Source: Scyliorhinus canicula | Lineage: Eukaryota | Direction of reading: 5' to 3' | Assembly: GCF_902713615.1 (NCBI RefSeq) | Contig: NW_024055500.1 | Location: forward strand, 4,762,135-4,826,134 | DNA: 64,000 nt | Part shown: in pieces, positions 1 to 64,000 of the stretch | Layout of the letters: each line of letters opens with the position of its first letter | Position numbering within the stretch: the stretch's first letter is position 1 | The notes under the pieces: generated by a model | Seen by the model: the letters and a program-made list of their open reading frames with translations, nothing else | What the model was told of the DNA's origin: nothing | The model's database searches: none | Made by a program: the position numbers and the translations under genes

Positions 1-3000
1 TGTTATTATATATATACACAGCGTTATACCCAGTGACACACGGTGTGATATATAATATATACAGCGTTATACCCAGTGACACACGGTGTGTTATATAATA
101 TATACAGCGTTATACCCAGTAACACACGGTGTGATATATAATATACACAGTGTTATACCCAGTGACACAGGGTGTGATATATAATATATACAGCGTTATA
201 CCCAGTGACACACGGTGTGTTATTATATAATATACACAGCGTTATACCCAGTGACACACGGTGTGTTATTATATAATATACACAGCGCTATACCCAGTGA
301 CACACGGTGTGTTATTATATAATATATACAGCGTTATACCCAGTGACACACGGTGTGTTATTATATAATATATACAGCATTATACCCAGTGACACACGGT
401 GTGATATTATATAATATACACCGCGTTATACCCAGTGACACACGGTGTGATATATAATATATACAGCGTTATACCCAGCGACACACGGTGTGATATATAA
501 TATACACAGCGTTATACCCAGTGACACACGGTGTGTTATTATATAATATACACAGCGTTATACCCAGTGACACACGGTGTGCTATATAATATATACAGCG
601 TTATACCCAGTGACACACGGTGTGATATATAATATATACAGTGTTATACCCAGTGACACACGGTGTGTTATTATATAATATATACAGCGTTATACCCAGT
701 GACACACGGTGTGTTATTATATAATATACACAGCGTTATACCCAGTGACACACGGTGTGATATATAATATATACAGCGTTATAACCAGTGACACACGGTG
801 TGATATATAATATATACAGCATTATACCCAGTGACACACGGTGTGTTATTATATAATATATACAGCGTTATACCCAGTGACACACGGTGTGATATATAAT
901 ATACACAGCGTTATACCCAGTGACACACGGTGTGATATATAATATACACAGCGTTATACCCAGTGACACACGGTGTGATATATAATATACACAGCGTTAT
1001 ACCCAGTGACACACGGTGTGATATATAATATATACAGCGTTATACCCAGTGACACACGGTGTGTTATTATATAATATACACAGCGTTATACCCAGTGACA
1101 CACGGTGTGATATATAATATATACAGCGTTATACCCAGTGACACACGGTGTGATATATAATTTATACAGCGTTATACCCAGTGACACACGGTGTGATATA
1201 TAATATACACAGCGTTATACCCAGTGACACACGGTGTGTTATATAATATACACAGCGTTATACCCAGTGACACACGGTGTGATATATAATATACACAGCG
1301 TTATACCCAGTGACACACGGTGTGATATATAATATACACAGCGTTATACCCAGTGACACACGGTGTGATATATAATATACACAGCGTTATACCCAGTGAC
1401 ACACGGTGTGTTATTATATAATATATACAGCGTTATACCCAGTGACACACGGTGTGATATATAATATATACAGCGTTATACCCAGTGACACACGGTGTGT
1501 TATTATATAATATATACAGCGTTATACCCAGTGACACACGGTGTGATATATAATATATACAGCGTTATACCCAGTGACACACGGTGTGTTATTATATAAT
1601 ATATACAGCGTTATACCCAGTGACATACGGTGTGATATATAATATACACAGCGTTATACCCAGTGACACACGGTGTGATATATAATATATACAGCGTTAT
1701 ACCCAGTGACACACGGTGTGTTATTATATAATATACACAGCGTTATACCCAGTGACACACGGTGTGATATATAATATATACAGCGTTATACCCAGTGACA
1801 CACGGTGTGTTATTATATAATATATACAGTGTTATACCCAGTGACACACGGTGTGATATATAATATATACAGCGTTATACCCAGTGACACACGGTGTGTT
1901 ATTATATAATATACACAGCGTTATACCCAGTGACACACGGTGTGATATATAATATATACAGCGTTATACCCAGTGACACACGGTGTGATATATAATATAC
2001 ACAGCGTTATACCCAGTGACACACGGTGTGATATATAATATACACAGCGTTATACCCAGTGACACACGGTGTGTTATTATATAATATATACAGTGTTATA
2101 CCCAGTGACACACGGTGTGTTATTATATAATATACACAGCGTTATACCCAGTGACACACGGTGTGATATATAATATATACAGCGTTATACCCAGTGACAC
2201 ACGGTGTGATATATAATATATACAGCGTTATACCCAGTGACACACGGTGTGATATATAATATATACAGCGTTATACCCAGTGACACACGGTGTGTTATTA
2301 TATAATATATACAGCGTTATACCCAGTGACACACGGTGTGTTATTATATAATATATACAGCGTTATACCCAGTGACACACGGTGTGATATATAATATATA
2401 CAGCGTTATACCCAGTGACACACGGTGTGATATATAATATACACAGCGTTATACCCAGTGACACACGGTGTGCTATATAATATACACAGCGTTATACCCA
2501 GTGACACACGGTGTGATATATAATATACACAGCGTTATACCCAGTGACACACGGTGTGATATATAATATATACAGTGTTATACCCAGTGACACACGGTGT
2601 GATATATAATATACACAGCGTTATACCCAGTGACACACGGTGTGATATATAATATATACAGTGTTATACCCAGTGACACACGGTGTGATATATAATATAC
2701 ACAGCGTTATACCCAGTGACACACGGTGTGTTATTATATAATATACACAGCGTTATACCCAGTGACACACGGTGTGTTATTATATAATATATACAGCGTT
2801 ATACCCAGTGACACACGGTGTGTTATTATATAATATACACAGCGTTATACCCAGTGACACACGGTGTGATATATAATATACACAGTGTTATACCCAGTGA
2901 CACACGGTGTGTTATTATATAATATATACAGCGTTATACCCAGTGACACACGGTGTGTTATTATATAATATACACAGCGTTATACCCAGTGACACACGGT

Positions 3001-6000
3001 GTGATATATAATATACACAGTGTTATACCCAGTGACACACGGTGTGTTATTATATAATATACACAGCGTTATACCCAGTGACACACGGTGTGTTATTATA
3101 TAATATACACAGCGTTATACCCAGTGACACACGGTGTGTTATTATATAATATACACAGCGTTATACCCAGTGACACACGGTGTGTTATTATATAATATAT
3201 ACAGCGTTATACCCAGTGACACACGGTGTGATATATAATATACACAGCGTTATACCCAGTGACACACGGTGTGATATATAATATACACAGCGTTATACCC
3301 AGTGACACACGGTGTGATATATAATATACACAGCGTTATACCCAGTGACACACGGTGTGTATATATAATATATACAGCGTTATACCCAGTGACACACGGT
3401 GTGATATATAATATACACAGCGTTATACCCAGTGACACACGGTGTGATATATAATATACACAGCGTTATACCCAGTGACACACGGTGTGATATATAATAT
3501 ACACAGCGTTATACCCAGTGACACACGGTGTGATATATAATATACACAGCGTTATACCCAGTGACACACGGTGTGTTATATATAATATATACAGCGTTAT
3601 ACCCAGTGACACACGGTGTGTATATATAATATATACAGCGTTATACCCAGTGACACACGGTGTGTTATTATATAATATACACAGCGTTATACCCAGTGAC
3701 ACACGGGGTGTATTATATAATATACACAGCGCTATACCCAGTGACACACGGTGTGTTATTATATAATATATACAGCGTTATACCCAGTGACACACGGTGT
3801 GTTATTATATAATATATACAGCATTATACCCAGTGACACACGGTGTGATATTATATAATATACACCGCGTTATACCCAGTGACACACGGTGTGATATATA
3901 ATATATACAGCGTTATACCCAGCGACACACGGTGTGATATATAATATACACAGCGTTATACCCAGTGACACACGGTGTGTTATTATATAATATATACAGC
4001 GTTATACCCAGTGACACACGGTGTGATATATAATATATACAGTGTTATACCCAGTGACACACGGTGTGTTATATATAATATATACAGCGTTATACCCAGT
4101 GACACACGGTGTGTTATTATATAATATACACAGCGTTATACCCAGTGACACACGGTGTGATATATAATATATACAGCGTTATACCCAGTGACACACGGTG
4201 TGATATATAATATATACAGCATTATACCCAGTGACACACGGTGTGTTATTATATAATATATACAGCGTTATACCCAGTGACACACGGTGTGATATATAAT
4301 ATACACAGCGTTATACCCAGTGACACACGGTGTGATATATAATATACACAGCGTTATACCTAGTGACACACGGTGTGATATATAATATACACAGCGTTAT
4401 ACCCAGTGACACACGGAGTGATATATAATATATACAGTGTTATACCCAGTGACACACGGTGTGATATATAATATATACAGCGTTATACCCAGTGACACAC
4501 GGTGTGCTATATAATATACACAGCGTTATACCCAGTGACACACGGTGTGATATATAATATACACAGCGTTATACCCAGTGACACACGGTGTGATATATAA
4601 TATACACAGCGTTATACCCAGTGACACACGGTGTGATATATAATATATACAGCGTTATACCCAGTGACACACGGTGTGTTATTATATAATATACACAGCG
4701 TTATACCCAGTGACACACGGTGTGATATATAATATATACAGCGTTATACCCAGTGACACACGGTGTGATATATAATATATACAGCGTTATACCCAGTGAC
4801 ACACGGTGTGATATATAATATACACAGCGTTATACCCAGTGACACACGGTGTGATATATAATATATACAGCGTTATACCCAGTGACACATGGTGTGTTAT
4901 ATAATATACACAGCGTTATACCCAGTGACACACGGTGTGATATATAATATACACAGCGTTATACCCAGTGACACACGGTGTGTTATTATATAATATATAC
5001 AGCGTTATACCCAGTGACACACGGTGTGTTATTATATAATATATACAGCGTTATACCCAGTGACACACGGTGTGATATATAATATACACAGCGTTATACC
5101 CAGTGACACACGGTGTGATATATAATATATACAGCGTTATACCCAGTGACACACGGTGTGTTATTATATAATATACACAGCGTTATACCCAGTGACACAC
5201 GGTGTGTTATTATATAATATATACAGCGTTATACCCAGTGACACACGGTGTGTTATTATATAATATACACAGCGTTATACCCAGTGACACACGGTGTGAT
5301 ATATAATATATACAGCGTTATACCCAGTGACACACGGTGTGATATATAATATACACAGCGTTATACCCAGTGACACACGGTGTGATATATAATATACACA
5401 GCGTTATACCCAGTGACACACGGTGTGTATTATATAATATATACAGTGTTATACCCAGTGACACACGGTGTGTTATTATATAATATACACAGCGTTATAC
5501 CCAGTGACACACGGTGTGATATATAATATACACAGCGTTATACCCAGTGACACACGGTGTGATATATAATATATACAGCGTTATACCCAGTGACACACGG
5601 TGTGATATATAATATATACAGCGTTATACCCAGTGACACACGGTGTGTTATTATATAATATATACAGCGATATACCCAGTGACACACGGTGTGTTATTAT
5701 ATAATATATACAGCGTTATACCCAGTGACACACGGTGTGATATATAATATATACAGTGTTATACCCAGTGACACACGGTGTGATATATAATATACACAGC
5801 GTTATACCCAGTGACACACGGTGTGCTATATAATATACACAGCGTTATACCCAGTGACACACGGTGTGATATATAATATACACAGCGTTATACCCAGTGA
5901 CACACGGTGTGATATATAATATATACAGTGTTATACCCAGTGACACACGGTGTGATATATAATATACACAGCGTTATACCCAGTGACACACGGTGTGATA

Positions 6001-9000
6001 TATAATATATACAGTGTTATACCCAGTGACACACGGTGTGATATATAATATACACAGCGTTATACCCAGTGACACACGGTGTGTTATTATATAATATACA
6101 CAGCGTTATACCCAGTGACACACGGTGTGTTATTATATAATATATACAGCGATATACCCAGTGACACACGGTGTGTTATTATATAATATACACAGCGTTA
6201 TACCCAGTGACACACGGTGTGATATATAATATACACAGTGTTATACCCAGTGACACACGGTGTGTTATTATATAATATATACAGCGTTATACCCAGTGAC
6301 ACACGGTGTGTTATATATAATATACACAGCGTTATACCCAGTGACACACGGTGTGATATATAATATACACAGTGTTATACCCAGTGACACACGGTGTGAT
6401 ATATAATATACACAGCGTTATACCCAGTGACACACGGTGTGATATATAATATACACAGCGTTATACCCAGTGACACACGGTGTGATATATAATATACACA
6501 GCGTTATACCCAGTGACACACGGTGTGTTATTATATAATATATACAGCATTATACCCAGTGGCACACAGTGTGATATATAATATACACAGAGTTATACCC
6601 AGTGACACACGGTGTGATATATAATATATACAGTGTTATACCCAGTGACACACGGTGTGATATATAATATACACAGCGTTATACCCAGTGACACACGGTG
6701 TGTTATTATATAATATATACAGTGTTATACCCAGTGACACACGGTGTGTGATATATAATATATACAGCGTTATACCCAGTGACACACGGTGTGTTATTAT
6801 ATAATATACACAGCGTTATACCCAGTGACACACGGTGTGTTATTATATAATATACACAGCGCTATACCCAGTGACACACGGTGTGTTATTATATAATATA
6901 TACAGCGTTATACCCAGTGACACACGGTGTGTTATTATATAATATATACAGCATTATACCCAGTGACACACGGTGTGATATTATATAATATACACCGCGT
7001 TATACCCAGTGACACACGGTGTGATATATAATATATACAGCGTTATACCCAGCGACACACGGTGTGATATATAATATACACAGCGTTATACCCAGTGACA
7101 CACGGTGTGTTATTATATAATATATACAGCGTTATACCCAGTGACACACGGTGTGATATATAATATATACAGTGTTATACCCAGTGACACACGGTGTGTT
7201 ATTATATAATATATACAGCGTTATACCCAGTGACACACGGTGTGTTATTATATAATATACACAGCGTTATACCCAGTGACACACGGTGTGATATATAATA
7301 TATACAGCGTTATACCCAGTGACACACGGTGTGATATATAATATATACAGCATTATACCCAGTGACACACGGTGTGTTATTATATAATATATACAGCGTT
7401 ATACCCAGTGACACACTGTGTGATATATAATATACACAGCGTTATACCCAGTGACACACGGTGTGATATATAATATACACAGCGTTATACCCAGTGACAC
7501 ACGGTGTGATATATAATATACACAGCGTTATACCCAGTGACACACGGTGTGATATATAATATACACAGCGTTATACCCAGTGACACACGGTGTGATATAT
7601 AATATACACAGCGTTATACCCAGTGACACACGGTGTGATATATAATATACACAGCGTTATACCCAGTGACACACGGTGTGTATTATATAATATACAGCGT
7701 TATACCCAGTGACACACGGTGTGTTATTATATAATATACACAGCGTTATACCCAGTGACACACGGTGTGATATATAATATATACAGCGTTATACCCAGTG
7801 ACACACGGTGTGATATATAATATATACAGCGTTATACCCAGTGACACACGGTGTGATATATAATATACACAGCGTTATACCCAGTGACACACGGTGTGAT
7901 ATATAATATACACAGCGTTATACCCAGTGACACACGGTGTGTTATTATATAATATATACAGCGTTATACCCAGTGACACACGGTGTGTTATTATATAATA
8001 TATACAGCGTTATACCCAGTGACACACGGTGTGATATATAATATACACAGCGTTATACCCAGTGACACACGGTGTGATATATAATATATACAGCGTTATA
8101 CCCAGTGACACACGGTGTGATATATAATATATACAGCGTTATACCCAGTGACACACGGTGTGTTATATAATATACACAGCGTTATACCCAGTGACACACG
8201 GTGTGATATATAATATATACAGCGTTATACCCAGTGACACACGGTGTGTTATTATATAATATACACAGCGTTATACCCAGTGACACACGGTGTGATATAT
8301 AATATATACAGCGTTATACCCAGTGACACACGGTGTGATATATAATATACACAGCGTTATACCCAGTGACACACGGTGTGATATATAATATACACAGCGT
8401 TATACCCAGTGACACACGGTGTGTTATTATATAATATATACAGTGTTATACCCAGTGACACACGGTGTGTTATTATAATATACACAGCGTTATACCCAGT
8501 GACACACGGTGTGATATATAATATACACAGCGTTATACCCAGTGACACACGGTGTGATATATAATATATACAGCGTTATACCCAGTGACACACGGTGTGA
8601 TATATAATATATACAGCGTTATACCCAGTGACACACGGTGTGTTATTATATAATATATACAGCGATATACCCAGTGACACACGGTGTGTTATTATATAAT
8701 ATATACAGCGTTATACCCAGTGACACACGGTGTGATATATAATATATACAGTGTTATACCCAGTGACACACGGTGTGATATATAATATACACAGCGTTAT
8801 ACCCAGTGACACACGGTGTGCTATATAATATACACAGCGTTATACCCAGTGACACACGGTGTGATATATAATATACACAGCGTTATACCCAGTGACACAC
8901 GGTGTGATATATAATATATACAGTGTTATACCCAGTGACACACGGTGTGATATATAATATATACAGCGTTATACCCAGTGACACACGGTGTGATATATAA

Positions 9001-12000
9001 TATATACAGTGTTATACCCAGTGACACACGGTGTGATATATAATATACACAGCGTTATACCCAGTGACACACGGTGTATATTATATAATATACACAGCGT
9101 TATACCCAGTGACACACGGTGTGTTATTATATAATATATACAGCGATATACCCAGTGACACACGGTGTGTTATTATATAATATACACAGCGTTATACCCA
9201 GTGACACACGGTGTGATATATAATATACACAGTGTTATACCCAGTGACACACGGTGTGTTATTATATAATATATACAGCGTTATACCCAGTGACACACGG
9301 TGTGTTATTATATAATATACACAGCGTTATACCCAGTGACACACGGTGTGATATATAATATACACAGTGTTATACCCAGTGACACACGGTGTGTTATTAT
9401 ATAATATATACAGCGTTATACCCAGTGACACACGGTGTGATATATAATATACACAGCGTTATACCCAGTGACACACGGTGTGATATATAATATACACAGC
9501 GTTATACCCAGTGACACACGGTGTGTTATTATATAATATACACAGCGTTATACCCAGTGACACACGGTGTGTATTATATAATATACACAGCGTTATACCC
9601 AGTGACACACGGTGTGTATATATAATATATACAGCAGTTATACCCAGTGACACACGGTGTGTTATTATATAATATACACAGCGTTATACCCAGTGACACA
9701 CGGTGTGATATATAATATAACAGCGTTATACCCAGTGACACACGGTGTGATATATAATATACACAGCGTTATACCCAGTGACACACGGTGTGATATATAA
9801 TATACACAGCGTTATACCCAGTGACACACGGTGTGATATATAATATACACAGCGTTATACCCAGTGACACACGGTGTGTTATTATATAATATATACAGCA
9901 TTATACCCAGTGGCACACAGTGTGATATATAATATATACAGCGTTATACCCAGTGACACACGGTGTGCTATATAATATACACAGCGTTATACCCAGTGAC
10001 ACACGGTGTGATATTATATAATATACACAGCGTTATACCCAGTGACACACGGTGTGATATATAATATACACAGCGTTATACCCAGTGACACACGGTGTGA
10101 TATATAATATACACAGCGTTATACCCAGTGACACACGGTGTGATATATAATATACACAGCGTTATACCCAGTGACACACGGTGTGTTATTATATAATATA
10201 TACAGTGTTATACCCAGTGACACACGGTGTGTTATTATATAATATATACAGCGTTATACCCAGAGACACACGGTGTGTTATTATATAATATATACAGTGT
10301 TATACCCAGTGACACACGGTGTGTTATTATATAATATATACAGTGTTATACCCAGTGACACACGGTGTGTTATTATATAATATATACAGCGTTATACCCA
10401 GTGACACACAGTGTGTTATTATATAATATACACAGCGTTATACCCAGTGACACACGGTGTGATATATAATATACACAGCGTTATACCCAGTGACACACGG
10501 TGTGATATATAATATATACAGCGTTATACCCAGTGACACACGGTGTGATATATAATATATACAGCGTTATACCCAGTGACACACGGTGTGTTATTATATA
10601 ATATACACAGTGTTATACCCAGTGACACACGGTGTGTTATTATATAATATATACAGCGTTATACCCAGAGACACACGGTGTGTTATTATATAATATACAC
10701 AGCGTTATACCCAGTGACACACGGTGTGTTATTATATAATATATACAGCGTTATACCCAGTGACACACGGTGTGATATATAATATATACAGCGTTATACC
10801 CAGTGACACACGGTGTGTTATTATATAATATACACAGCGTTATACCCAGTGACACACGGTGTGATATATAATATATACAGCGTTATACCCAGTGACACAC
10901 GGTGTGTTATTATATAATATATACAGCGTTATACCCAGTGACACACAGTGTGATATATAATATATACAGCGTTATACCCAGTGACACACGGTGTGTTATT
11001 ATATAATATACACAGCGTTATACCCAGTGACACACGGTGTGTTATTATATAATATACACAGCGTTATACCCAGTGACACACGGTGTGTTATTATATAATA
11101 TACACAGCGTTATACCCAGTGACACACGGTGTGATATATAATATACACAGCGTTATACCCAGTGACACACGGTGTGATATATAATATACACAGCGTTATA
11201 CCCAGTGACACACGGTGTGATATATAATATACACAGCGTTATACCCAGTGACACACGGTGTGATATATAATATATACAGCGTTATACCCAGTGACACACG
11301 GTGTGATATATAATATACACAGCGTTATACCCAGTGACACACGGTGTGTTATTATATAATATATACAGCGTTATACCCAGTAACACACGGTGTGATATAT
11401 AATATATACAGCGTTATGCCCAGTGACACACGGTGTGTTATTATATAATATATACAGCGTTATACCCAGTGACACACGGTGTGATATATAATATATACAG
11501 CGATATACCCAGTGACACACGGTGTGTTATATATAATATACACAGCGTTATACCCAGTGACACACGGTGTGATTATATAATATACACAGCGTTATACCCA
11601 GTGACACACGGTGTGCTATTATATAATATACACAGCGTTATACCCAGTGACACACGGTGTGATATATAATATATACAGCGTTATACCCAGTGACACACGG
11701 TGTGTATATATAATATACACAGCGTTATACCCAGTGACACACGGTGTGTTATTATATAATATACACAGCGTTATACCCAGTGACACACGGTGTGTTATTA
11801 TATAATATACACAGCGTTATACCCAGTGACACACGGTGTGATATATAATATACACAGCGTTATACCCAGTGACACACGGTGTGTTATATATAATATACAC
11901 AGCGTTATACCCAGTGACACACGGTGTGTTATTATATAATATATACAGCGTTATACCCAGTGACACACGGTGTGTTTAATATAATATATACAGCGTTATA

Positions 12001-12211
12001 CCCAGTGACACACGGTGTGTTTAATATAATATATACAGCGTTATACCCAGTGACACACGGTGTGTATATATAATATATACAGCGTTATACCCAGTGACAC
12101 ACGGTGTGTTATATATAATATATACAGCGTTATACCCAGTGACACACGGTGTGATATATAATATATACAGCGTTATACCCAGTGACACACGGTGTGATAT
12201 ATAATATATAC
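1..12211. repeat. Tandem satellite, 43/46-bp unit (TGTGATATATAATATAYACAGCGTTATACCCAGTGACACACGG; TGTGTTAT- variant adds 3 nt)
   Basis: Continuous tandem array read directly; two interspersed length variants; runs off the left edge and into the first N gap. Confidence 0.99.
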
Positions 12212-12711
12212 NNNNNNNNNNNNNNNNNNNNNNNNNNNNNNNNNNNNNNNNNNNNNNNNNNNNNNNNNNNNNNNNNNNNNNNNNNNNNNNNNNNNNNNNN
12301 NNNNNNNNNNNNNNNNNNNNNNNNNNNNNNNNNNNNNNNNNNNNNNNNNNNNNNNNNNNNNNNNNNNNNNNNNNNNNNNNNNNNNNNNNNNNNNNNNNNN
12401 NNNNNNNNNNNNNNNNNNNNNNNNNNNNNNNNNNNNNNNNNNNNNNNNNNNNNNNNNNNNNNNNNNNNNNNNNNNNNNNNNNNNNNNNNNNNNNNNNNNN
12501 NNNNNNNNNNNNNNNNNNNNNNNNNNNNNNNNNNNNNNNNNNNNNNNNNNNNNNNNNNNNNNNNNNNNNNNNNNNNNNNNNNNNNNNNNNNNNNNNNNNN
12601 NNNNNNNNNNNNNNNNNNNNNNNNNNNNNNNNNNNNNNNNNNNNNNNNNNNNNNNNNNNNNNNNNNNNNNNNNNNNNNNNNNNNNNNNNNNNNNNNNNNN
12701 NNNNNNNNNNN
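12212..12711. other. Assembly gap (500 N, probably nominal size)
   Basis: Run of exactly 500 N. Confidence 0.99.
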
Positions 12712-12973
12712 CCTCCACCCTCTCCCCATAACCCAGTAACCCCACCCAATACTAAGGGCAATTTTGGACTCTAAGGGCAATTTATCACGGCCAATCCACC
12801 TAACCTGCACATCTTTGGACTGTGGGAGGAAACCGGAGCACCCGGATGAAACCCACGCACACACACGGGGAGGATGTGCAGACTCCGCACAGACAGTGAC
12901 CCAAGCCGGAATCGAACCTGGGTCCCTGGAGCTGTGATGCAATTGAGCTATCCACAATGCTACCGTGCTGCCC
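12712..12973 (-). mobile_element. tRNA-derived SINE (HE1-like shark SINE), 3' part cut by the gap
   Basis: Minus strand starts GGGCAGCACGGTAGC, has B-box-like GGTTCGATTCC and the same core as the SINEs at 28316, 38683 and 40148. Confidence 0.85.
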
Positions 12974-13335
12974 GTAAAAGATTGAAAGTGATTTTCAAAA
13001 GTGGCCGATATGAAGTGCGAAAAGCCTTGCTCGCACGGCGAGAGAACGAGGTCTGGCACGCACTGTCTGCAGGTGGGGTGGAGGCAGCCCTGAGGTTAAC
13101 ACCACAACCCTCAAATCACCTCCGCCAATTCCAAAGCTCCCAGTCCGATCATCGCAAGATTCCCAACACCCCCCCCCCCTCCCCAGTGCTGCTAAAACTG
13201 GACAAGAAAGATCCCAGAGTCAAACCTGGCTTGATAGACCCTCAACCTTTATATTACGCACGACAGAGGGAAGTTACTGAGCAGATTCACAGGAGTCTGC
13301 TGATGGGTTTTTTCCCCCACGAAGAGAATGAAACG

Positions 13336-13341
13336 TTTATT
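13336..13341 (-). terminator. Candidate polyadenylation signal (AATAAA) of the VJ-C1 gene
   Basis: TTTATT on + at 13336-13341, about 160 nt downstream of the candidate stop at 13500. Confidence 0.55.
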
Positions 13342-13499
13342 AAAACAAGAAAAGTGGGACTTGTGGGGGCGGCTATGGAGGAGTAAGTCGCACATTTGGT
13401 GGCTCTCGCTCCGGTCGGACTTTTGGAGCTTTTTCCCCGACTTTTTTGTACTTTTGAGCGCTGGATGGGAAGTGATAGGCACTCAGGCATTGACTCCAG

Positions 13500-13567
13500 C
13501 TACTGGTGTGCGCAATTGAGAAGCAGAAAGAATGGCAAACAGTTGAAGATGTGGGCAACCAAGGGCA
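13500..13567 (-). CDS. Candidate terminal exon of the VJ-C1 gene: short hydrophobic tail (V)PLVAHIFNCLPFFLLLNCAHQ*
   Basis: Phase-1-compatible CAG acceptor at 13570-13568 (68-nt intron); same-frame acceptors at 13583/13580 add (A)AAAA but need 53-56-nt introns; TAG at 13502-13500; AATAAA follows. Confidence 0.4.
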
Positions 13568-13635
13568 CTGCAGCAGCTGCTGCTGAGGACATAAACAACG
13601 CCACCGCTTCCTCCCACTCCACCAGAGGTACTCAC

Positions 13636-13953
13636 CGCGTGTCCTGACCTCCTTCATGATTGGCTGGCTCAGAGTCGGGTGGGAAACGACACATTGGTAC
13701 AGGTCCGCGTTCGCCCAGTCCTGGGTGCTGATGGCCAGTTGGCTGAAGGTGCTGTAACGATCATTGGGATCCCTGGACAGAGGAGCCTGGCTGATCCCCG
13801 ATGACTCCTTCCTTCCGTCCCTGTACCAGGCGATCTGGACGTTGGGCGGGTAGAACCCGCTGAGCAGGCACAGCAGCCGCGTGGCACCGCCCTCCGTGAT
13901 CTCCACCGGGGGCGGGTAATGGAGACTGACTGAGGGAGGGGAGGAAGGTGGCA
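13636..13953 (-). CDS. Ig C1-set constant-domain exon of a non-rearranging VJ-C1 gene
   Basis: TCCACAG acceptor, GTGAGT donor, 318 nt, phase 1/1; CLLSGFYPPNVQIAW ... YSTFSQLAISTQDW...YQCVVSH are hallmark antigen-receptor C1 motifs. Confidence 0.93.
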
Positions 13954-14014
13954 CTGTGGACAAAACAGAGACGGTCAAAGCATTGTCCCGAGAGCGACCC
14001 TCACCCTGAATCAA

Positions 14015-14288
14015 CAGGTCGCTGACCTCTGTGACCCTGCACGGAGAGGTCACTCGCTGACCTCTGTGACCCTGCACCGAGAGGTCACTCGCTGACCTCT
14101 GTGACCTGCACCGAGAGGTCACTCGCTGACCTCTGTGACCCTGCACCGAGAGGTCACTCGCTGACCTCAATGACCCTCAGTTGAGGTCACTCGCTGACCT
14201 CAATGACCCTCAGTTGAGAGGTCACGCCCTGACCTCACTGGCCCTCTGAGAGGCTAATCGTTGACCTCTGACCCTGTTGAGAGGTCAA
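14015..14288. repeat. 35-bp minisatellite, left part (GAGAGGTCACTCGCTGACCTCTGTGACCCTGCACC)
   Basis: Tandem copies; the same family resumes at 15352 on the other side of a CR1 fragment. Confidence 0.85.
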
Positions 14289-14297
14289 TCACCGACC

Positions 14298-15348
14298 ACA
14301 AGACATAGGAGCAGAATTAGGCCACTCGGCCCTTCGAGTCTGCTCCGCCATTCAATCATGGCTGATATTTTTCTCGTCCCCATTCTCCTGCCTTCTCCCC
14401 TGATCCCCTTATTAATCAAGAACCTATCAATCTCTGTCTTAAAGACACTCAGTGATTTGGCCTCCACAGCCTTCTGCGGCAAAGGGTTCCACAGATTCAC
14501 CCCCCTCTGGCTGAAGAAATTCTTCCTCATCTCTCTTTTAAAGGATCGTCCCTTTAGTCTGCGATGGTGAATCCTCTGCTTCAAGTTTTTCCTACAAGTG
14601 GAAACATCCTCTCCACGTCCTCTCCATCCAGGCCTCGCAGTATCCTGTAAGTTTCAATAAGATCCCCCCTCATCCTTCTAAACCCCAACGTGTACAGACC
14701 CAGAGTCCTCAACCGTTCCTCATACGACAAGCTCTTCATTCCAGGGATCATTCTTGTGAACCTCCTCTGGACCCTTTCCAAGGCCCCAGCACATCCTTCC
14801 TTAGATACGGGGCCCAGAACTGCTCACAATACTCCAAATGGGGTCTGACCAGAGCCTTATACAGCCTCAGAAGTATATCCCTGGTCTTGTATTCTAGCCC
14901 TCTCGACATGAATGCTAACATTGCATTTGCCTTCCTAACTGCCGACTGAACCTGCACGTTAACCTTAAGAGAATCGTGAACAAGGACTCCCAAGTCCCTT
15001 TGTGCTTCTGATTTCCGAAGCATTTCCCCATTTGGAAAATAGTCTGTGCCTCTATTTCTCCTTCCAAAGTGCATAACCTCACACTTTCCACATTGTATTC
15101 CATCTGCCACTTCATTGCCCGCTCTCCTTGCTTGTCCAAATCCTTCTGCAGCCCACCTTGCTTCCTCAATACTACCTGCCCCTCTACAGATCTTCGTATC
15201 ATCTGCAAACTTAGCAACAGTAAAGTTCCTTCTTCCAGATCATTAATGTATATTGTGAAAAGTTGTGGGCCCAGCACAGACCCCTGAGGCACACCACTAG
15301 TCACCAGCTACCATCCTGAAAAAGACCCATTTATCCCCACTCTCTGCG
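14298..15348 (-). mobile_element. CR1-clade LINE 3' fragment, frameshifted RT C-terminus plus 3' UTR
   Basis: Minus-strand VPQGSVLGPQLFTIYINDL, LVRPHLEYC.QFWAPY and ERVQRRFTRMIPG motifs; tail CTCCTGCTCCTATGTCTTG. Confidence 0.93.
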
Positions 15349-15351
15349 TTC

Positions 15352-15550
15352 ACTGAGAGGTCACGCCCTGACCTCAGTGACCCTCGGTTGAGAGGTCACG
15401 CCCTGACCCCAGTGACCCTTAGTTGACAGGTCGCGCCCTGACCCCAAGTGACCCTTAGTTGACAGGTCGCGCCCTGACCCCAGTGACCCTTAGTTGCGTG
15501 GTCGCGCCCTGACCCCAGTGTCCCTCAGTTGAGAGGTCACGCCCCGACCT
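15352..15550. repeat. 35-bp minisatellite, right part (GAGAGGTCACGCCCTGACCTCAGTGACCCTCGGTT)
   Basis: Tandem copies related to 14015-14288. Confidence 0.85.
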
Positions 15551-15580
15551 CAGTGCCTCTCTTGCCCAGCTCTGCCTTAC

Positions 15581-15961
15581 CCGCCATGACGTTCAACGTT
15601 GTCCCACAGCCGCAGAAGTCTGTCCGGTTGTGCTCCACCAGATGGTCTGTCAATTGGCAGAAATAACGCGTGGAATCTTGCTTTGTCGTTTTGGAGATTT
15701 TCAGGATAATGCGCCTCCGGGCAAAGTCCTTAACCGCCACATAATGGTGCGTGTCCTGAGTGATGTATGTGGGTTGCTGCTCCCCGGGGTTCCAGTGGAG
15801 TAGTTGCTTGATCACGCTACTGCGCGGAGGAACATAACCCCAGATCAAATACCGGTCATCGGTCTTGCGGGAGAATCGGCATTCCATCGTAACCGGCTCG
15901 CCCTCCATGATGTCCATTACCGTGGACGAGAATCGAAAGTTCCCCCCAGCTGCTGTCAAAC
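15581..15961 (-). CDS. Germline-joined V-J (V-set) exon of a non-rearranging VJ-C1 gene
   Basis: (TC)n-TATTTCCAG acceptor, GTAAGG donor, 381 nt, phase 1/1; EGEPVTMEC, LIW, LKISKTTKQDSTRYFC and J-like CGCGTTLNV all in one uninterrupted exon. Confidence 0.93.
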
Positions 15962-16054
15962 CTGGAAATAGAGAGAGAGAGAGAGATAGAGAGAGAGAGG
16001 CACAAATGATGAATTCTCCACATGAACCCATCTCAGGTAAGGATGGAAAGAAAT

Positions 16055-16160
16055 GCGCATTCAGGACTCTGACCTTCCCGTTGCCATTTTAACACAAGAC
16101 CCTGCTCCCAGGTCCACATGTCTGTCCTTGTGTTCCAGTGAGGTTAAACGCAAACTGGAG
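16055..16160 (+). mobile_element. Penelope-like element, GIY-YIG endonuclease remnant (left part)
   Basis: Encodes (with frameshift) DSDLPVA-HFN...CSSEVKRKLE; continues at 16986 after the CR1 insertion. Confidence 0.7.
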
Positions 16161-16984
16161 TTCAATCCAGGCAAATGCGAGGTGATGCATTTTGGAAGAT
16201 CAAATTCAAGAGCGGGCTATACAGTCAATGGAAGGATCTGGGGAAAATTGATGTACAGAGAGATCTGGGAGTTCAGGTCCATTGTACCCTGAAGGTGGCA
16301 ACGCAGGTCGATAGAGTGGTCCAAGAAGGCATACAGCATGCTTGCCTTCATCGGACGGGGTATTGAGTACAAGAGTCGGCAGGTCATGTTACAGTTGTAT
16401 AGGACTTTGGTTAGGCCGCATTTGGAATACTGCGTGCAGTTCTGGTCGCCACATTACCAGAAGGATGTGGATGCTTTAGAGAGGGTGCAGAGGAGGTTCA
16501 CCAGGATGTTGCCTGGTATGGAGGGTGCTAGCTATGAAGAAAGGTTGAGTAGATTAGGATTATTTTCGTTGGAAAGACGGAGGTTGAGGGGGGGACCTGA
16601 TTGAGATCTACAAAGTTATGAGGGGTATGGACAGGGTAGATAGCAACAAGCTTTTCCCAAGAGTGGGGGTGTCAGTTACAAGGGGGTCACAATTTCAAGG
16701 TGAGAGGGGAAATGTTTAAGGGAGATGTGCGTGGGAAAGTTTTTTACGCAGAGGGTGGTGGGTGCCTGGAACGCTTTACCAGCGGAGGTGGTAGAGGCGG
16801 GCACAATAGCATCATTTAAGATGCATCTAGACAGATATATGAACGGGCAGGGAACAGAGAGAAGTAGACCTTGGAAAATAGGCGACAGGTTTAGATAAAG
16901 GATCTGGATCGGCGCAGGCTGGGAGGGCCGAAGGGCCTGTTCCTGTGCTGTAATTTTCTTTGTTCTTTGTTCTTCTTTGTTCTA
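16156..16984 (+). mobile_element. CR1-clade LINE 5'-truncated 3' fragment inserted into the Penelope remnant
   Basis: EFNPGKCEVMHFG, LVRPHLEYCVQFWSPHY and RRLRG motifs; 3' UTR ends in (TTCTTTG)n. Confidence 0.93.
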
Positions 16985-16985
16985 T

Positions 16986-18790
16986 CATCTCATCTTCCGG
17001 TTAGGCACACTACAGCCTTCCAGCCTGAACATCGAATTCAACAACTTCAGATGGTCAGTTTGTTCTCTCTGGTACTGCCATTAACACACTTTCCCCTTGG
17101 TATCTGTGGCCATTAACACTCTTTCCCCTTGGTATCTGTGGCCATTAACACTATTTCCTCTTGGTGTCTGTGGCCATTAACACACTTTCCCCTTGGTATC
17201 TGTGGCCATTAACACTCTTTCCCCTTGGTATCTGTGGCCATTAACACTCTTTCCCCTGGGTATCTGTGGCCATTAACACTCTTTCCCCTTGGTATCTGTG
17301 GCCATTAACACACTTTCCCCTTGTTTTCTGTGGCCATTAACACTCTTTCCCCTGGGTATCTGTGGCCATTAACACTCTTTCCCCTTGGTATCTGTGGCCA
17401 TTAACACACTTTCCCCTTGGGTTCTGCAGCCATTAACACCCTTTCCCCTTGGTATCTGTGGCCATTAACACTCTTTCCCCTTGGTATCTGTGGCCATTAA
17501 CACTCTTTCCCCTTGGTATCTGTGGCCATTAACACTCTTTCCCCTTGGGTTCTGCGGCCATTAACACTCTTTCCCCTTGGGTTCTGTGGCCATTAGCACT
17601 CTTTCCCCTTGGTATCTGTGGCCATTAACACTCTTTCCCCTTGGTATCTGTGGCCATTAACACTCTTTCCCCTGGGTATCTGTGGCCATTAACACTCTTT
17701 CCCCTGGGTATCTGTGGCCATTAACACTCTTTCCCCTGGGTATCTGTGGCCATTAACACTCTTTCCCCTTGGGTTCTGCGGCCATTAACACTCTTTCCCC
17801 TTGGTATCTGTGGCCATTAACACTCTTTCCCCTGGGTATCTGTGGCCATTAACACACTTTCCCCTGGGTATCTGTGACCATTAACACTCTTTCCCCTTGG
17901 TATCTGTGGCCATTAACACTCTTTCCCCTGGGTATCTGTGGCCATTAACACTCTTTCCCCTGGGTATCTGTGGCCATTAACACTCTTTCCCCTTGGTTTC
18001 TGTGGCCATTAACACTCTTTCCCCTTGGTATCTGTGGCCATTAACACTCTTTCCCCTTGGTATCTGTGGCCATTAACACTCTTTCCCCTTGGTATCTGTG
18101 GCCATTAACACTCTTTCCCCTTGGTATCTGTGGCCATTAACACTCTTTCCCCTTGGTATCTGTGGCCATTAACACACTTTCCCCTTGGTATCTGTGGCCA
18201 TTAACACTCTTTCCCCTGGGTATCTGTGGCCATTAACACACTTTCCCCTGGGTATCTGTGACCATTAACACTCTTTCCCCTTGGTATCTGTGGCCATTAA
18301 CACTCTTTCCCCTGGGTATCTGTGGCCATTAACACTCTTTCCCCTTGGTATCTGTGGCCATTAACACTCTTTCCCCTTGGTATCTGTGGCCATTAACACT
18401 CTTTCCCCTTGGTATCTGTGGCCATTAACACTCTTTCCCCTTGGTATCTGTGGCCATTAACACTCTTTCCCCTTGGTATCTGTGGCCATTAACATTCTTT
18501 CCCCTTGGGTTCTGTGGCCATTAACACTCTTTCCCCTTGGGTTCTGTGGCCATTAACACTCTTTCCCCATGGTATCTGTGGCCATTAACACTCTTTCCCC
18601 TTGGTTTCTGTGGCCATTAACACTCTTTCCCCTTGGTATCTGTGGCCATTAACACACTTTCCCCTTAGTATCTGTGGCCATTAGCACCCGGTTTCCCTGG
18701 GTTTCTGTGGCTGTGATTCATCAAAGAGTCATCGGACTCGAAACGTCGGCTCTTTCCTCTCCCCACAGATGCTGCCAGAGATTTTCCACC
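16986..18790 (+). mobile_element. Penelope-like element, right part (endonuclease C-terminus, 3' region containing the 32-bp minisatellite, terminal tail)
   Basis: HLIFRLGTLQPSSLNIEFNNFR at 16986-17051; tail GGACTCGAAACGTCGGCTCTTTCCTCTCCCCACAGATGCTGCCAGA at about 18734-18780. Confidence 0.65.
17077..18712. repeat. 32-bp minisatellite (GGCCATTAACACTCTTTCCCCTTGGTATCTGT), about 50 copies
   Basis: Period of 32 read directly (TATCTG at 17101 and 17133). Confidence 0.97.
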
Positions 18791-18829
18791 GTTTTCTCTT
18801 TCCTTGGCAGTTAACTGTCAGTCGCCATC

Positions 18830-20925
18830 AACTGGTGCATTCACCATGGCAACCAATCAGAGTCCGCATGCCCAAAATTATTAAAACGGTATTGACAGTG
18901 GGAGGAGGAGGTCCTTGTGGAGCAGAACTCCGGCGCCGACCTCTTTTGTAACAGGCAGAGGCCATTCTGTCCTTCAAACCTCTTCTAGCACTCGACGCAA
19001 TCATGGCTGACCCACTAAGCTCCATATTCCTATCTTTTGCAGTATTTGTTCTTTTAGATGTCAGTTACCTACTTAAAAAAGCTAATATGGTGGGGGAGTA
19101 AGGGGGGGAGGTGGGAAACAGGGAATTCTAGACCAGTCTGCCTGATATCTGTCAGGAAATTCCTGGAATTAAGGACTCCGGGGAGGTTCCAGTTGATCAG
19201 AGGGAGCTAGCACAGATATGTAAAGAGTGGGTTGTCCCTGATGACCCTGATTAAAGGTTTTGACTGTAGCCAAGGAAGAGGCGCAGAGGATGCCTATGGC
19301 TGTTACTTACATGGATTTCCAGAAGACATTGCACAAAGTTCCCCACGACAGACTTTTCGTCATCCACAAAAATCCACCACCGACGCACAGCGGCAGCTGT
19401 GTGCCCCGCGGGAACTCGCTGAGGCTCCTTCGACAGCACCTTCCAAACCCACGGCCCGTTACCGTCTAGAAGGACGGGGGGGGGGCAGACATGCGGGGAA
19501 CCCCCCCCCCCCCCCCACCTGGAGGTTCCCCTCCGAGTCACTCACCATCCCGACTGAGGAATATATCGGCCCTTCCTTCACTGTGGCTGGGGTAGAATCC
19601 CGGGACTCCCTCCCTAACAGCGCGGTGGGCGTACCTACCCCACACGGGGCCGCAGCAGGCCCAAGATGGCGGCTCACCCACCAGCTTCTCCAGGGGGCAA
19701 TTAGGGATGGGGAATAAACTCTGGGTCTGACCCAGCCACGCCCAGATTCCGCAAACAAATAAATGTGAAAAACTCCTGGAAATACTGAACTACCCGCCCA
19801 GGACATTACTGTGGACACGTGAGCAATCAAAAAAAAATAGTAGTTCCTCTTATTTCTTAAATCAGTTGACATCTCCTGACCATCTGTGGCCCAGTGACCA
19901 TCGACTTGAGATAGTCATTTCCTGCTCTCTCCTCTCACAGTATCGTTTCGGTAAAGGGAGTTCCTCAAGGTCAGACATCTTCAGCCGCTACATCGTCCGG
20001 GATGGGCCCACTGTGGCCACCCTCGCTGGCGGACGGAGGGAGTATTGAAGGTGGGCGGCTGGAGTTACCGGTCGTGTGGTTCTTCTCCGACCAGGATGGT
20101 GTCTTCCCATCAGAAGTGGGGATGTTTGCGGATGACTGCACAATGTTCAGCACCATTCGCCACTCCTCAGATACTGAAGCCGTCTCCAAATGCAGCAAGA
20201 CCTGGACAATATCCAGGCTTGGGGCTGACAAGGGGCAAGTTACATTCACGCCACACAAGCCCCAGGCAATGACCATCTCCTACAAGAGAGGATCTAACCA
20301 TCGCCCCATTGACCATTCAATGGCGTTACCATCGCTGAATCCCCCACATCCTGGGGGTTACCATTGATCAGAAACTGAACTGGACCCAGCCATATAAATA
20401 CTGTGGCTACCAGGGCAGGTCAGAGGCTGGGAATCCTGCGGAGAGTAACTCACCTCCTGACCCCCTCCCCCTCCCAAAGCCTGTCCACCATCGTACAAGG
20501 ACACAAGTCAGGAGTGCGATGGGAGACTCTCCACTTGCCTGGATGAGCGCGGCTCCCAACCGCACTCGAGAAGCTGGACACCATCCAGGACAAAGCAGCC
20601 CCGCTCAATCGACACGCTGACCACCGACATTCACTCCCTCCACCCCCCCCCCCCGACGCACAGCGGCAGCCGTGTGCACCGTCTACAAGACGCCCCGCGG
20701 GAACTCCTCCTTCGACAGCACCTTCCAAACCCACGGCCCGTTACCGTCTAGAAGGACGAGGGGGGGCGGCAGACACACGGGGAACCCCCCCACCACCTGG
20801 AGATTCCCCTCCGAGTCACTCCCCATCCCGACTGGGGAATATATCGGCCGTTCCTTCACTGCGGCTGGGGTAGAATCCCGGCAACTCCCTCCCTAACAGC
20901 ACGGTGGGTGTACCTACGCCACACG
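18830..20925. mobile_element. Cluster of old, degenerate CR1/L2-type LINE fragments in both orientations
   Basis: Degenerate SxxPQG and GMFADDCTMFSTIR motifs; two similar LINE 3'-end copies at about 19376-19740 and 20640-20925. Confidence 0.65.
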
Positions 20926-21101
20926 GGACCCTTGTTTGCCTCCTCCTCTCGGACAAAGCCTTATTCCAAAGTTGGGGAATGACTCTCAGTCACACCATTT
21001 CGCAAGGGGGGGGGGGGGGGGGGTGACCTCAGCCGTGATGGGCTAGCAGCGGTCAGGGGAACGGCCTGATCCCGCGCGGTAGCCTGGGTAAAGGAGCTTA
21101 C

Positions 21102-21147
21102 CAGCCAGGACGAGGAGGCAGAAAGCGAGTTCGACCATCAGGTTCAT
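21102..21147 (-). CDS. Leader (signal peptide) exon of the VJ-C1 gene, MNLMVELAFCLLVLA(G)
   Basis: ATG at 21147-21145, hydrophobic 15 codons + 1 nt, GTAAG donor at 21101; phase 1 matches the V exon (G|GT = Gly). Confidence 0.85.
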
Positions 21148-21175
21148 ATTGGCTGGAGGAGGGATCAGAGGTCAC

Positions 21176-21440
21176 TGTGTTGCTCTGTTCCTCTGTCGCT
21201 GTGACCCTGTATCGCTCTGTCGCTGCGTTGCTCTGTCCCTCTGTCGCTGTGTCGCTGTGTTGCTGTGTCGCTCTGTCTCGCTCTCTGACGCTCTGTTCCT
21301 CTGTCGCTGTGTCCCTGTGTTGCTGTGTCGCTCTGTCTCGCTCTCTGACGCTCTGTCCCTCTATCGCTGTGTCCGTGTATCGCTCTGTCGCTCTGTCTCG
21401 CTCTCTGACGCTCTGTCCCTCTATCGCTGTGTCCCTGTGC
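21176..21440. repeat. Degenerate (CTCTGTCGCTGTGT)-type low-complexity repeat just upstream of the leader exon
   Basis: Repeated CTCTGTC/GCTGTGT motifs. Confidence 0.75.
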
Positions 21441-21544
21441 AGAGCTGGAGAATAAGTGCCTGCTCCTCCCTCAAATTATCTTTCACATTGAATCAGCTTC
21501 ACTCGCTGGCCGCTGACTACACACCCAGCTTCCTGTGTGAGGAG

Positions 21545-23380
21545 TCAGTGACTGAGTGTGTGAGTGAGTGTGTTTGAGTGTGTGAGTGTTTGTGAGTGTG
21601 TGGGAGTGAGTGTGTTAGTGTGTGTGTGTGGGAGTGAGTGTGTTAGTGTGAGTGAGTGTGAGTGTGTGAGTGCGGGAGTAAGTGTGGAAGTGAGTGTGGG
21701 AGTGTGGGAGTGAGTGTGTGAGTGTGAGTCAGTGTGTGAATGTGAGTATGTGAGTTTAAATGTGAGTGTGTGAGTGTGGGCTAGAGTGTGTGTGTGTGTG
21801 GGAGTGAGTGAGTGGGAGAGTATGAGTGAGTGTGGGAGTGAGTGTGTGAGTGAGTGTGTGTGGGAGTGAATGTGTGAGTCTGAGTGTGAGTATGCAAGTG
21901 TGCAAGTGTGTGTGAATGTGTGTGAGTGTGTGTGAGCGTGTGTCAGTGTGTGAGTGTGTGTGAGCGTGAGTGTGTGTGAGTGTGCGAGTGAGTGTGGGAG
22001 AGTGGGAGTGAGTGTGTCAATTTGGGTGTGAGTGTGGGAGAGTGAGTGAGTGTGTGTGAGTGTGTCAGTGTGGGAATGAGTGTGTGTGTGTGAGTGTGTC
22101 AGTGTGGGAGTGAGTGTGTGAGTGTGTGAGTGTGAGAGTCTGAGAGAATGTGTGAGTGTGAGTGTGTGAGTGTGACTGTGAGTGAGTGTGGGAGTGAGTG
22201 GGTGAGTGTGATTGTGTGAGCGTGGGCATGTGTGAGTGTGGGAGTAGTGTGTGAGTGTGTGAGCGTGAGCATGAGTGAGTGTGGGAGTGAGTGAGTGTGA
22301 GAGTTTGTGAGTGTGTGTGTGTGTGAGTGTGAGAGTGAGTGTGTGAGTGTGCGAGTGCATGTGGGTGTGAGTGTGAGTGTGGGAGTGAGTCTCTGAGTGT
22401 GTGAGTGTGGGGGTGGCTGTGTAAGTGTGTGTGTCTGGGAGTGTGTGTGGGTGTGAGTCTGTGAGTGCGGGAGTGTGAATTTGGGAGTGAGCCTCTGAGT
22501 GTGTGAGTGTGCGAGTGTGAGTGTGGGAGCAAGCCTGTGAGTGTAAGTGTGTGTGAGTGTGTGAGTGTGAGTGTGGGACTGAGTGTGTGAGTGTGGTGTG
22601 TGAGTGTGCGAGTCTGTGAGTGTGCAAGTGTGAGTGTGTGTGAGTGTGAATGTGGGAGTGCGTGGGTGAATGTGGGAGTGTGCAAGTGTGTGGGAGTGTG
22701 AGTGTGAGAGTGTGTGAATGTGAGTGTGTATGAGTGTGGCAGTGAGTCTCTGAGTGTGTCAGTTTGGGAGTGAGTGTGAGTGTGTGTGTGGGAGTGAGTG
22801 TGTGAATATGGTGTACGAGTGTGTAAGTGTTAAGTGTGGGAGTGAGTGTGGCAGTGAGTCTGTGAGTGTGTGTGTAAGTGTGTGTGAGTGTGCGAGTGTG
22901 AGTGTGGGAATGAGTGTGTGTGTAGTGTGCGAGTGTGCGAGTGTGCGAGTGTGTGAGTGTGCGAGTGTGAGTGTGTGTGAGTGTGAGTATGGGAGTGCGT
23001 GTCTGAATATGTGAGTGTGCGAGTGGGAGTGTGTGTGTGAATGTGAGTGTGGGAGTGTGTGTGAATGTGTGAGTGTGCGAGTGTGTGAGTGTGTGGGAAT
23101 GAGTGTGTGAGTGTGTGAGTGTGCGAGTGTGAGTGTGTGGAAGTGAGTGTGTGAATGTGTGAGTGTGCGAGTGTGTGAAGGTGGGAGTGAGTCTGTGAGT
23201 GTCTGAGTGTGGCAGTGAGTGTGTGAATGTGGGAGTGAGTGTGAGTGTCGGAGTGAGTGTCTGAGTGTGGCAGTGTGTGTGTGAATGTGGGAGTGAGTGC
23301 CTAAGTGTGGGAGTGAGTGTGAGTGTGGGAGTGAGTGTCTGAGTGTGTGAGTGAGTGTGAATGTGCGAGTGAGTGTGATT
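21545..23380. repeat. Degenerate (GAGTGT)n/(GT)n simple repeat
   Basis: Almost exclusively GT/GA/GG dinucleotides; gives His/Thr-rich pseudo-ORFs. Confidence 0.97.
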
Positions 23381-23439
23381 GACACATCGGGGGACAGTCG
23401 TCATTAACCAGGCCTGGTGAGACCAGCGATTGAGCATTC

Positions 23440-26400
23440 AGCCCCTCCTAAACTCTGCTCAGTCCCTCTATCCCTCACTCCAGTGTCCCTCAGTCCCATT
23501 GCCCCTCACTCCAGTGTCCATCAGTCCCACTGTCCCCCACTCCAGTGTTCCTCAGTCCCACAGTCCCTCACTCCAGTGTCCCTCAGTCCCACTGCCCCTC
23601 ACTTCAGTGTCCCTCATTCCCATTGCCCCTCACTCCAGTGTCCCTCAGTCCCACTCCCCTCACTCCAGAGTCCCAGTCCCACTCCAGTGTTCCTCAGTCC
23701 CACTGCCCCTCACTCCAGTATCCCTCAGTCCCACTCCCCTCACTCCAGTGTTCCTCAGTCCCACAGTCCCTCACTCCAGTGTCCCTCAGTCCCACTGTCC
23801 CTCACTCCAGTGTCCCCTCAGTCCCACTGTCCCTCACTCCAGTGTACGTCAGTCCCACTGTCCCTCACTCCAGTATCCCTCAGTCCCACTGTCCCTCACT
23901 CCAGTGTCCCTCAGTCCCACTGTCCCTCACTCCAGTGTCCCCTCAGTCCCACTGTCCCTCACTCCAGTGTCCCCTCAGTCCCACTACCCCTCACTCCAGT
24001 GTACCTCAGTCCCACTGTTCCTCCAGAGTCCCTCAGTCCCACTGTCCCTCACTCCAGTGTCCCTCAGTCCCACTGCCCTCACTCCAGTGTCCCCTCAGTC
24101 CCACTGCCCCTCTCCCCAGTGTCCCTCAGTCCCACTGACCCTAACTCCAGTGTCACCTCAGCCCCACTGTCCCTCACTCCAGTGTCCCTCAGTCCCACTG
24201 TCCCACACCAGTGTTCCCTCAGTCCCACTGCCCCTCACTCCAGTGTCCCTCAGCCCCACTGTCCCTCACTCCAGTGTCCCTCAGTCACACAGTCCATCCA
24301 GTGTCCCTCAGTCCCACTGTCCCAAACTCCAGTGTCCCTCAGCCCCACTGTCCCTCACTCCAGTGTCCCTCAGTCCCAGAGTCCCTCCAGTGTCCCTCAG
24401 TCCCACTGTCCCTCACTCCAGTGTCCCCCTCAGTCCCACTGTCCCTCACTACAGTGTTCCTCAGTCCCACTGCCCCTCACTCCAGTGTCCCTCGGTCCCA
24501 CTGTCCCTCACTCCAGAGTCCCTCAATCCCACTGTCCCTCACTTGTGTCCCCTCAGTCCCACTGTCCCTCACTCCAGTTTCCCTCAATCCCACTGTCCCT
24601 CACTCCAGTGTCCCCTCAGTCCCACTGCCCCTCACTCCAGTGTCCCTCAGTTCCACTGTCCCTCACTCCAGGGTCCCTCAGTAACATTGTCCCTCCCTCC
24701 AGTGTCCCCTCAATCCCACTGTCCCTCACTCCAGTGTCCCTCAGTCCCACTGTCCCTCACTCCAGTGTCCCCTCAATCCCACTGTCCCTCACTCCAGTGG
24801 TCCCTCAGCCACACTGTCCCTCACTCCAGTATCCCCTCAGTCCCACTGTCCTTCACTCCAGTGTCCCTCAGTAACATTGTCCCTCACTCCAGTGTCCCCT
24901 CAATCCCACTGTCCCTCATTCCAGTGTCCCTCAGTCCTGCTATCCCTCACTCTAGGGTCCCTCAGTCCCACTGTCCCTCACTCGTGTCCCCTCAATCCCA
25001 CTGTCCCTCACTCCAGTGGTCCCTCAGTCACACTGTCCCTCACTCCAGTATCCCCTCAGTCCCACTGTCCTTCACTCCAGTGTCCCTCAGTCACACTGTC
25101 CCTCACTCCAGTGTCCCTCAGTCCCACTGCCCCTCACTCCAGTGTCCCTCAGTCCCACTGTCCCTCACTCCAGTGTCCCCTCAGTCCCACTGTCCCTCAC
25201 TCCAGTGTCCCTCAGTCCCACTGTCCCTCACCAGTGTCCCCTCAGTCCCACTACCCCTCACTCCAGTGTCCCTCAGTCCCACTGTCCCTCACTCCAATGG
25301 TCCCTCAGTGCCACTGTCCCGCACTCCAGTGTCCCTCAGCCCCACTGTCCCTAAATCCAGTGTCCCTCAGTCCCACAGTCCCACTGCCCTCACTCCAGTG
25401 TCCCTCAGTCCCACTGTCCCTCACTCCAGTGTCCCTCAGTCCCACTGTCCCTCCAGTGTCCCTCAGTCCCACTGTCCGTCACTCCAGTGTCCTTCAGTCC
25501 CACTGTCCCTCACTCCAGTGTCCCTCAGTCCCATTGCCCGTCACTCCAGTGTCCCTCAGTCCCACTGCCCCTCACTCCAGTGGTCCCTCAGTCCCATTGC
25601 CCGTCACTCCAGTGTCCCTCAGTCCCACTGCCCCTCACTCCAGTGTCCCTCAGTCCCACTCCATTGTCCCTCAGTCCCTCTGTCCCTCACTCCAGTGGTC
25701 CCTCAGTCCCACTGCCCCTCACTCCAGTGGTCCCTCAGTCCCACTGTCCCTCACTCCAGTGTCCCTCAGTCCCACTATCCCTCACTCCAGTGTTTCCTCA
25801 GTCCCACTTTCCCTCACTCCACTGTCCCTCAGTCCCACTCCAGTGTCCCTCAGTCCTATGGTCCCTCTCTCCAGTGTCCCTCAGTCCCATTGTCCCTCAC
25901 TCCAGTGTCCCTCAGTCCCACTCCATTGTCCCTCAGTCCCTCTGTCCCTCACTCCAGTGGTCCCTCAGTCACACTGTCCCTCACTCCAGTATCCCCTCAG
26001 TCCCACTGTCCTTCACTCCAGTGTCCCTCAGTCACACTGTCCCTCACTCCAGTGTCCCTCAGTCCCACTGCCCCTCACTCCAGTGTCCCTCAGTCCCACT
26101 GTCCCTCACTCCAGTGTCCCCTCAGTCCCACTGTCCCTCACTCGTGTCCCTCAGTCCCACTGTCCCTCACTCCAGTGTCCCCTCAGTCCCACTGTCCCTC
26201 ACTCCAATGGTCCCTCAGTGCCACTGTCCCTCACTCCAGTGTCCCTCAGCCCCACTGTCCCTAAATCCAGTGTCCCTCAGTCCCACAGTCCCTCCAGTGT
26301 CCCTCAGTCCCACTGCCCCTCAATCCCATGTCCTTCAATCCCACTGCCCTCACACCAGTGTCCCTCAGTCCCACTGTCCCTCACTCCAGTGTCCCTCAGT

Positions 26401-27585
26401 CCCACTGTCCCTCCAGTGTCCCTCAGTCCCACTGTCCGTCACTCCAGTGTCCTTCAGTCCCACTGTCCCTCATTCCAGTGGTCCCTCAGTCCCACTGCCC
26501 CTCACTCCAGTGTCCCTCAGTCCCACTCCATTGTCCCTCAGTCCCTCTGTCCCTTACTCCAGTGGTCCCTCAGTCCCACTGTCCCTCACTCCAGTGGTCC
26601 CTCAGTCCCACTGTCTCTCACTCCAGTGTCCCTCAGTCCCACTATCCCTCACTCCAGTGTTTCCTCAGTTCCACTGTCCCTCACTCCACTGTCCCTCAGT
26701 CCCACTCCAGTGTCCCTCAGTCCCATGGTCCCTCTCTCCAGTGTCCCTCAGTCCCATTGTCCCTCACTCCAGTGTCCCTCAGTCCCACTCCATTGTCCCT
26801 CAGTCCCTCTGTCCCTCACTCCAGTGGTCCCTCAGTCACACTGTCCCTCACTCCAGTGGTCCCTCAGTCCCACTGTCCTCCACTCCAGTTGTTCCTCACT
26901 CCAGTCGCCCCCCACTCCAGTTGCCTCTCACTCCAGTTACCCTCACTCCAGTTGCCCCTCACTCCAGTCGCCCCTCAGTCCCACTGTCCCCCACTCCAGT
27001 TGCCCCTCACTCCAGTCGCCCCTCACTCCAGTTTCCTCTCACTCCAGTTACCCTCACTCCAGTTGGCCCTCACTCCAATCGCCCCTCACACCAGTTTCCT
27101 CTCACTCCAGTCACCCTCACTCCAGTTGCCCCTCACTCCAGTTGCCCCTCACTCCAGTGTTCCCTCAGTCCCACAGTCCCTCACTCCAGTGGTCCCTCAG
27201 TCCCACTGCCCCTCACTCCAGTGGTCCCTCAGTCCCACTGTCCCTCACTCCAGTGGTCCCTCAGTCCCACTGTCCCTCACGCCAGTGGTCCCTCAATCCC
27301 ACTGTCCCTCACTCCAGTGGTCCCTCAGTCCCACTGTCCCCCACTCCAGTCGCCCCTCACTCCAGTCGCCCCTCACTCCAGTTCCCCTCACTCCAGTTGC
27401 CCCTCACTCCAGTCGCCCCTCACTCCAGTTGCCCCTCACTCCAGTCACCCCTCACTCCAGTTTCCTCTCACTCCAGTTGCCCCTCACTCCAGTTGCCCCT
27501 CACTCCAGTTGCCCCTGACTCTAGTTGCCCCTCACTCCAGTTGTGCCTCACTCCAGTTGCTCCTCATTCCAATTGTCCCTCACTC
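23440..27585. repeat. C-rich minisatellite built from CAGTCCCACTGTCCCTCACTCCAGTGTCCCT modules, grading into a CCCTCACTCCAGTYGC-type variant at the right end
   Basis: Direct reading; stop-free repeat explains the 700-950-aa Pro/Ser ORFs in several frames. Confidence 0.96.
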
Positions 27586-28312
27586 TTAAGGGTTTTGCCA
27601 TTTACGGTTTACCCCTCTATGTTAGACCTACCAAAATGCATTACCTCACATTTGTCCGGATTAAACTCCATTTGCCATTTCTCTGCCCAAGTCTCCAACG
27701 TAGCTCTGTCCTGCTGTATCCTCTGACAGTCCTGAGCTCTATCTGCCACTCCACCAACCTTGGTGTCATCTGTAACCGTCTCTGCTGGCATCATCTTGAA
27801 GTGTATTGACAGTCAGAGAGATCCAGGTGTACAGGTCCACAGGTCACTGAAAGGGGCGACACAGGTGGAGAAGGTAGTCAAGAAGGCAGACGGCATGCTT
27901 GCCTTCATTGGCCGGGGCATTGAGTATAAGAATTGGCAAGTCATGTTGCAGCTGTATAGAACCTTAGTTAGGCCACATTTGGAGTATAGTGTTCAATTCT
28001 GGTCGCCACACTACCAGAAGGATGTGGAGGCTTTAGAGAGGGTGCAGAAGGGATTTACCAGGATGTTGCCTGGTACGGAGGGCATTAGCTATGAGGAGCG
28101 GTTGAATAAACTCGGCTTGTTCTCACTGGAACGACAAGATTGAGGGGCGACCTGATCGAGGTCTACAAAATTATGAGGGGCATAGACAGAGTGGATCAAC
28201 AGAGGCTTTTTCCCCAGGGTAGAGGGGTCAATTACTAGGGGGCATAGGTTTAAGATGCGAGGGGCAAGGTTTAGAGGAGATGTTAGGCAAGTTTTTTTAC
28301 ACAGAGGGTAGT
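27582..28312 (+). mobile_element. CR1-clade LINE 3' fragment with an inverted 5' segment (27582-27775 inverted; about 27795-28312 forward)
   Basis: Inverted part encodes DDTKVGG...EFNPDKCEVMHFGRSN; forward part resumes at the adjacent consensus position (IDSQRD...LVRPHLEYSVQFWSPHY). Confidence 0.85.
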
Positions 28313-28315
28313 GGT

Positions 28316-28551
28316 CCTCCACCCTATCCCCGTAACCCCATCTAACCTTTTTGGGACACTAAGGGGCAATTTATCACGGCCTATCCACCTAACCCGCACA
28401 TCTTTCGGGGCTTGTGGGAGGAAACCGGAGCACCCGGAGGGAACCCACGGCAGACACGGGGGAGAACATGCAGACTCCGCACAGGCAGCGACCAGAGCCG
28501 GGAATCGAACCCTGGAGCCTCGAAGCAACAGTGCTAACCACGGTGCCGCCC
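28316..28551 (-). mobile_element. tRNA-derived SINE (HE1-like)
   Basis: Minus strand GGGCGGCACCGTGGTTAGCAC...GGTTCGATTCCCGG; core shared with the other SINE copies. Confidence 0.85.
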
Positions 28552-29159
28552 CCAAAACGATTACGTCACCTTCTACGAAGTGTTCCATTGCTTGTCGGAA
28601 AATTTCAGATGCTGAAATGATACCATCTTATCGACCCGTGAGCCTGTCTAATTTACTGTCGTACCCATTTGGTCACTTCTCATCCCGGGCTCTGCCATTT
28701 CTCTTACTCCCTCTCGCTCCCTCGGGTTTGTCACAGGTGTGTGCGTGTGTGTGGGGGAGTTCTCCGGGGGAAGGCGGGATTAAAGAAATGAACTTGATCA
28801 TCAGAAACGATAATGAATGGGGGAGCAGGTTCGAAGGGCTGAATGGCCTCCTCAAACACAGTCAGAGTGGAAAGGTTGCGTAGGCAACCCTGGTTCAGCC
28901 TCCCTGTCCCCTCACATCATCCCCACACACAGAGACACAGAGAGAGGCCTCCCACAGCTCAGTCTCCAAATCGCCCTCCGCCCTCCCACACAACACAAAT
29001 GGGACGTTCTGCGGGAACGATATCTCCAACATTCACTCAAAGTTTCACTTTTCCAGAAAGGGGAAGTTGCTTCACAACATACAGGGACGGAAATAGATTG
29101 CACAGGCACGAGAGAGGCAGTGACGCACAGTCCTCTGCTTAACACACACGTGCCATCAT

Positions 29160-32100
29160 GGGAATGTTTGATCGACAGTTTAGAGTGAGCTTTACTCTGT
29201 ATCTAACCCCGTGCTGTACCTGTCCTGGGAATGTTTGATCGACAGTTTAGAGTGAGCTTTACTCTGTATCTAACCCCGTGCTGTACCTGCCCTGGGAGTG
29301 TTTGATGGGGACAGTGTAGAGGGAGCTTTACTCTGTATCTAACCCCGTGCTGTACCTGTCCTGGGAGTGTTTGATGGGGACAGTGTAGAGGGAGCTTTAC
29401 TCGGTATCTAACCCCGTGCTGTACCTGTCCTGGGAGTGTTTGATGGGGACAGTGTAGAGGGAGCTTTACTCTGTATCTAACCCCGTGCTGTACCTGTCCT
29501 GGGAGTGTTTGATGGGGACAGTGTAGAGGGAGCTTTACTCTGTATCTAACACGGTGCTGTACCTGTCCTGGGAGTGTTTGATGGGGACAGTGTAGAGGGA
29601 GCTTTACTCTGTATCTAACCCCATGCTGTACCTGTCCTGGGAGTGTTTGATGGGGACAGTGTAGAGGGAGTGTTACTCTGTATCTAATCCCGTGCTGTAC
29701 CTGCCCTGGGAGTGTTTGATGGGGACAGTGTAGAGGGAGCTTTACTCTGTATCTAACCCCGTGCTGTACCTGTCCTGGGAGTGTTTGATGGGGACAGTGT
29801 AGAGGGAGCTTTACTCTGTATCTAACCCCGTGCTGTACCTGTCCTGGGAGTGTTTGATGGGGACAGTGTAGAGGGAGCTTTACTCTGTATCTAACTCCGT
29901 GCTGTACCTGTCCTGGGAGTGTTTGATGGGGACAGTGTAGAGGGAGCTTTACTCTGTATCTAACCCCGTGCTGTACCTGTCCTGGGAGTGTTGATGGGGA
30001 CAGTATAGAGGGAGCTTTACTCTGTATCAAACCCCGTGCTGTACCTGTCCTGGGAGTGTTTGATGGGAGACAGTGTCGAGGGAGCTTTACTCTGTATCTA
30101 ACCCCGTGCTGTACCTGTCCTGGGAGTGTTTGATGGGGACAGCGTAGAGGGAGCTTTACTCTGTATCTAACCCCGTGCTGTACCTGCCCTGGGAGTGTTT
30201 GATGGGGACAGTGTAGAGGGAGCTTTACTCTGTATCTAACCCCGTGCTGTACCTGTCCTGGGAGTGTTTGATGGGGACAGTGTAGAGGGAGCTTTACTCT
30301 GTATCTAACCCGTGCTGTACCTGTCCTGGGAGTGTTTGATGGGGAGAGTGTAGAGGGAGCTTTACTCTGTATCTAACACCGTGCTGTACCAATCCTGGGA
30401 GTGTTTGATGGGGACAGTGTAGAGGGAGCTTTACTTTGTATCTAACCCCGTGCTCTACCTGTCCTGTGAGTGTTTGATGGGGACAGTGTAGAGGGAGCTT
30501 TACTCTGTATCTAACCCCGTGCTGTACCTGTCCTGGGAGTGTTGATGGGGACAGTGTAGAGGGAGCTTTACTCTGTATGTAACCCCGTGCTGTACCTGTC
30601 CTGGGAGTGTTTGATGGGAGACAGTGTCGAGGGAGCTTTACTCTGTATCTAACCCCGTGCTGTACCTGTCCTGGGAGTGTTTGATGGGGACAGTGTAGAG
30701 GGAGCTTTACTCTGTATATAACCCCGTGCTGTACCTGTCCTGGGAGTGTTTGATGGGGACAGTGTGGAGGGAGCTTTACTCTGTATCCAACACCGTGCTG
30801 TACCTGTCCTGGGAGTGTTTGATGGGGAGAGTGCAGAGGGAGCTTTACTCTGTTTCTAACACTGTGCTGTACCTGGCCTGGGAGTGTTTGATGGGGAGAG
30901 TGTAGAGGGAGCTTTACTCTGTATCTAACCCCGTGCTGTTCTTGTCCTGGGAGTGTTTGATGGGGACAGTGTAGAGGGAGCTTTACTCTGTATCTAACCC
31001 CGTGCTGTCCCTGTTCTGGGAGTGTTTGATGGGGACAGTGTAGAGGGAGCTTTACTCTGTATCTAACCCCATGCTGTACCTGTCCTGGGAGTGATTGATG
31101 GGGACAGTGTAGAGGGAGCTTTACTCTGTATCTAACCCCGTGCTGTACCTGTCCTGGGAGTGTTTGATGGGGACAGTGTAGAGGGAGCTTTACTCTGTAT
31201 CTAACCGCGTGCTGTACATGTCCTGGGAGTGTTTGATGGGAACAGTGTAGAGGGAGCTTTACTCTGTATCTAACCCCGTGCTGTACCTGTCCTGGGAGTG
31301 TTTGATGGGGACAGTGTAGAGGGAGCTTTACTCTGTATCTAACCCCGTGCTGTACCTGTCCTGGGAGTGTTTGTTGGGGACAGTGTAGAGGGAGCTTTAC
31401 TCTGTATCTAACCACGTGCTGTACCTGTCCTGTGAGTGTTTGATGGGGACAGTGTAGAGGGAGCTTTACTCTGTATCTAACACCGTGCTGTACCTGTCCT
31501 GGGAGTGTTTGATGGGGACAGTGTAGAGGGAGCTTTACTCTGTATCTAACCCCGTGCTGTACCTGTCCTGGGAGTGTTTGATGGGGACAGTGTAGAGGGA
31601 GCTTTACTCTGTATCTAACCCCGTGCTGTACCTGTCCTGGGAATGTTTGATCGACAGTTTAGAGTGAGCTTTACTCTGTATCTAACCCCGTGCTGTACCT
31701 GCCCTGGGAGTGTTTGATGGGGACAGTGTAGAGGGAGCTTTACTCTGTATCTAACCCCGTGCTGTACCTGTCCTGGGAGTGTTTGATGGGGACAGTGTAG
31801 AGGGAGCTTTACTCGGTATCTAACCCCGTGCTGTACCTGTCCTGGGAGTGTTTGATGGGGACAGTGTAGAGGGAGCTTTACTCTGTATCTAACCCCGTGC
31901 TGTACCTGTCCTGGGAGTGTTTGATGGGGACAGTGTAGAGGGAGCTTTACTCTGTATCTAACACGGTGCTGTACCTGTCCTGGGAGTGTTTGATGGGGAC
32001 AGTGTAGAGGGAGCTTTACTCTGTATCTAACCCCGTGCTGTACCTGTCCTGGGAGTGTTTGATGGGGACAGTGTAGAGGGAGTGTTACTCTGTATCTAAT

Positions 32101-35100
32101 CCCGTGCTGTACCTGCCCTGGGAGTGTTTGATGGGGACAGTGTAGAGGGAGCTTTACTCTGTATCTAACCCCGTGCTGTACCTGTCCTGGGGTGTTTGAT
32201 GGGGACAGTGTAGAGGGAGCTTTACTCTGTATCTAACCCCGTGCTGTACCTGTCCTGGGAGTGTTTGATGGGGACAGTGTAGAGGGAGCTTTACTCTGTA
32301 TCTAACTCCGTGCTGTACCTGTCCTGGGAGTGTTTGATGGGGACAGTGTAGAGGGAGCTTTACTCTGTATCTAACCCCGTGCTGTACCTGTCCTGGGAGT
32401 GTTGATGGGGACAGTGTAGAGGGAGCTTTACTCTGTATCAAACCCCGTGCTGTACCTGTCCTGGGAGTGTTTGATGGGAGACAGTGTCGAGGGAGCTTTA
32501 CTCTGTATCTAACCCCGTGCTGTACCTGTCCTGGGAGTGTTTGATGGGGACAGCGTAGAGGGAGCTTTACTCTGTATCTAACCCCGTGCTGTACCTGCCC
32601 TGGGAGTGTTTGATGGGGACAGTGTAGAGGGAGCTTTACTCTGTATCTAACCCCGTGCTGTACCTGTCCTGGGAGTGTTTGATGGGGACAGTGTAGAGGG
32701 AGCTTTACTCTGTATCTAACCCGTGCTGTACCTGTCCTGGGAGTGTTTGATGGGGAGAGTGTAGAGGGAGCTTTACTCTGTATCTAACACCGTGCTGTAC
32801 CAATCCTGGGAGTGTTTGATGGGGACAGTGTAGAGGGAGCTTTACTTTGTATCTAACCCCGTGCTCTAACTGTCCTGTGAGTGTTTGATGGGGACAGTGT
32901 AGAGGGAGCTTTACTCTGTATCTAACCCCGTGCTGTACCTGTCCTGGGAGTGTTGATGGGGACAGTGTAGAGGGAGCTTTACTCTGTATCTAACCCCGTG
33001 CTGTACCTGTCCTGGGAGTGTTTGATGGGAGACAGTGTCGAGGGAGCTTTACTCTGTATCTAACCCCGTGCTGTACCTGTCCTGGGAGTGTTTGATGGGG
33101 ACAGTGTAGAGGGAGCTTTACTCTGTATATAACCCCGTGCTGTACCTGTCCTGGGAGTGTTTGATGGGGACAGTGTGGAGGGAGCTTTACTCTGTATCCA
33201 ACCCCGTGCTGTACCTGTCCTGGGAGTGTTTGATGGGGAGAGTGCAGAGGGAGCTTTACTCTGTTTCTAACACTGTGCTGTACCTGGCCTGGGAGTGTTT
33301 GATGGGGAGAGTGTAGAGGGAGCTTTACTCTGTATCTAACCCCGTGCTGTTCTTGTCCTGGGAGTGTTTGATGGGGACAGTGTAGAGGGAGCTTTACTCT
33401 GTATCTAACCCCGTGCTGTCCCTGTTCTGGGAGTGTTTGATGGGGACAGTGTAGAGGGAGCTTTACTCTGTATCTAACCCCATGCTGTACCTTTCCTGGG
33501 AGTGATTGATGGGGACAGTGTAGAGGGAGCTTTACTCTGTATCTAACCCCGTGCTGTACCTGTCCTGGGAGTGTTTGATGGGGACAGTGTAGAGGGAGCT
33601 TTACTCTGTATCTAACCGCGTGCTGTACATGTCCTGGGAGTGTTTGATGGGAACAGTGTAGAGGGAGCTTTACTCTGTATCTAACCCCGTGCTGTACCTG
33701 TCCTGGGAGTGTTTGATGGGGACAGTGTAGAGGGAGCTTTACTCTGTATCTAACCCCGTGCTGTACCTGTCCTGGGAGTGTTTGTTGGGGACAGTGTAGA
33801 GGGAGCTTTACTCTGTATCTAACCACGTGCTGTACCTGTCCTGTGAGTGTTTGATGGGGACAGTGTAGAGGGAGCTTTACTCTGTATCTAACACCGTGCT
33901 GTACCTGTCCTGGGAGTGTTTGATGGGGACAGTGTAGAGGGAGCTTTACTCTGTATCTAACCCCGTGCTGTACCTGTCCTGGGAGTGTTTGATGGGGACA
34001 GTGTAGAGGGAGCTTTACTCTGTATCTAACCCCGTGCTGTACCTGTCCTGGGAATGTTTGATCGACAGTTTAGAGTGAGCTTTACTCTGTATCTAACCCC
34101 GTGCTGTACCTGCCCTGGGAGTGTTTGATGGGGACAGTGTAGAGGGAGCTTTACTCTGTATCTAACGCCGTGCTGTACCTGTCCTGGGAGTGTTTGATGG
34201 GGACAGTGTAGAGGGAGCTTTACTCGGTATCTAACCCCGTGCTGTACCTGTCCTGGGAGTGTTTGATGGGGACAGTGTAGAGGGAGCTTTACTCTGTATC
34301 TAACCCCGTGCTGTACCTGTCCTGGGAGTGTTTGATGGGGACAGTGTAGAGGGAGCTTTACTCTGTATCTAACACGGTGCTGTACCTGTCCTGGGAGTGT
34401 TTGATGGGGACAGTGTAGAGGGAGCTTTACTCTGTATCTAACCCCATGCTGTACCTGTCCTGGGAGTGTTTGATGGGGACAGTGTAGAGGGAGTGTTACT
34501 CTGTATCTAATCCCGTGCTGTACCTGCCCTGGGAGTGTTTGATGGGGACAGTGTAGAGGGAGCTTTACTCTGTATCTAACCCCGTGCTGTACCTGTCCTG
34601 GGGTGTTTGATGGGGACAGTGTAGAGGGAGCTTTACTCTGTATCTAACCCCGTGCTGTACCTGTCCTGGGAGTGTTTGATGGGGACAGTGTAGAGGGAGC
34701 TTTACTCTGTATCTAACTCCGTGCTGTACCTGTCCTGGGAGTGTTTGATGGGGACAGTGTAGAGGGAGCTTTACTCTGTATCTAACCCCGTGCTGTACCT
34801 GTCCTGGGAGTGTTGATGGGGACAGTGTAGAGGGAGCTTTACTCTGTATCAAACCCCGTGCTGTACCTGTCCTGGGAGTGTTTGATGGGAGACAGTGTCG
34901 AGGGAGATTTACTCTGTATCTAACCCCGTGCTGTACCTGTCCTGGGAGTGTTTGATGGGGACAGCGTAGAGGGAGCTTTACTCTGTATCTAACCCCGTGC
35001 TGTACCTGCCCTGGGAGTGTTTGATGGGGACAGTGTAGAGGGAGCTTTACTCTGTATCTAACCCCGTGCTGTACCTGTCCTGGGAGTGTTTGATGGGGAC

Positions 35101-36162
35101 AGTGTAGAGGGAGCTTTACTCTGTATCTAACCCGTGCTGTACCTGTCCTGGGAGTGTTTGATGGGGAGAGTGTAGAGGGAGCTTTACTCTGTATCTAACA
35201 CCGTACTGTCCCAATCCTGGGAGTGTTTGATGGGGACAGTGTAGAGGGAGCTTTACTTTGTATCTAACCCCGTGCTCTAACTGTCCTGTGAGTGTTTGAT
35301 GGGGACAGTGTAGAGGGAGCTTTACTCTGTATCTAACCCCGTGCTGTACCTGTCCTGGGAGTGTTGATGGGGACAGTGTAGAGGGAGCTTTACTCTGTAT
35401 CTAACCCCGTGCTGTACCTGTCCTGGGAGTGTTTGATGGAGACAGTGTCGAGGGAGCTTTACTCTGTATCTAACCCCGTGCTGTACCTGTCCTGGGAGTG
35501 TTTGATGGGGACAGTGTAGAGGGAGCTTTACTCTGTATATAACCCCGTGCTGTACCTGTCCTGGGAGTGTTTGATGGGGACAGTGTGGAGGGAGCTTTAC
35601 TCTGTATCCAACCCCGTGCTGTACCTGTCCTGGGAGTGTTTGATGGGGAGAGTGCAGAGGGAGCTTTACTCTGTTTCTAACACTGTGCTGTACCTGGCCT
35701 GGGAGTGTTTGATGGGGAGAGTGTAGAGGGAGCTTTACTCTGTATCTAACCCCGTGCTGTTCTTGTCCTGGGAGTGTTTGATGGGGACAGTGTAGAGGGA
35801 GCTTTACTCTGTATCTAACCCCGTGCTGTCCCTGTTCTGGGAGTGTTTGATGGGGACAGTGTAGAGGGAGCTTTACTCTGTATCTAACCCCATGCTGTAC
35901 CTGTCCTGGGAGTGATTGATGGGGACAGTGTAGAGGGAGCTTTACTCTGTATCTAACCCCGTGCTGTACCTGTCCTGGGAGTGTTTGATGGGGACAGTGT
36001 AGAGGGAGCTTTACTCTGTATCTAACCGCGTGCTGTACATGTCCTGGGAGTGTTTGATGGGACAGTGTAGAGGGAGCTTTACTCTGTATCTAACCCCGTG
36101 CTGTACCTGTCCTGGGAGTGTTTGATGGGGACAGTGTAGAGGGAGCTTTACTCTGTATCTAA
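29160..36162. repeat. 69-bp minisatellite (GAGCTTTACTCTGTATCTAACCCCGTGCTGTACCTGTCCTGGGAGTGTTTGATGGGGACAGTGTAGAGG) with ~2.41-kb higher-order repeat
   Basis: 23-codon period visible in the ORF track; diagnostic variants recur at 29229, 31641 and 34052. Confidence 0.98.
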
Positions 36163-36662
36163 NNNNNNNNNNNNNNNNNNNNNNNNNNNNNNNNNNNNNN
36201 NNNNNNNNNNNNNNNNNNNNNNNNNNNNNNNNNNNNNNNNNNNNNNNNNNNNNNNNNNNNNNNNNNNNNNNNNNNNNNNNNNNNNNNNNNNNNNNNNNNN
36301 NNNNNNNNNNNNNNNNNNNNNNNNNNNNNNNNNNNNNNNNNNNNNNNNNNNNNNNNNNNNNNNNNNNNNNNNNNNNNNNNNNNNNNNNNNNNNNNNNNNN
36401 NNNNNNNNNNNNNNNNNNNNNNNNNNNNNNNNNNNNNNNNNNNNNNNNNNNNNNNNNNNNNNNNNNNNNNNNNNNNNNNNNNNNNNNNNNNNNNNNNNNN
36501 NNNNNNNNNNNNNNNNNNNNNNNNNNNNNNNNNNNNNNNNNNNNNNNNNNNNNNNNNNNNNNNNNNNNNNNNNNNNNNNNNNNNNNNNNNNNNNNNNNNN
36601 NNNNNNNNNNNNNNNNNNNNNNNNNNNNNNNNNNNNNNNNNNNNNNNNNNNNNNNNNNNNNN
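36163..36662. other. Assembly gap (500 N)
   Basis: Run of N. Confidence 0.99.
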
Positions 36663-36663
36663 C

Positions 36664-37779
<1,116 letters not shown>

Positions 37780-38273
37780 TCCCCGCTCCTGTCATCTTCT
37801 CCGCCCCTCTGACGGGAGATGTACCAGGAATGGAGCTTGTTGTCCTCTGGGGAAAGGTTTGGGCGGGCTGTGGAATTTGGAAGTATGGGAGACGGCCTTG
37901 TTGAAACATATCCGATTTTAAGTGGAGGTTGGCAGAGCGGAGGCTTCGAGGATGTTCCTGTCTGATGAATTTCAGATGTTTTAGGTGCAGGAAGGAGAAG
38001 CCCGGGTTACCGTGTGTGTGTGTGTGTGTGTGTGTGATTGCTGCAGTCACGTTTAATAAATAATCCTGCATTGAATGGTGTTGGCAGTCACAGGTGCAAT
38101 TGAGGCACCGTAAAAAGGTTGGATGAATGAATTTTTGTTTCGATTAAGAGGGTACCCTGTGCCATGTTTAATTAGAGGCATTTGTGTTCCGTTAGTAAAA
38201 TGGCACAACTCATGGGAGAAGTTGGAGTACGGCATGTTGTGGAGGTGTCGGTGTTGGACTGGGGTGAGCACAG

Positions 38274-38327
38274 TGTCATGTGAGAGTACCTTTAAGAAAT
38301 GGGTGTTTATTACTGCAGTGATGTCAG
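38274..38327 (+). mobile_element. 54-bp inverted copy of the LTR 5' (U3) terminus abutting the PBS
   Basis: TGTCATGTGAGAGTACCTTTAAGAAATGGGTGTTTATTACTGCAGTGATGTCAG is the inverted counterpart of the sequence at 39105-39202. Confidence 0.8.
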
Positions 38328-38345
38328 ATCCCGGACGAGCCCCCA
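38328..38345 (-). other. tRNA-Pro primer binding site (TGGGGGCTCGTCCGGGAT)
   Basis: 18-nt match to the complement of the tRNA-Pro 3' end, 3 nt after the LTR end ...CCTATAACA. Confidence 0.9.
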
Positions 38346-38348
38346 GTT

Positions 38349-39202
38349 TGTTATAGGCCAGAACCCCAAAGTGTATCACGGAGTTCCCCTGACCCACAAT
38401 TTTTACTAGATTGTGGTATGGGGAGCACACGGGCCCACTCTACAGGTGTGGCACAGCAGAAATGGAAAAGTATTTTTTAAAGCAAAACAATGTTTATTCT
38501 ATGAACTCAAGTTAACCTTTTGAAAACATACAGTGAACATCTTAGCAACCATCAATTCAAATACAACCCCCAAAGACTACAACACTAAGTAATCCTTTAA
38601 GCTTTCCTTTTAACATCCACACGACTTAAAAAGAAAACCTTTAACAGAAGCACATCAGGTTAAAGTCACTACTGAAAACCTTGGGCAGCACGGTGGCCTA
38701 GTGGTTAGCACAACCGCCTCACGGCGCTGAAGTCCCAGGTTCGATCCCGGCTCTGGGTCACTGTCCGTGTGGAGTTTGCACATTCTCCCGTGTTTGCGTG
38801 GGTTTCGCCCCCACAACCCAAAAATGTGCAGAGTAGGTGGATTGGCCACACTAAATTGCCCCTTAATTGGAAAAATTAATTGGGTAATCTAAATTTAAAA
38901 AAAAAAAACAACTACTGAAAACCTTTACAATTCTGAATTCACCAAATGATCAAGAGATAGTCTTTGGATGGCAGAGAGATCAACAGGACACCTGCTCTGT
39001 CGGGCTTCAGCTCCAACACCGAAAACCAAACTAAAACACACCCTGCAGCAAACAGCCTAAAACAAAAGTAAAAAGCTGACTGACAGCCCAGCTCCACCCA
39101 CTCCCTGACATCACTGCAGTAGTAAACACCCATTTCTGAAAGGTACTCTCACCACAGATATTTATATACACACCCATTTCCTAAAGGTACTCTCACATGA
39201 CA
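38349..39202 (-). mobile_element. LTR (TGT...ACA, about 610 bp without the SINE) of a Gypsy-type or ERV-type element
   Basis: Minus strand starts TGTCATG, ends TAACA, contains AATAAA (TTTATT near 38493), followed by the Pro PBS. Confidence 0.8.
38683..38910 (+). mobile_element. tRNA-derived SINE with poly(A) tail and 15-bp TSD, inserted in the LTR
   Basis: GGGCAGCACGGTGGCCTAGTGG head, GGTTCGATCCC B-box, A-tail; ACTACTGAAAACCTT at both 38668-38682 and 38911-38925. Confidence 0.92.
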
Positions 39203-39429
39203 AGTAAGAAGTCTGACAACACCAGGTTAAAGTTCAACAGGTTTGTTTCAAATCACTAGCTTTCGGAGCACAGCTCCTTCCTCAGGCGACACTGCTAACT
39301 CTCTAAGTGGATTGAGAGCTGAGATGGTTCTGGTGTTTGATTAGAAGTAAAGATAGCAGTTAAGGCGTTGTTGTCTCTGTATTGATTCGCGTTGTTTCAG
39401 GGGTAATTGCGAACCATTTTCTGGTGTGA

Positions 39430-39687
<258 letters not shown>

Positions 39688-39694
39688 TGATTCC

Positions 39695-41610
39695 GAGGGG
39701 GCGTTACTCTGTATCTAACCCCGTGCTGTACCTGTCCTGGGAGTGTTTGATGGGGACAGTGTAGAGGGAGCTTTACTCTGTATCTAACCCCGTGCTGTAC
39801 CTGTCCTGGGAGTGTTTGATGGGGACAGTGTAGAGGGAGCTTTACTCTGTATCTAACCCCGTGCTGTACCTGTCCTGGGAGTGTTTGATGGGGACAGTGT
39901 AGAGGGAGTTTTACTCTGTATCTAACCCCGTGCTGTACCAATCCTGGGAGTGTTTGATGGGGACAGTGTAGAGGGAGCTTTACTCTGTATCTAACCCCGT
40001 GCTGTACCTGTCCTGGGAGTGTTTGATGGGGACAGTGTAGAGGGAGCTTTACTCTGTATCTAACCCCGTGCTGTACCTGTCCTGGGAGTGTTTGATGGGG
40101 ACAGTGTAGAGGGAGTTTTACTCTGTATCTAACCCCGTGCTGTACCTAGAACATAGAACATAGAACAGTACAGCACAGAACAGGCCCTTCGGCCCTCAAT
40201 GTTGTGCCGAGCCATGATCACCCTACTCAAACCCACGTATCCACCCTATACCCGTAACCCAACAACTCCCCCCCCCCCCTTAACCTTACTATTAGGACAC
40301 TACGGGCAATTTATCATGGCCAATCCACCTAACCCGCACATCTTTGGACTGTGGGAGGAAACCGGAGCACCCGGAGGAAACCCACGCACACAGGGGGAGG
40401 ACGTGCAGACTCCACACAGACAGTGACCCAGCCGGGAATCGAACCTGAGACCCTGGAGCTGTGAAGCATTTATGCTAACCACCATGCTACCCTGCTGCCC
40501 CTGGGAGTGTTTGATGGGGACAGTGTAGAGGGAGCTTTACTCTGTATCTAACCCCGTGCTGTACCTGTCCTGGGAGTGTTTGATGGGGACAGTGTAGAGG
40601 GAGCTTTACTCTATCTAACCCCGTGCTGTACCTGTCCTGGGAGTGTTTGATGGGGACAGTGTAGAGGGAGCTTTACTCTGTATCTAACCCTGTGCTGTAT
40701 CTGTCCTGGGAGTGTTTGATGGGGACAGTGTAGAGGGAGCTTTACTCTGTATCTAACCCCGTGCTGTACCTGTCCTGGGAGTGTTTGATGGGGACAGTGT
40801 AGAGGGAGCTTTACTCTGTATCTAACCCTGTGCTGTACCTGTCCTGGGAGTGTTTGATGGGGACAGTGCAGAGGGAGCTTTACTCTGTATCTAACACCGT
40901 GCTGTACCTGTCCTGGGAGTGTTTGATGGGGACAGTGCAGAGGGAGCTTTACTCTGTATCTAACACCGTGCTGTACCTGTCCTGGGAGTGTTTGATGGGG
41001 ACAGTGTAGAGGGAGCTTTACTCTGTATCTAACCCCGTGCTGCACCTGTCCTGGGAGTGTTTGATGGGGACAGTGTAGAGGGAGCTTTACTCTGTATCTA
41101 ACCCCGTGCTGTACGTGTCCTGGGAGTGTTTGATGAGGACAGTGTAGAGGGAGCTTTACTCTGTATCTAACCCCGTGCTGCACCTGTCCTGGGAGTGTTT
41201 GATGAGGACAGTGTAGGGGGAGCTTTACTCTGTATCTAACCCCGTGCTGTACCTGTCCTGGGAGTGTTTGATGGGGACAGTGTAGAGGGAGCTTTACTCT
41301 GTATCTAACCCCGTGCTGTACCTGTCCTGGGAGTGTTTGATGGGGACAGTGTAGAAGGAGCTTTACTCTGTATCTAACACCGTGCTGTACCTGTCCTGGG
41401 AGTGTTTGATGGGGACAGTGCAGAGGGAGCTTTACTCTGTATCTAACACCGTGCTGTACCTGTCCTGGGAGTGTTTGATGGGGACAGTGTAGAGGGAGAT
41501 TTACTCTGTATCTAACCCCGTGCTGTACCTGTCCTGGGAGTGTTTGATGGGGACAGTGTAGAGGGAGATTTACTCTGTATCTAACACCGTGCTGTACCTG
41601 TCCTGGGAGT
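39695..41610. repeat. 69-bp minisatellite (same family as 29160-36162) filling a SUPT16H intron
   Basis: Same unit; interrupted by a SINE at 40148-40500. Confidence 0.97.
40148..40500 (-). mobile_element. Full-length HE1-like SINE with CR1-derived 3' tail
   Basis: tRNA head GGGCAGCAGGGTAGCATGG at 40500; tail CCGAAGGGCCTGTTCTGTGCTGTACTGTTCTATGTTCTATGTTCT resembles the CR1 3' end at about 58997-59036; no TSD seen. Confidence 0.9.
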
Positions 41611-41628
41611 GAAGGGGAATGGTTGTGA

Positions 41629-42905
<1,277 letters not shown>

Positions 42906-42911
42906 TTTGAG

Positions 42912-43858
42912 ATGGAACAGAGAAAAGTACAGCACAGGAACAGGCCCTTCGGCCCTCCAAGCCCGTGCCGACCATGCTGCCCGTCTAAACTAAAATCTAC
43001 ACTTCCTGGGTCGGTATCCCTCTATTCCCATCCTATTCATGTATTTGTCAAGATGCCCCTTAAATGTCACTATCGTCCCGGCTTCCACCACCTCCTCCGG
43101 CAGCGAGTTCCAGGCACCCACTACCCTCTGTGTAAAAAACTTACCCCGTGCATCTCCTCTAAACCTTGCCCCTCGCATATTAAACCTATGCCCCCCCGAG
43201 TAATTGACCCCTCTATCCTGGGAAAAAGTCTCTGACTATCCACTCTGTCTATGCCCCTCATAATTTTGTAGACCTCTATCAGGTCGCCCCTCAACCTCCG
43301 TCGTTCCAGTGAGAACAAACCGAGTTTATTCAACCGCTCCTCATAGCTAATGCCCTCCATACCAGGCAACATCCTGGTAAATCTCTTCTGCAACCTCTCT
43401 AAAGCCTCCACATTCTTCCGGTAGTGTGGCGACCAGAATTGAACACTACTCCAAGTGTGGCCTAACTAAGGTTTAACTAACTACAGCTGCAACATGACTT
43501 GCCAATTTTTATACTTAATGCCCCGGCCAATGAAGGCAAACATGCCGTCTGCCTTCTTGACTACCTTCTCCACCTGTGTTGCCCCTTTCAGTGACCTGTG
43601 GACCTGTACACCTAGATCTCTCTGACTGTCAATACTCTTGAGGGTTCTACCATTCACTGTATATTCCCTACCTACATTAGACCTTCCAAAATGCATTACC
43701 TCACATTTGTCTGGATTAAACTCCATCTGCCATCTCTCCGCCCAAGTCTCCAAACGATCTAAATCCTGCTGTATCCTCTGACAGCCCTCATCGCTATCCG
43801 CAATTCCACCAACCTTTGTGTCGTCTGCAAACTTACCAATCAGACCAGTTACATTTTC
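42912..43858 (-). mobile_element. CR1-clade LINE 3' fragment
   Basis: KFADDTKVGG...EFNPDKCEVMHFG...[14 protein letters not shown] on minus; very similar to the copy at 59345-60291. Confidence 0.94.
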
Positions 43859-44035
43859 CTCCGGATCAAGTTGCAGTGAAATGCGAGGTCCTCCTATAAA
43901 TCTGTGCGAATGCTTGTTGTCCAATTCTCTCCTGACGTTGTGTCTCCCCCGTTTGCAGGATCTCCAAATCTCCTCGTACCCACCGACACGCCCCACCCGT
44001 CTCCACTCCCCCTGAGACCCATCCTCTGTATGCGA

Positions 44036-44688
<653 letters not shown>

Positions 44689-44699
44689 TGAGGGGGGGG

Positions 44700-47052
44700 G
44701 GGGGTCAGTACTGAGGGAGTGCCGCACTGTCAGAGGGTCAGTACTGAGGGAGTGCTGCACTGTCAGAGGGTCAGTACTGAGGGAGTGCCGCACTGTCAGA
44801 GGGTCAGTACTGAGGGAGCAACGCACTGTCAGAGGGTCAGTACTGAGGGAGCGCTGCACTGTCAGAGGGTCAGTACTGAGGGAGTGCCGCACTGTCAGAG
44901 GGTCAGTACTGAGGGAGTGCTGCACTGTCAGAGGGTCAGTACTGAGGGAGTGCCGCACTGTCAGAGGGTCAGTACTGAGGGAGCAACGCACTGTCAGAGG
45001 GTCAGTACTGAGGGAGCGCTGCACTGTCAGAGGGTCAGTACTGAGGGAGCGCTGCACTGTCAGAGGGTCAGTACTGAGGGAGTGCCGCACTGTCAGAGGG
45101 TCAGTACTGAGGGAGCAACGCACTGTCAGAGGGTCAGTACTGAGGGAGCGCTGCACTGTCAGAGGGTCAGTACTGAGGGAGCGCTGCACTGTCAGAGGGT
45201 CAGTACTGAGGGAGTGCCGCACTGTCAGAGGGTCGGTACTGAGGGAGTGCTGCACTGTCAGAGGGTCAGTACTGAGGGAGTGCCGCACTGTCAGAGGGTC
45301 AGTACTGAGGGAGTGCCGCACTGTCAGAGGGTCAGTACTGAGGGAGTACCGCACTGTCAGAGGGTCAGTGCTGAGGGAGTGCCGCACTGTCAGAGGGTCA
45401 GTACTGAGGGAGTGCCGCACTGTCAGAGGGTCAGTACTGAGGGAGTGCCGCACTGTCAGAGGGTCAGTACTGAGGGAGTACCGCACTGTCAGAGGGTCAG
45501 TGCTGAGGGAGTGCCGCACTGTCAGAGGGTCAGTACTGAGGGAACTCCGCACTGTCAGAGGGTCAGTACTGAGGGAGTGCTGCACTGTCAGAGGGTGAGT
45601 ACTGAGGGAGTGCTGCACTGTCAGAGGGTCAGTACTGAGGGAGTGCCGCACTGTCAGAGGGTCAGTACTGAGGGAGCGCCGCACTGTCAGAGGGTCAGTA
45701 CTGAGGGAGTGCTGCACTGTCAGAGGGTCAGTACTGAGGGAGCGCCGCACTGTAGGAGGGTCAGTACTGAGGGAGTGCTGCACTGTCAGGGGGTCAGTAC
45801 TGAGGGAGTGCTGCACTGTCAGAGGGTCAGTACTGAGGGAGTGCTGCACTGTCGGAGGGTCAGTACTGAGGGAGTGCTGCACTGTCAGAGGGTCAGTACT
45901 GAGGGAGTGCCGCACTGTCAGAGGGTCAGTACTGAGGGAGTGCTGCACTGTCAGAGGGTCGGTACTGAGGGAGTGCTGCACTGTCAGAGGGTCAGTACTG
46001 AGGGAGTGCCGCACTGTCAGAGGGTCAGTACTGAGGGAGTGCCGCACTGTCAGAGGGTCAGTACTGAGGGAGTACCGCACTGTCAGAGGGTCAGTGCTGA
46101 GGGAGTGCCGCACTGTCAGAGGGTCAGTACTGAGGGAGTGCCGCACTGTCAGAGGGTCAGTACTGAGGGAGTGCCGCACTGTCAGAGGGTCAGTACTGAG
46201 GGAGTACCGCACTGTCAGAGGGTCAGTGCTGAGGGAGTGCCGCACTGTCAGAGGGTCAGTACTGAGGGAACTCCGCACTGTCAGAGGGTCAGTACTGAGG
46301 GAGTGCTGCACTGTCAGAGGGTGAGTACTGAGGGAGTGCTGCACTGTCAGAGGGTCAGTACTGAGGGAGTGCCGCACTGTCAGAGGGTCAGTACTGAGGG
46401 AGCGCCGCACTGTCAGAGGGTCAGTACTGAGGGAGTGCTGCACTGTCAGAGGGTCAGTACTGAGGGAGCGCCGCACTGTAGGAGGGTCAGTACTGAGGGA
46501 GTGCTGCACTGTCAGGGGGTCAGTACTGAGGGAGTGCTGCACTGTCAGAGGGTCAGTACTGAGGGAGTGCTGCACTGTCGGAGGGTCAGTACTGAGGGAG
46601 TGCTGCACTGTCAGAGGGTCAGTACTGAGGGAGTGCCGCACTGTCAGAGGGTCAGTACTGAGGGAGTGCCGCACTGTCAGAGGGTCAATACTGAGGGAGC
46701 GCCGCACTGTCAGAGGGTCAGTACTGAGGGAGTGCCGCACTGTCAGAGGGTCAGTACTGAGGGAGTGCCGCACTGTCAGAGGGTCAGTACTGAGGGAGCG
46801 CCGCACTGTCAGAGGGTCAGTACTGAGGGAGTGCTGCATTGTCAGAGGGTCAGTACTGAGGGAGTGCCGCACTGTCAGAGGGTCAGTACTGAGGGAGTGC
46901 CGCACTGTCAGAGGGTCAGTACTGAGGGAGTGCCGCACTGTCAGAGGGTCAGTACTGAGGGAGTGCCGCACTGTCAGAGGGTCAGTACTGAGGGAGTGCC
47001 GCACTGTCAGAGGGTCAGTACTGAGGGAGCGCCGCACTGTCAGAGGGTCAGA
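44700..47052. repeat. 33-bp minisatellite (AGGGTCAGTACTGAGGGAGTGCCGCACTGTCAG), about 70 copies, with an internal 726-bp duplication
   Basis: 11-codon period in the ORF track; rare variants recur 726 bp apart. Confidence 0.98.
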
Positions 47053-47095
47053 ACTGTGCCGTGTATCTGACGTCTTTTTGGTTCTGCACTTACAG

Positions 47096-47170
47096 CCAGC
47101 GAGGAATCCTTGGGCAGTGAGGAGGAGAGTGGAAAAGATTGGGATGAGCTGGAAGAGGAAGCTCGACGAG
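47096..47170 (+). CDS. SUPT16H: SPT16 exon (A)SEESLGSEEESGKDWDELEEEARR
   Basis: TTACAG acceptor, GTAAGT donor, 75 nt; ESLGSEEESGKDWDELEEEAR conserved. Confidence 0.97.
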
Positions 47171-47387
47171 GTAAGTTGGGAATCGATCCTGCATCAACTG
47201 TTCACCATGGACCACATTCGATATCGGAAAAGTGTCAGATAAACCTCAGGTTAGACCTCAGCTCGAGTATTGAGCCCAATTCGGGGTCTCGCACATCCCA
47301 AAGGACATGAAGGACCTCGGTGAGGGCGTGGAAGGAGAATTCCCGGATCCGGTTTGGGGGGGGCGACAGATTTCAGTTCATGTGGAG

Positions 47388-49702
47388 AGACCCACACTGG
47401 GAGCACTGTGCACAGTTCCGGTCTCCCTATCCCTCGGTTAGACCCACACTGGGAGCACTGTGCACAGTTCCGGTCTCCGTATCCCTCGGTTAGACCCACA
47501 CTGGGAGCACTGTGCACAGTTCCGGTCTCCGTATCCCTCGGTTAGACCCACACTGGGAGCACCGTGCACAGTTCCGGTCTCCGAATCCCTCGGTTAGACC
47601 CACACTGGGAGCACTGTGCACAGTTCCGGTCTCCGTATCCCTCGGTTAGAGCCACACTGGGAGCACTGTGCACAGTTCCAGTCTCCGTATCCCTCGGTTA
47701 GACCCACACTGGGAGCACTGTGCACAGTTCCGGTCTCCGTATCCCTCGGTTAGACCCACACTGGGAGCACCGTGCACAGTTCCGGTCTCCGTATCCCTCG
47801 GTTAGACCCACACTGGGTGCACTGTGCACAGTCCCGGTCTCTATATCCCTCGGTTAGACCCACACTGGGAGCACCGTGCACAGTTCCGGTCTCCGTATCC
47901 CTCGGTTAGACCCACACTGGGAGCACTGTGCACAGTTCCGGTCTCCGTATCCCTCTGTTGGACCCACACCAGGAGCACTGTGCACCGTTCCGGTCTGGTA
48001 TCCCTCGGTTAGACCCACACTGGGAGCAGTGCACAGTTCCAGTCTCCGTATCCCTCAGTTGGACCCCACTGGGAGCACTGTGCACAGTTCCGGTCTCCGT
48101 ATCCCTCGGTCAGACCAACACTGGGAGCACAGTGCACAGTTCCGGTCTCCGTATCCCTCGGTTAGACCCACACTGGGAGCACTGTGCACAGTTCCGGTCT
48201 CTGTATCCCTCGGTTAGACCCACACTGGGAGCACAGTGCACAGTTCGGGTCTCCGTATCCCTCAGTTAGACCCACACTGGGAGCACCGTGCACAGTTCCG
48301 GTCTCCGTATCCCTCGGTTAGACCCACACTGAGAGCACTGTGCACAGTTCCGGTCTCCGTATCCCTCGGTTAGATCCACACTGGGAGCACTGTGCACAGT
48401 TCCGGTCTCCGTATCCCTCAGTTAGACCCACACTGGGAGCACTGTACACAGTTCCTGTCTCCGTATCCCTCGGTTAGACCCACACTGGGAACAGTGTGCC
48501 CAGTTCCTGTCTCCGTATCCCCCGGTTAGACCCACACTGGGAGCACTGTGCACAGTTCCGGTCTCCGTATCCCTCGGTTCGACCCACACTGGGAGCACCG
48601 TGCACAGTTCCGGTCTCCGTATCCCTCGGTTAGACCCACACTGGGAGCACTGTGCACAGTTCCGGTCTCCGTATCCCTCAGTTAGACCAACACTGGGAGC
48701 ACCGTGCACAGTTCCGGTCTCCGTATCCCTCGGTTAGACCCACACTGGGAGCACTGTGCACAGTTCCGGTCTCCGTATCCCTCAGTTAGACCCACACTGG
48801 GAGCACTGTGCACAGTTCCGGTCTCCGTATCCCTCGGTTAGACCCACACTGGGAGCACCGTGCACAGTTCCGGTCTCCGTATCCCTCGGTTAGACCCACA
48901 CTGGGAGCACTGTGCACAGTTCCGGTCTCCATATCCCTCGGTTAGACCCACACTGGGAGCACTGTGCACAGTTCCGGTCTCCGTATCCCTCTGTTGGACC
49001 CACACCGGGAGCACTGTGCACAGTTCCGGTCTCTGTGTCCCTTGGTTGGACCCACACTGGGAGCACTGTGCACGGTTCCGGTCTCCGTATCCCTTGGTTA
49101 GACCCACACTGGGAGCACCGTGCACAGTTCCGGTCTCCGTATCCCTCTGTTAGACACACACTGGGAGCACCGTGCACAGTTCCGGTCTCCGTATCCCTCG
49201 GTTAGACCCACACTGGGAGCACCGTGCACAGTTCTGGTCTCCGTATCCCTCGGTTAGACCCACACTGGGAGCACTGTGCACAGTTCCGGTCTCCGTATCC
49301 CTCTGTTAGACACACACTGGGAGCACCGTGCACAGTTCCGGTCTCCGTATCCCTCGGTTAGACCCACACTGGGAGCACTGTGCACAGTTCCGATCTCCGT
49401 ATCCCTCGGTTAGACCCACACTGGGAGCACTGTGCACAGTTCCGGTCTCCGTATCCCTCGGTTAGACCCACACTGGGAGCACCGTGCACAGTTCCGGTCT
49501 CCGTACCCCTCGGTTGGACCCACACTGGGAGCACCGTGCACAGTTCCAGTCTCCGTATCCCTCGGTTAGACCCACACTGGGAGCACTGTGCACAGTTCCA
49601 GTCTCCGTATCCCTCGGTTAGACCCACACTGGGAGCGCCGTGCACAGTTCCGGTCTCCGTATCCCTCGGTTAGACCACGCTGGGAACACCGTGCACAGTT
49701 CA
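47388..49702. repeat. 52-bp minisatellite (AGACCCACACTGGGAGCACTGTGCACAGTTCCGGTCTCCGTATCCCTCGGTT), CR1-derived
   Basis: Direct reading; preceded by a degenerate CR1 piece at about 47260-47387. Confidence 0.97.
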
Positions 49703-49715
49703 ATGTTATGTTATG

Positions 49716-49906
49716 CCTCAATGAAGGGACAATTTAGCGTGGCCAACCCACCTATCCAGCACATCTTTGGGTTGTGGGGGTAAGACACACGCAGACACGG
49801 GGAGAATGTGCAAACTCCACACGGACGGTGACACAGAGCCGTGATCGAACCTGGGTCCTCAGTGCTGTGAGGCAGTACCGCTAACCAGTGCCCCACCGTG
49901 CCGTCC
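49716..49906 (-). mobile_element. Diverged tRNA-derived SINE
   Basis: GGACGGCACGGTGGGGCACTGGTTAGC head, GGTTCGATCAC B-box, shared core. Confidence 0.75.
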
Positions 49907-49979
49907 TTTCCTCTGATGTTTCCAAATCCAGACGATTACCGCGGGATTGTGAATGGGTCCCTTTCCGTTCGTTCAATGT

Positions 49980-50130
49980 AGGTGTGGGCACAACGCTGCT
50001 GCCTCACAGTTCCCGGCTCACTACCAGTGTGGAGTTTGCACATTCCCCCCCCCCCCCTGTGGGTCTCACCCCCACAACCCAAAGATGTGCAGGGTAGGTG
50101 GATCGGCCACGCTAAATTGCCCCTCAATAG
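49980..50130 (+). mobile_element. Diverged, internally deleted SINE
   Basis: GTGTGGAGTTTGCACATTC...CCCACAACCCAAAGATGTGCAGGGTAGGTGGATCGGCCACGCTAAATTGCCCC core. Confidence 0.65.
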
Positions 50131-50704
50131 GAAACATTTTTTAAAATCATAACTCGGATAAGGTGCATCTGCAACAATTTACGTGCAGTAAACATGGATT
50201 CGCCGTCTGCAAACAAGAGGGATATGTTCAAGCCTTGTGCCTGTTTGGATTTCCCGGGAGCTCAGGGAGCCGGTGGGTTCTCTCCTCCCCCCGTCTCCGT
50301 TGCCGTCTCCATGGCGATGCTTCTGCCAGTCAGTCACCTTATCAGCCAGTCCTTCTCTTCCCCCCCTCCCCGTGGTTTAAATCGTTGTGAGAATTTTGGA
50401 TTCGGCATTCCTGCCTTTGCCTGGGCGAGAGCAAGGGCGGGACGCCTCAGCACGCATACTTCCCTGGCCGGCGCCGTTCGGACTGGGGGACACGGCCCCC
50501 GAGTGTGAGCGGGGTTCAGAAATCCTTCCGGAGGGAGTCGGGCGAACGATTGAAGCTTGCCGGCGCCTCGGGAAAGGGCCGGAGGGCGGGGGGTGCTCCG
50601 GGAAAGAGGCCGTTGTGGTCTCGACGGGGCCGGATTGCCTCTGCTCCGGTGTCGCGACCTCTGTCTCATTCCTCTTCCCTTCTCTTCTCCCGCCCCCCCC
50701 GTAG

Positions 50705-50802
50705 CTGACCGGGAATACCAAGAGGAAGAGGAGGATACCATGAGTCGGAAAAGGAAAGGACCGGTCATCCGCATCAGCAGTAAGAAGAAGAGGCGGAAAT
50801 GA
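50705..50802 (+). CDS. SUPT16H: SPT16 terminal exon (A)DREYQEEEEDTMSRKRKGPVIRISSKKKRRK*
   Basis: Long pyrimidine tract + GTAG acceptor; TGA at 50800-50802; MSRKRK and KKKRRK basic clusters as in the vertebrate SPT16 C-terminus. Confidence 0.93.
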
Positions 50803-51059
50803 GCGGGGAGAGAGCCCGCGGTGCAGGTGGATCCACACCTTCTGAATCTCAGCCACTGGCAGCAGACATTAGACTTTTTGTATGTTCCTTTTGTCAACAC
50901 CCCCCCCCACCCCCTTTTTCCAATTCCGCCTCCCTGTCTTTCGTTTTGTTAATATTTCACAGACCAACTTGAAATGTGATGATTTCTACAAGCGTGCCGG
51001 GTTTTCTGCCTCCCATTATTCCCCGCCCCCTCCCCACCCCCTATCTCCGAGGTTTGGGC

Positions 51060-51235
51060 CAGAGCTGCCTGCCCGTGTGGGTGTGAGCCTGTTTGTGCGC
51101 ATGTCTGTGTGTGTGTATGGCTTCCTTCCTGTCTGTGAGTGTGTGTGTAGCTTCCTGCCTGTGTGTGTGTGCGCGTGTGCGCGCCTTCCTGCCTGTCTGA
51201 GTGTGCACCTTCCTCAGTTTGTGTGTGAGAGAGAG

Positions 51236-51273
<38 letters not shown>

Positions 51274-51775
51274 TGTGTAGCTTCCTGCCTGTCTGTGAGT
51301 GTGTGCCTTCCTGCCTGTCTGTGAGTGTGCGCCTTCCTGCCTGTCTGTGAGTGTGCGCCTTCCTGCCTGTCTGTGAGTGTGCGCCTTCCTGCCTGTCTGT
51401 GAGTGTGTGTGAGAGAGAGTGTGTGTAGCTTCCTGCCCATCTGAGTATGCGCCTTCTTCCTTTGTGTGTGTGTGTGTGTGAGAGAGAGAGTGTGTGTAGC
51501 TAGCTGCCCGTCTGTGAGGGTGCACCTTCCTGCCTGTCTGAGTGTGCGCCTTGCTGCCTGTCTGTGAGTGTGTGCCTTCCTGCCTGTCTGTGTGTGCGCC
51601 TTCCTGCCTGCCTGTGAGTGTGAAGCTTCCTGCCTGTCTGCGAGTGTGCGCCTTCCTGCCTGTGTGAGTGTGCGTGTAGCTTCCTGTGAGTGTGCGCCTT
51701 CCCTCCTGTCTGAGTGTGTGTGTGTGTGTAGCTTCCTGTGAGTGTGCGCCTTCCTGCCTGTCTGTGAGTGTGTGG
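51060..51775. repeat. ~26-bp/low-complexity repeat (CCTTCCTGCCTGTCTGTGAGTGTGCG) with (GT)n/(GA)n, in or just after the SUPT16H 3' UTR
   Basis: Direct reading. Confidence 0.85.
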
Positions 51776-51888
51776 TAAACCCTCTTTTTAATTTATCCCT
51801 CTGTGGAGGGGGGATGTGACACATGGTCCCAGTGCTGGATGTTGGTGGGCATGCACCCCGCCTGTCCTGGCGAACGGGGGGGGGGGGT

Positions 51889-51927
<39 letters not shown>

Positions 51928-52504
51928 ATGGGGGAGGGCGGCAACTGTTGAAAGGAATATTGTTTTTCTGAGAATAGACGATATTATCCTTTGGCTCGCA
52001 ATCCTGCTCGTGTGATTTTTCTTTTTTGTATATCGGAGGGAGGGGGGATTATGTGGGTGGAGTAGGAAAGCCAAGGGAGTAAAGAGGGGTGGTATCCTGT
52101 CAAAGTGGCGGGTTCTGGCCCTGGTTACTGTAAGGCGGGGCGGGGAGGGCATCCAGTCCTGCCTCTCACAGACCCCAATCCCCTCCACCCATCTGCTCTG
52201 GCCTCTCGTCCATCCCGATTGGGAGACGGCCTCTGGTCTGGGTCCATGTACCTCGCCTCGCCGCTCCTGGCTTTTACCCCCTTTCCCTGATTTTTGTTTC
52301 CCCCCCCCCACCCCTTCCAATTCTCTCCTTTTTTTGACTTGTCGTGACATTTCTTGCTGATTAAAGTACGATTTATATAAAACCAGCCAATTGGTCGTTC
52401 TCGTCTTCCTCTAACAATGTGGGGGGGGGGGGGTTCGAATGGGAGAACTCGATGGGAGGGCTGGCACAGGGCCATGCATGTGGCATCCTTCTGTGTTCTC
52501 CGAT

Positions 52505-53020
52505 TTTGGGGGGGGGGGTGACCTTTTTTTTGCGATTTGCAATTGAACTCTGACTGTCCCTCACCCCGTTCTGAATTGACGGGTGAGGGGGTCACCTTTT
52601 TTTTTTTTTGCGAGTTGCAATTAAACTCTGACTGTCCCTCACCCCATTCTGAATTGGGGTGGGGGGCTTACCTTTTTTTTTTTGCGAGTTGCAATTGAAC
52701 TCTGACTGTCCCTCATCCCATTCTGAATTGGGGTGGGGGGGTTACCTTTTTTTTGTGAGTTGCAATTGAACTCTGACTGTCCCTCATCCCATTCTGAATT
52801 GGGGTGGGGGGGTTACCTTTTTTTTGTGAGTTGCAATTGAACTCTGACTGTCCCTCACCCCATTCTGAATTGGGGTGGGGGGGTTACCTTTTTTTTTTTT
52901 GCGAGTTGCAGTTGAACTCTGACTGTCCCTCACCCCATTCTGAATTGGGGTGGGGGGGTTACCTTTTTTTTTTTGCGAGTTGCAGTTGAACTCTGACTGT
53001 CCCTCACCCCGTTCTGAATT
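52505..53020. repeat. Seven-copy 71-78-bp tandem repeat with internal hairpin and G- and T-runs
   Basis: GCAATT/GCAGTT at 52539, 52617, 52691, 52762, 52833, 52908 and 52982. Confidence 0.93.
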
Positions 53021-53187
53021 AATAGCAGTGAGACTTTGACCCACCGAAAATAGATCTCGGAATCGCTTGGAACCCCGTCCGATGGTTTGGGAAGCGGAGT
53101 GGGGAGGGGGGTTTCTTGGTCACCCTTCGCCCGTAGCTCAGATGTCCGATTGAAGAATGACTCGAATCCACCGTTTGGAAATAGGCC

Positions 53188-53193
53188 TTTATT
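53188..53193 (-). terminator. Candidate polyadenylation signal of RPGRIP1
   Basis: TTTATT on + (AATAAA on minus), 40 nt after the stop at 53233. Confidence 0.6.
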
Positions 53194-53232
53194 TTAAAAT
53201 GCTGAAGGGAGGGGTTGGGGGCCCTGAGCTCC

Positions 53233-53429
53233 TCATACCGTTCCCCGTGCGGGAACCGGCTTCTGGCCCCCTGGGAAGGGGTTCCTGCCCGCAAGATTCA
53301 CCTGGTGACCTTCGCCTTGTGAGGTTGATCTGCCCGACATGTCAGCCACGATCGCACGTAGGGCTGCAGCGCCTTCGACAGTCACGGCCAGCATGCCAAT
53401 CACCACCGTCTCCTGTCCGGCCTCGAGGA
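53233..53429 (-). CDS. RPGRIP1: RPGRIP1 terminal exon (I)LEAGQETVVIGMLAVTVEGAAALRAIVADM...GTV*
   Basis: TTGTTTAG acceptor, phase matches the upstream exon (A|TC); IG.L.V...AA.L.AI matches the end of the RPGRIP1-family C-terminal C2 domain; TGA at 53235-53233; tail after DM is unconserved. Confidence 0.8.
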
Positions 53430-53494
53430 CTAAACAACATCAGAAACAACGGCTTAGACAGGCTGAGACAGGGGGTATCAACAAGAGAGAGACC

Positions 53495-55430
53495 CGTGTT
53501 GAATCTAATCGAGGGGATCGGGGTGGTTTATATATAGAATAACAGATACCCAGGGGTTAGTTACAGACTGGAATCTAATCGAGGGGTTCAGGGATGTTTA
53601 TATATAGAATAACAGATACCCGGGAGTGAGTTACAGACGGGAATCTAATCGAGGGGTTCGGGGTGGTTTATATATAGAATAACAGATTCCCGGGAGTGAG
53701 TTACAGACTGGAATCTAATCGAGGGGTTCGGGGTGGTTTATATATAGAATAACATACCCGGGAGTGAGTTACAGACTGGAATCAAATCGAGGGGTTCAGG
53801 GTGGTTTATATATAGAATAACAGATACCCGGGAGTGAGTTACCGACTGGAATCTAATCGAGGGGTTTGGGGTGGTTTATATATAGAATAACAGATACCCG
53901 GGAGTGAGTTACAGACTGGAATCTAATCGAGGGGTTCGGGATGGTTTATATAGAATAACAGATACCCGGGAGTGAGTTACAGACTGGAATCTGATCGAGG
54001 GGTTCGGGGTGGTTTATATATAGAATAACAGATACCCGGGAGTGAGTTACAGACTGGAATCTAATCGAGGGGTTCGGGGTGGTTTATATATAGAATAACA
54101 GATACCCGGGAGTGAGTTACAGACTGGAATCTAATCGAGGGGTTCGGGGTGGTTTATATATAGAATAACAGATACCCGGGAGTGAGTTACAGACTGGAAT
54201 CTAATCGAGGGGTTCGGGTGGTTTATATATAGAATAACAGTTACCCGGGAGTGAGTTACAGACTGGAATCTAATCGAGGGGTTCGGGGTGGTTTATATAT
54301 AGAATAACAGATACCCAGGAGTGAGTTACAGACTGGAATCTAATCGAGAGGTTCGGGGTGGTTTATATATAGAATAACAGATACCCGGGAGTGAGTTACA
54401 GACTGGAATCTAATCGAGGGGTTCAGGGTGGTTTATATATAGAATAACAGATACCCGGGAGTGAGTTACAGACTGGAATCTAATCGAGGGATTCGGGGTG
54501 GTTTATATATAGAATAACAGATACCCGGAGTGAGTTACAGACTGGAATCTAATCGAGGGGTTCAGGGTGGTTTATATATAGAATAACAGATACCCGGGAG
54601 TGAGTTACAGACTGGAATCTAATCGAGGGGTTCGGGGTGGTTTATATATAGAATAACAATACCCGGGAGTGAGTTACAGACTGGAATCTAATCGAGGGGT
54701 TCAGGGTGGTTTATATATAGAATAACAGATACCCGGGAGTGAGTTACAGACTGGAATCTAATCGAGGGGTTCGGGATGGTTTATATATAGAATAACAGAT
54801 ACCCGGGAGTGAGTTACAGACTGGAATCTAATCGAGGGGTTCAGGATGGTTTATATATAGAATAACAGATACCCGAGAGTGAGTTACAGACTGGAATCTA
54901 ATCATGGGGTTTGGGGTGGTTTATATATAGAATAACAGATACCCGGGAGTGAGTTACAGACTGGAATCTAATCGAGGGGTTCGGGGTGGTTTATATATAG
55001 AATAACAGATACCCGGGAGTGAGTTACAGACTGGAATCTAATTGAGGGGTTCTGGGTGGTTTATATATAGAACAACAGATGCCCGGGAGTGAGTTACAGA
55101 CTGGAATCTAATCGAGGGGTTCGGGGTGGTTTATATATAGAATAACAGATACCCGGGAGTGAGTTACAGACTGGAATCTAATCGAGGGGTTCGGGGTGGT
55201 TTATATATAGAATAACAGATACCCGGGAGTGAGTTACAGACTGGAATCTAATCGAGGGGTCCGGGATGGTTTATATATAGAATAACATACCCGGGAGTGT
55301 GTTACAGGCTGGAATCTAATCGAGGGGTCCGGGATGGTTTATATATAGAATAACAGATACTCGGGAGTGAGTTACAGACTGGAATCTAATCGAGGGGTTC
55401 GGAGTGATTGATATATCGAACAGTTACCCA
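53495..55430. repeat. 70-bp minisatellite (GAATCTAATCGAGGGGTTCGGGGTGGTTTATATATAGAATAACAGATACCCGGGAGTGAGTTACAGACTG) filling the last RPGRIP1 intron
   Basis: GAATCTAATC at 53501, 53571, 53641 and onward. Confidence 0.98.
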
Positions 55431-55464
55431 GGAGGGAGCTCCTCGCTATAATTGAATAACTTAC

Positions 55465-55592
55465 TGTCAAACTCTGTCTCTATAATGTCGCTCCCGGTCT
55501 GATAAATCCTGCTGATCGGCACGTAACAATATCCAATCTCGGTACAATCCTCGTTTGCGTCGAGTGGTTCGCTGACCACTGTGAACTTTAAC
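55465..55592 (-). CDS. RPGRIP1: RPGRIP1 penultimate exon LKFTVVSEPLDANEDCTEIGYCYVPISRIYQTGSDIIETEFD
   Basis: CCCAG acceptor, GTAAGT donor, 128 nt; matches human RPGRIP1 LKFTVVSDPL...ECEEVGY...GRDILEQELD; tail-to-tail with SUPT16H. Confidence 0.88.
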
Positions 55593-55669
55593 CTGGGTGC
55601 ATGAAGCAATTTGTCAGCAGGCTGCTGATAGATGTCGGAGGGTCTGGAAATCAGTGCAAGGTGACGACA

Positions 55670-57760
55670 ACCCTCCCTATCTCTGCAACCTCCTCCAGTC
55701 CGTACACCCCTCCCTATCTCTGTAACCTCCTCCAGTCCCCTACACCCCTCCCTATCTCTGCAACCTCCTCCAGTCCGTACACCCCTCCCTATCTCTGTAA
55801 CCTCCTCCAGTCCCCTACACCCCTCCCTATCTCTGTAACCTCCTCCAGCCCGTACAACCCTCCCTATCTCTGTAACCTCCTCCAGCCCCCGTACAACACT
55901 CCCTATCTCTGTAACCTCCTACAGCCCCTACACCCCTCCCTATCTCTGTAACCTCCTCCAGCCCCCGTACAACACTCCCTATCTCTGTAACCTCCTCCAG
56001 CCCCTACAACCCTCCCTATCTCTGTAACCTCCTCCAGCCCCTACACCCCTCCCTATCTCTGTAACATCCTCCAGTCCCTACACCCCTCCCTATCTCTGTA
56101 ACCTCCTCTAGTCCCCTACACCCCCTCCCTATCTCTGTAACCTCCTCCAGCCCCTACACCCTCCCTATCTCTGTAACCTGCTCCAACCCCTACAACCCTC
56201 CCTATCTCTGTAACCTCCTACAGCCCCTACACCCCTCCCTATCTCTGTAACCTCCTCCAGCCCCCGTACAACACTCCCTATCTCTGTAACCTCCTCCAGC
56301 CCCTACAACCCTCCCTATCTCTGTAACCTCCTCCAGCCCCTACACCCCTCCCTATCTCTGTAACATCCTCCAGTCCCTACACCCCTCCCTATCTCTGTAA
56401 CCTCCTCTAGTCCCCTACAACCCCCTCCCTATCTCTGTAACCTCCTCCAGCCCCTACACCCTCCCTATCTCTGTAACCTGCTCCAACCCCTACAACCCTC
56501 CCTATCTCTGTAACCTCCAGCCCCTACAACCCTCCCTATCTCTGTAACCTCCTCCAGCCCCTACAACCCTCCCTATCTCTGTAACCTCCTCCCCTACAAC
56601 CCTCCCTATCTCTGTAACCTCCTCCAGCCCCGACACCCCTCCCGATCTCTGTATCCTCCTCCAGCCCCGACACCCCTCCCTATCTCTGTAACCTCCTCCA
56701 GCCCCGACACCCCTCCCTATCTCTGTAACTCCTCCAGCCCCTACAACCCTCCCTATCTCTGTAACCTCCTCCAGACCCGACACCCCTCCCTATCTCTGTA
56801 ACCTCCTCCAGACCCGACACCCCTCCCTATCTCTGTAACCTCCTCCAGTCCCCTACACCCCTCCCTATCTCTGTAACCTACAACCCTCCCTTTCTCTGCA
56901 ACCTCCTCCAGCCCCTACAACCCTCCCTATCTCTGTAACCACCTCCAGCCCCTCACAACCCTCCCTATCTCTGTCACCTCCTCCAGCCCCTACAACCCTC
57001 CCTATCTATGTAACCTCCTCCAGCCCCGACAACCCTTCCTGTCCCTGTAACCTCCTCCAGCCCCTACAACCCTCCCTATCTCTGTAACCTCCTCCAGCCC
57101 CTACAACCCTCCTAATCTCTGTAAGCTCCTCCAGACCCTACACCCCTCCCTATCTCGGTAACCTGCTCCAGCCCAACAACCCTCCCTATCTCTAACCTCC
57201 TCCAGCCCCCTACAATCCTCCCTATCTCTGTACCTCCTCCAGCCCCTACACCCCTCCCTATCTCTGTAACCTCCTCCAGCTCCAACAACCCTCCCTCTCT
57301 CTGTAACCTCCTCCAGCCCCTACAACCCTCCCTATCTCTGTAACCTCCTCCAGCCCTACAACCCTCCCTACCTCTAACCTCTATCCCCGACAACCCTCCC
57401 TATCTCTGTAACATCTGACAACCCTCCCTATCTCTAACCTCCTCCAGCCCCTACAACCCTCCCTATCTCTGTAACCCCCTCCAGCCCCTACAACCCTCCC
57501 TGTCCCTGTAACCTCCTCCAGCCCTACAACCCTCCCTACCTCTAACCTCTATCCCCGACAACCCTCCCTATCTCTGTAACATCTGACAACCCTCCCTAGC
57601 TCTGTAACCTCCTCCAGCCCCTACAACCCTCCCTATCTCTGTAACCTCCTCCAGCCCCCAGAACCCTCCCTATCTGTAACCTCCTCCAACCCCTACAGCC
57701 CTCCCAATCTCTAACCTCCTCCAGCCCCTACACCCCTCCCTATCTCTGTAACCTCCTCCC
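55670..57760. repeat. ~37-bp minisatellite (same family as 41890-42905)
   Basis: Period of 37 (ATCTCTG at 55981 and 56018); runs into the gap. Confidence 0.96.
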
Positions 57761-58260
57761 NNNNNNNNNNNNNNNNNNNNNNNNNNNNNNNNNNNNNNNN
57801 NNNNNNNNNNNNNNNNNNNNNNNNNNNNNNNNNNNNNNNNNNNNNNNNNNNNNNNNNNNNNNNNNNNNNNNNNNNNNNNNNNNNNNNNNNNNNNNNNNNN
57901 NNNNNNNNNNNNNNNNNNNNNNNNNNNNNNNNNNNNNNNNNNNNNNNNNNNNNNNNNNNNNNNNNNNNNNNNNNNNNNNNNNNNNNNNNNNNNNNNNNNN
58001 NNNNNNNNNNNNNNNNNNNNNNNNNNNNNNNNNNNNNNNNNNNNNNNNNNNNNNNNNNNNNNNNNNNNNNNNNNNNNNNNNNNNNNNNNNNNNNNNNNNN
58101 NNNNNNNNNNNNNNNNNNNNNNNNNNNNNNNNNNNNNNNNNNNNNNNNNNNNNNNNNNNNNNNNNNNNNNNNNNNNNNNNNNNNNNNNNNNNNNNNNNNN
58201 NNNNNNNNNNNNNNNNNNNNNNNNNNNNNNNNNNNNNNNNNNNNNNNNNNNNNNNNNNNN
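57761..58260. other. Assembly gap (500 N)
   Basis: Run of N. Confidence 0.99.
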
Positions 58261-59036
58261 TGGAGTTTATGCAGAAAAGTGTGAGGTGATTCATTTTGGA
58301 AGGAATAACAGGAAGACAGAGTACTGGGCTAATGGTCAGATTCTTGGTAGTGTGGACGAGCAGAGAGATCTCGGTGTCCATGTCCATAGATCCCTGAAAG
58401 TTGCCACCCAGGTTGAGAGGGTTGTTAAGAAGGCGGACGGTGTGTTAGCTTTTATTGGTAGAGGGATTGAGTTTCGGAGCCATGAGGTCATGTTGCAGCT
58501 GTACAAAACTCTGGTGCGGCCGCATTTGGAGTATTGCATGCAGTTCTGGTCGCCGCATTATAGGAAGGATGTGGAAGCATTGGAAAGGGTACAGAGGAGA
58601 TTTACCAGGATGTTGCCTGGTATGGAGGGAAGATCTTACGAGGGGCTGAGGGACGAGGCTGTTTTCGTTAGAGAGAAGAAGGTTAAGAGGTGACTTAATT
58701 GAGGCATACAAGATGATCAGAGGATCAGATAGGGTGGACAGTGAGAGCCCTTTTTCCTCGGATGGTGATGTCCAGCACGAGGGGACATAGCTTTAAATTG
58801 AGGGGAGATAGATATAGGACAGATGTCAGATTCTTTACTCAGAGAGTAGTAAGGGCGTGGAATGCCCTGCCTGCAACAGTAGTGGACTCGCCAACACTAA
58901 ACGCATTCAAATGGTCATTGGATAGGCATATGGATGATAAGGGAATAGTGTAGATGGGCTTTAGAGGGGTTTCACAGGTCGGTGCAACATCGAGGGCCGA
59001 AGGGCCTGTACTGCGCTGTAATGTTCTATGTTCTAT
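58261..59036 (+). mobile_element. CR1-clade LINE 3' fragment
   Basis: CEVIHFG, LVRPHLEYCMQFWSPHY and FFTQRVVRAWNALP; tail TGTAATGTTCTATGTTCTAT. Confidence 0.93.
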
Positions 59037-60291
59037 TTGGAATAGTGTCCAATTCTGGTCGCCACACTACCAGAAGGATGTGGAGGCTTTAGAGAGGGTG
59101 CAGAAGAGATTGACCAGGATGTTGCCTGGTATGGAGGGCATTAGCTATGAGGAGCGGCTGAATAAACTGGGTTTGTTCTCCCGAGAGAGACGGAGGCTGA
59201 GGGGGCGATAGGGTGAACAGTTGGAGGCTTTTCCCAGGGCGTAAATGACAATGATACGGGGGCACAAGTTCAAGGTGAGAGGAGGGGGTGGTGAGTGGAA
59301 ATGTGCGGGGGAAGTTTGGCTATACCGAGTAATACTGCATACCAAGACAACTTGCCTGATTAGTAAGTTTGCAGACGACACAAAGGTTGGTGGAATTGCG
59401 GATAGCGATGAGGACTGTCAGAGGATACAGCAGGATTTAGATCGTTTGGAGACTTGGGCGGAGAGATGGCAGATGGAGTTTAATCCGGACAAATGTGAGG
59501 TGATGCATTTTGGAAGGTCTAATGCAGGTCGGGAATATACAGTGAATGGTAGAACCCTCAAGAGTATTGACAGTCAGAGAGATCTAGGTGTACAAGTCCA
59601 CAGGTCACTGAAAGGGGCAACACAGGTGGAGAAGGTAGTCAAGAAGGCAGACGGCATGCTTGCCTTCATTGGCCGGGGCATTGAGTATAAGAATTGGCAA
59701 GTCATGTTGCAGCTGTATAGAACCTTAGTTAGGCCACACTTGGAGTATAGTGTTCAATTCTGGTCGCCACATTACCAGAAGGATGTGGAGGGTTTAGAGA
59801 GGGTGCAGAAGAGATTTACCAGGATGTTGCCTGGTATCAAGGGCATTAGCTATGAGGAGCGGTTGAATAAACTCGGTTTGTTCTCACTGGAACAACGGAG
59901 GTTGAGGGGCGACCTGATAGAGGTCTGCAAAATTATGAGAGGCATAGACAGAGTGGATAGTCAGAGGCTTTTCCCCAGGGTAGAGGGGTCAATTACTAGG
60001 GGGCATAGGTTTAAGGTGCGAGGGGCAAGATTTAGAGGGGATGTACGAGGCAATTTTTTACACAGAGGGTAGTGGGTGCCTGGAACTCGCTGCCGGAGGA
60101 GGTGGTGGAAGCAGGGACGATAGTGACGTTTAAGGGGCATCTTGACAAATACAAGAATAGGATGGGAATAGAGGCATACGGACCCCGGAAGTGTAGATTT
60201 TAGTTTAGACGGGCAGCATGGTCGGCACAGGCTTGGAGGGCCGAAGGGCCTGTTCCTGTGCTGTACTTTTCTTTGTTCTTTGTGTTCGACA
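59037..60291 (+). mobile_element. Tandem CR1 fragments (short pieces 59037-59340, then a longer 3' fragment 59345-60291)
   Basis: SKFADDTKVGG...LVRPHLEYSVQFWSPHY...; tail GTACTTTTCTTTGTTCTTTG. Confidence 0.9.
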
Positions 60292-60294
60292 CGG

Positions 60295-60900
60295 TATTCC
60301 TCAAGTCGCGGTGAGTGAGAACGGTCATTGTCTCCGTGGTGAAGAGTGGCAACACTTTGCCGACGAAAGCAATGGCCGCCAATCTGATCCATATCTGGCA
60401 CTATTGAGGTGCAGAGAATCGCCGTTAGCCACACGGTCGATCGCCAGCAGAGTTCCTCAGGAATCGCGTACAATATACAGACAGAGGAAGGGTTGACTTG
60501 ACGAAGAAATCGTCGCGCGCTCTTTCACAAAAACGTGATCGATGGCGAATCAACTTCAGAAGCAACGTCGGCTGCAGTGCCAGATAGTTCAGCAGTTCCT
60601 GAGCATGAAAACGTCAGGGAGAACGTTGAATCTACAAGTTCTGAGCAGCAAGGTCAAACTTTGAGCAGGTCAGCCAGCGTCAGAAGAGAACCTGATCGAC
60701 TCAATTTGCAGATTCAGACTGTGTTCTAGTTTATAATATATATATTAAACAAACAATTAAATCCCTTTAGACTCACAGGCTAACGATGTCACGTGTAAAT
60801 ATACTGATAATAATGTATTCATTTATGCCTTCGAAGGAAAGGGGATGTGGTGATATCATGTGTTATTCATCGACTGACCACCAGGAGTGTCATTACAATA
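60295..60900 (+). mobile_element. Deleted Gypsy-type pol 3' remnant, polypurine tract and probable start of a 3' LTR
   Basis: HGIPQVAVSENG..F..EE resembles the integrase HGIP...VSDNG motif; RSASVRREPDRLNL resembles Gypsy pol ends; GAAGGAAAGGGGA (60833-60845) then TGT at 60846. Confidence 0.55.
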
Positions 60901-60992
60901 TAAGTTGTGTTGTAATTCTCTCTCTGTCTCTCTGCCTCTCTCACTCTGTCTCTCTCTCTCTCTGTCCCTCTCTCTCTCTCCAACTCTCTGTC

Positions 60993-61667
60993 NNNNNNNN
61001 NNNNNNNNNNNNNNNNNNNNNNNNNNNNNNNNNNNNNNNNNNNNNNNNNNNNNNNNNNNNNNNNNNNNNNNNNNNNNNNNNNNNNNNNNNNNNNNNNNNN
61101 NNNNNNNNNNNNNNNNNNNNNNNNNNNNNNNNNNNNNNNNNNNNNNNNNNNNNNNNNNNNNNNNNNNNNNNNNNNNNNNNNNNNNNNNNNNNNNNNNNNN
61201 NNNNNNNNNNNNNNNNNNNNNNNNNNNNNNNNNNNNNNNNNNNNNNNNNNNNNNNNNNNNNNNNNNNNNNNNNNNNNNNNNNNNNNNNNNNNNNNNNNNN
61301 NNNNNNNNNNNNNNNNNNNNNNNNNNNNNNNNNNNNNNNNNNNNNNNNNNNNNNNNNNNNNNNNNNNNNNNNNNNNNNNNNNNNNNNNNNNNNNNNNNNN
61401 NNNNNNNNNNNNNNNNNNNNNNNNNNNNNNNNNNNNNNNNNNNNNNNNNNNNNNNNNNNNNNNNNNNNNNNNNNNNNNNNNNNNNNNNNNNNNNNNNNNN
61501 NNNNNNNNNNNNNNNNNNNNNNNNNNNNNNNNNNNNNNNNNNNNNNNNNNNNNNNNNNNNNNNNNNNNNNNNNNNNNNNNNNNNNNNNNNNNNNNNNNNN
61601 NNNNNNNNNNNNNNNNNNNNNNNNNNNNNNNNNNNNNNNNNNNNNNNNNNNNNNNNNNNNNNNNNNT
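60993..61667. other. Assembly gap (675 N) flanked by (CT)n
   Basis: Run of N. Confidence 0.99.
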
Positions 61668-61753
61668 CTGTCCCTCCATCTCTGTCTCTCTCTCCGTCTC
61701 TCTCTCTCTCTCCGTCTCTCTCTGTCTCTCTCTCTCTATCTCTCTCTCTTCAG

Positions 61754-61813
61754 GTGGAGAAAGTTCACTCCTTCCTCGATTACATCATGGGTGGCTGCCA
61801 AATACTCTTCACG
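61754..61813 (+). CDS. CPNE6: Copine internal exon VEKVHSFLDYIMGGCQILFT (C2B to vWA junction), CPNE6-like
   Basis: (CT)n-TTCAG acceptor, GTGAGG donor, 60 nt, phase 0; SFLDYIMGGCQI.FT is a copine signature; paralog choice rests on VEKVH and 14q11.2-type synteny and is less certain than the family call. Confidence 0.75.
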
Positions 61814-61879
61814 GTGAGGACCCTCTTCATTGGCTGCTGGGCGTTGACGGTTGGTGAATGGCCAATCAGGAGCGGAGAT

Positions 61880-64000
61880 GGACAGTTCCAGTCTCCGTAT
61901 CCCTCGGTTAGACAAACACTGGGAGCACTGTGCACAGTTCCGGTCTCCGTATCCCTCGGTTAGGCCCACACTGGGAGCACTGTGCACAGTTCCGGTCTCC
62001 GTATCCCTCGGATAGACCCACACTGGGAGCACTGTGCACAGTTCCGGTCTCCGTATCCCTCGGTTAGACCCACATTGGGAGCACTGTGCACAGTTCCGGT
62101 CTCCGTATCCCTCGGTTAGACCCACACTGGGAGCACTGTGCACAGTTCCGGTCTCCGTATCCCTCGGTTAGACCCACACTGGGAGCACTGTGCACAGTTC
62201 CAGTCTCCGTATCCCTCGGTTAGACCACACTGGGAGCACCGTACGCAGTTCCGGTCTCTGTATCCCTCGGTTAGACCCACACTGGGAGCGCCGTGCACAG
62301 TTCCGGTGTCCGTATCCCTCGGTTAGACCCACACTGGGAGCACCATGCACAGTTCCGGTCTCCGTATCCCTCGGTTAGACCCACACTGAGAGCGCTGTGC
62401 ACAGTTCCGGTCTCCGTATCCCTCGGTTAGACCCACGCAGGGAGCACTGTGCACAGTTCCGGTCTCCGTATCCCTCGGTTAGACCCACACTGGGAGCACT
62501 GTGCACAGTTCCGGTCTCCGTATCCCTCGGTTAGACCCACGCTGGGAGCACTGTGCCCAGTTCCGGTCTCCCTATCCCTCGGTTAGACCCACACTGTGAG
62601 CACTGTGCACAGTTCCGGTCTCCGTATCCCTCGGTTAGACCCACACTGGGAGCACTGTGCACAGTTCCGGTCTCCCTATCCCTCGGTTAGACCCACACTG
62701 GGAGCACTGTGCACAGTTCCAGTCTCCGTATCCCTCGGTTAGACCCACACTGGGAGCACTGTGCACAGTTCTGGTCTCCGTATCCCTCGGTTAGACCCAC
62801 ACTGGGAGCACCGTGCACAGTTCCGGTCTCCCTATCCCTCGGTTAGACCCACACTGGGAGCACTGTGCACAGTTCCGGGCTCCGTATCCCTCGGTTAGAC
62901 CCACACTGGGAGCACCGTGCACAGTTCCAGTCTCCGTATCCCTCGGTTAGACCCACACTGGGAGCACCGTGCACAGTTCCGGTCTCCGTATCCCTCGGTT
63001 AGACCCACACTGGGAGCACTGTGCACAGTTCCGGTCTCCGTATCCCTCGGTTAGACCCACACTGGGAGCATTGTGCACAGTTCCAGTCTCCGTATCCCTC
63101 GGTTAGACCCACGCTGGGAGCACTGTGCACAGTTCCAGTCTCCGTATCCCTCGGTTAGACCCACACTGGGAGCACCGTGCACAGTTACGGTCTCCGTATC
63201 CCTCGGTTAGACCCACACTGGGAGCACTGTGCACAGTTCCGGTCTCCGTATCCCTCGGTTAGACCCACACTGGGAGCACTGTGCACAGTTCCGGTCTCCG
63301 TATCCCTTGGTTAGACCCACACTGGGAGCACTGTGCACAGTTCCGGTCTCCGTATCCCTCGGTTAGACCCACACTGGGAGCACCGTGCACAGTTCCGGTC
63401 TCCGTATCCCTCGGTTAGACCCACACTGGGAGCACTGTGCACAGTTCCAGTCTCCGTATCCCTCGGTTAGACCCACACTGGGAGCACTGTGCACAGTTCC
63501 GGTCTCCGTATCCCTCGGTTAGACCCACACTGGGAGCACTGTGCACAGTTCCGGTCTCCGTATCCCTCGGTTAGACCCACGCTGGGAGCACTGTGCACAG
63601 TTCCGGTCTCCGTATCCCTCGATTAGACCCACACTGGGAGCACTGTGCACAGTTCCGGTCTCCGTATCCCTCGGTTAGACCCACACTGGGAGCACTGTGC
63701 ACAGTTCCGGTCTCCGTATCCCTCGGTTAGACCCACACTGTGAGCACTGTGCACAGTTCCGGTCTCCGTATCCCTCGGTTAGACCACACTGGGAGCACTG
63801 TGCACAGTTCCAGTCTCCGTATCCCTCGGTTAGACAAAAACTGGGAGCACTGTGCACAGTTCCGGTCTCCGTATCCCTCGGTTAGACCCACACTGGGAGC
63901 ACCGTGCACAGTTCCGGTCTCCGTATCCCTCGGTTAGACCCACACTGGGAGCACCGTGCACAGTTCCGGTCTCCGTATCCCTCGGTTAGACCCACACTGG
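61880..64000. repeat. 52-bp CR1-derived minisatellite (same family as 47388-49702)
   Basis: Same unit; runs off the right edge. Confidence 0.98.

Follow-up and report, generated by a model that had tools for sequence, protein, structure and literature searches.

The MHC-linked receptor gene UrIg was reportedly described by Flajnik et al. in J Immunol in 2023. Its paralogue UrIg2, an antigen-receptor-like elasmobranch gene, is germline-joined and never rearranges (Flajnik, Stanfield et al., Sci Adv 2025, PMC12227049). V identity between UrIg and UrIg2 is 28–32%; UrIg lies elsewhere in the genome, in the MHC class III neighbourhood, its C domains are fixed in number, and its V conservation between species is about 80% (PMC12227049). 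UrIg2 has been placed in an antigen-receptor complex neighbourhood (IgH, TCR alpha-delta and PSMB5; 14q11.2 on human chromosome 14); its C domains number nine or eleven in the two sharks covered, the first domain, C1, being structurally closest to C-kappa/lambda (PMC12227049). Its expression has been found mainly in gill and liver and not in lymphocytes, and its ligand and function have been left open, either innate recognition or homophilic adhesion being considered (PMC12227049). In the published tree, UrIg/UrIg2 together with Ig/TCR have NCR3 as outgroup (PMC12227049). The V and C1 trees of that study contain the catshark accession XP_038644097.1 beside shark IgL kappa/lambda/sigma, IgM/IgW/IgNAR, TCR alpha/beta/gamma/delta, UrIg and NCR3 sequences.

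In the small spotted catshark, Scyliorhinus canicula, the window (the whole stretch of 64,000 nt that was analysed) almost certainly holds the 5′ part of the UrIg2 gene, composed of a split leader, a VJ domain in one exon and the first constant exon, C1 (Table 1). The spliced product of 248 aa is identical to residues 1–248 of the catshark protein XP_038644097.1 (P0029), an accession listed in the Methods of the published study as UrIg2, 'Syca: small spotted catshark' (Flajnik et al., 2025, PMC12227049). In addition, the V exon matches the nurse-shark crystal structure 9DMX (9dmx_A, 'UrIg2 V-C1-C2-C3') with E = 7.1e-51 over residues 2–127, and the C1 exon matches it collinearly with E = 6.9e-52 over residues 129–232, while the best V match outside the family is a TCR alpha V at E = 1.1e-5. 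Because the accession is that of a published UrIg2 and the structure is matched at about 1e-51 against 1e-5 for the TCR alpha V, the gene is assigned to the shark non-rearranging UrIg type and not to the germline-joined light chains, as the preliminary description had also argued. That description, which recognised catshark UrIg2 from the raw sequence alone, left the choice between a shark member of the non-rearranging VJ-C1 class (UrIg) and a new class; the first part of this proposal stands, the accession being listed as UrIg2, and the second does not, since UrIg2 was published in 2025. The gene is thus already known in the literature, through the catshark accession and the crystal structure of an orthologue (9DMX), although the catshark RefSeq model bears the erroneous name 'T cell receptor beta chain-like'.

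Table 1. Features of the catshark UrIg2 locus, in positions of the window.
Feature	Start	End	Strand	Length	Remarks
5′ untranslated region	21148	21260	-	at least 113 nt	X18 contig spans 21100–21260 and 24 letters beyond; X38 contig reaches 21224
Leader exon, first part of split leader (MNLMVELAFCLLVLA + 1 nt)	21102	21147	-	46 nt	donor GTAAGC
Intron 1 (leader intron)	15962	21101	-	5.1 kb	32-bp x 51 tandem array at 17077–18711
Single VJ exon: end of leader, V domain and fused J-like G strand (FCGCGTTLNVMA)	15581	15961	-	381 nt	donor GTAAGG
Intron 2	13954	15580	-	1.6 kb	35-bp tandem repeats; interspersed repeat abundant in RNA runs
C1-set exon (UrIg2 C1)	13636	13953	-	318 nt	donor GTGAGT, used in RNA
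500-N gap	12212	12711	.	500 N	about 0.9 kb after C1
43-bp satellite, 276 copies	7	12208	.	about 12.2 kb	where C2 and later exons are expected

The three exons are all of phase 1, their introns are bounded by GT/AG sites with acceptors made of a polypyrimidine tract and AG, and they join in frame into a reading of 248 residues without a stop, in agreement with the coordinates, lengths, phases and splice sites of the preliminary description. A Pfam scan identified a V-set domain (E=3.5e-7) and a C1-set domain (E=2.5e-20), and one N-glycan site (NRT) lies in the CDR3-equivalent loop of the VJ exon. No heptamer or nonamer of the RSS type was found between 15400 and 16100, as had been proposed for the V exon. 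A scan of 12700–22000 against Rfam returned nothing, and the other open reading frames gave in Pfam only two weak reverse-transcriptase fragments. This organisation is that of UrIg2, in which a split leader and a single VJ exon are likewise followed by C1 right after V, with a C-x-C G strand, a WGY FR2, a CDR3-like loop bearing a conserved N-glycan site, and no rearrangement in RNA (PMC12227049). The motifs RYLIWGYVP, NxT before D(F/W)C, and C-x-C-G-x-x-L are shared with the orthologues, and the C-x-C common to all of them is matched in the alignment by Cys132 and Cys134 (FCGCG). The oddities flagged in the initial account, namely the FR2 WGY, the replacement of the J Phe (C-G-C-G for F-G-x-G) and a donor without a terminal Cys after C1, turn out to be family traits shared by the orthologues.

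Transcription and splicing of the locus have been observed in public RNA runs of two studies, whose metadata are coded and carry no tissue. The leader junction (21102>15961) is bridged by contigs from three runs, X1 (546 nt), X18 (668 nt) and X38 (627 nt), in which the leader match stops at donor 21102 and the start of the VJ exon follows; in X18 and X38 the contigs continue after the leader-V joint for 483 nt. The second junction (15581>13953) is bridged by the same 546-nt contig of X1, which spans both, so that each of the two junctions put forward earlier is present in RNA. The start of transcription is upstream of 21260 on the minus strand. With regard to somatic rearrangement, the contigs of X1, X2, X3, X18 and X38 follow the germline VJ exon collinearly, with 0–1 differences and no junctional variation, a result to be read in the light of the fact that RNA contigs drop rare variants. 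All six of the displayed exonic differences between RNA and genome are amino-acid replacements (V: S105P; C1: N180S, V181A, Q182H, N206D and A223V), and three of them are adjacent.

Among orthologues, the V domain is 85% identical to UrIg2 of S. torazame, 62% to that of Heptranchias, 59% to that of the whale shark, an orectolobiform, 57% to that of the sawfish and 48% to that of the stingray, the whale shark and sawfish sequences being published accessions. Among the C domains of shark UrIg2, C1 comes nearest to the first (Heptranchias 54%, whale shark 50%), the later ones matching less well. What sets the locus apart from the published genes is that the window contains L-VJ-C1 only, any distal C domains and TM segment of the catshark being absent from both assembly and annotation at this place. 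The genomic neighbourhood has been considered as well: SPT16-like and RBM39/RBM23-like genes lie next to the RefSeq model, which would fit the human 14q11.2 (TRA/TRD, PSMB5) neighbourhood. The window and the 10 kb around the locus, which sits on a record of 5.2 Mb, hold no Ig or TCR genes; the TCR alpha/delta and IgH arrays are on other pieces of the catshark genome.

The reading of the locus as the MHC-linked paralogue UrIg rather than UrIg2 is scarcely credible. It draws on the same overall design, since UrIg also has a non-rearranging VJ and C1-type domains, forms a homodimer and has J-strand cysteines of the same CxC type (ref 29 of PMC12227049). However, identity to the UrIg-like proteins found (P0008, P0009, P0010, P0013, P0016 and P0024) is 34–38% in V and 37–40% in C1, compared with 48–85% and 50–54% for UrIg2, and the V value lies far from the conservation seen within UrIg; moreover, the accession is listed under UrIg2 (PMC12227049) and the neighbours are of the 14q11.2 type, not of the MHC. 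In a V tree, the UrIg2 and UrIg-like groups were apart in 200 of the 200 bootstrap trees (group test), the tree being poorly resolved at depth, with outgroups taken from the V search rather than from established shark IgL and TCR V sequences. Still closer to nil is the probability of an ordinary germline-joined immunoglobulin light-chain gene, of the kind found in the shark lambda clusters, where V and J are likewise joined in the germline. RefSeq names relatives of the gene 'kappa/lambda light chain-like', and the structural resemblance of UrIg2 C1 to C-kappa (PMC12227049) is in keeping with such an origin. A light chain, by contrast, has a single C domain ending with the Cys that bonds the H chain, an FGxG motif and a WYQQ-type FR2, and none of these was found here: C1 is followed by neither a terminal Cys nor a stop, the donor in that position is used in RNA to splice onward, FR2 is WGY and CGCG stands in place of FGxG. 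In addition, many C domains and a TM segment are found in the orthologues, G strands join the two chains of the UrIg2 dimer, and the best V match outside the family is weaker than that to UrIg2 by the large difference in E value given above. SIRP, tapasin and NCR3/NKp30 also have a V with a J-like strand that is unrearranged, some of them with C1-set domains, but they are far more distant in sequence, and none of the three was among the significant V matches.

Other alternatives concern the integrity and the extent of the gene. A transcribed pseudogene would account for the X1 contig (depth 4.6) that has five G where the genome has six at 15947–15942, a difference that would shift the frame, and for the truncation of the gene model; nevertheless it is highly improbable, because six G are present in the genome and in the X38 RNA contig, the six-G frame fits the LTxxGxNFRFSS of the orthologues, the three exons are open with the canonical Ig residues all kept, and correctly spliced RNA occurs in several runs. 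More weight has to be given to where the gene ends. The preliminary description gave a three-exon L-VJ-C1 gene with its 3′ limit at 13336, where an AATAAA lies. Neither the three-exon structure nor this limit is borne out: RNA runs past the C1 donor, several further C domains and a TM segment follow in the orthologues, and no RNA joins C1 to 13336. A read-through of the C1 donor to this AATAAA was rejected, as RNA depth is 0 between 13503 and 13615. Beyond the donor at 13636, a 402-nt contig of X2 continues for 62 nt and a 148-nt contig of X1 for 19 nt, in sequence that is not within 12712–13635. Since contigs leave C1 at this donor and depth falls to 0 beyond it, the gene extends outside the interval first assigned to it. 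Coverage far above exon depth was also observed at 13277–13502, not joined to C1; it is probably unrelated to the UrIg2 gene and perhaps a repeat.

A naturally shortened catshark UrIg2 has to be weighed, consisting of V-C1 and a tail of nine residues, forming a small secreted dimer and having lost the distal C exons and the TM segment behind the satellite. In its favour, XP_038644097.1 has 257 aa and ends, after C1, with nine residues, ALHLVLRQV; the RefSeq model covers 28.8 kb, with 5.2 kb separating it from the next gene; no long Scyliorhinus UrIg2 protein was found among the 8000 candidates scored; and a tblastn search with V and C1 found no further Ig exon in the window, which holds no C2, C3 or TM exon. 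The string ALHLVLRQV does not occur in any of the six frames of the window. On the other hand, a comparably short V-C1 model, of 226 aa and ending in a brief tail, exists in the great white shark, where a model of 1105 aa with C domains and TM begins 1 kb further along that strand, from which it follows that automatic annotation splits UrIg2 after C1. Orthologues with good assemblies are all long (PMC12227049), and the catshark reference model breaks off past C1, beside the 500-N gap and 12-kb satellite that occupy precisely the expected C2 site, which suggests an assembly break. On balance, the shortened gene is quite improbable; the satellite and the gap lie either within a very long intron 3 or at such a break, and the reading of the locus as the 5′ part of a longer UrIg2 gene is retained. 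As for variant forms, it is rather unlikely that catshark UrIg2 exists in more than one protein form, the six amino-acid replacements seen in RNA reflecting allelic diversification of a non-rearranging receptor, or as a naturally shortened secreted V-C1 form. Allelic diversification of UrIg2 is not discussed in the published work (PMC12227049). A second, duplicated C1′ exon lying farther downstream, a situation seen in the great white shark, would be the more ordinary explanation of the variant contigs; no short UrIg2 paralogue was found in the catshark.

By analogy with the nurse-shark structure 9DMX, the product of the catshark gene would be a disulfide-linked homodimer, in which the V domains would be held by interchain disulfides of two non-canonical G-strand cysteines, Cys132 and Cys134, and C1 would pair in the manner of CH1/CL. 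If the orthologues are a guide, later C2-C3 units may pair like an Fc, a TM segment would anchor the protein in the membrane, and the tissue pattern would presumably be that of gill and liver. The interest of this receptor lies in the fact that UrIg2 is the published candidate for the type of intact VJ exon that was split by the RAG transposon about 500 million years ago, giving rise to the rearranging antibodies and T-cell receptors.

The gene in the window is UrIg2, a non-rearranging antibody-like receptor already published, accession included. For both its V and C1 domains, by far the best structural match is 9dmx_A, the nurse-shark crystal structure 'UrIg2 V-C1-C2-C3' (V with residues 2-127, E=7.1e-51; C1 with residues 129-232, E=6.9e-52), the second-best match of V being a TCR alpha V domain (E=1.1e-5). 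A HMMER search of the whole library with V gave only 11 representatives at E<=1e-10, and one matched cluster holds XP_038644097.1, a Scyliorhinus canicula RefSeq model of 257 aa labelled 'T cell receptor beta chain MC.7.G5-like'; the product spliced from the window is the same as its residues 1-248. Since this accession is listed as UrIg2, 'Syca: small spotted catshark', in the Methods of Flajnik, Stanfield et al. (Sci Adv 2025; PMC12227049), the window is catshark DNA and its gene the published UrIg2. The interpretation of the preliminary description, a non-rearranging gene of the UrIg class, is thus supported in kind: the gene is a shark member of that class, but not the new one also envisaged. 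An ordinary germline-joined light chain, dismissed there as well, is rejected. The L-VJ-C1 description holds for the three exons, but these are only the front part of the gene.

The leader, VJ (V domain and fused J-like strand in a single exon) and C1 exons lie precisely where they had been placed from sequence. As had been claimed, all are phase 1 and join in frame with no stops; the product has 248 residues. No RSS-like heptamer or nonamer is present in 15400-16100. The original observation is confirmed. Pfam assigns the VJ exon to V-set (E=3.5e-7) and the C1 exon to C1-set (E=2.5e-20).

Features of the window
Feature	Position	Strand	Remarks
Leader exon	21147-21102	minus	46 nt; ATG at 21147; donor GTAAGC
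VJ exon	15961-15581	minus	381 nt; preceded by CT-rich tract and AG; donor GTAAGG
C1 exon	13953-13636	minus	318 nt; acceptor ...TCCACAG; donor GTGAGT
35-bp tandem repeats	14019-14236, 15354-15555		flank intron-2 interspersed repeat
8-31-bp arrays	21534-27585
69 bp x 101 array	29159-36162
Reverse-transcriptase ORF fragment	43481-44071	minus	weak
33 bp x 71 array	44702-47056
52 bp x 45 array	47388-49701		again at 61882-64000
70 bp x 28 array	53501-55420
37 bp x 58 array	55667-57759
Reverse-transcriptase ORF fragment	59245-60072	plus	weak
S105P	15695		V exon, RNA contigs vs genome
N180S	13842		C1 exon, RNA contigs vs genome
V181A	13839		C1 exon, RNA contigs vs genome
Q182H	13835		C1 exon, RNA contigs vs genome
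N206D	13765		C1 exon, RNA contigs vs genome
A223V	13713		C1 exon, RNA contigs vs genome

Public RNA runs from this species contain these exons. A 546-nt contig assembled from run X1 covers 21100-21194, then 15958-15581, and goes straight to 13953-13881, so that both predicted junctions (21102>15961 and 15581>13953) are bridged. Matches of the X18 (668 nt) and X38 (627 nt) contigs also end at the leader donor, and the loose end of the X38 contig is the VJ exon start in reverse complement. The RNA contigs follow the germline VJ exon collinearly and so show no sign of rearrangement. Splicing uses the C1 donor at 13636: past it, a 402-nt X2 contig runs on for 62 nt and a 148-nt X1 contig for 19 nt, with no match in 12712-13635. 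Since the contigs leave at this donor and RNA depth is zero at 13503-13615, the AATAAA at 13336, formerly regarded as the gene end, is unlinked to C1.

Comparison of the V domain gave 85% identity to a UrIg2 fragment of S. torazame, 62% to Heptranchias UrIg2 (980 aa), 59% and 57% to the published UrIg2 of whale shark (by accession) and sawfish, and 48% to stingray UrIg2; identity to a second shark protein group of UrIg design was 34-38%. In a maximum-likelihood tree of V only, the window sequence paired with S. torazame (95/97) and fell with UrIg2, apart from this UrIg-like group; the two groups were separate in 200/200 bootstrap trees (group test), with weak deeper branches. Among the C domains of the shark orthologues, the first is closest to the C1 domain of the window (54% and 50%); the later ones, and the C domains of batoids, are poorer matches, the batoid result in agreement with the reported loss of C1 in batoids (PMC12227049).

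No further Ig exons were found across the 64-kb window. A 500-N stretch (12212-12711) lies about 0.9 kb downstream of C1, and next to it a satellite of 43 bp, with 276 copies and 94% matches, extends over 7-12208 to the window edge; together they occupy the place where C2 is expected. Beyond the 248 residues, the RefSeq model has only nine, ALHLVLRQV, whose exon is absent from the window and, given the model span of 28.8 kb, lies about 7.6 kb past its left end. Catshark UrIg2 might be a true short form, as the model taken literally would have it. In great white shark (GCA_017639515.1), the RefSeq annotation of UrIg2 likewise breaks off after C1, and the gene is split into two models: a V-C1 model of 226 aa ('immunoglobulin lambda-1 light chain-like') and, 1 kb downstream on the same strand, a 1105-aa 'titin-like' model that begins in C2 and comprises C domains and a TM segment. 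By this parallel the short catshark model is read as a probable truncation by annotation or assembly, and a genuine short form appears unlikely. The 'titin-like' model also has a second C1-like domain, by eye (not computed) some 88% identical to the first.

Around the RefSeq model, an RBM39/RBM23-family gene starts 5.2 kb after it and a SPT16-like gene lies upstream. In human, SUPT16H and RBM23 flank TRA/TRD near PSMB5 at 14q11.2. These neighbours are consistent with the published placement of UrIg2, but the locus has no Ig or TCR gene within reach. Within the window, 21534-64000, upstream of the gene, is mostly tandem arrays, and no other genes were found there. An interspersed repeat in intron 2 (14294-15400) has very high RNA depth on both strands. 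In every RNA run the segment 12712-12975 is present in extreme abundance, with contig word depths as high as 8e5. A tRNA T-arm-like motif in reverse complement, GAATCGAACCCG, occurs in its loose ends, which makes the segment a probable minus-strand SINE of tRNA origin.

RNA and genome differ at several points. At 15947-15942 in the VJ exon, the genome and the X38 contig (depth 12.3) have six G, the frame matching orthologues; the X1 contig (depth 4.6) has five, which shifts the frame and is either an error of this shallow contig or a null allele. Of at least six exonic differences, all six listed change an amino acid, too incomplete a set to support a dN/dS claim, and three are adjacent (N180S, V181A, Q182H). 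Both forms occur together in X1; X2 and X3 have only the variant. This variant could be an allele or could come from a duplicated C1' exon, such as great white shark possesses; the X2 variant contig matches only as far as 13888, and its 87 letters upstream of that point are unmatched.

The features that had seemed odd are family traits in the alignment of orthologues: FR2 keeps the motif RYLIWGYVP, the CDR3-equivalent loop has an N-x-T site (NRT here) directly before D(F/W)C, and the G strand has C-x-C-G-x-x-L in place of F-G-x-G. In the nurse-shark crystal, the two G-strand cysteines form both disulfides between the chains of a V-V dimer that is unusual in being built via the A and G strands; the pairing of C1 is of the CH1/CL kind, and that of C2-C3 is Fc-like (PMC12227049). 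UrIg2 is a disulfide-linked homodimer with VJ, C domains (nine in nurse shark, eleven in epaulette shark) and a TM/cytoplasmic region, expressed chiefly in gill and liver and not in lymphocytes; innate recognition or homophilic adhesion has been proposed as its function, and a relative of its VJ exon has been proposed as the RAG transposon target (PMC12227049). By analogy, catshark UrIg2 would likewise be a homodimer of multi-C-domain and TM layout, and may share this expression pattern and these roles.
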